Assembly: GCA_033763315.1 (NCBI GenBank)
Contig: JANRKS010000002.1
Span: 352,001 to 416,000 of the forward strand
From: Deltaproteobacteria bacterium
GTDB taxonomy: Bacteria; Myxococcota_A; Polyangia; Fen-1088
DNA: 64,000 nucleotides
Reading direction: 5' to 3'
The position numbers and the translations under genes are program-made. How positions within the stretch are numbered: position 1 is the first letter of the stretch; each line of letters begins with the position of its first letter. The notes below the pieces were generated by a model. It ran no database searches and was not told the origin of the DNA. It saw only the letters and a program-made list of their open reading frames with translations. Below, one piece after another: positions 1-64,000 of this stretch.

Positions 1-5
1 GGCTT

Positions 6-2357
6 TCATGACTTTGAACCTCGGTTCAACAGATTTTGCATCTCATGAAGCAAGCTGTTGGGGGCGAATGGTTTTTGTATAAATGTGCAATGTTCGTCAC
101 GGGCCGGCATGGCCGCGTCATCTTCGTAGTATCCACTCATGAGTAGGACTGGCATCTGCGGCGCCGCTTTGCGAATCTGCTCCAGAACCGCGGTGCCATT
201 CATGCCTGGCATCGACAGATCCAGCAACACGGCCGCGATGGTGTCCTTATGGGCAAAAAACAGCTCGAGGCCGTGGGCGCCATCGGCAGCGGCGATGGTT
301 TCGCAGCCTTTGCGTTGCAGGATTCGTTCGATCAGCGTGCGTACGAAAGGCTCGTCGTCGATGATCAACACCTTGCCTGGGGCCGAAAACGCGGGTGTGC
401 CTTGCGTGGTGTGCACAGTTTCGTCGCGTTTGCCCCGATCTGGGAAAGCCAGCTTGAACGTGGTGCCCACGCCCACCTCACTTTGCACGGTGATGCGTCC
501 CTGATGACCCTTCATGATGCCCAACACGGCAGCCAAGCCAAGCCCATGACCCTTTTCCTTCGTGGTGAAGAAGGGGTCGAAGATGTGTGAGAGGACCTCG
601 GCCGGCATGCCTGGTCCCGTGTCCGCGACTTCGATGAAAACATAGGGACCCGGATGCAACGTATCGTGCGTGAGTTGACTCGCCAAAAGCGCGGCCTCAT
701 CGAGATACACGCGGCCGGTGCGGATCACGATGGCGCCACGGCCGCCCATCGCTTCGGCGGCGTTGATGACCAGATTCATGACGATCTGTTGAATTTGGGT
801 TTGGTCGCCCTCCACTGAAGGCAGATCTGGCGTCAGCTCCAAACGTAGATCGATGCTTTTACCCACCAAAGCGCGCAGCAGCTGGTCCATCTGCCGCAAC
901 ACGCTTTCGATGTCGAGCTTGCGCACCACAAAGCGGCCACGGCCCGAGTACGCCAGCAGCTGTCGGGTGAGCTGTGCCGCGCTTTGTGCCGCGAGTTCAA
1001 CCAGCCTCACGTGTTGGGTGGCGGGGTGCTGATCGTCCAACACTTCCAAGGCCAAACTGGCTGAACCCAACACGCCCGCAAGCAAGTTGTTAAAGTCGTG
1101 AGCCACGCCGCCCGCAAGCACAGAGAGACTTTCGATGCGTGCGATTTGTTGCATCTGAGCCTCCATGCGGCGCCGCTCCGACTCCGTGCGGTGCTGCTCG
1201 GTGATGTCGATGACCGCGAACACCAAGCGCTCGATTTCGCCTTGCGCATTGAGGACGGGAGCACCATTGATCGAAAGGGCGCGCCGTCGACCATCGGGCC
1301 ACAAGATCGCGTGCTCTACGCCCATCACGGGCGCCTTGGTTTTCATCACACGCACGAACGGTTGCCGATCGTCGGGCCAGGGGTTGCCCTCCAGATCCGT
1401 GGCGCGCCATTCAGGCGCATCGTAGGAACGACCAACAATCTGCGTTTTGTTGAGGCCCAGGATCTCCTCTGCCGCCCGGTTTGCGTAAGTGATGTTGCCC
1501 GTGGGATCCAAGACGCAAATGCCGGCCACGCTGGCATTCATAACTTCGGACAGCAGATCCGTCTCGCGGCGCAGGCGCAACAAAGCATCGCGGCGGGTCG
1601 TGATGTCATTGAAGCTGCACACCACGTGTGTGACACGCCCTTGCCCATCCAACTCCGGGACCGCGCTGACCGACAGCCATACGTGGTCGTCGCGCCCGGG
1701 TGTTCGAACACCCATGGTGACATTGCGAATCGCGGTGCGCGTGCGAATCGCTGTGGGCACGGGGTGCTTTTCACCCGGAAGCGGTTCGCCGTTGTCAGCA
1801 ACGGCGGCCCACTGCGGATCGTACGAGCTGCTCGCCAAGGCGTGGGCCTGGCTGATGCCCAAAATATCGAGCGCCGCTGCGTTGGCGTGAAGAATTTCGG
1901 CGTTCGGGCCGAACAGCATGATGCCGATGTCTACGTCCCGTAGAAGGCTCGCCAACATCTGTTCCGGGTGTGGCGCCGCGGGGGCTGCAGCGGCCTCCTC
2001 TTCAATGCATTGCCCAAGAAACGTCACGCCTAGGACGTGGTTCGCCTGCAAACGTGCCACGGCCTTGATGGTGATGAGACGAGCAGGTTGCTTCAGCTGA
2101 ACCTGGAAGCTTTGGGGCGCGTGGTGGAGCAACACCGCCTGCAAAGCTTCGTTGAACGCGTCACGGGCGTGTGGCTGCAGATCATCCAAAGTCCGGGGGC
2201 CGACCGCGTGGGGCTCAAACAGGCTGGGAACGAGAGGTAACGGATGAAGGAATTCGATCTGCCCTCCCCGCGAGACGCCAATCACCAAATCGCAGTCCAG
2301 CCCCATGTGCATGACGTGGCGATTGTACATTGACAACGTTGCGGCAGGCGAATTCAT
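6..2357 (-). CDS. Hybrid PAS-domain sensor histidine kinase / response regulator
   Basis: Two PAS/PAC repeats (ILHANAAA..., ITYANRAA...), H-box LAGGVAHDFNNLL, HATPase boxes (NLVINAAEAM, DTGPGM, FDPFFTTK, GHGLGL) and C-terminal receiver (LIIDDE...LLDLSMPGMNG...KPF). Start codon uncertain. Confidence 0.93.
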   Translation of the reverse strand: MNSPAATLSMYNRHVMHMGLDCDLVIGVSRGGQIEFLHPLPLVPSLFEPHAVGPRTLDDLQPHARDAFNEALQAVLLHHAPQSFQVQLKQPARLITIKAVARLQANHVLGVTFLGQCIEEEAAAAPAAPHPEQMLASLLRDVDIGIMLFGPNAEILHANAAALDILGISQAHALASSSYDPQWAAVADNGEPLPGEKHPVPTAIRTRTAIRNVTMGVRTPGRDDHVWLSVSAVPELDGQGRVTHVVCSFNDITTRRDALLRLRRETDLLSEVMNASVAGICVLDPTGNITYANRAAEEILGLNKTQIVGRSYDAPEWRATDLEGNPWPDDRQPFVRVMKTKAPVMGVEHAILWPDGRRRALSINGAPVLNAQGEIERLVFAVIDITEQHRTESERRRMEAQMQQIARIESLSVLAGGVAHDFNNLLAGVLGSASLALEVLDDQHPATQHVRLVELAAQSAAQLTRQLLAYSGRGRFVVRKLDIESVLRQMDQLLRALVGKSIDLRLELTPDLPSVEGDQTQIQQIVMNLVINAAEAMGGRGAIVIRTGRVYLDEAALLASQLTHDTLHPGPYVFIEVADTGPGMPAEVLSHIFDPFFTTKEKGHGLGLAAVLGIMKGHQGRITVQSEVGVGTTFKLAFPDRGKRDETVHTTQGTPAFSAPGKVLIIDDEPFVRTLIERILQRKGCETIAAADGAHGLELFFAHKDTIAAVLLDLSMPGMNGTAVLEQIRKAAPQMPVLLMSGYYEDDAAMPARDEHCTFIQKPFAPNSLLHEMQNLLNRGSKS

Positions 2358-2481
2358 GACGCGCCAGGACCGGGATGGCGGCCGCTGCCCAGGCTGGCAG
2401 CCGCAGGTGGGAGCAAGTTCACTTTTCTGCGAGCCGAACGTCCGGACCTGGGCGTCTCCTTAATTGAAAGGGGGCGGAAGT

Positions 2482-4215
2482 ATGCAAAGCCTCGTCCGCG
2501 CAACGATTTTCAACGCGGCCTTGTTGTTCGCTGGTAGTTCGCTGTTTGCTTGTTCTGGCGCTGTATCCAACGGGGGTGCAGACGACTCGGACAACGGAGG
2601 CTCTGGCGGCGGTGCGGGTGGCGACACAATTCCCCCGCTTGACCCCAACTTCAAACCCAACGGCGACCCCGACGTCAACCGGTTGGTGTGTGACAAGCAA
2701 GGTGTGGCGGCCACAGCGGCCCCTTTACGTCGGCTGACGCGAAAGCAATACATCAACACCCTAAACGATCTTCTTGGAGGAATAACGCAGGTGCCCGCCG
2801 ACCTGCAGTTGCCCGGCGAGACGCTGATTGACGGGTTCGATAACAACGCCGCGGCTCAAACGTCCACGTTGTCCTTGTTGCAGGGTTACAAGTCGGCAGC
2901 CACGGTGATGGCCAAAGACGCCACGAGCAATGCGACCAAACTGCAGAAATTGGCGCCCTGTGCTGGCGGTCAGTCGGAAGACGCGTGCGGCGACAAATTC
3001 ATTTCTGACTTTGGCAAGCGCGCCTTCCGTCGGCCCTTGACGTCGGACGAGGTCACCCGCCTCGGCACCGTGTTCAAAGCGGTCAAGCCCGGGTTCGGAT
3101 ACGCGCAAGGCATCGAAGCCACGTTGACCGCCATGCTGATGGCGCCACAGTTTACGTTCCGCCCTGAGTACGGTGCGGGTGCCGCCGATGGCGCCGTAAA
3201 GCTTTCCTCCTATGAGGTGGCCTCTCGCCTTTCGTATCTGCTGTGGGACACGATGCCGGATGCGACTTTGATGGCGGCCGCCGATGCCAAGAAGTTGGAT
3301 ACGCCCGAGGGCATCGAAACCGAGTTTAAACGCATGTTGGACGATCCGCGCGCTCGTGCGGCCGTGGCCCGTTTCCAATCGCAGTGGCTTGGCTTTGCGA
3401 AGTTGGACAAGCTTGAAAAAGACGCCAAGGCGTTTCCGAAATTTGACGCCGCCACGAAGGAGTCAATGACCGCCTCAGTGGAAAAGTTCGTTGACTATGC
3501 GTTCTGGGACAAAGGCAGTTTGGCCGCCTTATTGACCGACACGAACGCGTTTGTGGACGACAAGCTCAGCCCCATCTATGAGGTCGGTGGCTCGTCAAGT
3601 ATGGCGATGGTTTCATTGGATGGCTCAAAACGATCTGGCCTTCTCACGCAGGCAGGGTTGATGGCCGCTTTGGCCAAGGCCTCCTACGATTCGCCCGTTC
3701 ACCGCGGGTTGTTCGTTATTCATAACTTGCTTTGCGGTGCGATGGCGCCGGCGCCCAATGGGGTGCCTCCGTTGGCCGAGCCGAAGGTGGGCGAAGCGCG
3801 AACGACACGCGAGCGCGTTGAACAAACGCACAGCAACTCGCAATGTGCAGCTTGCCACAAGAGCATCGATGGCATCGGCTTCGGCTTTGGTCACTACGAC
3901 GCGATTGGGGCCTACCGCGACCAGGAAAACGGCGTCGACGTCAACGTTGAAGGCGAATTGGTGGGCACACGCGACATCGATGGCAAATTCAGCGGTGCCA
4001 TTGAGCTGTCGAAGAAGTTGGCGCAGAGCTCACAGGTGCAGCAATGCGTGGCCACCCAGTGGTTCCGCTATGGCTTTGGTCGAACAGAGACCGACGAGGA
4101 CGCCTGCGCCCTTAAGCCTGTGGTCGACGCCTTCGTGTCAAGCAACGGCAACATGAAGAAGCTGTTAACCGTTCTGGTCAAAAGCGACGCCTTCCGTTAC
4201 CGGAACGCTCTTTAA
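2482..4215 (+). CDS. DUF1592/DUF1588/DUF1595-family lipoprotein with CxxCH motif
   Basis: Lipobox LFAC, Gly-rich linker, LRRLTRKQYINT, RAFRRP, YEVASRLSYLLWDTMPD, SPVHRG and QCAACH; lies directly upstream of a DUF1552 gene, the usual pairing. Confidence 0.88.
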   Translation: MQSLVRATIFNAALLFAGSSLFACSGAVSNGGADDSDNGGSGGGAGGDTIPPLDPNFKPNGDPDVNRLVCDKQGVAATAAPLRRLTRKQYINTLNDLLGGITQVPADLQLPGETLIDGFDNNAAAQTSTLSLLQGYKSAATVMAKDATSNATKLQKLAPCAGGQSEDACGDKFISDFGKRAFRRPLTSDEVTRLGTVFKAVKPGFGYAQGIEATLTAMLMAPQFTFRPEYGAGAADGAVKLSSYEVASRLSYLLWDTMPDATLMAAADAKKLDTPEGIETEFKRMLDDPRARAAVARFQSQWLGFAKLDKLEKDAKAFPKFDAATKESMTASVEKFVDYAFWDKGSLAALLTDTNAFVDDKLSPIYEVGGSSSMAMVSLDGSKRSGLLTQAGLMAALAKASYDSPVHRGLFVIHNLLCGAMAPAPNGVPPLAEPKVGEARTTRERVEQTHSNSQCAACHKSIDGIGFGFGHYDAIGAYRDQENGVDVNVEGELVGTRDIDGKFSGAIELSKKLAQSSQVQQCVATQWFRYGFGRTETDEDACALKPVVDAFVSSNGNMKKLLTVLVKSDAFRYRNAL

Positions 4216-4233
4216 CATCCGTAGGAGCTCACC

Positions 4234-5580
4234 ATGATGAAAGTTGATCGTCGCACAATTCTTTGCACGTTGGGACTCACAGCAGGTTCAACGTTGTTCC
4301 CGTCCTTGAACCGCCGCGCCCAAGCCGCCACGGCGCCGAAGCGCTTCTTGGTTTTCTATACCTACCACGGCACGTTGCCGCAGTTCTTGGTGCCCACCGC
4401 TGGCACGGAAACCGACTTCACGGTGAACAGCTTGATGAAGCCTTACGAGGCTTTCAAGAAAGACATCGTGTTGCTCGACAATCTGGATTTCAAGAGTTGG
4501 GGCGCCACCAACCCGAACCCAGGCAACGCGCATCAACAGGGCCAGAACCACGCCATGTGCGCGATTCGCCCGGTCAATGCGGGGCTCGCTGGCGGGCCAA
4601 GCATCGACCAAGTGATCGCCCGCGGCATGAACGCCAAGACCAAGTTTCCTTCGCTCGAACTCGGTGTCACAGACAACGGAAGCTTTCCTTCGTACCACAA
4701 CATTGCCTACAGCGGTTCAGGCCAGCAAATGCCGAGCGAGGGCAGCCCGACGAAGGTGTGGAACAGCGTGTTTAAGGGCTTTATGCCAGCAGGCGGTGGC
4801 TCTGTGCCCGTGCCCGCGGTGCCGGACGCGGAAGCGGTGAAGCAAAAGAGCATCATCGATTACGTCAAAGGCGAAGTGGACGCCGTCTCGAAGAAGTTGG
4901 GCTCAGGCGACAAGGCGCGCCTCGACAACCACTTGTCCGCGGTTCGCGACCTTGAGAACAGCTTGTCTTTGAGTGGTGGTGGCACGGGCATTGTGGGTGC
5001 TCAAGGGGCTGGCTGTGCAGCCCTGCCGCTGCCGGCTGGGTCAGGCTTTAACAACTACGTCGACGCGCAGATCAAGATGATTCAGATGGCGTTCGCATGT
5101 GATCTCACACGCGTCGCTAGCTTGAACGTGGATGAACTTTCGCACGGCACAAGTGGCTACCAAAGCGTGGGTGGCAGCAGCGACGTTCATGACCTGATTC
5201 ACCGCACGTCGCCCGACAATGGCGATTTGAAGGGCAACGCCGATGCCGTTGAGGTGATTCGGAAATATCACTTGGTTTATGCCAACGTCTTTCAGAAGCT
5301 TTTGACAGCGCTCACCATGACGGACGTGGACGGCAAGCGGTTGCTCGATAACACGATCGTGCTGTGGGCAGGCGAGATCGCCAAGGGAAGCCACGCTTAC
5401 AACGACTTCAAGTGGATGTTGGCGGGCAGTGGAGGCGGGGCCATTCGCACGGGGCGGTGGTTGAAGTGCAACGGCGCGCCTCACCAGAACCTATTCGTAA
5501 CATTGGCACGCGCCATGGGCGTTCAGATCGACAAGTTTGGCGAACCCAGCACGTCGACCGGGGCGCTCGGGCTCTCGTAA
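4234..5580 (+). CDS. DUF1552 family protein (Tat-like N-terminus)
   Basis: RBS AGGAG; DRRTIL...LFPSL, GPSIDQVIA, DKARLDNHL, AFACDLTRVASL, LLDNT, AGSGGG motifs. Confidence 0.88.
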   Translation: MMKVDRRTILCTLGLTAGSTLFPSLNRRAQAATAPKRFLVFYTYHGTLPQFLVPTAGTETDFTVNSLMKPYEAFKKDIVLLDNLDFKSWGATNPNPGNAHQQGQNHAMCAIRPVNAGLAGGPSIDQVIARGMNAKTKFPSLELGVTDNGSFPSYHNIAYSGSGQQMPSEGSPTKVWNSVFKGFMPAGGGSVPVPAVPDAEAVKQKSIIDYVKGEVDAVSKKLGSGDKARLDNHLSAVRDLENSLSLSGGGTGIVGAQGAGCAALPLPAGSGFNNYVDAQIKMIQMAFACDLTRVASLNVDELSHGTSGYQSVGGSSDVHDLIHRTSPDNGDLKGNADAVEVIRKYHLVYANVFQKLLTALTMTDVDGKRLLDNTIVLWAGEIAKGSHAYNDFKWMLAGSGGGAIRTGRWLKCNGAPHQNLFVTLARAMGVQIDKFGEPSTSTGALGLS

Positions 5581-5618
5581 GCCTGGCTGTTTCATGGGCG
5601 CGCGCTACGCTGCCGCCC

Positions 5619-6401
5619 ATGAAGGATCGTTCGCGTGGCCCAGTGGCCTTTGCTCTGGTTGTACTTGTTTCAGGCGCCTTCGCTGCTTGTGCGTCGTCGG
5701 CTTCAAAAAAGCCCGTGGCAACGCCAGACGCGCCGAAGCCTGATTATGCCGCCGTGGTGGCTTCGCCTGATCGGTCCGACGACGATAGGGCGTTAGATGA
5801 GGGACGTAAGCCGGCCGCCTTGCTGGGGTTCATGGATGTGCGGCCCGGGTGGTCCGTGGCAGAACTGGGGGCGGGCGGGGGATACACAACCGAGCTGCTG
5901 GCACGCGTGGTGGGGCCTGCGGGCAAGGTTTTCGCGCAGAACCCCGCCATGGTGGTGGAAAAGTTTGTCAAAGACGCGTGGCCGGCCCGCTTGGCAAGGC
6001 CCATCAACAAGAACGTCATTCGCGTGGATCGCGAGTTCGATTCACCACTGCCCCCCGAAGCCAAGGATCTGAACCTGGTGGTGATGAATCTTTTTTACCA
6101 CGACACCTATTGGTTCGGCACCGACCGCAAGGCGATGAACGATGCCGTGTGGAAGGCGCTTAGGCGCGGGGGGGCGTACGTGATCATCGATCACAGCGGT
6201 CGCAAGGGCACGGGCGCCAAAGAGGTGAAAAGCCTTCACCGGATCGAAGAGTCAGTGGTGGTGGACGACGTGGAGGCCTCGGGGTTTGCGCTGGCAAGCA
6301 CAGGTGACTTCCTTCGCAATCCGCAGGACACGCGCGATTGGATGGTCTTCAAAGAGCGGGGCACCACAGATCGCTTCGTGCTTAAGTTCGTTAAGCCCTA
6401 A
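5619..6401 (+). CDS. Exported/lipoprotein class I SAM-dependent methyltransferase (COG4798-like)
   Basis: Hydrophobic N-terminus ending FAAC; DRALDEGRKP, VAELGAGGGYTTELLA, YHD, IIDH, LRNPQD, TDRFVLKF. Confidence 0.82.
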   Translation: MKDRSRGPVAFALVVLVSGAFAACASSASKKPVATPDAPKPDYAAVVASPDRSDDDRALDEGRKPAALLGFMDVRPGWSVAELGAGGGYTTELLARVVGPAGKVFAQNPAMVVEKFVKDAWPARLARPINKNVIRVDREFDSPLPPEAKDLNLVVMNLFYHDTYWFGTDRKAMNDAVWKALRRGGAYVIIDHSGRKGTGAKEVKSLHRIEESVVVDDVEASGFALASTGDFLRNPQDTRDWMVFKERGTTDRFVLKFVKP

Positions 6402-6414
6402 CGCCCGCTTGCAG

Positions 6415-6429
6415 TGGCACGCTTGCCGC
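6415..6429 (+). promoter_or_regulatory. Possible sigma-54 -24/-12 element (weak)
   Basis: TGGCACG-CTTG-CCGC has the correct GG-N10-GC spacing, but the -12 box is CCGC rather than TTGC. Confidence 0.25.
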
Positions 6430-6451
6430 GAAAAGTTTTTTCACCCGCTCG

Positions 6452-6479
6452 GGAACTTCCTGGTTCCGGCGGGTGTCTT
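6452..6479 (+). promoter_or_regulatory. Putative ECF (RpoE-type) sigma promoter
   Basis: GGAACTT-N16-GTCTT, preceded by the A/T tract AAAAGTTTTTT, about 90 nt upstream of the ATG at 6569. Confidence 0.55.
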
Positions 6480-6568
6480 CGTTTGTGAACCCGTCGGAGC
6501 GCGCCCGGCGGCGCCGTCCAGCGCTTTGGCTGTGCGGCCGCTGCAACACATTTTGGAAGGGGCACGTT

Positions 6569-7930
6569 ATGCAACTGGAGCACAAGGGGTTCGTGCGTTC
6601 GCAACACGCCGAGGCGCTGACGCACGTGGTGGTGCAAGCCTCGCTGCACGGACAGCCATGGGGCCAATGGCTGTTTTGCACCTCATCGAAGTCGCCACCC
6701 AAAGCTTTCTGTATTGGCTGGAGCGGGAGAACCCACGCCCCGGTGGGGCCGCAGGTGGTGACAAACGCAACGCATAGGCTGATCGAGATCGGACAAGGCG
6801 CTTGTGCGCTTCATTTGACGGACGCGATGGCGTGTGTGGTGACAAGCGAAGGGGCGCAGCAGCCTTGCACCGAACGTGAGGTGGCCTTACGTCGCGACCA
6901 AGCCGCCCTGATTCGTTGTGGCGCGTTTACGTTTACGGCGACCTGGCAGGCACCGCCCGCGGTGGTGGCGCCCCCGGCCAAACGCGCCTTGCGTTCGCTA
7001 TGGCCTGAAGCTTTGTCGCTGGCTGTGGTGCTGTTTGCTTTGCTCATATTGTGGCTGGTGCCGCCCGACAGGATGGCGCTTTCGGTTTGGAACCCTCAGC
7101 GCACCATTTTCATGCCAGACACCACGCGAATCCCTCCCGTGCCACCAGCTGAGAAGCCCATCGTTACGGAAGCGGGCGCCACTTCAGGTAAGACCGCTGC
7201 CGCCGCGCACGTGAAGTCTCCAACGACCACCGCTTCGAAGCCGCCTGGAAGCCGCGGGCCGCAGCCGGATGGCAAGGCGCCGCGGGAAACCGGGATGCTG
7301 GAGGTGCTTTCGGTCCTCGGCCGTTCGAGCGGCGTGGTGCGGACGTTGTTTGCACCAGGTGATGGCATGGGCGAAGTGCTGCAGGGTTTGTCGACGGCGG
7401 ATGTTTCACTGGGTGACAACACGGGCGGTTTGCACGTTTCACTTGATGAGGGACCTGCCGGCCAAACGATCGGCGATGGCCGTTTGCATACGGTGGGTGA
7501 CTGCCCCCCCGGCACGGTGTGTGGGGGACGGCGCAACTTTCGGCAGGCGGGCACGCTGAAACAACACATCGCCCGGGTGCCCGTTGTGGCGATGCCGTGT
7601 GAAGCGGGCAGCCCGCTTTGTGGGGCACGCGGGGCGCTGGACAAAGAGCTTGTGCGCCGCGAGATCCGCAAACACATCAGTGAGATCAAATACTGCTACG
7701 AGCAGCAGCTTGTGCGCGCGCCGTCGCTGTCTGGCCGCGTGGCTGTGCGGTTCGTGATTGTGGCGACGGGTGCGGTGGCCGCGTCATCGATTGCCGAGTC
7801 ATCGTTGGGAGACGCTTCGGTTGAGGCCTGTGTGGCCAATGCGGTTAAACGCTGGCAGTTTCCCGTGGCGCAGCAAGCGGGGGCCACCATCGTGACTTAC
7901 CCGTTTTCGTTTTCTCCGGCGGGCGGCTAG
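6569..7930 (+). CDS. AgmX/PglI (GltG-like) TonB-C-terminal-domain membrane protein, stand-alone copy
   Basis: Single TM, Pro/Gly-rich periplasmic linker, C-terminal GALDKELVRREIR...IKYCYE...LSGRVAVRFVI...CVANAVKRWQFP...VTYPFSF. ATG at 6569 follows GGAAGGGG. Confidence 0.85.
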   Translation: MQLEHKGFVRSQHAEALTHVVVQASLHGQPWGQWLFCTSSKSPPKAFCIGWSGRTHAPVGPQVVTNATHRLIEIGQGACALHLTDAMACVVTSEGAQQPCTEREVALRRDQAALIRCGAFTFTATWQAPPAVVAPPAKRALRSLWPEALSLAVVLFALLILWLVPPDRMALSVWNPQRTIFMPDTTRIPPVPPAEKPIVTEAGATSGKTAAAAHVKSPTTTASKPPGSRGPQPDGKAPRETGMLEVLSVLGRSSGVVRTLFAPGDGMGEVLQGLSTADVSLGDNTGGLHVSLDEGPAGQTIGDGRLHTVGDCPPGTVCGGRRNFRQAGTLKQHIARVPVVAMPCEAGSPLCGARGALDKELVRREIRKHISEIKYCYEQQLVRAPSLSGRVAVRFVIVATGAVAASSIAESSLGDASVEACVANAVKRWQFPVAQQAGATIVTYPFSFSPAGG

Positions 7931-7936
7931 CGCTCG

Positions 7937-9868
7937 CTACATCACAAGCTGCGTGCCCACTTCGATCACGCGGTTGGGTGGCAGACCGAAGAAATCGGTG
8001 GGCGTGCTGGAGTTGCGCGATAAGAAGCGGAACAGCTTAAACCGCCACGCCGGCATGCTGCTTTTCTCCTTGGCGCGCACCAGGGTCTCGCGGCCCAAGA
8101 AGAAGCTTGTGGTTTCGATGTTGACCACCAAACCTTGATCGCGCAGCCGTGCCAAGATCTCAGAGACGTCGGGGCTTTCCATGAAACCGAAGTGCGCCAC
8201 CACGCCAATGAAGCCCTGGCCGAAGTCTTTGGAGCGAACGCGATCGGCGTGTGCCACGCGTGGTACATCGTCGCTGGCGATCGACAAAATAATCACGCGC
8301 CGGTGAAGAACTTTGTTGTGCTTGAAATGATGCAAAAGCGCATTCGGCGTGCCGCGCCGAACGGGCGAAAGGAAGATGGCGGTGCCTGCCACCCGGTGAG
8401 GGTTCGACAACTTCACGTCTTCGATGAACAACGGCAAGGGTAAGGTGGAGGACTCAACGTATTTTTCAAGCAGGCCGCGTCCGTTGCGCCACGTGGTCAT
8501 CACTGCCACGGCCAACGCGGCAATCAAGATGGGGACCCATCCCCCTTCACCGATCTTGCGGACGTTCGCCAACAAGAAGGCCATATCGACGACGCCAAAC
8601 AAACAACACAACGCCAAAGATGGCAGCAACGGCCAATGCCACACGCGTCGACAAGCCAAGAAGAACAGCATCGTTGTGATGACCATCGTGCCCGTCACAG
8701 CGATGCCGTAAGCGGCGGCCAGGCCGGCCGAAGTTCTGAACTGCAACACGAGAGCTAAGCAAGCCACCATCAAGATGGCGTTCATCTCGGGCACGTAGAT
8801 CTGCCCCTCCACGGTGGCCGACGTGTGTTGCACAGTGAGGCGGGGGGCCCATCCCATGTGGATGGCTTGCCTCGCCAAAGAGAAGACCCCGGAAATGAGC
8901 GCTTGCGACGCCACCACGGTGGCCACTGTGGCCACGCCGATGAGGGGATAGATGGCCCACCCGTCAACGAGCGCATAAAACGGCTGCGTCGCCTGCTCAG
9001 GGTGCTGCAAAAGCAGGGCACCTTGACCGAAATAATTGATGAGCAGGGCGGGCCACACGAAGAAGAACCAGGTCCTGCGAATGGCGCTGGCTCCAAAGTG
9101 ACCAAGGTCGGCGTACAGAGCCTCGCCACCCGTAACGCACAACACGACGGCGCCCAACAGCAAGAAGGCGTGCATGCCCCCATGCATCATGAAAGTGAAG
9201 GCGTAATAAGGATTAAGCGCCTTCAAGATTTGTGGCTGGCGAAAGATCCAAGGCAGGCCGGTGATGGTCAGGGTGCCGAACCATATGAGCATGGCGGGGC
9301 CGAAGAAGGCCCCAACCAGCGCCGTGCCCCGCCTTTGCACCAGGAACAGCAACACCAAAATGGCGCAGGTGATGGGCAACACCAGCGCGCCCAGATGGCC
9401 GCCTGTGACTTCGAGGCCCTCGACCGCCGACAACACCGAGATGGCCGGTGTGATCATGCCATCGCCCAGCAGCAGGGCGGCCCCGGCCAGACCCAGAAAC
9501 GTCGCCACGAGATCGCGACGACGGCGGTGGCCTTCGTCTTTGGGAAGCACCAGGGCCAAAAGAGCCAACACGCCCCCCTCACCCCGGTTGTCTGCGCGCA
9601 CCACGAAGACCAAGTACTTGAGGGCCACCACGAACGCCAACGCCCAGAACACGAGCGACAGCACGCCCATGATGTTGGCTGGCGCCGCGCCCATGCCTTC
9701 AGGCCCACTGACGCACTCCCGAATGGCGTAAAGGGGAGAGGTTCCGATGTCGCCGAAAACAACGCCCAGCGCTCCAAGCAGGAGTTTGAGGTTGGGCTTT
9801 TGGTCGGAGTGTGGCGTGTGGCCAGCTCCCTCTGTCGGGTCGGGGCGCGTTGCGCCATCCGAAGTCAT
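7937..9868 (-). CDS. kup: KUP/HAK/KT potassium transporter
   Basis: LGALGVVFGDIGTSPLY, ADNRGEGG, DGMITPAISVLSAVEG, GQIYVP, AAAYGIAVTGTM. Confidence 0.97.
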   Translation of the reverse strand: MTSDGATRPDPTEGAGHTPHSDQKPNLKLLLGALGVVFGDIGTSPLYAIRECVSGPEGMGAAPANIMGVLSLVFWALAFVVALKYLVFVVRADNRGEGGVLALLALVLPKDEGHRRRRDLVATFLGLAGAALLLGDGMITPAISVLSAVEGLEVTGGHLGALVLPITCAILVLLFLVQRRGTALVGAFFGPAMLIWFGTLTITGLPWIFRQPQILKALNPYYAFTFMMHGGMHAFLLLGAVVLCVTGGEALYADLGHFGASAIRRTWFFFVWPALLINYFGQGALLLQHPEQATQPFYALVDGWAIYPLIGVATVATVVASQALISGVFSLARQAIHMGWAPRLTVQHTSATVEGQIYVPEMNAILMVACLALVLQFRTSAGLAAAYGIAVTGTMVITTMLFFLACRRVWHWPLLPSLALCCLFGVVDMAFLLANVRKIGEGGWVPILIAALAVAVMTTWRNGRGLLEKYVESSTLPLPLFIEDVKLSNPHRVAGTAIFLSPVRRGTPNALLHHFKHNKVLHRRVIILSIASDDVPRVAHADRVRSKDFGQGFIGVVAHFGFMESPDVSEILARLRDQGLVVNIETTSFFLGRETLVRAKEKSSMPAWRFKLFRFLSRNSSTPTDFFGLPPNRVIEVGTQLVM

Positions 9869-9936
9869 GCGGCCCTTACTACCAGAGGCGGCGGCAGTGT
9901 CTAGTGATTTTGGGAACTGCTACCCTGCCGTCACAC

Positions 9937-11022
9937 ATGTACACCCTCCTGTTCAACCTTGTGCTGCGCCGCCTGCCCGCCGAGATGATTCATCATTTCG
10001 CTTTTGCGGCGCTCCGCTTGCTGATGGCCGCCCCATTGGTGGGTTGGTGCCTAAAGCGCCTGTTGCGGCCCACCGCGCCGGCGTTGCGCGTACGCGCCAT
10101 GGGGTTGGACTTTCCCAGTCCCGTGGGCCTGGCCGCAGGGTTTGACAAGAACGCGATGGCGTTCGACGCCTTGGCAGGGTTGGGCTTTGGTTTCATTGAG
10201 GTGGGCACCCTCACGGGCGAGCCGCAGCCCGGGAACCCACAACCACGGTTGTTTCGCTTGCCTGCCGATCGGGCGCTGATCAACCGCATGGGCTTTAACA
10301 ACGACGGTGCCATGGCTGCGGCCGCGCGGCTGCAAAGACGCGGATCCGGCATTGTGGGGGGCAACATCGGCAAGACCAAGGTAGTGCCGGAAGAGGCAGC
10401 GATTGCCGACTACGTGAAGAGCACGCGTGCCCTGGGCGGCGTGGTGGATTATCTCGTCGTAAATGTGAGTTCACCGAACACGCCCGGTCTGCGCAATCTG
10501 CAAGCGGTGGAGAAGCTGTCGCCTTTGCTGCAAGCGGTGCGCACGGCTTTGGATGAAGCGAGCCCTGGCAAGCGGGTGCCGTTGCTGGTGAAGATTGCCC
10601 CTGATCTGGCGGACGACGACGTGGACGCTGTGGCGGATATGGCCTTGTCGTTGGGCCTCGACGGCATCATCGCCACCAACACAACGATTTCGCGTGAGGG
10701 CCTGCGCACGCCCAAGGCCGATGTGGATGCGATTGGCGCAGGCGGGCTTTCGGGCGCGCCCGTGAAACAGCGTGCCCTGCAGGTGTTGCGACGCCTTTCA
10801 GCACGCACGCAAGGCAAATTGGTTCTTGTGGCGGCCGGTGGCATTGAAACCGCGGACGACGTTTACGAACGGCTCAAGGCCGGCGCCACTTTGGTGCAAC
10901 TTTACACGGGCTTCATCTATGGCGGGCCGCTGCTGCCTTGGCGTTTGAACCGCGGCCTGGCGGCCAAACTCGCGCGTGAGGGTGTGCCTTCTGTTCTGGC
11001 GCTCCAGAGCTTGGACGCCTAA
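9937..11022 (+). CDS. pyrD: Quinone-dependent dihydroorotate dehydrogenase (class 2)
   Basis: GLAAGFDKN, PQPGNPQPRLFRL, INRMGFNN, NVSSPNTPGLRNLQ, KIAPDL, TNTT, GGLSG. Confidence 0.96.
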   Translation: MYTLLFNLVLRRLPAEMIHHFAFAALRLLMAAPLVGWCLKRLLRPTAPALRVRAMGLDFPSPVGLAAGFDKNAMAFDALAGLGFGFIEVGTLTGEPQPGNPQPRLFRLPADRALINRMGFNNDGAMAAAARLQRRGSGIVGGNIGKTKVVPEEAAIADYVKSTRALGGVVDYLVVNVSSPNTPGLRNLQAVEKLSPLLQAVRTALDEASPGKRVPLLVKIAPDLADDDVDAVADMALSLGLDGIIATNTTISREGLRTPKADVDAIGAGGLSGAPVKQRALQVLRRLSARTQGKLVLVAAGGIETADDVYERLKAGATLVQLYTGFIYGGPLLPWRLNRGLAAKLAREGVPSVLALQSLDA

Positions 11023-13043
11023 GGGGCCACATAGCGTGCGCGCAACTCGCGGCGCATGATCTTGTTCGACGCCGTGACCGGCATGTGCGCCAACGCCACA
11101 ACGTCATGGATGCGGAACAAAGGGTTGAGCTGCGTTTTTATCGCTTCTTGCAGGCGTGGCTTCAACGCATCGGCCGGCTCTGTGGCAACGACGAACACCA
11201 CCAGGAGGCTTGGGCCCCCGCCAGGGGGCGACACGGCGATCGCCGCCGCACGAGAGACCCCATGCACACCTTCGAGCACGCGTTCGATCTCGGCGCTGCT
11301 GACCTTGATGCCGCCCAGGTTCATCGTGTCGTCGATGCGTCCGTGGGCCCGATAAAAGCCGCCTGGCAGTTGTTCAATCTGATCGCCGTGCCGGCGCAGT
11401 GGTTCACCCGCAGGCCCTGTGGGGGTGCCTTCGAAGTAAACTTGGTGATGATCGCGGTTGAGTAGCTTTTGCGAATACCCCAACGTGGGTGGCACCAAGA
11501 ACACTTCGCCGTTGTTTGTCGGCTCGCCGTGTTCATCCAGTAAAACAAAGCGTGAACCAAGGGCCGGGGTCGTGAAAGTTGCAGGTGAGGCGGGTTGCAG
11601 CAGCGTTCCGGTGATGTAGCCGCCGCCAATCTCCGTGCCGCCACAGTATTCAATGACGGGGCGATAGTGGGCCAGCATCATGAGGTAAAGGTAATCATCC
11701 GCGTTCGATGCCTCACCGGTGGACCCCAAACATTTGAGGCTCGACCAATCAAGCCCCACCATGCGATCGTCGCTGCGCCAGGTTTTGACGATGGAAGGCA
11801 CCACGCCCAACACGTTTACACGGGCGTCTGCGATGAATTCGCCGAACGCGCGCGTTGTGGGGGCGTCGTTGAATAAAGCAATGGTGCCTTGGTTGATCAA
11901 CGTGGCATAGATCAGCCAGGGACCCATCATCCAGCCGAGGTTTGTGGGCCACGCCACTACGTCACCAGGCGTGATGTCGAGGTGGTAGGCGCCATCCATC
12001 GCGCATTTGATCGGTGCCAGCTGCGTCCAAGGGATGGCCTTGGGCTCGCCGGTTGTTCCGGATGAAAATAAGATGTTGGTGACCCGATCCGGTGAACCAA
12101 CGACGGGAGCCAAGGGGGCGCTGGCGGGGGCATTTGCCAAGAAACTTTCCCACGTCACATCGCCGGCACGCAACGCCACACCTTGGCTTTGCAACACAAC
12201 GGCTTGGGGCGGCGCCGCTTGCAGCACCTTTTCGTAAAGCGCCAGACGTTTGCCGCCCCGATCAACAACACCCACGGTGAAGATCGCTTTGGCACCCGAC
12301 AAACGCAGGCGCGTGGCCACTTCGGCAGGAGCCATGGAATCGGCGATGGACACCACCACCATACCCGCGGCCACGATGCCCAAGTAAAGCGAAACGCTTT
12401 CTGCGATCATCGGCATGTTGATGGCCACGGCGTCGCCCTCACCGAGTCCGTGGGCGCGCAAGGCCGCAGCGATGTTTGCCACCTGTGTTTGCAGCTGCGC
12501 ATAAGTCACCGTGACCAGCGGTTGCCCCGGCGATTGCCAAACGATCGCCGCGCTTTGAGGCTGACCACGCAAGCAGCTGTCAATGATGCTCAGCTGCGCC
12601 TCGGGCAACCAGCGCGCGTTTTCCGTGCCGTCCTTCAGGTCCACAATGCGGTGGGGTGGCTTCGCAAACACGATGCCTAGATCGGCAAGGGCGTGTCGCC
12701 AAAACGCCTCTGGGTCGTTGACGCTGAGGGCGTGCAACGCATCCACGGTGCGGACGGCATGTGTTCGCAGCAACTGCGCCACGCGGCTTTCGCGTTCATC
12801 CCGTGCTGTGGGCAACCACGCGGGCGGTGGGCCCGCTGTGATTGGCCAGGCCTCGAACACGTGTTGGTAAAGACGCTGATGAATGGCGAACGGAACCGAT
12901 GGCGTCAGATGGTGCGCGGTCAGTTCGCGCCAGCACGTGGCGGCGTTGCCCTCGGTCAGCCACCGCTGCACATCGCCGAGCCACAGGGACGCCTGCGCGT
13001 CATCCACGCCAAGCGCCAACAAATCTGCGTGGGCGGTCGCCAT
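11019..13043 (-). CDS. AMP-dependent acyl-CoA synthetase (acetate-CoA ligase-like)
   Basis: AMP-binding P-loop ILFSSGTTGEPK, YCGGTEIGG, GRIDDTMNLGGIK, TASNKIMRR. Confidence 0.9.
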   Translation of the reverse strand: MATAHADLLALGVDDAQASLWLGDVQRWLTEGNAATCWRELTAHHLTPSVPFAIHQRLYQHVFEAWPITAGPPPAWLPTARDERESRVAQLLRTHAVRTVDALHALSVNDPEAFWRHALADLGIVFAKPPHRIVDLKDGTENARWLPEAQLSIIDSCLRGQPQSAAIVWQSPGQPLVTVTYAQLQTQVANIAAALRAHGLGEGDAVAINMPMIAESVSLYLGIVAAGMVVVSIADSMAPAEVATRLRLSGAKAIFTVGVVDRGGKRLALYEKVLQAAPPQAVVLQSQGVALRAGDVTWESFLANAPASAPLAPVVGSPDRVTNILFSSGTTGEPKAIPWTQLAPIKCAMDGAYHLDITPGDVVAWPTNLGWMMGPWLIYATLINQGTIALFNDAPTTRAFGEFIADARVNVLGVVPSIVKTWRSDDRMVGLDWSSLKCLGSTGEASNADDYLYLMMLAHYRPVIEYCGGTEIGGGYITGTLLQPASPATFTTPALGSRFVLLDEHGEPTNNGEVFLVPPTLGYSQKLLNRDHHQVYFEGTPTGPAGEPLRRHGDQIEQLPGGFYRAHGRIDDTMNLGGIKVSSAEIERVLEGVHGVSRAAAIAVSPPGGGPSLLVVFVVATEPADALKPRLQEAIKTQLNPLFRIHDVVALAHMPVTASNKIMRRELRARYVAP

Positions 13044-13053
13044 CGCCGCGAGT

Positions 13054-13629
13054 TTACTCTAGAAGCCGCATGCCCCCAAACGTCTCGCCGTTCATCTGCA
13101 CCTCAAAAACCGCGGTGTTGGGCACGGGGGCAATGGCCACGCCGCTCAACACCGAAAGCAGAACGCGCAACGAGCCTCCGTGGGTGACCACCAGCGCCGT
13201 GGCGGAAGCGGTTCGCAACACATGCAACACGGCCTCATGAACGCGTGCAATGACAAGTTCATGCGGCTCGGCGCCGGGTGGTGTGATGCGTTTGTCTTCT
13301 TGGTAATCAGACCACTCGGTGGGATACCGCGCCGCCACCTCTTCGCGCGTGAGGCCCTCAAACACACCAAAGCTGCGCTCGCGCAACCGGTGATCCACAT
13401 GCACCGTGGCGATGCCGAGGTGCTGCGCCACGATTTCAGCGGTTTGCCGCGCGCGGGCCAGATCGCTTGCGACGATGTGCCCAATCTGCAACGCCGAAAG
13501 CCGCGCCGCCAAAGCCGCCGCCTGGGCGCGCCCGGTTTCATTGAGCGCGATGTCCGTGTGGCCTTGCCAGCGGCCTTCTTTATTCCAGTCGGTCTCGCCG
13601 TGGCGGGTTAAGTAAAGCTTGGTGGTCAT
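13054..13629 (-). CDS. Histidine phosphatase / phosphoglycerate mutase family protein
   Basis: LTRHGETDWN, SDLARARQTA, LRERSFGVFEG, VTHGG. Confidence 0.93.
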   Translation of the reverse strand: MTTKLYLTRHGETDWNKEGRWQGHTDIALNETGRAQAAALAARLSALQIGHIVASDLARARQTAEIVAQHLGIATVHVDHRLRERSFGVFEGLTREEVAARYPTEWSDYQEDKRITPPGAEPHELVIARVHEAVLHVLRTASATALVVTHGGSLRVLLSVLSGVAIAPVPNTAVFEVQMNGETFGGMRLLE

Positions 13630-13770
13630 AAGCCGTGGTTTCGTCTGAGCGCCGCGAAGTCAAATTCGGTTCGGCCAGACATGGGCTTGCCTGAGAGGAT
13701 GACGAAAAGCAAGTCGGTGATTGCGCCAAAGCACGGCAGGCGGCCACCGTGGCGCCTGCGGGGCATACGA

Positions 13771-14910
13771 TTACAAGCACGCGCCCGGAGGTACACGCGC
13801 GGCGATGACCTGCCAGCCATCGCGTCGCACGTAGATGTTGTCGCCGCTGGCGATCGGCCCAGGGCTGCCTCGCCAGGTGGGCTCCGGGCGCTTCGTCCAA
13901 GTTAGACCGTCTTGGCTCCAGCGGTTGCCGTCGGCGTTGGTGGAAACATAGAACCAGCTGCCATCAAACATCACGAAGTCCGCCTGGCTTTTGCCACACG
14001 GCTGCCAAGCGTCACTGCCATCCACCAACACCTTGCAACCTGGTTTTCCTGTCGCTTGTCCCCACACCGCCACAAAACGTCCGTTGCCATAAGCCACGCG
14101 GCCCCAGCCGTCACCATTGCCGCCTTGAAACACCCACTGCACGGACTCCGCTGCCGTTGATGGCTTCAAGATCGCTGTGCCTTCGTCGCAGATCGCCACC
14201 GCTCGTCCACCGCCACTGGCCATGAACCGCGCTGTGCAAGCGCCAGATGTGGGCTTGCTCCACGTGACGCCGCGGTCGCGTGAATATCGACGTTCGCCAT
14301 TGCCGCCAGCCACGACCCACACTGGCCCTGTGGCTGCTTGCACAACACCCGCGGCCGACATCCAGTTGCCCCTACCGGTGATGCGTGGGGTCCAGTTAAC
14401 GCCGTCCTCACTTGTGTGAACCTTGATCACGTCCGAGCCCGTTTCGTTTCCTCCGCCCGCCGCGATCAAAAGCCCATGCGCCTGATCCACGAAGCGAAAC
14501 CCGCGAGGCTCGGCATTCGTCATGTTTGCGGCCTTCCATAGCCGGCCATCGCAGGTCCATTCGATCGATGAATTCGCTTCGACCCACACAAACATCAACG
14601 CACCCTTGGCAGCCGGGCTTGTGCCCCCAGCGCCGCCCGCCCCGCCAGCCCCGCCAGTGATTGTGATCATTGTGGCGCCTGCGATGCCGCCATTTCCTCC
14701 GGCGCCACCCACGCCTGTGGCACCGCCGCTGGCCATCGTGTCCGTCTGTGTTCCTCCCGCGCCGCCCTCGCCACCAGCGCCGCCCTCGGATGAACCGCTT
14801 GAACCGTCTTCATCATCGGCCGTGGCCGCATCGTTGGGTACGCCACCGCAACCAAGAAGTACGCACGCACCTGCAGCCACAAACACGAAATGTCGGCAAA
14901 AACTACCCAT
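13771..14910 (-). CDS. Lipoprotein with Gly-rich linker and BNR/Asp-box-like repeats
   Basis: Lipobox LLGC, GGAGG repeats, Asp-box-like TSEDGVNW, YSRDRGVTW, WSQDGLTW and VAYGNGRFV. Confidence 0.7.
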   Translation of the reverse strand: MGSFCRHFVFVAAGACVLLGCGGVPNDAATADDEDGSSGSSEGGAGGEGGAGGTQTDTMASGGATGVGGAGGNGGIAGATMITITGGAGGAGGAGGTSPAAKGALMFVWVEANSSIEWTCDGRLWKAANMTNAEPRGFRFVDQAHGLLIAAGGGNETGSDVIKVHTSEDGVNWTPRITGRGNWMSAAGVVQAATGPVWVVAGGNGERRYSRDRGVTWSKPTSGACTARFMASGGGRAVAICDEGTAILKPSTAAESVQWVFQGGNGDGWGRVAYGNGRFVAVWGQATGKPGCKVLVDGSDAWQPCGKSQADFVMFDGSWFYVSTNADGNRWSQDGLTWTKRPEPTWRGSPGPIASGDNIYVRRDGWQVIAARVPPGACL

Positions 14911-15029
14911 GCCAAGCCTCCGATTTGTCGCCAAGCGAACCACAAGCTTGGCGCAGGCGTGAATCATAACGGCCTTGCGCCCGGTGGTCAGTGGTAGGAA
15001 TGGGCCAAGAAACGGGGCAGGGGACGATT

Positions 15030-16274
15030 CTAGGCAACAGGCTCGTGGGCCGCTTCGGTGGATTTCGGCAGCACCGCGAGCACAAGCAAAGCCGGGACGA
15101 TGAATGAGGCTGTGATCAAGAAGAAGGCACCCCAACCCACCGCGGTGGCAAGGTAGCCGGAGAACCCAGCCAGCAACAATCCGCCCAAAGTTGAGAGGCT
15201 GGTCAGCAGCGCGTATTGCGTGGCGCTGTAGCGGGTGGTGCACAAGGACATCAAAAAAGCGACAAAGGCGGCCGAACTCATGCCGCCGGCCATGTTGTCG
15301 ATTGCCACCGCGACGGCCAACATCGCGTAGCTTTTTCCCGTGTACGCCAGCGCGGCGTAGAGCACATTGGTGATCGCCGCCAAGGCGCCAAACAGCACGA
15401 GTGGTTTGCGCAATCCCGCGCGCGCCACAACCGCACCGCCCAACACGGCCCCAACGATGGTGGCGACCGAGCCGAAAACTTTGTTGAGGCTTCCCACTTC
15501 TGTTTGCGTGAAGCCAACCGTCTTCAACAAAAACGGCGTCACCATCGTGGCCGCAATCGAATCCCCCACGCGAAACAGAATGACGAACACCGCTGCGAGC
15601 CAGGCACCTTTGCGCGTGAAAAAATCCACCAATGGTTCAACAACCGCTTCGCCCAAAGTTTGTGGCGTGCGCACGGTGATGGGCTCGGGCGCTTTCCATG
15701 TGGCCCACATCGTGGCACCCACCAACACTGCAAAGCCAAAATACAAAACGCGCCACGTGAGACGGGTGGCCAACATCAACGCTAAGCCGTTCGTCAAAAA
15801 CAAAGCCACTCGGTAGCCCGTAACGAACGTGGCGGTGCCCGCCGCTCGCTCATTCTCTGGCAACAAGTCCGTGCGGTGCGCGTCCGCCACGATGTCGAAA
15901 CTGGCGGAGCAAAAGGCGAGGGCCAACGCCAGGGCGGCCACGGTCAGAGAACCTGCGCGTCCCCCCGTCAGGCCAAGGCCAACAATGAACATCATCATCA
16001 GCGCTTGGCAGAGCAGCATCCACCCACGCCTGCGTCCCGCCCACGGCAGTTGGTAACGATCCAAAAACGGGGCCCACAGAAATTTGAGGCTGTAAGGCGC
16101 ACCCACCCAAGCGAACAACCCCACCGTTGTGATCGACACGCCCTCAACCGTCATCCACGTTTGCAGGCTGCCTCGGCTGAGCATATAGGGCAGCCCCGAG
16201 GCCAAGCCGATCGGTGTTAACCAACCGACACGGGCAGAGCGGAACACGGAGAAGAATCCCTTGGATATCGCCAT
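15030..16274 (-). CDS. ampG: AmpG-family muropeptide MFS permease
   Basis: GLASGLP, PYSLKFLWAPFLD, GRRRGW, SASFDIVADA, YSATQYALLTSL. Confidence 0.92.
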   Translation of the reverse strand: MAISKGFFSVFRSARVGWLTPIGLASGLPYMLSRGSLQTWMTVEGVSITTVGLFAWVGAPYSLKFLWAPFLDRYQLPWAGRRRGWMLLCQALMMMFIVGLGLTGGRAGSLTVAALALALAFCSASFDIVADAHRTDLLPENERAAGTATFVTGYRVALFLTNGLALMLATRLTWRVLYFGFAVLVGATMWATWKAPEPITVRTPQTLGEAVVEPLVDFFTRKGAWLAAVFVILFRVGDSIAATMVTPFLLKTVGFTQTEVGSLNKVFGSVATIVGAVLGGAVVARAGLRKPLVLFGALAAITNVLYAALAYTGKSYAMLAVAVAIDNMAGGMSSAAFVAFLMSLCTTRYSATQYALLTSLSTLGGLLLAGFSGYLATAVGWGAFFLITASFIVPALLVLAVLPKSTEAAHEPVA

Positions 16275-16346
16275 AAGGTGGTGGCCATCTTAGGCGCCAG
16301 GCCCACATTTGGCACGATTTGCCACAGCGGGGTTGCAACAAATCCC

Positions 16347-18032
16347 ATGTCCGATAAGTCTGTGGCCATGCAGTTGCAGAACCTTTGGGTTGTGGTGGTT
16401 GGCGCTTTGCTGCTGGCACCGGGCTGCGCGATGATGGGAAGCCCCACAACGCGCAAGATCGACGAGCTCAACAACAAGGCCATGGCCGAGTGGAAAGCCG
16501 GCAAACCACAAAAAGCCGAGGAGCAGCTCAAAGACGCGCTCGATTTGGCGAACAAACAGAAGGTGGCCGACCACCCGTCTGTCGCGCAGACGCACATGAA
16601 CTTGGGTGTTGTGTCAGCGTCCTCGGGGCAGCGGAAAAAGGCCGTAGACGAAATGGTCAAGGCGCTTTTGATCGCGCCAAAATTGGAGCCCAACAAGGCG
16701 CATCGAAACGCAAAGGTGGATAAGGCCTTTGCCAGCGCACAGAAACGCGCTGAAGCCGAACGTAAGCTGAAAGCGCAGCAGAAGCCCGCGCCCGTGGTTG
16801 TGGCCGCCGCGCCACCACCTTCTGCCGCCAAGGTGGAAGAGAAGCCGGCCCCGCCTTCGCCCCCTGTGGTGGTGGAGACGAAGGGCAAAGGCAAAAAGAA
16901 AGGCAAGCGCGGCGCCCCTGTGGCCGAGGCCGAGAAGACCACGCCGCCCCCCGCGCCAGCCAAGGCTGAAGCCACCAAACCTGAACCCACCAAGCCTGAG
17001 CCTGTGACGGTGGCTCCTGTCGCGCCCCCGGCCGACGGGCTGGTTGAAGCGGCCCTTCCGGATCCTGTGCCAGAGCCCGTATTTTGCCCGCTGCAAGATG
17101 AGGTGCCGCCGGGCAAAGATCTGCCGTTTTTCTGCGCTCTCGATCCATCGTTGCATGCGAAGAAGGCCGTTCTATTTGTGCGGCCTCCCGATCAAGCTGA
17201 ATTCACCAAGCTTGAGATGCAGCGGTCGCCCCAAGGCTGGTGGGGGGCTGTGGTGCCGGGCGCCACCGTGAAGGGCAACCTTTTGCAATTCTACGTCGAG
17301 GCTGCCAAGTCCAATGGCGAGCCCGTGTCTACCGCCGGCAACAGCGAAAGCCCGAACTTCGTGCTTGTGCGCCCTGGCGTGCGTGCCGCGCGGCCTGTGA
17401 TCACGCAAGCCTTTCTTGATGGCGATGATGTGCCACCGCCCGTGGTTGAAGCCGCACCGCCGCCGCCGCCCGCCGGGTTCGAGTGGAAGAAGGTGTGGAT
17501 CGCGTTCGGCGCCGGATCGGCCTATGGCTGGCACAGCACGCAGAAACTCGAGTTCCGCCAAGAAATGGAAGAGCCTTCGGGCACCGCGTCCGCCGGCACT
17601 TTCCACGTGCTGCCCGAGGTCGGATATCGCCTTAATGAACGGTGGTCCGCGTCGCTGCAGGTGCGTTTTCAAGTGCTGCCGAATGAAGGCACCACGGGCG
17701 GTCGTCCGGGTGGCCCCGCCCCGGCGGCATTCTCGGCGCTTTTGCGCGGCCTTTATGAAGTGCCCCTCACCCAGAGGCTGAGCCTTTCAGGCAGTGCATA
17801 TTTGGGCGGTGGCGAAGGGGCGCGCTTTGTGACCGATCCCGTTCCCACGCAAGGCCGCGCCGGCACTGACAGCGTTCGCACCGGGCCGGTCTTGGTTGGT
17901 GTGGGCGTGGGGGGCTTCTTTGGTGTTACCCAGCGCTTGGCTGTCAGCGCTGAGCTGCGTTCGCTCGTAGGTCTGCCCGACTTCGGTGTATTGGGCGAGG
18001 TGAACCTCGGTTTGCGCTACAGCTTTCAATGA
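16347..18032 (+). CDS. TPR lipoprotein with Pro/Lys-rich linker and probable C-terminal outer-membrane beta-barrel
   Basis: LLLAPGC lipobox-like, TPR (AQTHMNLGVV...KALLIAP), Pro/Ala/Lys linker, amphipathic beta-strands ending GLRYSFQ. Start 16347 or 16368. Confidence 0.65.
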   Translation: MSDKSVAMQLQNLWVVVVGALLLAPGCAMMGSPTTRKIDELNNKAMAEWKAGKPQKAEEQLKDALDLANKQKVADHPSVAQTHMNLGVVSASSGQRKKAVDEMVKALLIAPKLEPNKAHRNAKVDKAFASAQKRAEAERKLKAQQKPAPVVVAAAPPPSAAKVEEKPAPPSPPVVVETKGKGKKKGKRGAPVAEAEKTTPPPAPAKAEATKPEPTKPEPVTVAPVAPPADGLVEAALPDPVPEPVFCPLQDEVPPGKDLPFFCALDPSLHAKKAVLFVRPPDQAEFTKLEMQRSPQGWWGAVVPGATVKGNLLQFYVEAAKSNGEPVSTAGNSESPNFVLVRPGVRAARPVITQAFLDGDDVPPPVVEAAPPPPPAGFEWKKVWIAFGAGSAYGWHSTQKLEFRQEMEEPSGTASAGTFHVLPEVGYRLNERWSASLQVRFQVLPNEGTTGGRPGGPAPAAFSALLRGLYEVPLTQRLSLSGSAYLGGGEGARFVTDPVPTQGRAGTDSVRTGPVLVGVGVGGFFGVTQRLAVSAELRSLVGLPDFGVLGEVNLGLRYSFQ

Positions 18033-18036
18033 ACTT

Positions 18037-18531
18037 ATGAGCGAAACGTTGTGCCCTTGTGGCAGCGGCGATGGCTATGACGTGTGTTGCGGGCCGGCTT
18101 TGCAAGGCCGACCCGCCCGCACGGCTTTGGCGCTCATGCGTTCGCGCTATACGGCGTACGTTGAGAAGAACATCGACTACATCGTGGCCACCGCCGACCC
18201 ACAACGGCGCTCGCAAGTCGACCGCGTGGCATCGCAAAAGTGGGCAGATGAAGCCACGTGGCATGGCCTTTCGATCATCGATGTCGTTGATGGTGGGCCC
18301 GACGATAAAGCAGGTTTCGTTGAATTCGTGGTCCGCTATTCGGCCGCGCAAGAGGAGCGTGAACATCGCGAGCGGTCGCGTTTTCGCAAAATCGGCGGCC
18401 GCTGGCATTACATCGATGCCGTGACCACGAAGACGGAGCCCCTGCGTGCCGGCCCCAAGACCGAACGCAACGCGCCTTGTCCCTGTGGCAGCGGCAAAAA
18501 GTTCAAGCGCTGTCACGGGGCCGCCGCTTAA
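18037..18531 (+). CDS. ychJ: YchJ family SEC-C motif protein
   Basis: CPCGSG at both ends, ALMRSRYTAY, HRERSRF, RNAPCPCGSGKKFKRCH. Confidence 0.93.
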   Translation: MSETLCPCGSGDGYDVCCGPALQGRPARTALALMRSRYTAYVEKNIDYIVATADPQRRSQVDRVASQKWADEATWHGLSIIDVVDGGPDDKAGFVEFVVRYSAAQEEREHRERSRFRKIGGRWHYIDAVTTKTEPLRAGPKTERNAPCPCGSGKKFKRCHGAAA

Positions 18532-18614
18532 ACGTGATTTCGAGATCGCATGCAAATCGCTTGCAACTTTTGCGTGCCCAGCGACGATAACCGGTACGCC
18601 GGAATCAACTCGCC

Positions 18615-21071
18615 ATGCAGCTTGTGATCGCAGAGAAACCGTCCGTGGCGCGCGACATTGCGCGCGTGCTGGACGTGCGCCCACAAGGACAAACGGCGTT
18701 TGTGGGCGAAGAGTGTGTGATCACATGGTGCGTGGGGCATCTGGTTGAACTTGACGAACCGGCGGCGTACGACGCGCGTTGGAAGGCGTGGCGGCTGGAC
18801 ACGCTGCCGATGTTGCCGGCCACATTTAAACTGCGTGCGGCACAAGGCACGGCCTCGCAATACAAAGCGGTGGCGCAACTGCTGACAGACAAGCGCTTCA
18901 CGCACGTCGTGAACGCGTGCGATGCGGGCCGCGAGGGCGAGCTCATCTTTCGTTACGTTTATGATTTGGCGGGCAGCCGTTTGCCGATCAAACGTCTGTG
19001 GATCTCGTCGATGACGGATGAGGCCATTCGCACCGGCTTCGCGCGCTTGCGTGCCGGCGTTGAATACGATGCGTTGGGCGCAGCGGCGCGCTGTCGCTCC
19101 GAGGCCGATTGGTTGGTGGGCCTCAACGCCACGCGGGCGGTGACCGTTCGTTACCGTTCTGCCGGTGGGCAGAACCTCTATTCGATTGGCAGGGTTCAAA
19201 CGCCGACGCTCGCCATCCTGGTGGAACGCGAACGCGCTGTGCGAAGCTTTGTTCCCAAGGATTACTTCGAGGTCCGCGGCACTTTCACCACCAAAGACGG
19301 AGGCACATTCCGCGCGCTGTGGACGCGGCTTGCGCCCCCGCTGCCCAAGGCCACACGGTTGGGAAAGCTTGTCGCCGCAAACACGATTGTGGACCGCTGC
19401 CAAGCGCATGCCACCAGCCTCGATGTGGCGGGCCCCGTGGTGGAAACGTTGGAGCAAAAGAAAACCAGCGAGCCCCCGCCACTGTTGTTTGATCTCACGT
19501 CGTTGCAACGAACGGCCAACCGTCGCTTTGGTTTGAGCGCCACGCGCACTTTGGAAGTGGCGCAAGCGCTTTACGAACGTCACAAGGTTTTGACTTATCC
19601 GCGTACCGACGCTCGCCACCTGTCCTCCGATATGGTGGCCGAGCTGCCAAAGTTATTTGGCGGCGTGGCGCAGATTCCGCAATACACGTCGTTTGCGCGT
19701 CCGCTTGTGCAAGTGCCGCCCGTGCCGCCGAGGCGGGTCTTCGACGACAAGAAGGTGCATGATCACCACGCGATCGTGCCCACGGGCAAAGTGGTGGATA
19801 TATCGCGCCTCGACCGCGACGAACAGCGCGTTTTCGATTTGGTCGTGCGGCGGTTTTTGGGCGCGTTTTATCCCGACGCTGAATTTGCGAACACCGAGGC
19901 GGTGATTCGCGTGGGGCCGGGGGCTGTTACCACTGTGGCAGCGTCAGCAAGCAAGCGTCTTTCCAACAACAAACGCGCGTCTGTGGAGGGTGACATCGAA
20001 GAGGACGAAGAAATGTTGGACGAGGCGCCGCCTGCGCCCGACCGCTTCGTGGCGCGAGGTCGCATTCGCTTGGTGCCGGGCTGGCACGTGGTGGCAGGCT
20101 TCGGCGATAAACCGGGCGAAGGCGAGGCCGACGCGCAAGAGCCCACACTGCCGGCGCTCGCAAAAGACGCGCGCTTGGACGGCACCTTCGAATCGATCAC
20201 CAAGCAAACCAAGCCTCCACCGCGCCACACCGAGGGCACCTTGTTGGCCGCGATGGAAACAGCGGGCCGGCACATCGAAGACGAAGAATTGCGTGCGGCT
20301 ATGAAGGAAGCGGGTTTGGGCACGCCCGCCACGCGCGCGAGCATCATCGAGACGCTGGTGAAGCGCACCTTCGTGCAACGCCAGGCCAAACAGATCGTGC
20401 CGACCGAGACGGGCATGGCCTTGATCGCGTCGTTGCCCGTGCCCACGTTGGCTTCACCCGAGTTGACAGGCTCGTGGGAGGCGCGCTTGTCTCGCATTGC
20501 GCGCGGCCAAGACACGCGCGACGCTTTCATGCGGGACATTGCCACCTACGTGACCGATGTGGTGGAAGCCGTTCGCAAGGCCCCGCTCGATCGCGCGATG
20601 TCGGCCGTGGCGCAGGTGGCGCCCGCGTCGCCCGCGCCGAAGCCCGCGCGCGCCGCAGAACGATCAGCCAATGCCACAGCCGGGTCACCAGCACCGCGGG
20701 CCAAACGTCCGGTTGACAAACCCGCCAAACCCAAAGCGCCGTCGCCCAAAACATCCGCGGCAAAAGCGCCGGTCGCAGCCACCATCGACACGCTCACGTG
20801 CCCGCGCTGCAAGCAGGGCACCTTGGTGCGAGGAAACCGCGGGTGGGGCTGCAGCCGTTGGAAAGCGGGTTGTGCCTTTGTGGTGTGGTTTGAGCTTGAG
20901 GGCAAAGCGCTTTCAGACACGCAGCTGCGTGAGCTGGTGGCCAAGGGCAAGACCCGCAAAACGTCGTGGCCCACCGCCCCGGGTGCGCCCGCAAAGCCCG
21001 GTCGCTTGGTGTTGGACCTTGGCGCCACGCGCGAGCGGGGTGCGGCACGATTCGCGCCCGAGCCTTCCTGA
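18615..21071 (+). CDS. topB: DNA topoisomerase III (type IA)
   Basis: IAEKPSVA, DAGREGELIF, GRVQTPTL, catalytic TYPRTD, GLGTPATRA, C-terminal CPRC...GCS..C Zn-ribbon. Confidence 0.95.
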   Translation: MQLVIAEKPSVARDIARVLDVRPQGQTAFVGEECVITWCVGHLVELDEPAAYDARWKAWRLDTLPMLPATFKLRAAQGTASQYKAVAQLLTDKRFTHVVNACDAGREGELIFRYVYDLAGSRLPIKRLWISSMTDEAIRTGFARLRAGVEYDALGAAARCRSEADWLVGLNATRAVTVRYRSAGGQNLYSIGRVQTPTLAILVERERAVRSFVPKDYFEVRGTFTTKDGGTFRALWTRLAPPLPKATRLGKLVAANTIVDRCQAHATSLDVAGPVVETLEQKKTSEPPPLLFDLTSLQRTANRRFGLSATRTLEVAQALYERHKVLTYPRTDARHLSSDMVAELPKLFGGVAQIPQYTSFARPLVQVPPVPPRRVFDDKKVHDHHAIVPTGKVVDISRLDRDEQRVFDLVVRRFLGAFYPDAEFANTEAVIRVGPGAVTTVAASASKRLSNNKRASVEGDIEEDEEMLDEAPPAPDRFVARGRIRLVPGWHVVAGFGDKPGEGEADAQEPTLPALAKDARLDGTFESITKQTKPPPRHTEGTLLAAMETAGRHIEDEELRAAMKEAGLGTPATRASIIETLVKRTFVQRQAKQIVPTETGMALIASLPVPTLASPELTGSWEARLSRIARGQDTRDAFMRDIATYVTDVVEAVRKAPLDRAMSAVAQVAPASPAPKPARAAERSANATAGSPAPRAKRPVDKPAKPKAPSPKTSAAKAPVAATIDTLTCPRCKQGTLVRGNRGWGCSRWKAGCAFVVWFELEGKALSDTQLRELVAKGKTRKTSWPTAPGAPAKPGRLVLDLGATRERGAARFAPEPS

Positions 21072-21137
21072 TCCACAGCACCGCACGTTTTCGCGTGAAC
21101 GCGTGACCTACATGTGCTGTAGTCACCCTCACCATCG

Positions 21138-21389
21138 ATGTCGTTCGCTTGTGCCGCACCAGACGCCGAGCTGCCCCTGCTGGAGGGGCGCCGTCGTCGT
21201 CTCGAAAAGCTGCGGTGGCAGTTGCGCGTGGCGCGCCGGGCGGTGGGCGCCAAGCGTAAACAACGCGCAGAGTTTGGCGACGTCTCCCCAGCCCACGGCT
21301 TAGATCTGGCGGTGGTTTTGGGCTTCTTCGCCGGCTGCGGGGCGGCCTCGCTCCTGACGTATGTGGCCACGCGCTGGGTGCTGTCATGA
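21138..21389 (+). CDS. Small hypothetical protein, basic helix plus C-terminal TM
   Basis: 83-aa ORF whose stop overlaps the next ATG (ATGA); hydrophobic C-terminus. Confidence 0.5.
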   Translation: MSFACAAPDAELPLLEGRRRRLEKLRWQLRVARRAVGAKRKQRAEFGDVSPAHGLDLAVVLGFFAGCGAASLLTYVATRWVLS

Positions 21390-21643
21390 GCAGCCGCGAC
21401 ACGATGCACGCGTCGCTGCGTCAGCTGGCCGATCTGCGGCTGGCGTCGGCCGAAATTGAACACGAGCTGGACGCGCTCAAACGTGAGCAAAGGGATCTAG
21501 ACCGGCAGATCGCCGTTGCTCGTCGACGTGGCCGGCAAACTCCGGCGCGTCGCTTCTGGCACGGCCTCGGTTTGGGCGTGTTTGTTGTTTCTGCGGTGTG
21601 GGTCACGGCCTTGGGCGTGGCACACTTGGCCATAGGCCATTGA
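21386..21643 (+). CDS. Small hypothetical coiled-coil protein with C-terminal TM
   Basis: Heptad-like LRQLADLRLASAEIEHELDALKREQRDLDRQI, then a TM segment; TGATG overlap with the next gene. Confidence 0.6.
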   Translation: MSSRDTMHASLRQLADLRLASAEIEHELDALKREQRDLDRQIAVARRRGRQTPARRFWHGLGLGVFVVSAVWVTALGVAHLAIGH

Positions 21644-22665
21644 TGTCCGATCCCACCCGCCGCACCGTGATCGAATCTGCGCTTGGCGTGGCCGCCACGA
21701 GCGTGTCCGCTTCTGCACCACTTCGCACCGACGTTGCCCCGCACAGCAACAGCGCCGGCATTCCGTTGCGCACGCTGGGGAAAACGGGCGTGCGTGTTTC
21801 GAGTTTGGGCTTGGGTGGCTGGCACGTAGGCGCGCTGCCGAAGCCCGAAGCGATCAAGCTTATGCACGCCGCCATCGATGAAGGCGTGACCTTCTTCGAC
21901 AACGCGTGGGACTATCACGAAGGTGGCGCCGAGTCGATCATGGGCGACGCGCTGGCGGTGGATGGCAAGCGCCAGCAGGTGTTCTTGATGAGCAAGAACT
22001 GCGAACGTGACTACGAAGGGTCCATGCGCTGCTTGGACGAAAGCCTCAGGCGCCTGCGCACCGACCACCTGGATTTGTGGCAGTTTCACGAGATCAACTA
22101 CGACAACGATCCGCGTTGGTTGCTGGAGCGCGGTGGCTTGCGCGCGGCCCTCGAAGCGAAGAAAGCCGGCAAGGTTCGCTTCATCGGCTTTACGGGCCAC
22201 AAACATCCCGATCTTCATCTGGCGACGCTGCAACTGAAGTTCCCCTGGGACACAGTGCAGATGCCGATCAACATCATGGACGCGCAGTACCGCAGCTTTG
22301 AAAAGAACGTTGTTCCGGTGGCGAAGCGGCAGGGCGTGGGCATCATCGGCATGAAGAGTTTGGGTGGAGGCGCTCCCACAGGCACGTTCCTTGCGCGCAA
22401 TCGTTCTGGCCTCAGCGCCGAGCAATGCATTCGCTATTCCTTGACGGTCGATATCTCGACCCTGGTGATGGGCATCATGAGCCTTGCGCAACTTAAGCAG
22501 AACGCGGCCGTCGCACGTGCTTTTTCACCCATGCCCGCGCAAGAGAGGCAGCAGCTTCTGAAACTGTTACATGACGAAGCCACCGATGGCCGCTTCGAGC
22601 TGTTTAAGTCGACGAATCTGTTTGACGGGCCCCACCACCGAAAGCAACACGGCCATCCTGTGTGA
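21643..22665 (+). CDS. Aldo/keto reductase (Tat-like leader)
   Basis: TRRTVI leader, RTLGKTG, FFDNAWDY, DLWQFH, RFIGFTGH, GMKSLGG. Confidence 0.9.
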   Translation: MSDPTRRTVIESALGVAATSVSASAPLRTDVAPHSNSAGIPLRTLGKTGVRVSSLGLGGWHVGALPKPEAIKLMHAAIDEGVTFFDNAWDYHEGGAESIMGDALAVDGKRQQVFLMSKNCERDYEGSMRCLDESLRRLRTDHLDLWQFHEINYDNDPRWLLERGGLRAALEAKKAGKVRFIGFTGHKHPDLHLATLQLKFPWDTVQMPINIMDAQYRSFEKNVVPVAKRQGVGIIGMKSLGGGAPTGTFLARNRSGLSAEQCIRYSLTVDISTLVMGIMSLAQLKQNAAVARAFSPMPAQERQQLLKLLHDEATDGRFELFKSTNLFDGPHHRKQHGHPV

Positions 22666-22709
22666 CGTTGATCGTAGAGCCTGCGGGGCTTTGCGGTTAT
22701 GGTGGGCGC

Positions 22710-24134
22710 ATGACACCAGCGCCGAAACCGTCTCGTCGAAAATTTCTGCAAGCCTCCGCCGCCGTGGGTGCCGCGGGCATCGTGGGCCCGTTCTTTCCGG
22801 CGCGTGTGTTGGGGGCGAACGATCGCGTGAATATGGCGATCATCGGCGTGCGCGGGCAGGGCACAGCTCACATCGCTGGCTTTGCCAAGATTCCGCAAGT
22901 GACGATCAAAACCTTGTGTGATGTTGATGGCAATGTGCTCGGGCAGCGCCTTGATGGCTTCGAGAAGACGAACAAGTATCGGCCCGAAGCGCAATCAGAT
23001 ATGCGGCGCGTGTTCGACGACAAGAACATCGACGCCGTAAGCTGCGCGATCCCCAACCACTGGCACGCGCTTGCCACCTTGTGGGCGTGCCAAGCGAAAA
23101 AACACGTATACGTTGAGAAGCCGGCGTGCCATTCGGTGTGGGAAGGCCAACAGATGGTGGCCGCCGCGCGCAAATATGGCGTGCTGGTGCAGGTAGGATT
23201 TCAGAACCGCTCGCGCCCCAAAACCATCGCCGCGATGGAGCTCATCCACTCGGGCAAGTTGGGCAAGTTGTTCATGGTGCGAGGCCTCTGTTTCAAGCCA
23301 CGTGGTGACATTGGCCGGTACCCGGATGGTCCCATGCCTGACGGCTCGAAGATGGCGTTTGCCAAGGGGCAAGATCAATTTGCGGGCTATACAGCCAGCT
23401 ATCTTGCCAACGTGAATTACGACATGTGGATGGGCCCGGCGCCGCAAAAGCCTTTCAACCCAAATCGCTTTCACTACAACTGGCATTGGCAATGGGATTA
23501 CGGCAACGGCGACACCGGTAATCAAGGGCCGCACCAGTTCGACGTGGGGCGCTGGGGCCTCAACCGTGAGGATTATCCGGTGAAGTTCCGATCAAGCGGC
23601 GGCATATTTGGCTTTGCCGATTCAGCGCAAGAAACGCCCAACACGCAAACCACGATCATGGAATACGCGGACGGCACGATATTCGAGTTTGCCACGCGCG
23701 GCTTGCCAACGAACGCTGAAGGCGAGGTGCGCATCGGCAACATTTTCTATGGCAGCGAAGGCCGGCTTGAGATCGACGCTGACGGCAACTGGAAAACCTT
23801 TTTCGGCCACAAGAACGAGCCTGGGCCAGAGTCCACCAAGGTGGCGGCTGGCAAGAGTGGACCTTCGGACGCCAATCTCCATGTGGGCGGTGGCCTCGAC
23901 GATCACTTCTTGAACTTCGTCGAATCGGTGAGAGCAAACGATCGCGGCAAGCTGAACTGCGAAGTGGAAGTGGGCTTCCGATCCTCTGCGTTGCCCATCT
24001 TGGCCAACATCGCATACCGTTTGGGACGCGAGCTGCGCTTCGATGGCAAACGCGAACGTTTCACGGACGCGGCAGCCAACCGCCTGTTGAAGCGCGACTA
24101 CCGCAAAGGGTACGCCGTGCCTCACATCGCTTAA
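22710..24134 (+). CDS. Tat-exported Gfo/Idh/MocA oxidoreductase
   Basis: SRRKFLQ Tat motif, IGVRGQG, PNHWH, HVYVEKP, FHYNWHWQWDYGNGD, HQFD. Confidence 0.93.
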   Translation: MTPAPKPSRRKFLQASAAVGAAGIVGPFFPARVLGANDRVNMAIIGVRGQGTAHIAGFAKIPQVTIKTLCDVDGNVLGQRLDGFEKTNKYRPEAQSDMRRVFDDKNIDAVSCAIPNHWHALATLWACQAKKHVYVEKPACHSVWEGQQMVAAARKYGVLVQVGFQNRSRPKTIAAMELIHSGKLGKLFMVRGLCFKPRGDIGRYPDGPMPDGSKMAFAKGQDQFAGYTASYLANVNYDMWMGPAPQKPFNPNRFHYNWHWQWDYGNGDTGNQGPHQFDVGRWGLNREDYPVKFRSSGGIFGFADSAQETPNTQTTIMEYADGTIFEFATRGLPTNAEGEVRIGNIFYGSEGRLEIDADGNWKTFFGHKNEPGPESTKVAAGKSGPSDANLHVGGGLDDHFLNFVESVRANDRGKLNCEVEVGFRSSALPILANIAYRLGRELRFDGKRERFTDAAANRLLKRDYRKGYAVPHIA

Positions 24135-24149
24135 GCTTCGCCTCGCGGC

Positions 24150-26267
24150 TTACGCGGCCAGACCGTATGAGCGCAACAGCGCTTGTGGGTCTGGATCGCG
24201 GCCGCGGAACAGCCGAAACACTTCGTCAGGCGCCTTGCCGCCGCCCAACGCCAACACCGTGTCGCGGAACCTGCGCCCCACGGCTGCCAAGCGGTCCATG
24301 TTGTCGAGGCCCACTTCTTCAAACGCCCCAAAGGCATCGGCAGCCAACACTTCGGCCCACTTATAGCTGTAGTAACCGGCGGCGTAGCCTCCCGGGAAGA
24401 TGTGCCCGAACGAACACAAGAAGCGGTCTTCCGGCAAGGGCCGAAGCACCGTGTTTTCGGCCGCGATGGCTCTCACAACGTCGCGCACACTTTCTGCGCT
24501 GGCGGGAACGAAGTTGTGGTGCAACGCCATGTCCATGCTCGCAAAATAGACCTGTCGCAGGAACTGGCTGCCGGCGCGGTAGTTTCGTGCCTCCACGATC
24601 CGTTGGAACAGATCCACGGGCAGCGGTTCACCTGTTTCAAAGTGTTTTGCAAAGCCCATCACTGTGGGTTGGTGGAAACACCAATTTTCCATGAACTGGC
24701 TTGGCAACTCCACGGCGTCCCACTCAACATTGTTGATGCCGGCGGCGTCCATGAAATCCACGCGCGTCAGCATGTGCTGAAGGCCGTGCCCGAACTCGTG
24801 AAACAACGTCTCCACTTCCGCCCACGTCATCAACGAAGGTTTGCCATCCACGGGCGGCGTTTGGTTACACGTCAGATAAGCGATGGGCAAGCGCACCTCG
24901 CCGTTCGGTTTGCGGCGGCGATCCAAGCACACGTCCATCCACGCGCCGCCACGCTTTTCGGCAGGCCGGCTGTAGGCATCCAGAAAGAACGCGGCAATCG
25001 GCTCACCGTTGCTGTCTTTGACGCGGAAGAAGCGCACGTCGTCATGCCACACCGGCGTTTGCTTATCGGCGGCTTCGATGGAAACTCCAAACAGCCGCTG
25101 CGCCACGCCGAACAGACCCTTGAGCACCTCCGGCAAAGCGAAATAAGGCCGCACCTCTTCGTCGGTAAACGCGTAAAGCGTTTCGCGTTGGCGCTCCGCC
25201 CAGAAAGCCACGTCCCATAAGGCCAATGTCAGTGATGGATCGCCAGAGCGTGCGCGCGCAAAAGCCAGCAGCGTTTCGTGTTCTTTCTGCGCGGCCGGTT
25301 TAGATGCCTGGCGCAGACCATCCAGCATCTTGGCCACGGTGTCGACGTTTCCGGCCATCTTGCGGCTGAGGCTCAAGGCTGCAAAATCAGCGTAGCCAAG
25401 CAGCTTGGCCTTCTCGTGCCGCAGTTGCAAAATGCTCTGTATGACTGGTTCGTTGTTGTGCTCGCCGCCTGACGCGCGGCTGATCTGGGCTCGGTAAACT
25501 TGCTCACGCAGCTCGCGCTTTTGCGCGTGCTCCATGAACGGAATGTACACGGGCATGTCGAGCGTGATGCGCCACGGGCCTTGTTCGGCAGAGGCTTGCG
25601 CCATGGCGGTGCTGTGTTCGGGGTGTTGATCCGCCGCGGCGCGGGCCGATTGCGCTGCGGCTGCGAGCAGCGACGGCGGCAGACCTGCCACGTCGGCCTT
25701 GTCTGTGATCACCAGCGAAAACGCTTTCGTCGCGTCCAAGACGTTGTTCTGAAACTTCGTGCCGAGTTCGGCCAGTTCGAGTTCGATTTGCGTGAAACGC
25801 TCACGTGCCGCGCCTTGCAAGCCGATGCCCGATTGCTCTGCCGCCAAGATCGCCGTGGTGATGATTCGTTGCTGCGGCTCTTGCAGCGTGGCCCAAGCGG
25901 CCCCATCGCGGAGCGCGCAAAACGCCTTATACACGGGCTCACTTTGGCCCAAGCGCAAACCGGCGCTCACAACTTGGGGTTGAACCATCTGTTCTGCTTC
26001 CCGCAGCTGAGGAGAGTTCTTCACGCCCAGCAGGTGGTGGATCAACCGCCACGCGTAGGTCAATGGTTCCGCTAGATCAGTTAACGGTTCGACCAACCCT
26101 TGCCAATCCGCTGGGCAATTGGCTTCGAGCCCCGCCAGCTTCTCGTTTTGCGCGGCGATGAGTGCTTGCACGGTTGGCACCAATTCGGCTACGGACAAAG
26201 CGTCGAACCGCGGTGGCGAATCCACTGTGGCGAACGGACTGGCAGCGATATCTACGGTTGCACTCAC
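24150..26267 (-). CDS. prlC: Oligopeptidase A (M3 family)
   Basis: KRGGAWM, LFHEFGHGLQH zinc motif, VEWDAVELPSQFMENW, GYAAGYYSYKWAEVL, FRGRDP. Confidence 0.96.
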   Translation of the reverse strand: MSATVDIAASPFATVDSPPRFDALSVAELVPTVQALIAAQNEKLAGLEANCPADWQGLVEPLTDLAEPLTYAWRLIHHLLGVKNSPQLREAEQMVQPQVVSAGLRLGQSEPVYKAFCALRDGAAWATLQEPQQRIITTAILAAEQSGIGLQGAARERFTQIELELAELGTKFQNNVLDATKAFSLVITDKADVAGLPPSLLAAAAQSARAAADQHPEHSTAMAQASAEQGPWRITLDMPVYIPFMEHAQKRELREQVYRAQISRASGGEHNNEPVIQSILQLRHEKAKLLGYADFAALSLSRKMAGNVDTVAKMLDGLRQASKPAAQKEHETLLAFARARSGDPSLTLALWDVAFWAERQRETLYAFTDEEVRPYFALPEVLKGLFGVAQRLFGVSIEAADKQTPVWHDDVRFFRVKDSNGEPIAAFFLDAYSRPAEKRGGAWMDVCLDRRRKPNGEVRLPIAYLTCNQTPPVDGKPSLMTWAEVETLFHEFGHGLQHMLTRVDFMDAAGINNVEWDAVELPSQFMENWCFHQPTVMGFAKHFETGEPLPVDLFQRIVEARNYRAGSQFLRQVYFASMDMALHHNFVPASAESVRDVVRAIAAENTVLRPLPEDRFLCSFGHIFPGGYAAGYYSYKWAEVLAADAFGAFEEVGLDNMDRLAAVGRRFRDTVLALGGGKAPDEVFRLFRGRDPDPQALLRSYGLAA

Positions 26268-26285
26268 GATGGCTCCTTGGGCCGG

Positions 26286-27161
26286 CTATCCAAAAACGAT
26301 GGTTCGGTTGTCGCTGATAAGGACGCGACGTTCGAGATGAAGTTTCACGGCGCGTGTCAGCACTTGCCGTTCAAGCTCGCGGCCTTTTTGCACCAGCTGC
26401 GGCACATCATCTCGATGCGTGACGCGTGCGACGTCTTGTTCGATGATGGGACCTTGATCGAGGTCGGCCGTCACGTAATGGGCCGTGGCGCCAATCAGTT
26501 TCACTCCGCGCGCTTTGGCCTGGTGGTACGGCCGCGCGCCTACGAAAGCCGGCAAGAATGAATGATGGATGTTGATGATCTTGCCAAGGCGGTGGTTCAC
26601 GAAGTCGGGCGACAAGATTTGCATGTATCGAGCAAGCACGATGAGGTCGGCCCCCAATGAATCCACCAACGCCTGCTGCGCCTGTTCGGCCAGCGCTTTG
26701 TTGTCGGCCAGCACAGGGATGTGGTGAAATGTAATGCCGAAATGGCCGGCGACCGAACGCAGATCGTCGTGGTTGGAAACCACGGCCACCAGATCGCCAT
26801 TCAGCTCACCTAACTGGTTGGCCAAAAGAATGTCGTAGAGGCAGTGCGGAATCTTCGACGCAAAGACCACCACCTTCGGGCGTGTGTCGGAGAACGTGAT
26901 CTCCCACTGCAGGTCAAACCGCGTGGCGATGTGCGCCAGCGCCTCCAGCACTTGCTTTCGGTCGAGCGTAAAACCGCTTAAATCCCAGCGCAGGCGCATG
27001 AAGAACATATCGCTGTCCGCCTCTGCGTGCTGGTCTGCGTCGAGCACGTTGCCGTTGTGCTTAAACACAAAATCGGACAGGGCTGCCACGATGCCTGTGC
27101 GGTCGCGGCACGAAACCAAAAGGGTGGCCGTCACCGGCGGCGAGGCTGCGTTTTCCATCAT
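26286..27161 (-). CDS. purU: Formyltetrahydrofolate deformylase
   Basis: N-terminal ACT domain (CRDRTGIVA), LARYMQILS, INIHHSFLPAFVGARPYHQA, LDQGPIIEQ. Confidence 0.97.
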   Translation of the reverse strand: MMENAASPPVTATLLVSCRDRTGIVAALSDFVFKHNGNVLDADQHAEADSDMFFMRLRWDLSGFTLDRKQVLEALAHIATRFDLQWEITFSDTRPKVVVFASKIPHCLYDILLANQLGELNGDLVAVVSNHDDLRSVAGHFGITFHHIPVLADNKALAEQAQQALVDSLGADLIVLARYMQILSPDFVNHRLGKIINIHHSFLPAFVGARPYHQAKARGVKLIGATAHYVTADLDQGPIIEQDVARVTHRDDVPQLVQKGRELERQVLTRAVKLHLERRVLISDNRTIVFG

Positions 27162-27370
27162 CGTTCCTCAAGGTAGCACTCTCGCGCTTGCCGCGACACG
27201 TCTAGCCGCGCGGCGACAAGCGCAGCTGTGTGGTGCGATGAGGTAGGTGCGGGGCGGTGGGTCGAAAGTCCGTTGGAGATGCCTTTTTCGCTGCTTTCCA
27301 ATGCGACTTTCCCATGTAAGCTTCCTCAGCTGTTACAGCTCTCTTGATCCTTATCCTCGTGAGGACGTCT

Positions 27371-28669
27371 GTGCATACCTCAACTCGCAAACTACAAAGC
27401 TTAATCTGGGTGGTTGTTACGGGCTTCGCTGCCTTGTCGTGTGGTCCCTCCGGTAACGGCGACGGCCGTACTGCAACGCCCTTTGATCCCAAAGCCACGG
27501 CGGGCGCCGACGGGCGCGGTGGCGGCGGCGGATCGAACACGGGCAGTGGCAACCGAGACGGTGGCGCTGATGAAGACGCCAACCCGTTCGTCATCGATTT
27601 TCCAGATGCCTTGCAAGGGGAGAAGAAAGACGCGAACCTCGACAAGAAAGACACGCTGGAGTCATGCGGCGGTTCAGCGTTTCAGGTGACGCGTGTGCCA
27701 CCAGACCTTATGGTCGTTTTGGATCGTTCGGGCTCAATGATGCGCACCACCGACGGAAAGAACCCGCTCAATCCGGCAGATATGGCCGCCGGGCAGACCG
27801 TACGCTGGAACTACACTCGGTTGGCGTTGAATACGGTTATGACCGCCACCGATTCCGACGTGGCGTGGGGCCTCAAGATGTACCCGACTTGCAAGGCTGG
27901 AACGGATCCGACGAAGCCATACGAATGTCTACCCGAGGCATGTGCGATCAACGGGCTTTCGGAAGTTCCCGACCTTGGCAAAGCCGCGGCGCTGTCCACT
28001 TTGATCGTGCAGAACACGCCACAAGTTGACCGTGGCGCTACGCCCACAGCACCGGCGGTTGCTGAGGCCGTGGCAACGTTGAAGGCGCGCAACAATGGCC
28101 GCCCCAAATACATCCTGTTGGCAACCGACGGCCAGCCCAACTGTGGAATTGAAGCGGCCAGCATGACCCGGAAGGATTCGGTTGACGATGCTGCTGGTGC
28201 GGTTGCGGCCGTGGCGGCTGCGAAAGCCGCGGGCATCGACGTGTTCGTGTTGGGCATCGCCATCAAAGATCCTGCCGCCACCACAGATGCAGGGCTGCTG
28301 AAGGCTCACCAGACCTTGAACATGATGGCCGATGCGGGTGGGCGCGCGCGAATGGGCGACATCAAATACTACCCCGCCACGAATGAAGCCGACATCAAGG
28401 CCGCCGTGACGGAAATTGCCGCGGCCGCTGTGTCGTGCTCGTTGCCGCTCGCGCAGCCGCCGCAGCCCGACGCTTTGGCGCGCGTTGATGCTGATGGCAT
28501 GCAGATCCCCGAGAGCGCGACCGAAGGTTGGATGTTTGGACCCAACAAGGGCAGCGTCGTGCTCACGGGTTCGTTCTGTGCGAAGCGGAAAGCCGGCGAA
28601 CTGAAGAAGGTCATCGTCAGTTTCGGCTGTCCCGGCAAAGAGCCTCCGCCTCCTCCTTTGGCGTTGTAG
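27371..28669 (+). CDS. vWA-domain lipoprotein
   Basis: RBS GAGGA before GTG; lipobox ALSC, MIDAS DRSGS, TPT, LATDGQPNC. Confidence 0.85.
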   Translation: MHTSTRKLQSLIWVVVTGFAALSCGPSGNGDGRTATPFDPKATAGADGRGGGGGSNTGSGNRDGGADEDANPFVIDFPDALQGEKKDANLDKKDTLESCGGSAFQVTRVPPDLMVVLDRSGSMMRTTDGKNPLNPADMAAGQTVRWNYTRLALNTVMTATDSDVAWGLKMYPTCKAGTDPTKPYECLPEACAINGLSEVPDLGKAAALSTLIVQNTPQVDRGATPTAPAVAEAVATLKARNNGRPKYILLATDGQPNCGIEAASMTRKDSVDDAAGAVAAVAAAKAAGIDVFVLGIAIKDPAATTDAGLLKAHQTLNMMADAGGRARMGDIKYYPATNEADIKAAVTEIAAAAVSCSLPLAQPPQPDALARVDADGMQIPESATEGWMFGPNKGSVVLTGSFCAKRKAGELKKVIVSFGCPGKEPPPPPLAL

Positions 28670-28676
28670 CCGCGGC

Positions 28677-29711
28677 TCAGGCGTGCGAAGCGGCCGGATT
28701 CGCTGCTTCGTACGCTGCCACGCGCGCTTTGCACTCGCTTAGTCCTGCGGCAAGGGCAGGGGGAACGGGTGCCCCTGCGTTGGCCGCAACCTTTTGCAGC
28801 CGCAAGCGCCAGTCCAATCGCTCAAGCGCGCGCACGTGGTTGAGCTGGGCTCTTGCAGGCGTCCACTGGCTCACGGCCTCCCGCAGCCGCTCTATGCCGT
28901 GATCCAGATCTATTGATTCGAACTTCAGTAAAGCTTCCGGCCACAAAAGTTCATCAATGGTTCGGCATTGTGGCGGCACCCCTGCCACGGTGACGCCGCA
29001 GGCAAGGGCGTCTGTCCAACGGGCGGTGATGTATTGCCGGTGCGGGTGAGTCTGAACGCTTGGGCTCACAGAGTTTGAAAAGCTCAGACTGAATTTTGAT
29101 TGTGAGAAGTGGGCCGCAACGATCTCCTGGTTCTTCAGTGGATCGTAGTCACCGGTTGGGCGGCCTTTGAAAGTAAGCCCTCGGGCCGCGAACGCAGCCG
29201 CCGTGGCGCTGTCGTCTTCCCAGGCCGGTGGTTGTCGCCCAATGCGACACGCGTCGACGTTGCGGTGGGCGTTCGTACTTCCCATGCGCAGGACGTCGGC
29301 TCCCCACGGCAACCAATCGACGGGTACTTTGAACTTCTGGCGCCAAGCTTCGAGATCCTCAGCTTCCGTCACATAAACATGGTCGAAAGGCTGGGCATAC
29401 CTCACGAAGCGAGACACGTGATCGACCCAGAACGAATCAAACACCCACGCACACAGGTAACGGTATTCAGCCCGCCACCGCGGTATGGCGGCAAACGCCT
29501 TCAGGGCACCAGGCGCGTGCGCGATGAATAGACAGGCCCGGTTGCCCCGCTTCTGAGGCCATAGCGCGCCAAATTTTTCGAGCCTTGAAGGCCGTTCCGC
29601 TGGAATGCGTAGGCATTTGCCTCCAAACGCTTCTGACGCCAGTTGGGCCAGGTGAAGGTAAGGGCTGTAACCATGGGGCCCGGGATCGACATAGGCGACA
29701 TCGATGATCAT
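28677..29711 (-). CDS. Putative glycosyltransferase (GT-B, CgeB/Glyco_trans_1_2-like)
   Basis: WVFDSFW, WLPWGADV, IGRQP, YITARWTDALACG, DWRLRL pattern. Confidence 0.65.
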   Translation of the reverse strand: MIIDVAYVDPGPHGYSPYLHLAQLASEAFGGKCLRIPAERPSRLEKFGALWPQKRGNRACLFIAHAPGALKAFAAIPRWRAEYRYLCAWVFDSFWVDHVSRFVRYAQPFDHVYVTEAEDLEAWRQKFKVPVDWLPWGADVLRMGSTNAHRNVDACRIGRQPPAWEDDSATAAAFAARGLTFKGRPTGDYDPLKNQEIVAAHFSQSKFSLSFSNSVSPSVQTHPHRQYITARWTDALACGVTVAGVPPQCRTIDELLWPEALLKFESIDLDHGIERLREAVSQWTPARAQLNHVRALERLDWRLRLQKVAANAGAPVPPALAAGLSECKARVAAYEAANPAASHA

Positions 29712-29835
29712 GCGGCCTGCCCGTGTGTGAGGAATCGGGTCGCGCCGTCATCGGCGTAACGAAATTCGTTCATGGCAGGCAGCGTATCACGTGAGTAGCG
29801 ATAAGTGACACCAGAGGCCCGCCGTAGATGTTTGG

Positions 29836-30774
29836 CTACGTGCGCATGAGAGCTTCAACTTCTTGCCGCGTGGGCATCGCGGGTTGAGCGCCCTTGCGTG
29901 TCACCGCCATCGCCGCCGTCGCGCAAGCGAAGCGTCCGGCGGTGGCAAGCGTTTGCCCCTGTGCCAACGCAGCGGCTAAGCCCGCATTGAAGGCGTCGCC
30001 GGCGGCTGTTGTATCTACGGGGTTAACATCGAAGGCTGGCCAATGAAAGTGCCCCGCCTCGCCCCAGTTGGCAGCCCCTTGCCCGCCCATCTTCACCAAT
30101 ACATTGCGTGCGCCTTGCTGCAGCAACGCCTGGGCGCCGGCCTGCGCCTGCGAAAGCGTCAGGGGCGCCTCCGACGGCGCTTGGTTCAACAACGTTCGCA
30201 ATTCACTTTCGTTTGGCGTGACGAAGTCGGTGGCGCCAAGCAGTGAAGCTGGCAAGGCGGTCGCGGGTGCGGGATCCAAAATGACGGCCGCCCCACACGC
30301 GCGCGCCTTGCGCGCCGCTGCGTGCACCGTCTCAAGCGGCACTTCCAGTTGCAGCAACACAAACGCAGCGTCATCCAGGAGCGCATGCACGCTGGCAAAC
30401 CGCTGCGGGTTGAAGGTTCCGTTGGCACCCGGCACCACAATGATGCGGTTCTGTCCGCCGTCTTCGATGCCAATGATGGCCACACCCGAAGACACCGCGG
30501 CATCCACCAACACGCCATCGGTGTTCACGCCCACCTGGGCCAGGTTTTGGCGAAGCCAATCGGCATGGGCATCGCCTCCCACTTGGCCCAACATGCGAAC
30601 GTGCACATCTGTGTTCATCAACAACCGGCCGGCGGCGAAGGCTTGGTTTGCGCCTTTGCCGCCAGGAAAAAGGTTGTGATCGCGCCCCACAACGGTTTCT
30701 CCCGGTCCGGGAAAACGCGCCAACCCCACCACAGAATCAACGTTCAGACTGCCAACGACCGCGATGTGTTTCAT
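29836..30774 (-). CDS. rbsK: Ribokinase (PfkB family)
   Basis: VVGSLNVD, GGKGANQA, LLQLEVP, TPNESE, VDTTAAGDAFNAG. Confidence 0.95.
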   Translation of the reverse strand: MKHIAVVGSLNVDSVVGLARFPGPGETVVGRDHNLFPGGKGANQAFAAGRLLMNTDVHVRMLGQVGGDAHADWLRQNLAQVGVNTDGVLVDAAVSSGVAIIGIEDGGQNRIIVVPGANGTFNPQRFASVHALLDDAAFVLLQLEVPLETVHAAARKARACGAAVILDPAPATALPASLLGATDFVTPNESELRTLLNQAPSEAPLTLSQAQAGAQALLQQGARNVLVKMGGQGAANWGEAGHFHWPAFDVNPVDTTAAGDAFNAGLAAALAQGQTLATAGRFACATAAMAVTRKGAQPAMPTRQEVEALMRT

Positions 30775-31745
30775 GAGCTTCTTCGGTGACGGTAATTATC
30801 AAAGATCACGGCGGCCACAATCACGATTCCTGTGACAAGCCGTTTCGCCGGCTCTTGCGCGCCCACCTGGGCCAGCCCCGTGTCGAGCAAACTGATGATC
30901 AGCACGCCGAACAGTGTGCCCGTGACGCTGGCCCTGCCACCCATCAAACTGGTGCCGCCGATGACGACGGCGGCGATCGTTTGCAATTCGAATCCTGTGC
31001 CTGCGTTTGGATCGGCTGCGCCCAAGCGTGAGGTGTGCAGCACGGCCGCAAGGCCCGCCAAGGCACCGGCGCCCATGAAGGTCAAACACTTGAGTTGGCG
31101 CGTGTTGATGCCCGCCAAGCGAACCGCTTCTTCGTTGGTGCCCGTGGCCGTGAGGTATCGACCAAACACAGTGCGCCGCATGACGAGCGACGCTGCTGCC
31201 ACGAGCGCCAGCGCCAACACAAACACAAGTGGCACCCCGGCGATGTGCGCTTCGGCGAACGCTTCAAGAGTGCCGCCGATGTATTGCGTTTGTGAGTGCG
31301 TGACGAGGTAGGTGGCGCCGCGTGCCGCTTCCAGCATGCCCAACGTGACGATGAATGATGGCAGCCGCCACTGCACCATCAGCCAGCCGCTAAGCAGGCC
31401 ACACAAACCTGTGACGGCAATCGCGAACACCGCGGCCAAGGCGACGGGCCAATGCCATTGGGTGATGGCCACGCCCACCAACGCGCCGCCGAGGCCCAGC
31501 AGCGAGCCGACGGAAAGATCGATTTGCCCCAACAACAAAACGAAGGTCATGCCCACCGCCGCCACCGTGAGGGCCGGCATTTGGCCCGCGATGGCCTGAA
31601 ACGTTCGAACGCTTAAAAAGCCGTGCGTGGCTGTGGAGAAAATAGCGATGAGCAGAGCGATGACCACGAGCATGCGGAAGCGATCGTGGCTCAAGGTCTG
31701 GCGAAGCGAGGCCGCGCGGGGCGCGGGCAAGGTATTGACGGTCAC
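30771..31745 (-). CDS. rbsC: Ribose-type ABC transporter permease
   Basis: IDLSVGS, PSFIVTLG, GTNEEAVRLAGI, IAAVVIGGTSLMGG. Confidence 0.93.
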   Translation of the reverse strand: MTVNTLPAPRAASLRQTLSHDRFRMLVVIALLIAIFSTATHGFLSVRTFQAIAGQMPALTVAAVGMTFVLLLGQIDLSVGSLLGLGGALVGVAITQWHWPVALAAVFAIAVTGLCGLLSGWLMVQWRLPSFIVTLGMLEAARGATYLVTHSQTQYIGGTLEAFAEAHIAGVPLVFVLALALVAAASLVMRRTVFGRYLTATGTNEEAVRLAGINTRQLKCLTFMGAGALAGLAAVLHTSRLGAADPNAGTGFELQTIAAVVIGGTSLMGGRASVTGTLFGVLIISLLDTGLAQVGAQEPAKRLVTGIVIVAAVIFDNYRHRRSS

Positions 31746-33286
31746 GTGTGTTGTTCCTTTGCAGCTGGGCCCGGTGCCGCAAGCGCCGCGGCCAAAATCG
31801 TTGTCTCATCAAAATCCGCGCGCTCAAGCACCCGCACGAGGCGGCCACGCGACATGACGGCGATGCGATCACAGATCGCCATCAGTTCGTGAATGTCGGA
31901 CGACGCCACAATCACTGTTTTCTGTTGCTTCGCCAGCGCGCGCAGCTGTTCGTAGATTTCGAGGCGCGCGCCCACATCAATGCCCCGCGTGGGTTCATCG
32001 AACATCAGCACCTCGGGCTTGGCCAGCAAAGCGCGCGCGATCAATACCTTCTGCTGATTTCCGCCCGACAGCTGCTTCACCGGCTGCGCAAGATCTGAGC
32101 AGCGCAAGGTCAGGCGTTGCACCATCGCGGCACAGGCCGAAAGATCCGTCTTGGCCCAAGACATCCACGACAGCAGCGACCAAGGGAACGGCCGGAAGGG
32201 TTTGGGCAAAAGCCCCAGCGTCATGTTGTCAGCCACGCCAGCGCTCAGCAACAGGCCCTGGCCTTTGCGATCTTCTGTTAGGTAGACGAGGCCGGCGTTG
32301 GTTGTTTGTGTGGTGTTGCTCGCGGAAAGCTTCTGCGCGCCGGCCACGATTTTCCCCGTGCGACGCGGGTCGGCTCCGAAGATGGCGCGCAATGTTTCTG
32401 TGCGTCCTGCGCCGATTTGACCCGCGAAACCGAAAATTTCGCCCTTGTACGCCGTGAACGCAACATCCGTTACCGCAGCCGTGGTTAACGCTTGCACCTG
32501 TAAGCCGGCTTCGCGCGGAACGTCTGGGTTCACGCGCGCTGATAACGTGCCCAACGGCCGACCGATCATCAAGCGTATGGCCTCACGTGTGTCGAGCTCG
32601 GCGGCTGGCCCCGTGTGCACAAGTTGCCCGTCGCGCAGCACAGACAAGCGATCACTGATGCGCTTGATCTCTTCGAGCCGGTGGGAAACATAAACCACGG
32701 TGGTTCCTTCCCGCCGCAAGGCGCCGATGCGTTCGAATAACTTTTCAGTCTCGTGGGCGCTGAGCGACGCCGTGGGTTCGTCCAGCACCAACAACCGGCA
32801 CGGCGTTGTTAAGGCTGAAGCGATCTCGATGGCTTGTTGTTGCCCCACACCCAGCGAGCCCGCAGGCTGTTCGGGATCCACATCTTGAAGGCCCACAGAC
32901 GCAAGGAAGGGCCGTGCGCTTTTGGCCAAGGCTTTGGGCGACAGCAATCCCCAACGCTTGTGCGCACGCAGCGACGGCAAGAACACGTTTTCGGCCACGG
33001 ACAGCGTGCCGATGATGCTTAACTCCTGCTTGACCATGCGCAGCCCCAGCGCTTCCGCCGTGGCCTTCGAGGTGGGGGCGAAAGGCTGGCCTTGCAAAAA
33101 CAGTTGGCCAGCATCGGGCCGCACCACGCCGCACATGATCTTGCCCAGCGTGCTTTTGCCCGCGCCGTTTTCACCCAACAAGGCGTGCACTTCCCCTGCA
33201 CGCAGGCTTAGGTTCACGTCTTTCAATACCGGCGCGGCATACGCCTTGGCGATGTTCTCAAGCCGTAGTAGCGGTGTGTCACTCAT
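31742..33286 (-). CDS. rbsA: Sugar ABC transporter ATP-binding protein (two NBDs)
   Basis: GENGAGKST, LDEPTASL, LSGGNQQKV, DEPTRGIDVGA. Confidence 0.94.
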   Translation of the reverse strand: MSDTPLLRLENIAKAYAAPVLKDVNLSLRAGEVHALLGENGAGKSTLGKIMCGVVRPDAGQLFLQGQPFAPTSKATAEALGLRMVKQELSIIGTLSVAENVFLPSLRAHKRWGLLSPKALAKSARPFLASVGLQDVDPEQPAGSLGVGQQQAIEIASALTTPCRLLVLDEPTASLSAHETEKLFERIGALRREGTTVVYVSHRLEEIKRISDRLSVLRDGQLVHTGPAAELDTREAIRLMIGRPLGTLSARVNPDVPREAGLQVQALTTAAVTDVAFTAYKGEIFGFAGQIGAGRTETLRAIFGADPRRTGKIVAGAQKLSASNTTQTTNAGLVYLTEDRKGQGLLLSAGVADNMTLGLLPKPFRPFPWSLLSWMSWAKTDLSACAAMVQRLTLRCSDLAQPVKQLSGGNQQKVLIARALLAKPEVLMFDEPTRGIDVGARLEIYEQLRALAKQQKTVIVASSDIHELMAICDRIAVMSRGRLVRVLERADFDETTILAAALAAPGPAAKEQHT

Positions 33287-34262
33287 GTGCGCTCGCTCCT
33301 GAAATCAAGGTTACGGGCGTCTCTTTGTCGGCCGGCGCTGCCTGTCCTTTGAGCATCAACAAAGCGTATTCGATGCCAAACACAGCCAGCTGATCACCGT
33401 GTTGATCCACCGTTGCGGCCACGTCGCCTCGTTTGACCAACGCCGACATCGCGCCAATGTTGTCAAAGCCTGCCACTTTGACGTCGTTGAGCCTGCCCGC
33501 CGCGCGCAAAGCCGATACGGCGCCCAAAGCCATCGTATCGTTTGCACAAAAGATGGCTTTGAGATCGGGATGGGCGGTGAGAAGGGCCGCGGTGATCTGG
33601 TTGGCTTTCGCCATATCCCAATTGCCGGCTTGGCTGCTCACCACCTGCAGCTTCGCGCTTGAAATTGCTTGGGCGAACCCCGCTTTGCGTTCGCGCGCGT
33701 TGGCAGCGGTGGGAATGCCTTCGATGATTGCCACCTTATCGCCTGCCTGCAGACTTTGTGTCACCACGCTTGCAGCAAGCGCCGCGCCCTTGAGGTTGCT
33801 TGGGCCCACGTAAGGCACGTGCATGTGCTTTTCCGCCAGCACGCCTTCATCGAGGCGGTTGTCTATGTTGACCACCACAACGCCGGCCGCCTGGGCCCGC
33901 TTGACCGCGCTGACCAGGGCCTTCGAATCCGCGGGCGCGAGCACCAAAGCATCCACACCTTGGGCGACCATCTGCCACACAAGATCGATCTGCTTGCCCA
34001 CGTCTTGCTCATCTTTGATGCCGTTGCTGATGAGCTCGTAGTCCTGGGCGTGGTGAAGCTGGTGTTCGCGCGCGCCAGCCTCCATGGTGCGGAAAAAATC
34101 GTTCGCCAGTGACTTCATCACCAGCGCCACGCGCGGGCGGGTGCGCTTGGGCGCCGCTTGGCAGCCAAGCAATGCGGTGAAGACCAAAGGCACAAACAAT
34201 AAGCGCCAGCAATCAGGTCTGTGTAATCGTTTACATTCCGAGGTAACGCCGTTGCGATGCAT
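33279..34262 (-). CDS. rbsB: Sugar ABC transporter substrate-binding (lipo)protein
   Basis: LVMKSLANDFF, APADSKAL, NIDN, CANDTMALGA, GFDN; lipobox LLGC. Start uncertain. Confidence 0.88.
   Translation of the reverse strand: MHRNGVTSECKRLHRPDCWRLLFVPLVFTALLGCQAAPKRTRPRVALVMKSLANDFFRTMEAGAREHQLHHAQDYELISNGIKDEQDVGKQIDLVWQMVAQGVDALVLAPADSKALVSAVKRAQAAGVVVVNIDNRLDEGVLAEKHMHVPYVGPSNLKGAALAASVVTQSLQAGDKVAIIEGIPTAANARERKAGFAQAISSAKLQVVSSQAGNWDMAKANQITAALLTAHPDLKAIFCANDTMALGAVSALRAAGRLNDVKVAGFDNIGAMSALVKRGDVAATVDQHGDQLAVFGIEYALLMLKGQAAPADKETPVTLISGASAHE
34222..34235. promoter_or_regulatory. LacI-type operator, second copy
   Basis: TGTAATCGTTTACA, a 13/14 match to the perfect palindrome at 35387-35400. 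Confidence 0.7.
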
Positions 34263-34277
34263 GGATGCCCTCACGTG

Positions 34278-35378
34278 TCAGTTTTTCGGGCGCACAAGAT
34301 CGGTCGCGGCCGATTTGCCCGCGGCGATTGCGTTTTGCCCGGCGGGATCGCCTGCTTTGGCGCCGCAGGAAGCGCGCACCACAAGTTGCGTTTGCAGCCG
34401 CACACGTTCAAGCGCGCGATCAGGATCGCGCATGCGCTCCAACAACAATCTTGCCGCTGTGGCGCCTAGTTCGTAGGTGGGTTGTGACACGGCGGTCAAT
34501 GGTGGTGAAAGCGCGGCCGCCCACGGCATATCGTCGAAGCTCACCACCGCCACGTCTTCGGGAATGTGCAACCTTCGATCGTGTAACGCCCTTAACACGC
34601 CAAGCGCGATGAAGTCCGAAGCCGCAAAGATCGCTGTGGGCGGGTGGGGAAGCGACATCAGTTTGGTGGCCGCTTCGTAGCCGCCTTCTTGGCGAAACAC
34701 CACATGGTGGATGAGCGGCGCCTCATGCGGAAGCTTGGCTTCACGCAGAGCCAACGCATAACCCGCCAAACGTTCACGCGCCGTTGAGATCTTTTCTGGG
34801 CCGGTGACGATGCCGATTCGTGTGTGGCCGAGCGCGATTAGATGGCGAATCGCCGCGGCCGCGCCTTCTTCGTTCGCCACCGTCACGCTGTCACATTGCA
34901 AGTCCGCCACGAAGCGATCGATGGCCACAACCGGGATGCCGATCTCCAAGATCTCGGTGTAGGTTTTGGCCGCGTCGGCGCCCGGCACCACGATCAATCC
35001 ACCCACGCCTTCGGCACGCAGCAGGTCGAGGTATCCGCGCTCGCGTGCGGGGTTGTCGTCAGAGTTGCCCAGCAGCAACGTGTAATCGGTGGCTTGCAGC
35101 AGGTCTTCGATGCCGCGAATCACACCCGTGAAGAATGGGTTCTGAATGTTGGGGATCAGCACGCCCACGATGCGCGACTTTTGCGAGCGCAGGCTGCGGG
35201 CCACGCGGTTCGGGTGATACTTGAGCTGGCGAGCCACGGCCCTGACCCGCTCCGCCAGGTCGTCGCTCACCACGTTGACGCCGGAAAGCACGCGCGACAC
35301 AGTGGCCGTGGACACCTTGGCTTTGCGAGCCACGTCCCGTATAGTCACTTTCTGCGTCGCGTCGGGTTTGCGGGGCAT
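34278..35378 (-). CDS. rbsR: LacI-family transcriptional regulator
   Basis: TIRDVARKAKVSTATVSRVL HTH, YHPNRVARSL hinge, PLTAVSQP; ATG at 35378 (MPRKPD). Confidence 0.92.
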   Translation of the reverse strand: MPRKPDATQKVTIRDVARKAKVSTATVSRVLSGVNVVSDDLAERVRAVARQLKYHPNRVARSLRSQKSRIVGVLIPNIQNPFFTGVIRGIEDLLQATDYTLLLGNSDDNPARERGYLDLLRAEGVGGLIVVPGADAAKTYTEILEIGIPVVAIDRFVADLQCDSVTVANEEGAAAAIRHLIALGHTRIGIVTGPEKISTARERLAGYALALREAKLPHEAPLIHHVVFRQEGGYEAATKLMSLPHPPTAIFAASDFIALGVLRALHDRRLHIPEDVAVVSFDDMPWAAALSPPLTAVSQPTYELGATAARLLLERMRDPDRALERVRLQTQLVVRASCGAKAGDPAGQNAIAAGKSAATDLVRPKN

Positions 35379-35386
35379 GAGAGCAT

Positions 35387-35400
35387 TGTAATCGATTACA
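35387..35400. promoter_or_regulatory. LacI-type operator (autoregulatory)
   Basis: Perfect 14-bp palindrome TGTAATCGATTACA with central CG, extended by GCA...TGC flanks, 8 nt upstream of the regulator start codon. Confidence 0.8.
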
Positions 35401-35484
35401 GTGCGGTTTTCCACGCTCCGGTCTGTCTTTTTCATGCCCGCCCTGCTCTCTCGCCCACACGCGGCTTTCGACGCGCTGTTGCGG

Positions 35485-35500
35485 CGGCACGTGTTGTGCT
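35485..35500 (+). promoter_or_regulatory. Putative sigma-54 promoter of the Glt-like cluster
   Basis: CGGCACG-TGTT-GTGCT: GG-N10-GC spacing with GGCACG, about 130 nt before the ATG at 35628. Confidence 0.45.
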
Positions 35501-35627
35501 TTGATGGATCCGCCTTCGCGACGATTTCGCGGCGGATTCAAGGACTTACGTGGCCAAGCTGGACCTGCAAGACGCAACTAATGACGAGCGGCGTGACTCA
35601 AGTTACGCAACCAACGCGCCGAGTTAC

Positions 35628-37469
35628 ATGCGGATGCCGACCATGTCCCAGGGCAGCCCTCGGCGTCGGGGGAAAGCGAGCTTGTGCCTGTCGCTATTCT
35701 TGGCGATGAGCCTGGGTGCCAGCGTGGCCCGCGCGGCCCCTGTGGACGAGCCGCTGCCTTCGTATCTTGAGGCTTTGGAGAAAGCCGGCCGCCTGCCGGT
35801 GGAGACAGCGACGGCCGAGCGGTTGCGTGAGCAGGTGATCGAGGCCGAGGGCCTGCTGGCTCGTGGTGACGAGCGCGCGGCGACGGCCGTGTTGTTTGGT
35901 GTGGTTGAGGCGCCCCGCTTCGCTCCGCTGCGTGCGACGTTGACGTTCGCAAACGCTGAGTTCCTGTTGGGTCGGGCGCTGGCGCGTGGGCACGCTTATC
36001 AGGGGGCCACCCGCTACCTGCAGCGCGTGATGGCTCGGGGCGTGCGCGAGCCTTATTTTGTGCCCGCCTATCGCACGCTGGTGGATATGGCGCTGCAAAA
36101 TGGTCGCTTTGCTGAAACCTTGGCGGTGCTCGACGCCGCCGCGCCGGGCGCTTCCCTGCCCACTGACAGCGCCAACGAGCGCGCTTATCTCGCGGGCCGC
36201 GCGCATTGGGGGCAATGGCAAACCGCAGACGCGGCTTTCGCCATGGTGGGGGAGTCGTCTCGTCTTTACCCAGCGGCATTGTATTTTCGCGCGTTGATCG
36301 CGGTGGAGCGCGGTGACTATGCGCAGGCCAAAAATGCCTTTTGCAAAATCGCAGACCAAAAAGATCAAAGCAAAGTGACGTTCAACGTCGACGAACGCTT
36401 CTTTCGGCTCAAAGACATGGCGCGCGTGGCTTTGGGCCGCATCGCACACGAGCAGGGCAAGTATGACGAGGCTTACTACTATTACTTCTCAGTACCGGAA
36501 GAGTCCGAGCGTTTGAACGCGGCGCTGTTCGAGGCCTCGTGGTCCATGTCGCAACAGGGACAATTTGCGGCGGCGCGCGCGTTCGCCGACCAATTCGATC
36601 GTTTGTTTCCGGGCTCGCCCTTGCGGCCCGATGTGTCCTTGTTGCGCGCGAACCTCGCGGTTAAGACCTGCAACTTCGACGGCGCACGCGCTGAGGCCTC
36701 GGCATTGGTCGCGCGCTACCAGCCCGTGGCGGCGCTGGCCGCCAAGGTGCGGCAGGACGAAAGCGAACGCGAACGTTTGCTCAAGCGTGTGCTCGACGGC
36801 AATGATCGTCACAACCAAGACATTGAAGGCCAGTTGATCGAGGTCCTGAAACTGGATGACGAGTTCCGTGAACTCATCGGCATGTTGGCTGACCTCGAAG
36901 GCGATCTGTCCGAGGCACTGACGTCCGTGCGCACCTGGCGCGAATTGGGCGCCCTCACAAAGAAGAACAACAAGCAGCTGCCGGCACCCGCCTCGGTGGA
37001 GGCAGCCGCTGTGCTTGAGGATGCCAAACGCTTGATGGATGAGGCCAAGCGCGATCGTGCCTTTGTGAAGCCGCTGGCACAACTCATCCTTGATGCCACG
37101 GCCGCGGCTTATCCCACCGCCGACGCTGGTCCTTATGAACGTGAGGCCGCCCAGGCAAAAGAGCTGGCGGCCCAGCTGGCCGATCTGCGCGACGACACAT
37201 TGCAAACGTTGCGAACGATGGTGGTATCGGCGCTCGAAGAGGCGGACGATCGGCTGCGCGGCGTGCTGGCCAAAACCAAGCTCGTTCACATCGACGCTGT
37301 GGTGGGCAAAAAGAAGAAGCTTGAGATTCAAATTGGTGCGCTTGTGGAAGGCCGCATTCCGATCGAGCTGCTGCAGAAAATGCAGGCCGAAGGCACCATC
37401 GCCGATGACGAGATCTACTGGCCGTTCGAGGGCGAGCAGTGGGCGGACGAATACGAGAACTATCGATGA
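35628..37469 (+). CDS. gltC: Periplasmic TPR protein, GltC-like
   Basis: Signal peptide ending VARA, TPR motifs, C-terminal IYWPFEGEQWADEY resembling the GltC-type tail; first gene of a coupled operon. Confidence 0.72.
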   Translation: MRMPTMSQGSPRRRGKASLCLSLFLAMSLGASVARAAPVDEPLPSYLEALEKAGRLPVETATAERLREQVIEAEGLLARGDERAATAVLFGVVEAPRFAPLRATLTFANAEFLLGRALARGHAYQGATRYLQRVMARGVREPYFVPAYRTLVDMALQNGRFAETLAVLDAAAPGASLPTDSANERAYLAGRAHWGQWQTADAAFAMVGESSRLYPAALYFRALIAVERGDYAQAKNAFCKIADQKDQSKVTFNVDERFFRLKDMARVALGRIAHEQGKYDEAYYYYFSVPEESERLNAALFEASWSMSQQGQFAAARAFADQFDRLFPGSPLRPDVSLLRANLAVKTCNFDGARAEASALVARYQPVAALAAKVRQDESERERLLKRVLDGNDRHNQDIEGQLIEVLKLDDEFRELIGMLADLEGDLSEALTSVRTWRELGALTKKNNKQLPAPASVEAAAVLEDAKRLMDEAKRDRAFVKPLAQLILDATAAAYPTADAGPYEREAAQAKELAAQLADLRDDTLQTLRTMVVSALEEADDRLRGVLAKTKLVHIDAVVGKKKKLEIQIGALVEGRIPIELLQKMQAEGTIADDEIYWPFEGEQWADEYENYR

Positions 37470-40400
37470 AACGCCCGCTTTTCACCATGACTTTGGCCTT
37501 GGCGCTTTGCGCCCCAGGGGCTCACACGGTGCGCGCCGCACGCTCTGTGTCGCAGCCCGCGGAGCAAGCGGGCGCGGATGCCACCATCGCTGCGAAAGCC
37601 ACCAAGGCCCCGGCGCCTTTATCGCCCGAAGTGGAAGCGCTTATTAAGCAGAAGGAGAGCGAAGCGGCCACCGCACGCCGTGAGGGCATCGACCTGCTTG
37701 AAAGCTATCTGCGGGACGCGCGCGATCCCGACGAAACCGCGGAGGTGCTTTACAAGCTGGCCGAGTTGGCTTGGGAAGAAGCGCAAGCCCAGTATTTGGC
37801 GGCGATGGGGCGATACGAGGCCGCCGTGGAAGCGTGCCGTGCCGACCGTGACGTTTGCAAAAACGTACCTCGCCGCCGGCCACGGTTGGATCTCAGCCGC
37901 GCTCAAGGCACCTACGGTCGCTTGGTGCGGGAGTTTCCGAAGTTCCGAAAGATCGATACGGTTCTTTACCTCTACGCGTTTTCGCTGCGGGAACAAAACA
38001 AGAACGACGAAGCGATTGGGTACTTCCAAAAGATCTTGCGCGATTTTCCCGCGTCGCGGTTCCGCGCGGATTCTTGGATGGCGCTGGGCGAATATCGCTT
38101 TTACGAGCGGCAAGACTACAAAGGCGCGTTGGCGGCCTACAACAACGTCAATAAGTTTCCAGGTTCGCCGCTTTATGGGCTGAGCTTGTTCAAGGCGGCT
38201 TGGTGCCACTGGAAGTTGGGGCAATCTGATCTTGCCGCCGCGCGCTTCAAAGACGTGCTTGATCTAACGGAGTCTGCGAAGAACAAAGGTGAAAAGGCGC
38301 GCAAACAGGCCGCGGAGTTGCAGGACCAAGCGCTTGAATATTTGGTTGAGTTGTTCATTGAGGATGACACCAAGAGCGCGCAAGACGCTTTCAACTTCCT
38401 GGTGCAAATCGGCGGCAATGCGTATTCCGAACGCGTGCTGAAGCGCTTGGCCGACACCGTTTATGATCAAACGCGGTACGAGCGGGCTGCCGAGGCATAC
38501 CTATTCTTGTTGGGTTTGGCACCGTTGGGCAAAGATGCCCCGGATCACCAAATTCGCGTGGTGGAGTGTTTTCAGGCGTTGGGCAAAAACGATCGCGCCG
38601 CCGCCGAGATGCGCCGCCTGGCCACGCAATACGGGCCGAACTCGGAGTGGGCCAAAGCGAATGCCGATCATCCCAAGACGTTGGAACGCACCCGTGCTCG
38701 TGCAGAGGAGTTTGTGCGCACCCACGTCAAGCGGCTGCACGCGCTGGCGCAGCGGAACGAAAAGGAATCCAAGGTCGTGGACAAAGAGCTTTATGCCCAA
38801 GCGGCAGAAGGCTACGGCTTTTATCTGGAGCAATTTCCGGGCGCCAAAGACGCCGTGGAGCTGCGCTATTACCGCGCGGACATCCTTTTTTTCAAGCTGC
38901 AGCGCTACAAAGAAGCCGGCACCGATTATTTGAGCGTAGGCAAATCCAAACCAGTGGGGCCTCTGCACAAGGACGCCCTGCTGCAAGCCATGGGGTCGTT
39001 CGAGAAGTTGAGACCTCCGGCGCCAAAAACGCTGCAAGAGAAGCAAAAACGTAAAGTGACCGACGAAGATCGCAAGTTTGCCGAAGCGGCCGACGTTTAT
39101 GCCGAGATTCTGCCCGACGACAAAGACATCATTACGGTCATCTACAAGAACGGGCAGTTCTTCTATGACTACGGCGATTACGATGAAGCCACCAAGCGCT
39201 TTGGCCTCATTGTCGAGAAGTATCCCAATGATCCCAACGCGGGGGCGGCAGGGGATCGTCTGCTTGAATGCCTTGCGGAAGCGAAGGACTACAAAAACAT
39301 CGAGACTTGGGCGCGCCGCCTCAAACGCGCCAAAGCATTCGCTTCAAAGGACGACCAAAGGCGCTTGGATGGTTTGATCTTCGCGGCGCTTAACAAGCAA
39401 GCCGAAGAATTGGTGAAGGACAAGCCAGCGGAGGCGGCCGCGCTGTTTGAGCGGGTGGCGAAAGAATTGCCGGCACAGGAAGGTGCGGCGGTGGCGCTGT
39501 TCAATGCAGGCGCCGCCTACGAACAAGCGGGCCGCCCAGACGCGGCGGTGGGCGCGTATGAGGGTGTGGCCGAAAAGTTTCCGCAATCGCCGCGTGCGCC
39601 CGAGGCGTTGTTTGTTGCCGCCAAACTTGACGAAAGCATTGGCGACTATAGTGGCGCTGCAGGGTTGTATGAGCAGGTGGCCAAGCATTACCCGTCATGG
39701 AACAAGCATGCCGAGGCCACGCGCAACGCAGGTATCTTGCGGCAGACGTTGGGCCAATACGACAAAGCGGCAGCGCACTTTACGGCCTACGAGCAACAAC
39801 ATAAGGGCACCGCGGACGCCCACGACGTGGCCTTTGCCCGTGCAGCGATGTACGAGGACAAAAAGGATGCAAAGCAAGCGGTCAAAGCGTTCGGTGAATT
39901 CGCAACGGCTTACCCGAAAGACGAGCGTGTGGTCGAAGCGCTTGTGCGGCAGGGGCGTGGCCACATCGCTTTGAAGAACGAGAAGAAGGCGAAAGAGGCG
40001 CTTGACGAGGCCGTGGCTGTATTTAAGCGGCGCAAGCAACCCAAAGAGCAGGCGTTGTTTGCGGCGGAGGCGCGGTATCTCCATGGCGAGCTGCTGTTCA
40101 GGAACTATGAAGATGTGAAGATCGAGGGCGGGCCGCGGCAGTTGAGCAAAGCTTTGGAGCGCAAAGCGGCTTTGTTGGATGAGGCGAAAACCGTGTTCAT
40201 GGATGTGCTTTCCTATAAGGTGCCGGAGTGGGCGACGGCCGCGTTGCTGCGCATCGGGCAGGGCTATGGTTTGTTTGCCAAAGCCATTCGGAACACCAAG
40301 GTGCCCGCGTCGCTCAGCGCGGCGGAACAAGAGGTTTACCGCGAAGAGCTGGATAAGTTCGTGATCGTCATCGAAGACAAAGCTTTGGCCGCTTATCGTA

Positions 40401-40579
40401 CGGGCTACACCAAAGCGTTGGAGATTGGCGTCTACAACAGGCATACGCGCGCTTTGCGGCAGGCGTTGTCGGATCTAGATGGCACAGCCTTTCCGGCTGA
40501 GCCCGAAATCCGCTTGGGGCCACAGGTCAGTGAAACCACAGACGTGCCCGTGGTGATGCAGGAGATTCGACGTGATTAG
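37466..40579 (+). CDS. gltD: Large TPR protein, GltD/AgmU-like
   Basis: ATGA overlap with the previous gene; signal peptide; more than 1000 aa of TPRs; C-terminal WATAALLRIG...VPASLS...YREEL. Confidence 0.75.
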   Translation: MKRPLFTMTLALALCAPGAHTVRAARSVSQPAEQAGADATIAAKATKAPAPLSPEVEALIKQKESEAATARREGIDLLESYLRDARDPDETAEVLYKLAELAWEEAQAQYLAAMGRYEAAVEACRADRDVCKNVPRRRPRLDLSRAQGTYGRLVREFPKFRKIDTVLYLYAFSLREQNKNDEAIGYFQKILRDFPASRFRADSWMALGEYRFYERQDYKGALAAYNNVNKFPGSPLYGLSLFKAAWCHWKLGQSDLAAARFKDVLDLTESAKNKGEKARKQAAELQDQALEYLVELFIEDDTKSAQDAFNFLVQIGGNAYSERVLKRLADTVYDQTRYERAAEAYLFLLGLAPLGKDAPDHQIRVVECFQALGKNDRAAAEMRRLATQYGPNSEWAKANADHPKTLERTRARAEEFVRTHVKRLHALAQRNEKESKVVDKELYAQAAEGYGFYLEQFPGAKDAVELRYYRADILFFKLQRYKEAGTDYLSVGKSKPVGPLHKDALLQAMGSFEKLRPPAPKTLQEKQKRKVTDEDRKFAEAADVYAEILPDDKDIITVIYKNGQFFYDYGDYDEATKRFGLIVEKYPNDPNAGAAGDRLLECLAEAKDYKNIETWARRLKRAKAFASKDDQRRLDGLIFAALNKQAEELVKDKPAEAAALFERVAKELPAQEGAAVALFNAGAAYEQAGRPDAAVGAYEGVAEKFPQSPRAPEALFVAAKLDESIGDYSGAAGLYEQVAKHYPSWNKHAEATRNAGILRQTLGQYDKAAAHFTAYEQQHKGTADAHDVAFARAAMYEDKKDAKQAVKAFGEFATAYPKDERVVEALVRQGRGHIALKNEKKAKEALDEAVAVFKRRKQPKEQALFAAEARYLHGELLFRNYEDVKIEGGPRQLSKALERKAALLDEAKTVFMDVLSYKVPEWATAALLRIGQGYGLFAKAIRNTKVPASLSAAEQEVYREELDKFVIVIEDKALAAYRTGYTKALEIGVYNRHTRALRQALSDLDGTAFPAEPEIRLGPQVSETTDVPVVMQEIRRD

Positions 40580-41678
40580 TCGCTTGCGAAAGAGCGTTTG
40601 TGTTGGCCTGCTGACCGCGTGGGTTGGCGCGTGCGGTGGCGGGCCACCCGTCAAGCCCGGTGGTGGCATCAAAGCCGCTGAAGTTCCGAACGCGGTGCCC
40701 GCCGCGCAATTGGCCTTCGAAGAGGGCATGCGGCAATTCGCCCTGGGGCCCAAGGGGTGGCCCGCGGCCAAAGAGTCGCTGGGCAAAGCCGTCAAGCAAG
40801 ACAAGAATCTGTACGAAGCCTGGCACAACATTGGCGTGATAGAGGGCAACCTTGGTGATTGGAGCGCCGCTGCGGAGGCGTTTGAAAGTGCCTTGGCGGT
40901 GCAACCGGCATCGCGGCCATCGTTGTTGGGGCTGGGACACGCGCTCGTCAAAACCGGCCGCGCGGACAAAGCACAGAAGGTCTACAAAGCTTGGCTGAAA
41001 GCCGACCCGACGGATCGGCAAGTGAGGTTTGCGTACGTGGCAGCGCTGCGCGACGGGGGCGAAGGGGCGCAAGCACTGGAAGAGGTGCGGGCGCTGTTGG
41101 CAAAAAACAGCCACGACGTCGAAGCCTTCAATGCGCTTGGCTTGGTTTACAAAAAGATGAAGCGTTGGGCGTTGGCCAACACGGCGTTTCGGCGCGCGCT
41201 GGAGCTTGATGCGAAGGCGGCTTATGTGTGGAACAACTTGGGGCTACTGGCGCTTGAGCAAGGCGACGACGTGGAAGCGTTTGCGGACTTTCGGAAGGCC
41301 ACAGAGATTGACAGTGGCTTCGTGGTGTCGCTGTTGAACCAGGCGGTGGTGTATTTGGACAGCGGCGCCTACGACAAAGCGTTATCGGCGCTCGAGCAAG
41401 CGGCCAAATCAAAGCCCGACAATCCCGACATACATGTAGCGATGGGTGTGGCCTTGCGGGGCCTCAAGCGGTTCGACGATGCCGTGACATCTTATAATCG
41501 CGCACTGGACCTACATCCAGACTACCCTCCGGCGCTCTATAATTTGGGCGTCCTTTACATGGACCACAAGGAAGACCCACCCAAAGCGAAAACGGCGTTG
41601 GTTCAGTTTGCCAAAGTGGCGCCTGCAAAAGACCCCAAACGTGAAGACGTGAAGATGCGTTTAAGGATGCTCAAGTGA
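40572..41678 (+). CDS. gltE: TPR lipoprotein, GltE/AglT-like
   Basis: Lipobox VGAC; canonical TPRs (AWHNIGV, AFNALGL, VWNNLGL, ALYNLGVLY); synteny after gltD-like. Confidence 0.72.
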   Translation: MISRLRKSVCVGLLTAWVGACGGGPPVKPGGGIKAAEVPNAVPAAQLAFEEGMRQFALGPKGWPAAKESLGKAVKQDKNLYEAWHNIGVIEGNLGDWSAAAEAFESALAVQPASRPSLLGLGHALVKTGRADKAQKVYKAWLKADPTDRQVRFAYVAALRDGGEGAQALEEVRALLAKNSHDVEAFNALGLVYKKMKRWALANTAFRRALELDAKAAYVWNNLGLLALEQGDDVEAFADFRKATEIDSGFVVSLLNQAVVYLDSGAYDKALSALEQAAKSKPDNPDIHVAMGVALRGLKRFDDAVTSYNRALDLHPDYPPALYNLGVLYMDHKEDPPKAKTALVQFAKVAPAKDPKREDVKMRLRMLK

Positions 41679-42025
41679 AGGCGGCAATCATCTGTTTCGT
41701 GTTGGTCGTGGGCCTGTTGTCAGCGGGCCACGGCGCCGTTGCGGCAGACAAAGCCAACAAGAGCGCGCCTGGCGCTGCCAAGGCAGACGCCAAACGAGCG
41801 GAGCCTCAGGCAGCGGGTGCCGACGATGGTGGCGAGACGACGAAGGTGGAGGGCAAGAAGGCCAAGGTCTTGACCTTTGGTGCGATGGACGTCGAAGGCA
41901 AGATGCGTACGCCGCAGTTGTTGTTCTTCGTAGGCCGCGTGAAGGCTGAACTTGATTCAACCTCGCAACTCAAACGTTCGTTCATCAAAGAGTTGAAGGC
42001 AACGTCGAAGGAGAAAGGCCTTTGA
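41675..42025 (+). CDS. gltF: Small secreted GltF/CglF-like protein
   Basis: Signal peptide; LTFGAMDVEGKMRTPQ...RSFIKEL motif; positioned between gltE-like and gltG-like, with GTGA overlap. Confidence 0.65.
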   Translation: MKAAIICFVLVVGLLSAGHGAVAADKANKSAPGAAKADAKRAEPQAAGADDGGETTKVEGKKAKVLTFGAMDVEGKMRTPQLLFFVGRVKAELDSTSQLKRSFIKELKATSKEKGL

Positions 42026-43392
42026 GTGTGGTGACGACGCAGTTGCAGGTTGTGTGTAGCTGGCAACGCCGCTTGCTGGGCTACCACTTGCTTGGCCCTA
42101 AGGGCAGCTTCTCGGCGGGGCCGTCAAAACGCGCGCAGCTCAAGTGCCCTCAGTTTATCGGCGCGCGCAAACGTCTGGTGATCGTGCGTCCGGGCCGCAA
42201 TGGTTACAGGCTGCGTTTGGCCCCGGGCATGACCGGCTACGTGGAACAGCCGGGCGAAGGGCGCCAAGACATCACTCAGCTTCTGGCGCAGCCGATCAAG
42301 GGCAAGTCGCCCTTGCGAACCGTTCCGTTTGCCGTGGGCGCGGCCGCCGTGATCCAGATCGACGGCGCCGCTGGTTTGAAGCTGCAGCTGTCGTTCGTTG
42401 AGCCACCGCCAGCGGTGGGCAAGCGCACCTCAGATGATCGTTTGCCGTTTTACCGCCGCGTTTTGCTCGCGACGTCCGTTTCGCTGGCCGTGCTCGTGGC
42501 CGCGCTCGTGATATGGGGACCACGCACGGATCAAGACGAGAACATCACACAAGAGCGGTTCGCCAAGCTTGTGGAGCCCGAACTACAAAAGCCCGAAACG
42601 AAACAGGCGCGCGACGACGTAAAGAAGCACGGCGAAAAGAAGAAGCGCGACAAAGAAGCGGCCGAATCAAAACGCGCGAAGGACAAAGAGGGCAAGCTTG
42701 GCCGTCAAGATGCCAAAGGCGAAACGGTGATGCCTAAAGGCAATAAAGACGTTTTGCGCGAGAAGGTGTCGCAGGTGGGCGTGTTGTCTCTTTTGGGCAA
42801 AGCGAAGGCGGGCGGCTCTGGTTTGGGCAAGCTGTTGGCGGAAGCGAACCCCACCGACATGGAACAAGCGGTGACGGGCCTCACCGGCGGCCAGGTGGCC
42901 GTGGGCAAGGGTTCCGGCGGGTTGGGTGCCGCGGGCACTGGTTTGGGGGGAGGCGGCACGGGCTTTGGCCACATTCAAGGCTCGGGCGGGCTGGATGTGG
43001 GGGCCGGACGTGGGCACGGACGCAAAGGTCCGGGGCTTGGCACGGGCAAAGAAAAGACTGTGTCGGTTGGATTAAGCACAGGCGATCCAGACGCTGATGG
43101 TGGCCTCACCAAGGAGCAGATCAGCCGCGTTGTGTCTGCACACAAGGCAGCGTTGAAGTATTGCTATGAAAAAGAACTGCAGCGTAAGCCCAGCCTTGAA
43201 GGCAAGGTTGAGCTTTACTGGATGATTCGTGCCACCGGCGAAGTTGAACGCGTGAAGATCGCCACCTCGACGATGGGTGACGCCGAAGTTGAAGCCTGCA
43301 TGCAACGGCAGGTGAAGAATTGGCAGTTCCCCAAAGCGACGGCGCCCACCATCGTGCAACGTTACCCGTTTTTGTTTAAGGGAGGCGCGTGA
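42022..43392 (+). CDS. gltG: GltG/PglI-like membrane protein with TonB-C-like domain
   Basis: TM, charged helix (KAKDKEGKLG-like), Gly-rich tract, GGLTKEQISRVV...KYCYE...LEGKV...NWQFP...YPFLF. Confidence 0.82.
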   Translation: MSVVTTQLQVVCSWQRRLLGYHLLGPKGSFSAGPSKRAQLKCPQFIGARKRLVIVRPGRNGYRLRLAPGMTGYVEQPGEGRQDITQLLAQPIKGKSPLRTVPFAVGAAAVIQIDGAAGLKLQLSFVEPPPAVGKRTSDDRLPFYRRVLLATSVSLAVLVAALVIWGPRTDQDENITQERFAKLVEPELQKPETKQARDDVKKHGEKKKRDKEAAESKRAKDKEGKLGRQDAKGETVMPKGNKDVLREKVSQVGVLSLLGKAKAGGSGLGKLLAEANPTDMEQAVTGLTGGQVAVGKGSGGLGAAGTGLGGGGTGFGHIQGSGGLDVGAGRGHGRKGPGLGTGKEKTVSVGLSTGDPDADGGLTKEQISRVVSAHKAALKYCYEKELQRKPSLEGKVELYWMIRATGEVERVKIATSTMGDAEVEACMQRQVKNWQFPKATAPTIVQRYPFLFKGGA

Positions 43393-44387
43393 TGAAACCT
43401 ACCACCAAGTTGGCGTTGTTCACCCTGGCGTTGGGATGCACGTCGAATTCGCCAAAATATTTTGCGCCGCCCAAGCCGCTTGAAACCACCGACATGATGG
43501 CGTCGGCCACGGCCACGATCGAGTTGCCGTTCCGCCAGCCCACCGAGAACGAGCGCAAGCTCTTGCAGGAGGAAGGCAAAAAGCTGGGCTTCGGCGTGCC
43601 TTACTTGCAACGCGAAGACGTAGACGTTTCTGTGCAATACACGATCACCAATCTTTCGGATCAGCCTGGCGAAGCGAAGGTCACCATCAATGGCGCCGAC
43701 GAATTCACGGCCTATGATCTAGCGGCCATTCAGATGTATGTGGGCACCTTGATGTTGCCCCCAGATGCCGATCCGCCGACGTTGTTGTCGCTTTACGAGA
43801 CCACGAAAGTCGTTGTCCCCGCCAAAGGTAAGATCACCGGCAACATTCGCGAGGATGACATTTTGGAAGTCGATCGCGATCTGGATGCGATGGGGCGCTT
43901 TAAAGCGCCTTACCTTACGGTGCTGCTGAACGATTCCACGGCCAATCCGATGGGCATGGAGATGGTGCCGAAGAACGTGAAGTTGCCGCAGCTGTGGAAA
44001 ATAATCGTGACGTTTACGGCATCCACAAAGATGCGGCTCGACTTTTTGGTGCGTGTCCGCGATCAAAAGAACCTATTGGCCGAGGGTGACGAACCGCTTT
44101 TCAAGCCGAGCCCTAAAGCGTTCATGCCCACCATCGCGGGCGCGGTGCCAATCATGCCCGACATGATGAACATGGGTGGTGCACCAGGCATGGGTGGCGC
44201 ACCCGGCATGGGCGGCATGAACGCGGGCGGCTCGCCAGGCACGGGAGGCATGAACATGGGGGGGGCGCCCGGCACGGGCGGCAGCAAAGGTACGGGCGGA
44301 GCCCCTGGTACCGGCGGCATGTCCAACATGGGTGGTATGCCCAACACAGGTGGGGCCATGGCTTCGATGGATGCAGGCGTTGATTGA
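43392..44387 (+). CDS. Hypothetical lipoprotein with Met/Gly/Pro repeat tail
   Basis: RBS GGAGG, lipobox ALGC; C-terminal MGGAPG/GGAPGTGG repeats. Confidence 0.8.
   Translation: MKPTTKLALFTLALGCTSNSPKYFAPPKPLETTDMMASATATIELPFRQPTENERKLLQEEGKKLGFGVPYLQREDVDVSVQYTITNLSDQPGEAKVTINGADEFTAYDLAAIQMYVGTLMLPPDADPPTLLSLYETTKVVVPAKGKITGNIREDDILEVDRDLDAMGRFKAPYLTVLLNDSTANPMGMEMVPKNVKLPQLWKIIVTFTASTKMRLDFLVRVRDQKNLLAEGDEPLFKPSPKAFMPTIAGAVPIMPDMMNMGGAPGMGGAPGMGGMNAGGSPGTGGMNMGGAPGTGGSKGTGGAPGTGGMSNMGGMPNTGGAMASMDAGVD
44166..44360 (+). repeat. Coding low-complexity repeat (MGGAPG / GTGG units)
   Basis: Degenerate 18-nt units such as ATGGGTGGTGCACCAGGC and ATGGGTGGCGCACCCGGC. Confidence 0.75.
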
Positions 44388-44432
44388 TAAATCTGCGGCC
44401 AATGCGGTTACACTGAGCGCGTGCGGTTGCCT

Positions 44433-45044
44433 ATGGCTTTGAACTTCGCCTCGCGCGGTTGCGCTGCGGCCCTCCTGGTGTTGTTGTGTGTGCCGCCCGT
44501 GCACGCGCAGATCACGGAAGAGCCCGTGGCGCCTTTGCCAGATCCAAAAAAGTTTGCACACGGCGTGTTCGTGGATGCGGGCCTGGGTGCGTTCGTACTT
44601 TTAGGCAAGGCAGACGCGGTGGGCAGTGGCCCCGCGATCAGTGGCAGGGTCGGGTATGATTTGTTTCGGTTGCTGGCGGTGCAATTGCACGTGGCGGGCT
44701 CCACGCACCGCACGGATTTCGGTGCCGCTCCGCAATCGGGGCAGTTGCTGCAGGTCTACCAAACCACCGCTGAACTCAAGCTGACCGTTCCGATTCGCCA
44801 AGTGTCTGTGTACGCGTTCGGTGGCGCCGGCTTTGCGTTTTTCTCGACAAATATCTTGGGCACCACAGGGCTCACAACCAAAGACAAAACGAGCAGCCTC
44901 GTTTACGGCGGTGGGTTGGGTTTGGACTATCATCTGTTGTCGCGGCATTTCAGCTTTGGTCTAGAAGCCAGCTTCGCGAAAATTCAAGAGGTTCAGACCA
45001 CGGGGGGCATTCTTTCCACCGCGTACGTTCGCTACGCGTTCTGA
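44433..45044 (+). CDS. gltH: Outer-membrane beta-barrel protein, CglE/GltH-like
   Basis: Signal peptide ending VHA, about 8 amphipathic strands, terminal YVRYAF; synteny downstream of gltG-like. Confidence 0.6.
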   Translation: MALNFASRGCAAALLVLLCVPPVHAQITEEPVAPLPDPKKFAHGVFVDAGLGAFVLLGKADAVGSGPAISGRVGYDLFRLLAVQLHVAGSTHRTDFGAAPQSGQLLQVYQTTAELKLTVPIRQVSVYAFGGAGFAFFSTNILGTTGLTTKDKTSSLVYGGGLGLDYHLLSRHFSFGLEASFAKIQEVQTTGGILSTAYVRYAF

Positions 45045-45104
45045 TTTGTAACCGTTGCCGTTGGCAGGCATCCAGATAGGACGCGTGCTAGCTACACGAA
45101 GCTT

Positions 45105-46061
45105 ATGGCCACGACCGTTCCCTTCATTGTTCTCACGGGCTTTCTTGGCGCCGGGAAAACCACATTGCTGAACCGCATTTTGGCGGCCCAGCATCAACGC
45201 CGTGTGGCGGTGATCGTCAATGAGCTTGGGCGCATCGACATTGACGGCAAGCTGCTCAAGAGCCGCTCGGGTGATGTGGTTGAGTTGGTGGGCGGCTGCG
45301 TGTGCCACGAGCTCACGACCCAGGAAGAGCTGTGGGGCGGCCTCGCGGAGGTTGTCAACCGGTCGCAGCCAGAAGTGATCGTGCTTGAGACCACGGGCAT
45401 CGCCGAGCCGCGGCCGATTGTGGAAGGTCTCGAGGCGTTGCCCGCGGACGATCGCTTGGTGCACCCGGCCGGCGTTGTCACGGTGGTTGATGCCACGGCG
45501 GGTTTGGCGCAGTTAGAGCGCTACACCGAGGCGCGCGAACAGGCCCACGATGCCGACCGCATTCTCATCTCCAAGCTTGATGTGGCCCACAACGCCGAGA
45601 TTGCTCTTCTGCATGAGCGCTTGATTGCTTTGAACGACGAAGCCGAGCGCGCGAGCTTTCCGCACACCAACGAAGGCACAGCTGAGCTTGTGCCGTGGTT
45701 GTTGACCGCAGGTGTGCCCCGCATTTTGCGCCACAAGCACCCGCACACGCATCACCACCACAGCCGCCAGTTGGCGGCGGCCAGTTATGTGGACGACGCC
45801 CCTTTGCTGCGGGAGCCGCTGATGGCGCTGCTGCAAAAGTGGGGGCCGGGTTTGGTGCGTGTGAAAGGTTTCGTGAACATTCACGGCGAAGATCGGCGCG
45901 GTTTCCTTGAACGTGCAGGCACGCACACGGGCCTGCGTTTTGACAGCGCTTGGCCCGCTGGCGTGCGCCGCAACGAACTTGTGTTCATAGGCGAAGACTT
46001 AGATCCCGCCGCCGTTCGCCGCCAACTGTGGGCGTGCCGCGCTGTGGGTCATGATTCATGA
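45105..46061 (+). CDS. COG0523/CobW-family metallochaperone GTPase
   Basis: LTGFLGAGKTTLLN, IVNELG, GGCVCH, ETTGIAEP, SKLD, His-rich HKHPHTHHHH, RVKG, LVFIG. Confidence 0.93.
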   Translation: MATTVPFIVLTGFLGAGKTTLLNRILAAQHQRRVAVIVNELGRIDIDGKLLKSRSGDVVELVGGCVCHELTTQEELWGGLAEVVNRSQPEVIVLETTGIAEPRPIVEGLEALPADDRLVHPAGVVTVVDATAGLAQLERYTEAREQAHDADRILISKLDVAHNAEIALLHERLIALNDEAERASFPHTNEGTAELVPWLLTAGVPRILRHKHPHTHHHHSRQLAAASYVDDAPLLREPLMALLQKWGPGLVRVKGFVNIHGEDRRGFLERAGTHTGLRFDSAWPAGVRRNELVFIGEDLDPAAVRRQLWACRAVGHDS

Positions 46062-47008
46062 ACGACGAACCTGTCGCGCCCGCGCAAGAGTCGCCGTTGC
46101 CTGTGGTTCGCCACAGCACGATGCGCGGGGCGATCGAAGCTTGGTCTTTGGTGCTTTCCTCGCAAGGCATCAGCCACCACATCGTTGAACGCGCGGTGGT
46201 GGAGGAAGGCAGCGCGCCCTTGCGCTTTACCCAACAGTATTTGTTGGTGGTGCAGCCTCAGCATTTGCGGCGCGCCGCCGTGGCCTTGGCTCGCACCGAT
46301 GCGGAAGACGCCGAACGCGCGCGCACACCTGACGCCCCGCCGCCCGATCGCGGCCTCTCAATGGGCCCGATTGTGGTGTGCATCGCTTTGGCTGCGTTTT
46401 TCTTGATCAGTGGCCCGCGCGTCGGCAGCTCGCACTGGTTTGCCACGGGCAGCTCAGACGCCACGGCGATCTTGAAAGGTGCCTGGTACCGTGCGGCCAC
46501 GGGATTGACCCTGCACGCGGACGCGATGCACCTGCTTGGCAACATCGCAGCGATGTTGATCTTCTTGGGCGCCGCCTCACGCTGGCTGGGTGGTGGCGTG
46601 GCATTCACACTTACGTTGCTCGCGGGCTTCCTGGGCAACCTCGCCACAGCGGCTTTTTATGGGGGGCACCACAACTCGGTGGGTGCTTCAACGGCCACGT
46701 TTGCTGCTTTGGGGATTCTTGGCGGGCTGCAGGCCCGGCACCGCGTGAAGTTTGGTTGGTGGCATCGCAGCAACCGCATCGGACGCATGTGGCGAGCCGT
46801 GGCAGCGTGTTTGGCTTTGTTCGCAATGCTGGGCGTGGGAGGCCCCGAAGTGGATATGTTGGCCCACGCCACGGGCCTGGCTTGGGGGCTGGTGTTGGGT
46901 TTGGCCGCCGCGTTCCTGCCCCCGTTCAAAACGTGGGGCAACGTGGTTTGGGGTGCGGCCGGCGCCGTCTTTGTGGTGTTTTGCTGGGCGCGCGCGATGT
47001 TCGGTTGA
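46058..47008 (+). CDS. Rhomboid family intramembrane serine protease
   Basis: WYR, LHADAMHLLGN, catalytic VGAS and AHATG; ATGA overlap with the CobW gene. Confidence 0.9.
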   Translation: MNDEPVAPAQESPLPVVRHSTMRGAIEAWSLVLSSQGISHHIVERAVVEEGSAPLRFTQQYLLVVQPQHLRRAAVALARTDAEDAERARTPDAPPPDRGLSMGPIVVCIALAAFFLISGPRVGSSHWFATGSSDATAILKGAWYRAATGLTLHADAMHLLGNIAAMLIFLGAASRWLGGGVAFTLTLLAGFLGNLATAAFYGGHHNSVGASTATFAALGILGGLQARHRVKFGWWHRSNRIGRMWRAVAACLALFAMLGVGGPEVDMLAHATGLAWGLVLGLAAAFLPPFKTWGNVVWGAAGAVFVVFCWARAMFG

Positions 47009-47048
47009 GGCTTCGCGGTTGAGGCTCCGCGGTTGAGGCTCCGGTTGA
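47002..47048 (+). repeat. 14-bp tandem repeat (about 3.4 copies)
   Basis: CGGTTGAGGCTTCG / CGGTTGAGGCTCCG / CGGTTGAGGCTC / CGGTTGA; the first copy contains the rhomboid stop codon. Confidence 0.9.
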
Positions 47049-47158
47049 TTGATTCGAAGGGAGTTGCGCGTCTCGGGTGGCGCCACTTTACGCGGCGAAA
47101 AAACATCTGTGCGGCAGACCCACAAAGGGCGACGTTTGCGCGTACAATAGCTGCGGGC

Positions 47159-47584
47159 ATGAGACGCCTCCTTTTCATCGCGCTCACTGCGTTCGTGGCT
47201 AACTGTGGAACGGTTGATCTGGGGCCGACTCCTGCGGACATCAACACGTGCCGGCCAAGCCAACAGTTCTTCTACCAGCGCGTGTGGCCCGAATTGATCG
47301 ATAAGGACTACGGCGGCAAGAAGTGTGGCGACGCCCGTTGCCACGATGCCAGCAGCGGTCGTGAAATGATCGTGGTCACGCCCACATCAATGGCCACGTT
47401 GCCCCTGCCAGAAGATTGGATGCGCGTTTACAGATCGGTCACGGGGCAATTGCAATGCACCAGCATCGCTGAATCGCCGTTGCTCGCGCGTCCCGACGGC
47501 CGCCAGACCCATGGTGGTGGCAAGTTGTTCGAGCCTGGCGGCCCTCAAACCACGCTGTTGCGTATGTGGGCGGAGGCCAAATGA
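47159..47584 (+). CDS. Small lipoprotein with CX4CH putative heme-c motif
   Basis: MRRLLFIALTAFVANC leader; KCGDARCH; distal SPLLARPDGRQTHGGG. Confidence 0.7.
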   Translation: MRRLLFIALTAFVANCGTVDLGPTPADINTCRPSQQFFYQRVWPELIDKDYGGKKCGDARCHDASSGREMIVVTPTSMATLPLPEDWMRVYRSVTGQLQCTSIAESPLLARPDGRQTHGGGKLFEPGGPQTTLLRMWAEAK

Positions 47585-48417
47585 AGCGGATGTTGGCCCG
47601 CCACCTGATCTACGTTGCCGCCGCGATGGGGCTGTTGCAAAGCCACGCGCGTGCGGAGGGCGACGTGCAGGCGGCGGCATCGGCCGACGCGCCGTGGGGC
47701 ATCGTTCGCGTGATCGCCGAGGTGGCTGAGGTAAAAACGGGCCCAGGGTTTTCTTACCGTACGGTTTATGTGGCCCCGCGCGGTGAAACACTGACGGCGG
47801 TGGAACGTGCGAACCGTGATTATTGGTACCGCGTGAAACTTCCCGACGGCACCTTCGGTTGGGTGCTGGGTGATCAAGTTCTGGCGTTGAACGTGGATCC
47901 CTCGGCCAATGAACCGCCTGGGTTTTTCGCGCGCGTCGGCAATGCCATTTTTTCCCCACCGGCGTTGTTGGTTGGCGACGTGGGCCTGTCGTTTTCGGCC
48001 GGCGTGTTGGGCGGCGAGGGAATGGTGATGTTCCGCCCGTCGGTGCTCCTGGCGCCGCACTTGGCGCTTGAGGGCTTCGTGGGCGAAACCGTCGGCGAAC
48101 AACTGGACGTGCTCTACTACGGAATGGCTGCCAATTTGTTTGTGTGGCCAAGCTCCCCCGTGACACCGTTTTTCAGCTTGGGTGGTGGCGGCACGTGGGG
48201 GCGCACAACGCTTGATCAGTTTGCCGTGCAATCGCAGGCGGAGTCGGTGCGCGCACGGCAGGGGCAGCTTTCATTGGCGCAGGTGGGCGGCGGCTTGTTG
48301 ATTTCGTTCAAGAAGCGGATCACCTTGCGTTTTGATTTTCGCGACCACTTGGTGTTCGATCCCAACAAAACGCAAGAGCTCAAGGAGTACTCAGGTGGCT
48401 TGGCGATCTTTTTCTAA
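47581..48417 (+). CDS. SH3b domain fused to outer-membrane beta-barrel
   Basis: Signal peptide; VKTGPGFSY...WYRVKLPDGTFGWV (SH3b); C-terminal strands ending GGLAIFF. Confidence 0.8.
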   Translation: MKRMLARHLIYVAAAMGLLQSHARAEGDVQAAASADAPWGIVRVIAEVAEVKTGPGFSYRTVYVAPRGETLTAVERANRDYWYRVKLPDGTFGWVLGDQVLALNVDPSANEPPGFFARVGNAIFSPPALLVGDVGLSFSAGVLGGEGMVMFRPSVLLAPHLALEGFVGETVGEQLDVLYYGMAANLFVWPSSPVTPFFSLGGGGTWGRTTLDQFAVQSQAESVRARQGQLSLAQVGGGLLISFKKRITLRFDFRDHLVFDPNKTQELKEYSGGLAIFF

Positions 48418-48646
48418 GCGTGCCCTGGCTGCCGCCACGTTTGTGTTGATCGGCGCATTGGCGTCTGCGTGTGGCAGCAACCGCGCGTGGCTTGTGAAGC
48501 CACATCAACGCGAATACCTGGCCGATCGAATCATGCGCCCCGATAGCAACGCTTTGGAATCATCGGCGGATCAACATGTGTTGAACACGCGCGAGGGCGC
48601 CATTGGCGGCGGTGGCACCGTGGGTGGAGGCTGCGGATGCAACTGA
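48395..48646 (+). CDS. DUF4266 family lipoprotein
   Basis: RBS AAGGAG before GTG; ASAC lipobox-like; VKPHQREYLADRIM...REGAIGG...GGGCGCN C-terminus. Confidence 0.9.
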   Translation: MAWRSFSKRALAAATFVLIGALASACGSNRAWLVKPHQREYLADRIMRPDSNALESSADQHVLNTREGAIGGGGTVGGGCGCN

Positions 48647-49845
48647 CGCTTCCGTTTTCGCGCATGCTTGTGTGCGCGGCCATCCTGTTGCCCGCCCCGA
48701 TGTTGTTTGCCGATGTTCAAGGCGCGTCGCGGTTCACGATGTTCCGTGAGCCCGGGGAGAAGAACGCTGGTATCACAGTGCTGCACCCGCAAGCCGACGT
48801 CAGCGCAGAGGCGGGCGGTGCCTCCGTGGGCGCTGGCTATGAAGTGGATATGGTGAGCGGGGCCACGCCGCGGGTTTTTGGCGGTGTAGACGCAGTCACT
48901 TCCGCGACACGCTTCTCTGACTTGCGGCAGGCGGCGCGCGCAAACGTGGGTTGGAACGTCGCCGATGTGGGCTTATCAGCCGGCTATTCTTACGGTTGGG
49001 AGAGTGACTATATTTCCCACACGTTGCAGGTGGGCGCGCGCGGCGATTTCCTCGAGAAAAATTTCACGCTTGGCCTCTTCTACACACGCAACATTGATTC
49101 GGTGTGTGATGCCAATAACGCTTTGGCGCAAGGCATTTTGGATCGCAAGTCTCTCGTTTCTTCCGACAAGTGTTTTCAATCGGGCCAAACCGAAACGGTG
49201 AAGCGTGCGGTCGACATCCACACGTTCGAGCCCACTTTATCGTGGACGGCCACACCCAAATTGCTGCTGCAGTTTGGCGGCACGCTGCAGTTGTTGGATG
49301 GCTTTCAATCGAACCCGTACCGGCGCGTGTTGGTGGGCAGCCAAGGCAGAACGCCGCAAGAGCACGTGCCTGACAAGCGGCAACGCTACGCTTTGTTTGC
49401 GCGCGCCAATTACGCTGTGCCTGCGTTGCGTGCCGCCGTGTCGTTGCACGGCCGTGCTTACCGCGATTCGTGGGATGTGTTGGCGGCCACGGCCGACGCC
49501 TGGTTTACAACTTACGTGATGGACGCCCTGTTGTTCGGCGTACACGGCCGCTACCACCAACAAACTGGCGCGGTGTTTTACCGCAGCTCGCCGGATTACG
49601 AAACGTTGGGGCCGGCCGGATCTTATTGGACGGGCGATCGCGAACTGGCGCCGCTTGGCACGATCACTTCAGGCTTGAAGATCACCTACCTGCGCACTCG
49701 TCGGCAAAAGCCAGACGCGTGGTTAGATGAGTTGGAGTTGAACGTGAAGTTCGACGGCATGTTCTACAACGTGGAACGGTTCGGCCCGAACTCTGATCGC
49801 AAGATGGCGCTCATCACCCAGGTGGGCGTGAGCGCGCGGTTCTAA
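48637..49845 (+). CDS. DUF3570 family outer-membrane protein
   Basis: VDMVSGAT...VDAVTSAT, ESDYISH, GFQSNPYRRV, EHVPDKRQR, YRDSW, RYHQQT, DRELA, terminal F; overlaps DUF4266. Confidence 0.88.
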   Translation: MQLTLPFSRMLVCAAILLPAPMLFADVQGASRFTMFREPGEKNAGITVLHPQADVSAEAGGASVGAGYEVDMVSGATPRVFGGVDAVTSATRFSDLRQAARANVGWNVADVGLSAGYSYGWESDYISHTLQVGARGDFLEKNFTLGLFYTRNIDSVCDANNALAQGILDRKSLVSSDKCFQSGQTETVKRAVDIHTFEPTLSWTATPKLLLQFGGTLQLLDGFQSNPYRRVLVGSQGRTPQEHVPDKRQRYALFARANYAVPALRAAVSLHGRAYRDSWDVLAATADAWFTTYVMDALLFGVHGRYHQQTGAVFYRSSPDYETLGPAGSYWTGDRELAPLGTITSGLKITYLRTRRQKPDAWLDELELNVKFDGMFYNVERFGPNSDRKMALITQVGVSARF

Positions 49846-50345
49846 AGCGCTGTATCCGTGCCTGCGTCGGTGGTGGCGCCGCGGCTGAGCGAGCCCGCCA
49901 CGTTGCCCATGCACGTGAAGGCGATGTTGCCCAACGAGCCGTTGGCCGTGCCATCCAGGTTCATGTTCGCGTTGTTGCCCGCGGCGCTAAACGTGCCCGA
50001 AGCGACGTTGAGCGTGGCCGTGATGCCCTGAAGCGATACCGCGCAGCTTTGACCCGACAAGGGTGTGGCTGTCGAAGCGTCCTTAACGTTGAAGCGCAAG
50101 GTGCAACCGGTAAGGGCTGGATCTGTAAACGTCATCGCCAGATCGGCTCCCGTGCCCGCGACCACATTGACGACGCCGGTTAGCCCTCCTTCTAGGTCAC
50201 CAAATCCCGCGCAGGCCACTTTGACCTTCGCCTGCCCCACATTCCACATGCCCAAAAACGGTGTGAGGTCGTTGGTCTTCTTATCGTCGCTGCCACAAGC
50301 CACGACCGAACCAGCCATCAGTAAGCTTAGAACCAGGTGCTTCAT
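49842..50345 (-). CDS. Hypothetical beta-rich lipoprotein
   Basis: MKHLVLSLLMAGSVVAC lipobox; FLGMW lipocalin-like start, several Cys. Confidence 0.75.
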   Translation of the reverse strand: MKHLVLSLLMAGSVVACGSDDKKTNDLTPFLGMWNVGQAKVKVACAGFGDLEGGLTGVVNVVAGTGADLAMTFTDPALTGCTLRFNVKDASTATPLSGQSCAVSLQGITATLNVASGTFSAAGNNANMNLDGTANGSLGNIAFTCMGNVAGSLSRGATTDAGTDTAL

Positions 50346-50367
50346 TGTGTTCCCCATGGGCATGAGT

Positions 50368-52560
50368 TTATCCCTCCGTGTCGGCGTCGTCGAACGGGTT
50401 CGCCACCTCCACCACGTCGGCCAAGCTATTCTCTTCGGCATCGTCCGCGGCCAACACTTCCTCCAAGGCCACATCAGCCTCTTCCAAATCTTCGGGAGCT
50501 TCATCGCCAAGGTTGGCCAGGTGGGTGTCGGCCGGCAACGGCTGACGGGCAAAATGATCCAGCACCGCTTGTGCCGCCGCACGCGACATGCCGGGCACTG
50601 TGGCCAAGGCTTCCAGATCGGCTTCGCGGATTTTTCGTAAGCTGCCAAAGTGCCGAAGCAACGCGCGTTGCCGGGTGGGGCCGATGCCAGCGATGTCGCC
50701 CAAGCTGGAACGCAAGGTGCGCCGTTTGCGTTGCGCCCGGTGAAACGTGATCGCGAAACGATGCGATTCATCGCGCAGCTGTTGCAACACGAACATCTCG
50801 GCGCTGTTGGGCCGAATGGGGATCGGATCTTTGGCGTGCGGCAAAAATACGCGATCCGGCCGCCTCACATCGTCTGTGGCCTCGGTGCTGACGCTCGCGC
50901 GCCCACGCCGCGCGCGTGGGGCCGTGTTGCCCGAACCAGCGGCGGCCTCTTCGCTGCGGCCTTTGGCGAGGCCAACGATCGGCAAGCCCACGCCGATGGT
51001 TGTATCGATGCCCACATCACGCGCGGCCGCCAACGCCATTCCCAATTGCCCTTTGCCACCATCCACCACGAGGAGGTTGGGCAATTGCCATGGGCTTTGC
51101 TCTTCGTTGGCTGCGGCGGCCTCGCGCGCGCGGCGGAACCGCCGCGAGAGCACCTCATACATGGACGCGAAATCATCGTTGCCTGCGCCCGCAGCGGCAT
51201 GCTTGATCTTGAACGTGCGGTAACGAGATTTGTCGGGTCGCCCATCCACAAACACCACCATTGATGCCACGGTGTCTGTGCCCTGCACGTGTGAGATGTC
51301 GTAGCACTCGATCACGCGTGGCAAGGTGGGCAGCCTCAAACGCGCCTGCAGCATCGCCAGCGTTTCTTCAGCGTCCTTCTGCGCGTTGCGACGGCTGGCA
51401 AAACAAGCGGCCGCGTTCTTGCGTGCCAGTTCAACCAACGACGCTTTGGGCCCGCGCTGAGGCGCAAGGATCGCCACGCGACGGCTAGGTCCCCCCTTGC
51501 TGCGCAACTCCGAAAGCCACTCACCTTTAAGTTCGGCGTCCTCGATCATGAACGGCAGCAAGATCTCGTTGGGCGGCGCAGGGTTGCGGTCGTAATACAG
51601 CCCCAAAAAGGTGGAGAGCAATTCACCGTCGGGAAATTCTTGGCCACCAAATGAGAAATTCCGCGTGCCCAACATTTGCCCGTTGCGGATCGATATCACT
51701 GCAATTTCGAGCGCCAAGCCTTCGCGGTGAAATCCAAACACATCTTGATCTGCGAAATCGCCCGACACCACTTGCTGCGATTGCAGCGTGGATTCGAGCG
51801 CCCGAATTTGATCTCGTACCATCGCCGCCGTTTCGAAGGCCAGCGCGCCGGCCGCTTGTTTCATGCGGCCTTTAAGGCGGTCCATCAGCTCATCGTTCTT
51901 GCCGTCGAGAAACAGGCGCACGTCGCGCACTTGTTCGCCGTATTCGTCGCGCGGCACTTCCAGAACACATGGCGCGGGGCAACGTTTGATCTGGTATTGC
52001 AAGCACGGGCGGCGGCGGGTTTGCAACACGTGATCTGTGCACGTGCGCAATTGAAAGTGCCGGTTCACCACGCGCAAGGCCTCCCGGCATGATGAAGCTG
52101 AGTGGTAGGGGCCGAAGTAATACGCGCCGTCGTTGCGAAGTTGGCGGACCACTTCCAGTTTCGGCCACGCCGCCGCAGGATCCAAGCGCAGCACCAAGTA
52201 GTTCTTGTCGTCGCGCAGGTTCACGTTAAAGCGTGGCCTGTGCTTCTTGATCAGCGTGTTCTCTAAAAGCAGCGCCTCTTTTTCATTGCTAGTGATGACC
52301 GTCTCGATGTCACCCACGATGTGCGCCAACAGCGGCACGAAATCGCGTATGTCACCCGTGTTTGGCTGAAAATACTGGCGCACGCGGTTGCGCAAGTTTC
52401 CGGCCTTGCCGATGTAGAGGGTCTTGCCGTAGCGATCCTTCATGATGTACACGCCCGGGTCTGTGGGCAGGCGCGCCAGGATCTCGTCCAAGCTGCGCGC
52501 CTCTAATGGGGCGGCGCCGTCGGCAAGCGTGGGATAGGGTGGTGGAGCGGGAAGAGACAT
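50368..52560 (-). CDS. uvrC: Excinuclease ABC subunit C
   Basis: GIY-YIG (PGVY...YIGKAGNLRNRV), ECYDISH, DGGKGQ, LRDESHRFA, HhH GIGP; acidic tail. Confidence 0.97.
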   Translation of the reverse strand: MSLPAPPPYPTLADGAAPLEARSLDEILARLPTDPGVYIMKDRYGKTLYIGKAGNLRNRVRQYFQPNTGDIRDFVPLLAHIVGDIETVITSNEKEALLLENTLIKKHRPRFNVNLRDDKNYLVLRLDPAAAWPKLEVVRQLRNDGAYYFGPYHSASSCREALRVVNRHFQLRTCTDHVLQTRRRPCLQYQIKRCPAPCVLEVPRDEYGEQVRDVRLFLDGKNDELMDRLKGRMKQAAGALAFETAAMVRDQIRALESTLQSQQVVSGDFADQDVFGFHREGLALEIAVISIRNGQMLGTRNFSFGGQEFPDGELLSTFLGLYYDRNPAPPNEILLPFMIEDAELKGEWLSELRSKGGPSRRVAILAPQRGPKASLVELARKNAAACFASRRNAQKDAEETLAMLQARLRLPTLPRVIECYDISHVQGTDTVASMVVFVDGRPDKSRYRTFKIKHAAAGAGNDDFASMYEVLSRRFRRAREAAAANEEQSPWQLPNLLVVDGGKGQLGMALAAARDVGIDTTIGVGLPIVGLAKGRSEEAAAGSGNTAPRARRGRASVSTEATDDVRRPDRVFLPHAKDPIPIRPNSAEMFVLQQLRDESHRFAITFHRAQRKRRTLRSSLGDIAGIGPTRQRALLRHFGSLRKIREADLEALATVPGMSRAAAQAVLDHFARQPLPADTHLANLGDEAPEDLEEADVALEEVLAADDAEENSLADVVEVANPFDDADTEG

Positions 52561-52628
52561 GGCAATCGCCGCGAGGGGCGGTTGCCGGTAGGTATAGTAA
52601 ACCGTGGGCCTTCGCGCCCTTGCCCACG

Positions 52629-54137
52629 TCAACCCATGGAGATGATGGGCGCGGGATCAGACGCTTTCTCGAAAACCGAAGCGAGCTGGAACCCCGAGTA
52701 CCCCGGGTCCATGAACGGATCGCCATAGCCGTAGCCCACGCGGCCGAATTTTTCCCACTCGGCCTTCGGCACACCCATGGCTTGCAACGCGGTGGCCAGC
52801 CACTGCCGGTGCAGCAGCCCCAAGCGCTGTTGTTGAAAACCGCCGAACAGCTTCATCTTCTTGGTGCCGCGGTAGTCCACGAAAAGCCCCGTTTTGAAGT
52901 ACCCCGAAGCGGAGCCGGCCATCATCACGCAGCCATCTTGCGCGGCGTGCGTTTCCCATCCCGCCTCCTGTGTCCATTGCACCATGGCGTCGTCAAGCAA
53001 CGTGCGTCCGGGTGCCAGCGTGACAGCGTCCAGCTTCTTTACGAGATCCAAGAACACAAACTCGAAGATCGCCTGATGCACGCTGACCACGGTTTGTTGC
53101 GGTCCATCACCGCCCGCTTGGTGCGCAATGCTTTGATGATAGCCGCCACCGAATGTGTTGAAGCTGTCGCTGGGCACGCCGATCGTCACCACGCGCGTGG
53201 TGCCACACGCCAAGGCCGCCACGATCACGTCGTTGAGCAAGGGGTAAAGGGTCTTTCCACCCTCACCGCCAGGGCTCAGGTTGGCGGTGTCGCCTTTGAG
53301 CGTGGTGCCACCGCACACGCGCGGAGGTGGTGCGGTCAATTGGCGCTCAAGCTCAGCTAAGTGCGTGACGTGCGCGTCCAGGCGCGCCTTGTCTTCGGCT
53401 GAGAGCCGGCGGTTCGATTGCTTCAAGGTGCGGTAGTTTTCGATCACGCGATCAATGATCGGTTTTCGCGCGGGTGCCCCCGGCGTGCTGGGTGGCGCGC
53501 CTGCCACCAGCTTATCGAACAGCGACTTCGCTGAACCATCCAAGCCCACGCGGTTCACGGCGCCTGAGCCCAACGTGGGGTTGGCCCACGCGAACGAGCA
53601 GGGCATTTGAAAACCGCCACGGCCTGTGACGACGGAACGCATCTTGATGCCGCTCGTATCTTTATAGAACGACGGCGACCAAGCCATCACTTGATCGATC
53701 GACGCCATTTGCTTGAGGCCCCCTGGCCCCTGATCATTGACGGCGAAGTTTCCCAGCTGGCCGCTGTGGTGCCCGCTGTAATAGGGATAATCGATGCCGC
53801 GGATGACGTTCAGCTTGGCGGCCAATTGTGCGGTGAGGCCCGCCCCCCTCATCACCCGCGAAAGTTGACCGTTGTTCACGCCCGGAGCCAGATCGCCGTA
53901 CTTGACCGTGTAGCCGGGGAAGATTTCTTTGCTTTGGGTCAGGAGCGTTTCATTGGGGTACATGTTCTCGGGCTTGCAGGCGCCGTGCACGCTGCAAATG
54001 GCCGCGAACACAGGCTGCCGGCCCAGCTCTGCCGCCAAAGACGGACGCTCCACCAGTGAGGGCAAGAACGGCAACCCGAGGGTGAATCCTCCCGTGCCTC
54101 GCAACACTTGACGCCGCGTCGTGACGAACTTCTTCAT
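52629..54137 (-). CDS. DUF1552 family protein (Tat-like N-terminus)
   Basis: RBS GGAGGT; TRRQVLRGTGGFTLGLPFLPSL, SIDQVMA, EDKARLDAH, ALACGTTRV, TLLDD, AGSASG. Confidence 0.88.
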   Translation of the reverse strand: MKKFVTTRRQVLRGTGGFTLGLPFLPSLVERPSLAAELGRQPVFAAICSVHGACKPENMYPNETLLTQSKEIFPGYTVKYGDLAPGVNNGQLSRVMRGAGLTAQLAAKLNVIRGIDYPYYSGHHSGQLGNFAVNDQGPGGLKQMASIDQVMAWSPSFYKDTSGIKMRSVVTGRGGFQMPCSFAWANPTLGSGAVNRVGLDGSAKSLFDKLVAGAPPSTPGAPARKPIIDRVIENYRTLKQSNRRLSAEDKARLDAHVTHLAELERQLTAPPPRVCGGTTLKGDTANLSPGGEGGKTLYPLLNDVIVAALACGTTRVVTIGVPSDSFNTFGGGYHQSIAHQAGGDGPQQTVVSVHQAIFEFVFLDLVKKLDAVTLAPGRTLLDDAMVQWTQEAGWETHAAQDGCVMMAGSASGYFKTGLFVDYRGTKKMKLFGGFQQQRLGLLHRQWLATALQAMGVPKAEWEKFGRVGYGYGDPFMDPGYSGFQLASVFEKASDPAPIISMG

Positions 54138-54334
54138 AAGACCTCCAGAACCGCAAAGGAGAGCCAACTGGCGCAAACGCCGCGTTCTAACGCGGCATCA
54201 GTAGGCGTAATTTACCTCAGATAAGGCCCATAAGTACTAGGAGATTAGTTCTATGTAGTGGTGTTTTCAGGAGAAGGGCGGATCTGGTAGGGCTTGCGGC
54301 GTGGCTTCTCGTCCTCCATACAGCCTGCCACTCG

Positions 54335-55300
54335 ATGCCCCAGCCCTTGCCGCACACCGTTGGGGCGCCCACGACCCAGGAAGCGTTTCGCTCCGCCAGC
54401 CTGCGCCTCGTGTTGGCGTCGGTGTTCTTCGGCATCATGGCCGTGGGCACGAAATGGCTTTCAATGCGTTTGCCCGGGCCCCAGATCGCCGCCATGCGGA
54501 TGGCTTTCGGCACCCTGGTGTTCGCGCTGCTCGCCGCACGCACCCGGGCTCTGCTGCGCACGTCCCGGCCGCAGTGGCTCGCGGCGCGGGGGCTATTTGG
54601 CGGGCTGGCCGTACTTATCTACTTCGTTTCCATCGCGAAGGTGGGGGTGGGGCTGGCCACGGTCATCCATTACAGCGCGCCTGTGTGGGCGGCCTTGCTG
54701 GGGCGCATCGTCTTGAAAGAGCGTATGTCCCTCGCCACGGCGTTCGCGTTGACTTTGGCGCTCGCGGGGGTGGGGCTCGTGATGGGACCAACCCTGGGCG
54801 AGGCATGGCGGGTGGGCGCGGCTGGGCGCGTGCAGCCGGTTTGGTATCTGCTGTCTCTCGCTTCGGCGTTTGTTTCGGCGGCGGCGCTGGTGTCTGTGCG
54901 CGCGGCCAGGCGTGCCTCAGCGCTCGGGCCACCGGATCATGAGTGGACCTTGTTTGGCAGCTTCTCGCTGTTCGGGTTGCTGGCCGCGTTGCCCTTTGCC
55001 GTTGCGCCCTTGGGCACGTGGGTGTGGCCTTCGGGGCTGGCTTGGCTCGTGGCCGTCGGCGTCGCCGCCGTGAGCGTGTTGGCACAAGTGATCATGACCC
55101 GCGCCTTGGCTCACGTGCCCGCATCGGCCCCGGGCGTGGCGAATCAGCTGTCGGTGGTTATTGCCACCACGGGGGGGGTGCTGTGGTTCAACGAACACAT
55201 CACAGCCTTGACCCTGGTGGGGGCCACGATGATCGTGGCCGGGGTGCTGGCAAGCTTACGGGGCCGGCCACCTGTGCCGGTCGCTGCCAAGGCAGGCTGA
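54335..55300 (+). CDS. DMT/EamA family transporter
   Basis: About 10 TMs in two repeats; ATVIHYSAPVW...LKER, FNE...GATMIVAG. Confidence 0.9.
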   Translation: MPQPLPHTVGAPTTQEAFRSASLRLVLASVFFGIMAVGTKWLSMRLPGPQIAAMRMAFGTLVFALLAARTRALLRTSRPQWLAARGLFGGLAVLIYFVSIAKVGVGLATVIHYSAPVWAALLGRIVLKERMSLATAFALTLALAGVGLVMGPTLGEAWRVGAAGRVQPVWYLLSLASAFVSAAALVSVRAARRASALGPPDHEWTLFGSFSLFGLLAALPFAVAPLGTWVWPSGLAWLVAVGVAAVSVLAQVIMTRALAHVPASAPGVANQLSVVIATTGGVLWFNEHITALTLVGATMIVAGVLASLRGRPPVPVAAKAG

Positions 55301-55313
55301 AAAGCCGGTTGTA

Positions 55314-55844
55314 TCAGGGCGCTTGCTTTTCCAGTTTCACGCTGATCTTCGCCGGCTTGTTGGCCGTCACCTTCACCGCGCGCTCTACAAAGCCTGGGGC
55401 AACCACGACGATGTCATGCGTTTGGTTTGCTTTGGGCAGCATAACCGGGTTGCTGTTGGCCGGTTGTCCGTCAACGAACACACGCGCGTCGCGCGGCGAT
55501 AATTCCATATCGATCAACACGCTTTCGCCCTGTTGAACGCCTCGCCATTGGGTGGGCTTCGCGGTCGCTCGTTCGAACGCGCGTGCGGCCTCACGATCAA
55601 GGCGCAAGTTCATCAATCCCTTAATGCCCTTGGTGAACAGCAGGAACAGGCAACCCGCGCCCACAAACGCAAAGAACCAAATGATCAGCGGCGTGTTCAT
55701 GGGACGGCGGTATTTGGTTGCCGCACGTCGGTGGCGTTTACGCACGTCCTCCGTCGCCAAAGTGCCACCCGGCTCCGGCCGCGGCTGGACCTCGGGCGGT
55801 GGCGCGGGCGGGCCTTCAGGCGGCAAAAAAGGATCCCGGGTCAT
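55314..55844 (-). CDS. Single-pass membrane protein with PEGA-like domain
   Basis: TM followed by SPRDARVFVDG...PV.LP...APGF. Confidence 0.75.
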   Translation of the reverse strand: MTRDPFLPPEGPPAPPPEVQPRPEPGGTLATEDVRKRHRRAATKYRRPMNTPLIIWFFAFVGAGCLFLLFTKGIKGLMNLRLDREAARAFERATAKPTQWRGVQQGESVLIDMELSPRDARVFVDGQPANSNPVMLPKANQTHDIVVVAPGFVERAVKVTANKPAKISVKLEKQAP

Positions 55845-56431
55845 GGGCGAACGCGTTTGATTTCCGGTTCGAGATCTTGCAAGAACCGCTCAAGCTCCGG
55901 CTTCGACGCTTCGCCATAAAGGGCCCCCACCAGCGCACCCGTTCGGTTGTAAGCGAACAACGCGGGTATCGAGCCCTCCCATTGCGGATCCAACCCGGCC
56001 ACGAACGCATCAACGTCTTCGAACCGCGCGATCGCACGCGTCAAAGCGCCGCGCGCGCGGCCATCGATCACACGGCCCACCAAAGCGGCGTTTCTCCGTG
56101 TGGGTTCGTCCATGGCCACTGAAAGAAGCTCCATGTCCCTGCTTGGCAACGACTCAGCCAAATCGGCCATTGTTGGCAATTCTTGAATGCATGGGGGGCA
56201 CCATGACGCCCACATATGAAGCAGCACGAGGCTGCGTGGTGAAGAGCGAATGCGCGCGCGGATCTCCGGCAGCGTGACGAACAGGGCTGGCCCAGCTCCG
56301 CGCAGGGGATCAGGGGCTTGTGTGGGAGCGGGCTTGACCGCGGGCTTACTTTTGCGCGGCTCTGCGTTGGCGTGGGCTCCGCAACTCATCAATAGCCATG
56401 CGAGCGGTGCCAGGAGCAACAGCCGGTTCAT
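55841..56431 (-). CDS. TlpA/ResA-family thioredoxin lipoprotein
   Basis: LLMSC lipobox-like, MWASWCPPCIQELP, GSIPA cis-Pro loop. Confidence 0.9.
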   Translation of the reverse strand: MNRLLLLAPLAWLLMSCGAHANAEPRKSKPAVKPAPTQAPDPLRGAGPALFVTLPEIRARIRSSPRSLVLLHMWASWCPPCIQELPTMADLAESLPSRDMELLSVAMDEPTRRNAALVGRVIDGRARGALTRAIARFEDVDAFVAGLDPQWEGSIPALFAYNRTGALVGALYGEASKPELERFLQDLEPEIKRVRP

Positions 56432-57582
56432 CGTTCCTCGTGCAACAGGTGGTGGGCTTGCGGCAGGATCTGCATGATCCGGTCAACGTGGGGTGATCCG
56501 GCCAGGGCGCTGCGCAGTTTGCGTTCGTCATAACCGATGGCTTTGTAGCCCGGAAACCAGGGATCGTTTTGGCTAAGCATGTTGTAGCGCGAGCGCGCGT
56601 ACGGAAGCAGATCCCAGGCTTTAATGAGGCCCCACAACCACAACGTTTTGCGCACGTTCACGCCCTCCGGCAGCCGTTCCCATTCGGGCACGCCCTGTAA
56701 GTACGACGCCGCAAAATCGTCGCCCAACGTTTCATTCCAGCGCGTCTGCAATCGACTGGCGGCTGCCTTCACAGCGTCATCATGCGGCGGCAGATTCGCC
56801 AAGGCCGCGACGTGCGCGTCGAAATCCGAAGGCCGCGCGGCGCCCACGGACAACGTGTGCACGGCAGGGTTGGACAAGCAAAACAGGTCGTTGAATTGCA
56901 GCGGTGACAACGGCGCACACGCGTCCAGCCACAGAGGCCGTGGGGTGTGCAGGTGCCCGCCCTTGTCCGTGGGGCTGATGATGAACACACCCATGTCGCG
57001 TGCCGTGGCGGCGGCGATGGCGGGCGCGTTCTCTTGGAAAATGAAATACCAATGAAGGTTCACATAGTCGAAGCGATTGGTTTCGATCGTTTCGAGGATC
57101 ACGTCCAAAGACGCGTGCGTCGAGAAGCCAATATGCTTGAGCCGACCCGCGGCGCGAAAGCGTTCAGCCACCTCCAAGCAGCCACCGTCGCGCATCATCC
57201 AATTGAACACCTCGCGGTTGTTCACACCGTGAAACGCAAATAGATCAAGCGAGCTGACCTGCAGGCGCTCGAACGTTTGTTCAAGGTTCGCCTCGAACTG
57301 TTTTGGATCTGCCGTCGGCGCCACCTTGCTTTGCAAGATGAAACGATTGCGTGGGTAAGCGCGCAGGGCTTTGCCCAATTGCGCTTCGCTCGTGCCATAA
57401 CCGCGTGCCGTTTCCACGTGGTTGATGCCTAAGGCGAAAGCGTGTGCCAACACCGCGTCCAAATTGCTTTGGCTGGCGGCAGACACAGGCTTGTCAGCCG
57501 ACCATGATTGCTGAAAACGCATGCCCCCGCACGAAAATACGGGGATCTGCAATTCGGTTCGACCAAAGCGGCGGTAAAGCAT
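56428..57582 (-). CDS. Aldo/keto reductase
   Basis: YRRFGRTEL, CGGMRF, HVETARGYGTSE, HIGFSTH, YVNLHWY, ISPTDKGG. Confidence 0.92.
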   Translation of the reverse strand: MLYRRFGRTELQIPVFSCGGMRFQQSWSADKPVSAASQSNLDAVLAHAFALGINHVETARGYGTSEAQLGKALRAYPRNRFILQSKVAPTADPKQFEANLEQTFERLQVSSLDLFAFHGVNNREVFNWMMRDGGCLEVAERFRAAGRLKHIGFSTHASLDVILETIETNRFDYVNLHWYFIFQENAPAIAAATARDMGVFIISPTDKGGHLHTPRPLWLDACAPLSPLQFNDLFCLSNPAVHTLSVGAARPSDFDAHVAALANLPPHDDAVKAAASRLQTRWNETLGDDFAASYLQGVPEWERLPEGVNVRKTLWLWGLIKAWDLLPYARSRYNMLSQNDPWFPGYKAIGYDERKLRSALAGSPHVDRIMQILPQAHHLLHEER

Positions 57583-57614
57583 GGACAAGCCGCCGCAGGG
57601 CCCGCGGCGCGCGC

Positions 57615-59330
57615 TCAGTATACGCGATTGTTGTGAAGCTCGGTTGTTCCCCCGGCTGGGTCAACCAACAGTTTGGCGCGGCTGGCGTCGCTGTCGAGCA
57701 ACGCCATACGCCCGGCGACGTTCTTCGGTGAAACGAACACGTCGGTGCCCGCGGCCGCCACGCTGTTGCGTATCACCACTTCTTTGCTGTTGGCCACGGC
57801 GATGGCCGCGCCCGTGGCGTGCGCCTGCTTGCCCGTGAAACCTTGCACCGTCACGTCCTCGCAGGCCTCCAGGGCCAGCGCCGACGTGAAGTATTCCGGC
57901 AGATCGTTGTCCCACGTCACCTTCAGGTTCGTCACCGAAAGCCCTTTGACACGTTCGCAGTGCAGGGCAGGGATGTCGTGCTTGAAGATGGCCGTGGCTT
58001 TGTCGCGCGTGGCCCGCAAATCGAAGTTGCCACCATACGTCGACTGCAGCGGCCCCTTGCGGATGTGCAGCTTGATGTCGGAAAACATCACGTCCTCAAT
58101 CACACTGTCGGGCGTGCCGTAAATCAACATACCCGCTTCGCCGATCGCGCTAATGTTGTGAAACCGCACATTCCGGATGGTGCCCGGCGTTTGCGCTTCT
58201 GGATCCCACAGCAAGGCCGACACGTGAATGGGTTCTGCCTTACCCCACCAACGACCCGTGAAATGTTGCGATTCGATGATGATGTTCGAAAACGAAATGT
58301 CTTCCACGTCGTCTTTGCTGCGCACGAATACGGAAACCCCACGATGCGACGAGCGGATCAGAAGATTGTCGAACGTGCAGTTCTTGATCGAGCCGCCGTT
58401 GTAGCCCACGCGAATGCCCGTGGACTTGCAAGTAAGCGTGCAAGTGGACACGGCCACGTTGTGGCTGCCGAAGATGGCGATGCAATCGTCACCCGTTTCG
58501 ATGTTGCAGCCCACGATGCGCACTTGCCGGCAACGCGAAAGATCGATGCCGTCGTCGTTCGGAATGCGAAGCGTGTGGTCGCGCGTATTGATGTCCACGC
58601 CCTGGATCAAAACATCCGTGCACTCTTCCAGATGCGTTGTCCACGTGGGTGAATTGGCAATGCCGATGCCGGCGATCAAAACATTGCGACACTTGCGAAA
58701 GCGCACCAAGTTTCCGGGGCGATCATTGGTGCGCGCAAAGGGGCCATCCGGGAAGCCCTCGGGGCCAGGCTTCATAAAGCTTTCGCCCTGGCGTGTGGCT
58801 TTGGGATCGTGATCTTTGCCGGGATAGGAAAGATCGTCTTTGACGAACACGCGGCCATTGCCGTCGATCACACCACGGCCAATGATGGCAACGTAATCGC
58901 CACCCTCACACGTCACCAAGCCGGCGCGGCTCGACTCGTGACCGCTGGCCCCGGCGGCTTCCAAAGGGTAATGCTCAAGCGTGGCGCTGCCCAGCAACTT
59001 GCTGCCGGCGTCTAAATGCAACGTGGTGCGGCTGCCAATGCGGATGGGGCGGATCATATAAGTTCCGGCGGCCACGAACACAGTGCCGCCGCCGCGGCTG
59101 GCACACACATCTAATGCCCTCTGCACGCTTTGCGTGTCGTCGGTCTTGCCGTCGCCCACGGCGCCAAAGGCGCGCACCTCGAAGAACGCCCCCCCCGCGG
59201 GAGCGTGCGCGCAGCCCGTCGGTATGGCAGCGAACGCCGCCGCTGCACACACGAATTGGCGGCGCGAGGCAGCCACTTGTTCTTTGATTTTCGTTCGTCG
59301 CGCGAGCAAGGCCGAAAGGTGAGCGTTCAT
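57615..59330 (-). CDS. Glycoside hydrolase family 28-like beta-helix protein (Tat lipoprotein)
   Basis: SRRQF leader ending PTGC, FGAVGDGKTDDT, NSPTWT, PNDDGID, GDDCIAI. Confidence 0.87.
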   Translation of the reverse strand: MNAHLSALLARRTKIKEQVAASRRQFVCAAAAFAAIPTGCAHAPAGGAFFEVRAFGAVGDGKTDDTQSVQRALDVCASRGGGTVFVAAGTYMIRPIRIGSRTTLHLDAGSKLLGSATLEHYPLEAAGASGHESSRAGLVTCEGGDYVAIIGRGVIDGNGRVFVKDDLSYPGKDHDPKATRQGESFMKPGPEGFPDGPFARTNDRPGNLVRFRKCRNVLIAGIGIANSPTWTTHLEECTDVLIQGVDINTRDHTLRIPNDDGIDLSRCRQVRIVGCNIETGDDCIAIFGSHNVAVSTCTLTCKSTGIRVGYNGGSIKNCTFDNLLIRSSHRGVSVFVRSKDDVEDISFSNIIIESQHFTGRWWGKAEPIHVSALLWDPEAQTPGTIRNVRFHNISAIGEAGMLIYGTPDSVIEDVMFSDIKLHIRKGPLQSTYGGNFDLRATRDKATAIFKHDIPALHCERVKGLSVTNLKVTWDNDLPEYFTSALALEACEDVTVQGFTGKQAHATGAAIAVANSKEVVIRNSVAAAGTDVFVSPKNVAGRMALLDSDASRAKLLVDPAGGTTELHNNRVY

Positions 59331-59437
59331 GGCCGGCACATTACGCGCGCCACAGAAAATTCGTCAACGTTCCAACGATCTAGTTCAAGCGGCTTTATGC
59401 GGATTTTTCCCCGGCGACCGTGATCTGGCGCCCACCA

Positions 59438-60985
59438 TCACACGGCCAAGCCGGCAAACACCCGTCCCTCGCGGGCGCCCACCTGCACCGGCAGCCCGTG
59501 TGCGTGCAGTTCATGAGACGACACAAGTTGCGCCTGCAAGCTGAACGGGTCTGTGAAACGCAACTTCAGGGGGCAATCTTCCGTGGTCTCAATCTGCAGG
59601 CGCCCGTGCGCCGTTCGATCACTTTGGTTGAGCACGATGAAACACGGCACGCCCGAGAGCCACCAGGCCCACGCCACCAAACCCGTGTGACTGGTGTCGG
59701 TGCTGTTGAGCGGCGCCTGAACTTCGATCATCGTGAAGTGGCCGCGCTGCAGGCTGGGGGAAGCCCCCAAAGCCACGAGGCGACGGTGAAAATCGCGCAG
59801 ATTCTCGTCAGGCACTTCCGCGGGCTGGCGCACGAGCTGCACGGGCACGCGCAGACGGCGGCCTTCGAATTGACCCTCGTGAAACATCCGGATGCCGGGC
59901 AAGGTGGCCGACGCGATCGCGGCGCCCCGCAACTTGTGCCCCGCGAACGCTGCAGCCGCGCGAGGTTCGTCGTGGTTTTCCACGAAGCGCAGGCCGTGCC
60001 GCAAAAACGCGCCTTGCCCGCGCAGATGCGCGCGCAGACTTTCCGCATCGCCGTGCAACAAACGGTCGTACAATGTCTTGTCGTAAACATAATCAAACCC
60101 AAGGTCCACAAGCCGGCCCTCGGTGCCCCAATAGGCTTCGGCGATGAACAGAAAATTGGGAAATCGCTCTTTGACGCGTTTGATGGCGACGTACCAAAAT
60201 TCCTCGGCGGGCGGGCTTTGGCCATTCAAGTGGTGCTTCCACGTGCTGGCGAACACGTCGTTGAGCAGCAGCATGGCCATATCGCAACGAACGCCATCGG
60301 CCACGGCCGCGATGCCCAGCAACAGGTCGATGAGCGCCTGGCGCATGCCGGGGTGAAACACATTGACCTGAACTGTGTCGGCCCACGCTGCGAAATAGGG
60401 ATCTTTGCCGTGCGCCAACACGTCGCCTTTGCCGGTGCGAAAGTGGCTGGTGGGATCGTTTTTCAGCTGTTCTGCGGTGCCCGCGATGAAGCGCTCGGGA
60501 TGTGAAAGCGTCCAGGCGTGATCCATGGCTAGGTGGTTGGGGACGAAGTCCAAGATCAACGCCCGTCCCATGGCGCCCAGCTGCGCGCCGAAATCCGCCA
60601 AAGCGTGAGGCGGTCCCAGCGCGGGGTCGAGCGTGTATGCGCCCACGGCGTAAGGAGAGCCGGCCACATCGTCGCGCGTCCAGCCCGGCAGCACGCGATC
60701 GAATTCCTGCTTGAGGGGCTGGCTGGCAAGCGCTTGGGCGCGCGACCCCGCCGTGCGTGTCCAGGCACCCATGAGCCAAACGGTGTCAAAACCGGAAACG
60801 GCTTCTTTCACCAAGTGGTCGGGAAGGTTCGCCAACGTGAGGGGGCGGCCGTGACGGTTGGCCATACGACGCAACCAAAGGTGGGCATTAAGCTCAAGCA
60901 GCAGCGGGTGCCGGCGCATTAGTGGCAGCACTCTAGCGCGTGCGGGCCCATTCGCCCAGCGTGAGGCGTGTGGCTGTGGAGTCAC
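59438..60985 (-). CDS. Alpha-amylase family (GH13) glycosidase
   Basis: GSPYA, LDFVPNH, GVRCDMAM, IAEAYW, FVENHDEPR. Start may be 60919. Confidence 0.9.
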   Translation of the reverse strand: MTPQPHASRWANGPARARVLPLMRRHPLLLELNAHLWLRRMANRHGRPLTLANLPDHLVKEAVSGFDTVWLMGAWTRTAGSRAQALASQPLKQEFDRVLPGWTRDDVAGSPYAVGAYTLDPALGPPHALADFGAQLGAMGRALILDFVPNHLAMDHAWTLSHPERFIAGTAEQLKNDPTSHFRTGKGDVLAHGKDPYFAAWADTVQVNVFHPGMRQALIDLLLGIAAVADGVRCDMAMLLLNDVFASTWKHHLNGQSPPAEEFWYVAIKRVKERFPNFLFIAEAYWGTEGRLVDLGFDYVYDKTLYDRLLHGDAESLRAHLRGQGAFLRHGLRFVENHDEPRAAAAFAGHKLRGAAIASATLPGIRMFHEGQFEGRRLRVPVQLVRQPAEVPDENLRDFHRRLVALGASPSLQRGHFTMIEVQAPLNSTDTSHTGLVAWAWWLSGVPCFIVLNQSDRTAHGRLQIETTEDCPLKLRFTDPFSLQAQLVSSHELHAHGLPVQVGAREGRVFAGLAV

Positions 60986-60991
60986 CGCGGG

Positions 60992-61969
60992 TTACGAGCA
61001 GCCGATGCGCTTGCTGCCGACGGCGACGTCGTCATACCAAGCGCGGCCCATTTGGCCGCTGAAATTCTGACCACCGATTTTCAGGAATTTATACGCAGGT
61101 GACCAGCCCGTGCGACCCTGCTTCCAGTCGCTCACGTTCATCGTGGCCTGTTCTTTGTCGTCGATCCACAGGTGAAACTGATGGTTCTTGCCATCAAAGT
61201 GAGCTTCGATGCAGTACCAGCGGCCCGCTTCGAGCACCACGCCGCCGGTGTCGCGCGGGATGTCGACGTCACCGTTCGAGAATTGCGTTTTCTCTCCGCC
61301 GCCGCTGCCCTTGTTGCCTGGGATCAAATTAACGTCGACGATGCCGTGGCTGGCCCCCAAGCGTAGCTCTTCGCCGGCGTCCGTTTCAGATTCAGCCCCT
61401 TCGATGAAATCCACGTGCCCGCCCATATCTTTGGTGGACTTTTCAAGCCGCATAAACACGCGCACAAAGAAGCTGTTGTCCACGGGAGGGAAGCCCATGG
61501 CGGCGATTAGATGTGACCCATAGCTTGCCGCCGTGACCGTTACGCTGTGGGGCGGGCTGTGGCTCTGGGTGGAAACGATCTTGTTGCGATCGTTTTGCCA
61601 CGCGGGTTGAGGCACCCAGAACGGCGCCGCGGGTTCGCTGTTGGCGGCCGCCTTGTCGAAATTGTCGCAGAACAACACACCTTGGCCCGTGCAGCCGCTC
61701 CCGCTGCCAGCGCCGCCCGCGTTGCTACCTCCCGTGCCCATACCGCCGGCGTTTGCGCCGCCCGTGTGGCTGTTGCCCCCGCTGGAGCCACCGTTGGCGT
61801 TGCCCGCGTTGCCGCCTTGGCCGCCACTGGCGACAGAGCCCGCGCCGCCACCACTGCCTCCTGAATAAGCGCCGCCATCTGACTTGGACGGGGGAGATGT
61901 GCCCGAGGCACAGGCGGCGGAGATAAGTATAAGAAGGCTGACGGTGGTGGGGCGCGTGACAAGCCGCAA
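60992..61969 (-). CDS. Gly-rich lipoprotein with Cip1/lectin-like beta-sandwich domain
   Basis: ISAAC leader, Gly/Ser/Asn linker, LFCDNFD, FFVRVFM, WYCIE, WYDDVAVG...IGC. Confidence 0.65.
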   Translation of the reverse strand: MRLVTRPTTVSLLILISAACASGTSPPSKSDGGAYSGGSGGGAGSVASGGQGGNAGNANGGSSGGNSHTGGANAGGMGTGGSNAGGAGSGSGCTGQGVLFCDNFDKAAANSEPAAPFWVPQPAWQNDRNKIVSTQSHSPPHSVTVTAASYGSHLIAAMGFPPVDNSFFVRVFMRLEKSTKDMGGHVDFIEGAESETDAGEELRLGASHGIVDVNLIPGNKGSGGGEKTQFSNGDVDIPRDTGGVVLEAGRWYCIEAHFDGKNHQFHLWIDDKEQATMNVSDWKQGRTGWSPAYKFLKIGGQNFSGQMGRAWYDDVAVGSKRIGCS

Positions 61970-62079
61970 AGAGAAACCTCACCTTTACAACCCCAAGCCG
62001 CCCCAAGTTGAGAAATCGCGGCGCCGATCAATCGGGGGGCGTTGTTGGCGTGCCGAACCAATGGTCGTACACTCGCCGT

Positions 62080-63621
62080 ATGGTTCCCCAAGGAAGCGAC
62101 AGCTGCGCAATCGTGATCTTCGGTGCGTCTGGCGATCTCACAAAGCGAAAGCTGGTGCCCGCCCTGTTCGAGCTTTACTGCCAAGGCCATCTGCCGCACG
62201 GCTTCGCTGTGTTGGGCGTGGGCCGCACGGCGTATACCGATCAACAGTTTCAGCAAGCGCAGCGCGAGGCTCTGGTCACGTTCGCCAAACACGTGGGCAC
62301 CGATACCCAGCGCGACGCCTTCGTGGCCAAGCTGCACTACGAAAGCATCGACACCAGCCGCCGCGAGGAATACGCGCGCATTCGCACCCGCCTGTCGGGG
62401 CTGGACGAAACGGCCGGCACGGGCGGCAACTACTTGTTTTATTTGTCCACGCCGCCCGCCCTGGCCGTGCCGATCGTTTCGGGCCTGGGCGCTGAACACC
62501 TGCAGATCCCCTCACACCAAGGCTGCTGGCGCCGCCTCATCGTCGAAAAACCGTTTGGCACCGACCTGTCCTCCGCAACCGCTTTGAACGCGATGCTGCA
62601 GGCTGTGTTCAAGGAAGATCAAATCTTCCGCATCGATCACTATCTTGGCAAAGAGACGGTGCAAAACCTTCTCGTGTTTCGGTTTGCCAACGGCATCTTT
62701 GAGCCGCTGTGGAATCGCAACTATGTTGATTACGTCGAGGTCACCGCGGCCGAGAACATCGGCGTTGAAGATCGCGGTGGTTACTACGAGGGCAGCGGCG
62801 CCATGCGAGACATGGTGCAGAACCACCTGCTGCAAGTTGTGGGCATGATGGCCATGGAAGCGCCGTCGTCGTTCGACGCGCGCGCTGTGCGCAACGAAAC
62901 GCTCAAAGTGTTTCAGTCACTGCGGCCCATCACACCCGAAGAAGTTCATCTGCACACGATTCGTGGGCAATACACAGAGTCCAAGATCCGAGGCACGGCT
63001 GTGCCCGGGTACCGGCAGGAGAAGGGCGTGGATCCGGAATCACGCACAGAAACCTACGCCGCTGTGAGGTTCTATATCGACAACTGGCGGTGGGGCGGGG
63101 TTCCCTTCATCTTGCGCTCAGGTAAGCGGTTGCCCACCCGTGTTTCGGAGGTCGTGGTGCACTTTAAGCCCACGCCTCACCGCATCTTCGGCTCGATGAA
63201 CAGCGACGGAGGTTCCACGGCCAACTCGCTCATCATTCGCATTCAGCCCGACGAGGGCGTGGTGTTGAAGTTCGGCCTTAAGCGGCCGGGCTCAGGTTTC
63301 GAGGCGCGCAGCGTGGCAATGGACTTTCACTATTCCGACCTTTCGGACGTGCGGTTGCCTGAGGCTTACGAACGTTTGCTCCTGGACTGCATCCACGGCG
63401 ACGCCACGCTGTTCACGCGCGGTGACGCCGTGGAAGCGTGCTGGCAATTCGTGGATCCGATTCTGGAGGGGTGGAAGAACAACCCCGAATCCAAGGTTTA
63501 TGGCTACCCCGCGGGAACGTGGGGCCCGCCCGAAGCCGATAGGTTGCTGGGCGCTGACGGGCGCGCGTGGCGTCAACCGTGCAAGACCCTTTCAGAAAAC
63601 ACTGATTACTGCGAACTTTAA
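62080..63621 (+). CDS. zwf: Glucose-6-phosphate 1-dehydrogenase
   Basis: IFGASGDLTKRKLVP, VEKPFG, RIDHYLGKETVQN, RDMVQNH, EAYERLL, YPAGTWGP. Confidence 0.98.
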   Translation: MVPQGSDSCAIVIFGASGDLTKRKLVPALFELYCQGHLPHGFAVLGVGRTAYTDQQFQQAQREALVTFAKHVGTDTQRDAFVAKLHYESIDTSRREEYARIRTRLSGLDETAGTGGNYLFYLSTPPALAVPIVSGLGAEHLQIPSHQGCWRRLIVEKPFGTDLSSATALNAMLQAVFKEDQIFRIDHYLGKETVQNLLVFRFANGIFEPLWNRNYVDYVEVTAAENIGVEDRGGYYEGSGAMRDMVQNHLLQVVGMMAMEAPSSFDARAVRNETLKVFQSLRPITPEEVHLHTIRGQYTESKIRGTAVPGYRQEKGVDPESRTETYAAVRFYIDNWRWGGVPFILRSGKRLPTRVSEVVVHFKPTPHRIFGSMNSDGGSTANSLIIRIQPDEGVVLKFGLKRPGSGFEARSVAMDFHYSDLSDVRLPEAYERLLLDCIHGDATLFTRGDAVEACWQFVDPILEGWKNNPESKVYGYPAGTWGPPEADRLLGADGRAWRQPCKTLSENTDYCEL

Positions 63622-63731
63622 GGTGTGCTTGGGCGCACCATTGGCGCGCCGCGCGTTTTACGGCTGATTTACTATGTGCCTTTCACGCCTGTGGCAGCAT
63701 CTTATAGGTACGTTTCTTTCAAGGAGATCAC

Positions 63732-63962
63732 ATGAAGACCCTCAATGTTCTGGGATTGGCGGCGGCGCTTTTGGTGGGCCCGTCGTTGTTTGTTGGCGCT
63801 GCTCAGGCCTGTGACGGCAAGGCTAAAAAGTCCTTGTCTTCTGAAACCGCCTGCGATGGCAAAGGCAAGAAGTCGTTCTCCGACTCCGTGTCCTGCGATG
63901 GCAAAGGCAAGAAGTCTCTCTCTGACGAGCTTAGCTGCGACGGCAAAGTGAAAAAGAGCTGA
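63732..63962 (+). CDS. Small secreted Cys/Lys-repeat peptide (candidate RiPP precursor / metal-binding peptide)
   Basis: RBS AAGGAG; 26-aa signal peptide ending AQA; mature part is four CDGKxKKS repeats. Confidence 0.85.
   Translation: MKTLNVLGLAAALLVGPSLFVGAAQACDGKAKKSLSSETACDGKGKKSFSDSVSCDGKGKKSLSDELSCDGKVKKS
63810..63959 (+). repeat. 42-bp (14-aa) coding tandem repeat, about 3.6 copies
   Basis: Units start at 63810, 63852, 63894 and 63936, each TGYGAYGGCAAR...AARAAG. Confidence 0.92.
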
Positions 63963-64000
63963 CCTCGTAGCTTGCGCTTCGTTGTTTGCTGATGGGGGCT

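Follow-up and report, generated by a model that had tools for sequence, protein, structure and literature searches.

The window analysed here, a 64,000-nucleotide stretch from the genome of an uncultured member of Polyangia (Myxococcota), carries a block of 13 tightly packed genes on one strand (positions 35550-49845; Table 1), eleven of which may encode a two-module envelope-spanning system with a redox-dependent, non-gliding task, a reading whose chances we judge to be evenly balanced. The two modules are (i) module A (g1-g7), in which genes for GltC/D/E/F/G-like proteins are followed by g6, for a lipoprotein with a jelly-roll fold, and by g7, for a small barrel, and (ii) module B (g10-g13), a conserved four-gene unit encoding a C-X4-CH lipoprotein, an SH3-barrel protein, a DUF4266 protein and a DUF3570 protein. 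Modules A and B probably form one joint system; that it serves redox chemistry or transport and not surface translocation is a tentative assignment, with the chances lying slightly against it.

All open reading frames of the preliminary description of this DNA were found in place, and the domain calls agree with its labels. Genes g1-g6, described there as translationally coupled, overlap at every junction read from the sequence (ATGA at g1/g2, 8 nt at g2/g3, GTGA at g3/g4 and g5/g6, TTGA at g4/g5). Further overlaps occur at g8/g9 and g10/g11 (ATGA in both) and at g12/g13 (10 nt), and the intergenic gaps amount to 33 nt (g6-g7), 60 nt (g7-g8) and 150 nt (g9-g10). On one side it adjoins a divergent LacI/ribose-ABC operon, whose LacI gene is the upstream neighbour of g1, and on the other, convergent uvrC borders the block. 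The arrangement is considered to go beyond chance, because the same gene order was found again in genomes of relatives. A scan for promoter-like (2 vs. 3.2 expected) and terminator-like sites (27 vs. 23.5 expected) did not rise above chance, and for positions 43000-49900 no RNA data were found, the search returning four DNA runs only (word shares 0.06-0.15).

Table 1. Genes of the 13-gene block, with positions in the window and predicted products
Gene	Position	Strand	Predicted product and main matches
g1	35550/35628-37469	+	GltC-like periplasmic TPR protein; NF033756 (GltC) 88 bits vs. cut-off 450
g2	37466-40579	+	GltD-like large TPR protein, 1037-1046 aa; TPR and YbgF-type matches
g3	40572-41678	+	GltE-like TPR lipoprotein; NF033758 (GltE) 127 bits vs. 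cut-off 225; lipobox visible
g4	41675-42025	+	Small secreted protein in GltF position; signal peptide, conserved C-terminal part
g5	42022-43392	+	GltG-like single-pass inner-membrane protein with AgmX/PglI TonB-C-type end
g6	43389-44387	+	Hallmark lipoprotein of module A; jelly-roll beta-sandwich, Gly/Met/Pro-rich tail
g7	44421-45044	+	Small outer-membrane beta-barrel in GltH/NfsH position; PF13505 (OMP_b-brl) E 3e-11
g8	45105-46061	+	COG0523/CobW-type GTPase with His-rich stretch; PF02492 141.5 bits, PF07683 65.2 bits
g9	46058-47008	+	Rhomboid intramembrane protease, coupled to g8; PF01694 57.2 bits
g10	47159-47584	+	Module B lipoprotein with C-X4-CH and distal His
g11	47566/47581-48417	+	Periplasmic SH3_3 domain and C-terminal outer-membrane barrel; PF08239 E 8e-10; hallmark of module B
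g12	48332/48395-48646	+	DUF4266 lipoprotein ending in G-G-G-C-G-C-N; PF14086 71.1 bits vs. gathering score 27
g13	48637-49845	+	DUF3570 protein, putative outer-membrane barrel; PF12094 85.1 bits vs. gathering score 25

Module A encodes homologues of the GltC, GltD, GltE and GltG core together, with scores against the Glt models that all stay below the NCBIfam equivalog cut-offs, which counts against the preferred explanation. Three start sites are candidates for g1 (35550, 35628 and 35643), the third being followed by a signal peptide; its orthologues are 41-64% identical, and paralogues are located on contigs C32 and C33 of the same genome. The product of g2, probably a lipoprotein, shares 23-24% identity with the GltD-position proteins of these two contigs, and it is this identity together with the TPR architecture that suggests its assignment to GltD. 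No domain model matched the g4 family, whose designation as GltF is one of position and character only. The g5 protein covers positions 204-646 of the 650 in the GltG model NF033760 (189 bits vs. cut-off 650), exceeds the cut-off of NF033768, the AgmX/PglI C-terminal domain (106 bits vs. 40), and falls below that of TIGR01352 (22.5 bits vs. 27.1); it is a short form of GltG that lacks the first (N-terminal) FHA domain. For g6 no Pfam or NCBIfam family was matched. Its predicted structure (pLDDT 80) retrieved generic jelly-rolls with Foldseek (TM 0.2-0.3), and the N-domain of PNGase F (Z 7.7) and the sugar-binding domain of Fbs1 (Z 7.0) as best VIA matches. The Atlas search with g6 gave no lead, every score being below 0.9. 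The small barrel g7, with a C-terminal Phe, approaches the cut-off of the CglE model NF033755 (62 bits vs. 70).

Among the closest known systems is the Agl-Glt machinery of Myxococcus xanthus (G1/G2), which likewise comprises GltC, GltD, GltE and GltG and a small GltF-position protein, has a barrel after GltG, includes GltD and GltE as predicted lipoproteins and has its motor encoded elsewhere. In contrast to Agl-Glt, the 13-gene block encodes none of GltA/B/K, GltI/GltJ and CglB, as judged from open reading frames and domain models; for gltK/B/A and gltI/J this is in agreement with the preliminary description. It adds the g6 lipoprotein, and its outer-membrane partners are the DUF3570, DUF4266, SH3-barrel and C-X4-CH proteins. 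In overall architecture there is an analogy that favours the joint system, as three barrels and lipoproteins docked on GltC are described for canonical Glt (PMC11761067). A compact non-motility paralogue of this core is also represented by Nfs and by the uncharacterised G4 (MXAN_1922) and G5 (MXAN_1327) clusters of M. xanthus, in which, as described in PMC3169522, C precedes D and GltI, J and K are lacking. Unlike nfsA-H, where two barrels (A and B) precede C, the cluster of the window has no NfsA/B-type barrels upstream.

The genome of the window holds three collinear Glt-type clusters, and that of the window is less canonical: the cluster on contig C32 scores 414 bits against the GltG model (189 for g5) and 293 bits against the GltC model (88 for g1), and encodes a GltI-like TPR protein of 3475 aa. 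The view that the window contains a distinct Glt paralogue, not the only or the most canonical copy of the genome, is thereby borne out. In a quick IQ-TREE run on 27 chosen of 60 GltD-type rows, the 16 module A GltD' rows formed a clade composed of Polyangia only (SH-aLRT 100), and module A would represent a paralogue of the Glt/Nfs transducer that is specific to Polyangia. When a Myxococcus-like genome was sought by the GltG cut-off, both G144 and G134 fell below it. The position of gltC directly before gltD, which had been regarded as a peculiarity of this locus, turned out to be common to all three clusters of the genome and to the fetched clusters of other Myxococcota classes.

The same fetched clusters share the whole C-D-E-F-G-barrel order, as, by gene names, do nfsC-H (PMC3169522), and this bears on an alternative that sees in the system a machine for surface translocation, comparable to Glt in gliding or to Nfs in the assembly of the spore coat. 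Module B would then be an outer-membrane platform or cargo, the flavin and thiol features described below would be secondary, and the function would lie in motility, sporulation or surface-polymer handling. The glycan-binding domains among the best matches of the g6 jelly-roll (Z 6.7-7.7) and the lack of GltI, J and K shared with Nfs, as given in PMC3169522, agree with such a function. However, the CglB adhesin model NF033757 reached at best 37 bits in the genome (cut-off 200), no polysaccharide genes were found in the cluster, GltG' has lost the first FHA domain, the conserved partner genes bear redox-type motifs, and a more canonical Glt cluster is already available in this genome. We therefore regard surface translocation as rather unlikely. 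Nor did any match to the NCBIfam model of TraA exceed the cut-off.

In module B, residues C56, C61, H62 and H118 of g10 are invariant in alignment A2. The number of residues between the two Cys ranges from 4 to 13 in orthologous proteins, with C-X4-CH in the window and C-X5-CH to C-X13-CH in other families. The predicted structure is helical (pLDDT 76); its best VIA fold match, the dihaem cytochrome FoxE, is weak (Z 3.9), and the Atlas search gave PSCyt1 (score 0.93) as a lead, the closest of the clusters that bear a name. Foldseek yielded no match at E<=0.001, the best hit of a PDB sequence search had an E value of 0.18, and a permissive Pfam search (E<=10) with 18 members gave four scattered single matches and nothing recurrent. 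Among the other open reading frames of the genome, the g10 HMM detected short C-terminal similarities only (E>=5e-4). The C-X4-CH motif and distal His constitute a possible haem or metal site; the earlier proposal of haem stands as a lead, against which the weak fold match and the variable Cys spacing have to be set. The g11 protein, in addition to its SH3_3 domain, weakly resembles TIGR04565 (OMP_myx_plus; 22.8 bits).

The other two genes encode a pair with known relatives. DUF3570 has been described as an ApbE flavinylation substrate and DUF4266 as carrying a C-terminal CXC (Meheust et al., 2021; PMC8238504), and the redox reading of the preliminary description fits this account. The likely start of g12 is the GTG at 48395; its C-terminal C-G-C is present in all 37 aligned rows (36 of them fully invariant, one with Ala before C-G-C), and a CXC end of DUF4266 also occurs in 5/5 loci of families f7 and f16. 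The g13 product, which we infer to be an outer-membrane barrel, ends in Phe and carries S-G-A-T at residues 74-77, a site of the ApbE type. This first motif has the strict form [ST]GA[ST] in 26 of 27 distinct rows of the family and in 15/15 rows from other families; the second is relaxed (TSAT here, strict in 8 of 27 rows), which counts against the preferred explanation. In that explanation, g13 is probably flavinylated at SGAT by the single, orphan, exported ApbE of the genome, a protein with a signal/lipobox encoded on contig C19 among unrelated genes. FMN_bind and DUF2271 domains are absent from the genome, and its second DUF3570 protein has no strict motif.

Module B resembles the DUF3570/DUF4266 flavinylation clusters described in PMC8238504 in the CXC-ending DUF4266 placed directly before a DUF3570 with [S/T]GA[S/T]. 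It differs from them in its fixed partners, a C-Xn-CH lipoprotein and an SH3-barrel protein, in its co-inheritance with a Glt-type transducer, and in its lack of the DsbD, thioredoxin-like (PF13899) and ApbE genes of such clusters, none of which was found in the block of the window. Of 12 fetched loci, the flanks of 8 were scanned, and in these 8 none was present beside module B, so that gene context assigns no electron source, which counts against the preferred explanation.

The link between the modules was examined in 401 Myxococcota genomes, with g6 and g11 as hallmarks of modules A and B, respectively. The g6 family was found in 34 genomes, all of Polyangia and including that of the window, and g11 (E<=1e-43) in exactly the same 34, i.e., in the 33 other g6 carriers and in the genome of the window. 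The remaining 367 genomes gave one extra, weak g11 match (G066, E 8.9e-11), apart from which g11 was not found outside Polyangia; the restriction of both families to this class also sets the cluster apart from Nfs, G4 and G5. Co-occurrence is patchy within families (14/29 genomes of f7, 4/23 of f15, 5/6 of f19 and 1/2 of f16), and the kinship of the sampled genomes means that these counts overstate independence. In a set of 41 genomes of relatives, g6 was present in each of the 21 with a g13 orthologue. In the family of the window, module B directly follows module A in 30 of 34 informative loci, and in 27 of 32 distinct loci a start for g10 is available at -4 to +29 nt relative to the stop codon of g7. 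In three other families, module B lies upstream of module A on the same strand, at a distance of 3.4 kb (G031), 6 kb (G281) or 7.3 kb (G430). The DUF3570, DUF4266, SH3-barrel and C-X4-CH genes are thus conserved beside a cluster that is not the sole Glt-type copy of the genome, and they share its phyletic pattern, which runs counter to what the preliminary description had named as refuting its inference.

Taken together, the shared phyletic pattern and the tight B-after-A linkage make it most likely that the modules form one system. The opposite possibility is that adjacency and co-occurrence reflect shared ancestry only, module A being a Tol-Pal-like envelope-integrity device and module B a stand-alone DUF3570/DUF4266 redox system of the periplasm, of the kind put forward for other bacteria. 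It would account for the several complete genomes in which the modules are unlinked, lying about 5 Mb apart in G406 and about 7 Mb apart in G276, an observation that counts against the joint system, and for the DUF4266-DUF3570 pairs without any Glt genes reported from many bacteria (PMC8238504), of which contig C9 of this genome carries an example. Two independent systems are nevertheless improbable: presence and absence are identical in 33/33 carriers, with patchy losses in four families, and this pattern holds even where the modules are megabases apart; two different linkage orders occur in different families; and only a short distance separates the stop of g7 from the start of g10. A complex prediction with GltC' (residues 63-639), g7 (30-207) and g11 (44-283), run without controls, scored g11 as partner at 0.00 twice and is evidence neither way.

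In the joint system, module A would comprise (i) the inner-membrane GltG-like protein with its TonB-C-type periplasmic end, (ii) a periplasmic TPR scaffold of GltD', GltE' and GltC' with the small GltF-position protein, and (iii) the jelly-roll lipoprotein g6 and the small outer-membrane barrel g7; g11, the DUF3570 barrel g13, g12 and g10 of module B would make up the rest of the outer-membrane end. Proton flow through a TolQR/ExbBD/AglRQS-type stator encoded elsewhere may move GltG', the TPR scaffold would relay this movement to the outer-membrane complex, and the complex would gate or drive a step that depends on redox chemistry and has a metal or a thiol as its substrate, in place of gliding. 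We infer the PMF drive of module A by homology only; a role in redox or metal handling would be plausible. The absence of a TolQR/AglRQS motor noted in the preliminary description was confirmed: no MotA/ExbB/TolQ gene is present in the window, and the 14 MotA_ExbB matches of the genome all lie elsewhere, none adjoining any of the three Glt-type clusters, which counts against the preferred explanation. TonB-ExbBD and Tol-Pal similarly combine a single-pass inner-membrane protein bearing a TonB-C-type domain with YbgF/CpoB-type TPR repeats, whereas the 13-gene block lacks an adjacent ExbBD/TolQR and a TonB-dependent receptor with plug domain, and its periplasmic TPR scaffold is much larger.

The missing adjacent motor, the YbgF/BamD-type repeats of the TPR scaffolds and the five predicted lipoproteins and three barrels within one operon would also suit a system that keeps up the outer membrane itself, e.g., by handling thiol/disulfide groups or cofactors of its proteins or lipoproteins. 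In such a system, no energy would be transduced, and the Glt-like scaffold would do no more than position the redox module beneath the outer membrane. We give this alternative little probability: the TonB-C-type domain and single-pass GltG' are kept in all module A loci, and this type of domain is described as the stator-coupling part of the Tol, Ton and Glt systems (PMC3169522). The most specific form of the powered, joint system, in which a Glt-family Tol/Ton-class PMF transducer powers a conduit in the outer membrane, of flavoprotein/thiol and possibly also haem type, that acts as a redox- or metal-handling gate, is speculative and, as a whole, distinctly unlikely.

In myxobacteria of soil and freshwater that have not been cultured, a diverged gliding-type machine is inherited along with a flavin/thiol-type outer-membrane set, to which it is fused in the present family, and this suggests that the machine family has a task other than motility here. 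The finding bears on two unsolved matters: the role of the extra, non-motility Glt-like clusters of myxobacteria, described since 2011 as of unknown function (PMC3169522), and that of DUF3570, known since 2021 to be flavinylated and sited with DUF4266, with its function given as unknown (PMC8238504). No connection between Glt and DUF3570/DUF4266 was found in the literature by full-text DUF3570/DUF4266 or Glt-centred searches. The exact phyletic match and the operon fusion in one family offer a testable link, namely that the outer-membrane end of a Glt paralogue is the flavin/thiol set. A powered gate, if true, would provide a first function for 'orphan' Glt-like paralogues and for DUF3570/DUF4266 systems. 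Since both modules are present in complete genomes, probably of cultured Polyangia, experimental tests are feasible.

The remaining two genes, g8 and g9, match their domain models above the gathering scores throughout. The preliminary description had listed them in the co-located module together with the downstream genes; the latter belong to the conserved system, but not the CobW and rhomboid pair, which was ruled out as a core component by its absence from 29 of 34 informative loci and from 29 of the 30 in which modules A and B are joined. The pair lies between modules A and B only in loci L029, L030 and L038, and upstream of module B in G011, the distribution of g9 being that of g8. It is a later, lineage-specific insert of a few lineages.

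The source genome of the window (7.6 Mb in 40 contigs, 90.85% complete) carries 13 consecutive ORFs (g1-g13), flanked by a divergent LacI/ribose-ABC operon and the convergent uvrC gene, whose products were assigned with Pfam and NCBIfam models (see table). Two modules were distinguished: a Glt-like module A (g1-g7) and module B (g10-g13), with a CobW-rhomboid gene pair (g8-g9) between them. The genes overlap by 4-10 nt at their junctions, except for gaps of 33 nt after g6, 60 nt after g7 and 150 nt after g9. A consensus scan for promoters and terminators yielded no excess over chance, and no motor gene was found in the g1-g13 block. The putative 309 aa ORF convergent to g13 overlaps, as drawn, the 3' end of uvrC by approximately 400 nt.

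Features of the g1-g13 block, its surroundings and related loci (positions without prefix refer to the window; L numbers denote fetched loci, C9 and C32 other contigs of the same genome, G000)
Feature	Location	Strand or orientation	Product or match
g1-g13	35550-49845	+	13 ORFs
g1		+	GltC-like TPR protein; GltC model 88 bits, cut-off 450
g2		+	TPR protein, 1046 aa
g3		+	GltE-like TPR lipoprotein; 127 bits, cut-off 225
g4		+	small secreted protein; no family matched (Pfam, NCBIfam)
g5		+	GltG-like; 189 bits, cut-off 650; model positions 204-646
g5, C-terminal end			AgmX/PglI TonB-C-type; 106 bits
g6		+	lipoprotein; no family matched (Pfam, NCBIfam)
g7		+	OMP barrel; CglE model 62 bits, cut-off 70
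g8		+	CobW
g9		+	rhomboid
g10		+	lipoprotein; no family matched (Pfam, NCBIfam)
g11		+	SH3_3 domain, then barrel
g12		+	DUF4266
g13		+	DUF3570
Upstream genes	2464-7930	+	DUF1592/DUF1588-type (PSD/PSCyt3) protein, DUF1552 protein, unassigned ORF, 485 aa protein
Putative ORF	49842-50771	-	309 aa; no family
uvrC	50368-52632	convergent	
Downstream genes	55314-56431	-	PEGA-domain protein; thioredoxin/AhpC-like protein
Small protein at GltF position, C32 cluster	L009 18348-18788		CglF model 84 bits, cut-off 90
Gene after g7	L033 14263-15450; L041 3055-3936; L053 11464-12528	convergent	methylenetetrahydrofolate reductase (MTHFR)
Gene beside module B	L097 6741-10052; L099 7022-10042; L100 12721-15519; L104 10423-13218	divergent in three, convergent in one	AAA_16 + TPR
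Second DUF4266-DUF3570 pair	G000:C9:185457-187029 (L074 7457-9030)		

The genome encodes three GltG-like copies, namely g5, a better-scoring one on contig C32 and a third on contig C33 (180 bits), all of which sit in collinear C-D-E-small-G clusters. The C32 cluster, which has the top GltC score of the genome and encodes a TPR protein of 3475 aa after GltG, outscores module A with both models (GltG, 414 vs. 189 bits; GltC, 293 vs. 88 bits), in agreement with the preliminary description of a distinct envelope system; module A is not the canonical Glt copy. The position of gltC directly before gltD, which had been listed there as a peculiarity, is a general feature, since all three clusters of this genome are collinear and the clusters fetched from other Myxococcota classes read C-D-E-(F)-G-barrel. 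Of 201 sampled genomes, 157 encode GltD-like proteins, and a single genome may have as many as six. In a quick IQ-TREE phylogeny of 27 rows selected from 60, several of them with long branches, the 16 module A versions of GltD (g2 and its counterparts from several Polyangia families) form one clade (SH-aLRT 100), outside which fall the paralogues from C32 and C33 along with nine clusters of other classes. Glt-like clusters that do not serve motility are known from Myxococcus xanthus: nfs and two without an assigned function, G4 (MXAN_1922) and G5 (MXAN_1327) (PMC3169522). Approximately 28 kb upstream of the g1-g13 cluster, the last of the upstream genes encodes a further TonB-C-type protein (485 aa; TonB_C), whose C-terminal part matches GltG/AgmX-PglI (GltG model, 135 bits).

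Comparison with 12 relatives' genomes (14 loci) placed g10-g13 directly after g1-g7 in eight and g8-g9 between the modules, as in the window, in two (G001 and G014), while the modules are separate in two others: 170 kb apart in G034 and on different contigs in G011, where g8-g9 and an amidohydrolase gene precede g10-g13. Among 36 species-representative loci, several of which come from the same genomes as the former set, module B directly follows module A in 29, g8-g9 intervenes in one, module A lacks B downstream in four, and two stop at a contig edge. In 27 of 32 distinct loci, the distance from the g7 stop to an in-frame g10 start is -4 to +29 nt. The downstream genes g10-g13 are thus conserved, in order, beside the Glt core. 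From the order and spacing across these loci it also follows that the CobW-rhomboid pair, previously counted as part of the system, is an insert of a few lineages, outside the core. A convergent MTHFR gene follows g7 in three of the four B-less loci and in the G011 copy (L033), and this shared neighbor suggests one sub-lineage of the family with a common rearrangement. In four long-read MAG contigs (L057, L070, L071 and L073), several cluster genes (g1, g2, g5 and g13) are split into 2-4 ORFs; assembly frameshifts seem likelier than decay, because the same genes are intact in neighboring genomes.

The main new result is the co-inheritance of modules A and B. Among 41 relatives, a g13 orthologue (E<=1e-60) is present in 21, every one of which also carries g6; two more carry g6 without a g13 orthologue, one of them 70% complete and the other in 620 contigs. 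Of 401 evenly sampled Myxococcota genomes, 34, including that of the window, match the g6 profile. The g11 profile matched the identical 34 at E<=1e-43, with one additional weak match (E 8.9e-11) in another class; the g11 search began with a stricter filter and may have passed over weak matches. All 34 carriers are Polyangia, and within families they are patchily distributed (f7 14/29, f15 4/23, f19 5/6, f16 1/2), with the g6 and g11 patches coinciding. Outside the window genome's family, 17 loci were fetched and 16 of them have the fixed four-gene unit g10-g11-g12-g13; L106, from G276, has only a weak second g10-like match. Linkage varies with the family. The order in the window genome's family is A, then B; module B precedes A, in the same orientation, by 3.4 kb in G031, 6 kb in G281 and 7.3 kb in G430, and the two are megabases apart in the single-contig genomes G406 and G276. 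As related genomes are not independent, no statistic is given for the co-occurrence. The coinciding patchy losses and the two linkage orders are hard to account for without a functional tie, and modules A and B probably constitute one system. A large AAA_16 + TPR (STAND/MalT-like) gene, which may encode a regulator, stands immediately beside module B in four genomes, all from other Polyangia families.

In g10, earlier labelled a heme lipoprotein, the C-X4-CH motif is invariant in the alignment, together with a distal His, and cytochrome c maturation proteins are encoded in the genome. C-X4-CH binds haem in cytochromes c3. However, the g10 model (pLDDT 76) matches the dihaem cytochrome FoxE weakly (Z 3.9), the Atlas lead is PSCyt1 (0.93), and the Cys spacing in other families varies from 5 to 13; haem at g10 is thus only a lead, to which a metal site is an alternative.

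The g12 lipoprotein has a C-G-C-N terminus in every row. In g13, D-x-V-[ST]-G-A-[ST]-P is kept, reading SGAT in the window copy with T77 as its last residue; of the 27 distinct rows in the family, 26 have the strict motif, as do all 15 from other families. A second site 14 residues further, TSAT in the window copy, has a relaxed form, [ST]-x-A-T (strict in only 8 of 27 rows). Meheust et al. showed ApbE-dependent flavinylation of DUF3570 at two motifs of this type and noted the CXC of DUF4266, which usually occurs together with ApbE, a thioredoxin-like protein and DsbD (PMC8238504). None of these three adjoins module B in the window block or the scanned loci. The genome encodes a single ApbE (with a signal/lipobox, amid unrelated genes) and no FMN_bind or DUF2271 domains, and its second DUF3570, on contig C9, lacks the strict [ST]GA[ST] motif; therefore, g13 is the best candidate for the ApbE substrate. 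The C9 pair has no Glt genes, SH3-barrel or g10-like gene alongside; a PEGA-domain gene is located near it. Another PEGA-domain protein is encoded, with a thioredoxin/AhpC-like protein, on the opposite strand approximately 5.5 kb beyond g13; DUF3570 systems usually have thioredoxin-like partners. The g13 protein is a putative barrel, judging from its terminal Phe, the Porin_4 match of the C9 paralogue and the insolubility in Escherichia coli reported in PMC8238504.

The g6 model (pLDDT 80) is a jelly-roll sandwich, with the N-domain of PNGase F (Z 7.7), the sugar-binding domain of Fbs1 (Z 7.0) and BcsB (Z 6.7) as top matches, middling scores for a common fold. In the published Agl-Glt model, GltC is the docking point for the barrels GltA, GltB and GltH and for the lipoprotein GltK, and it is connected through GltF to the TonB-type end of GltG (PMC11761067). 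By analogy with these three barrels and lipoprotein on GltC, the outer-membrane end of the present system would be formed by g7, g11 and g13 together with g6, g10 and g12. The function of the system may be redox or metal work at the outer membrane and not surface translocation, a reading that we put at somewhat less than even odds.
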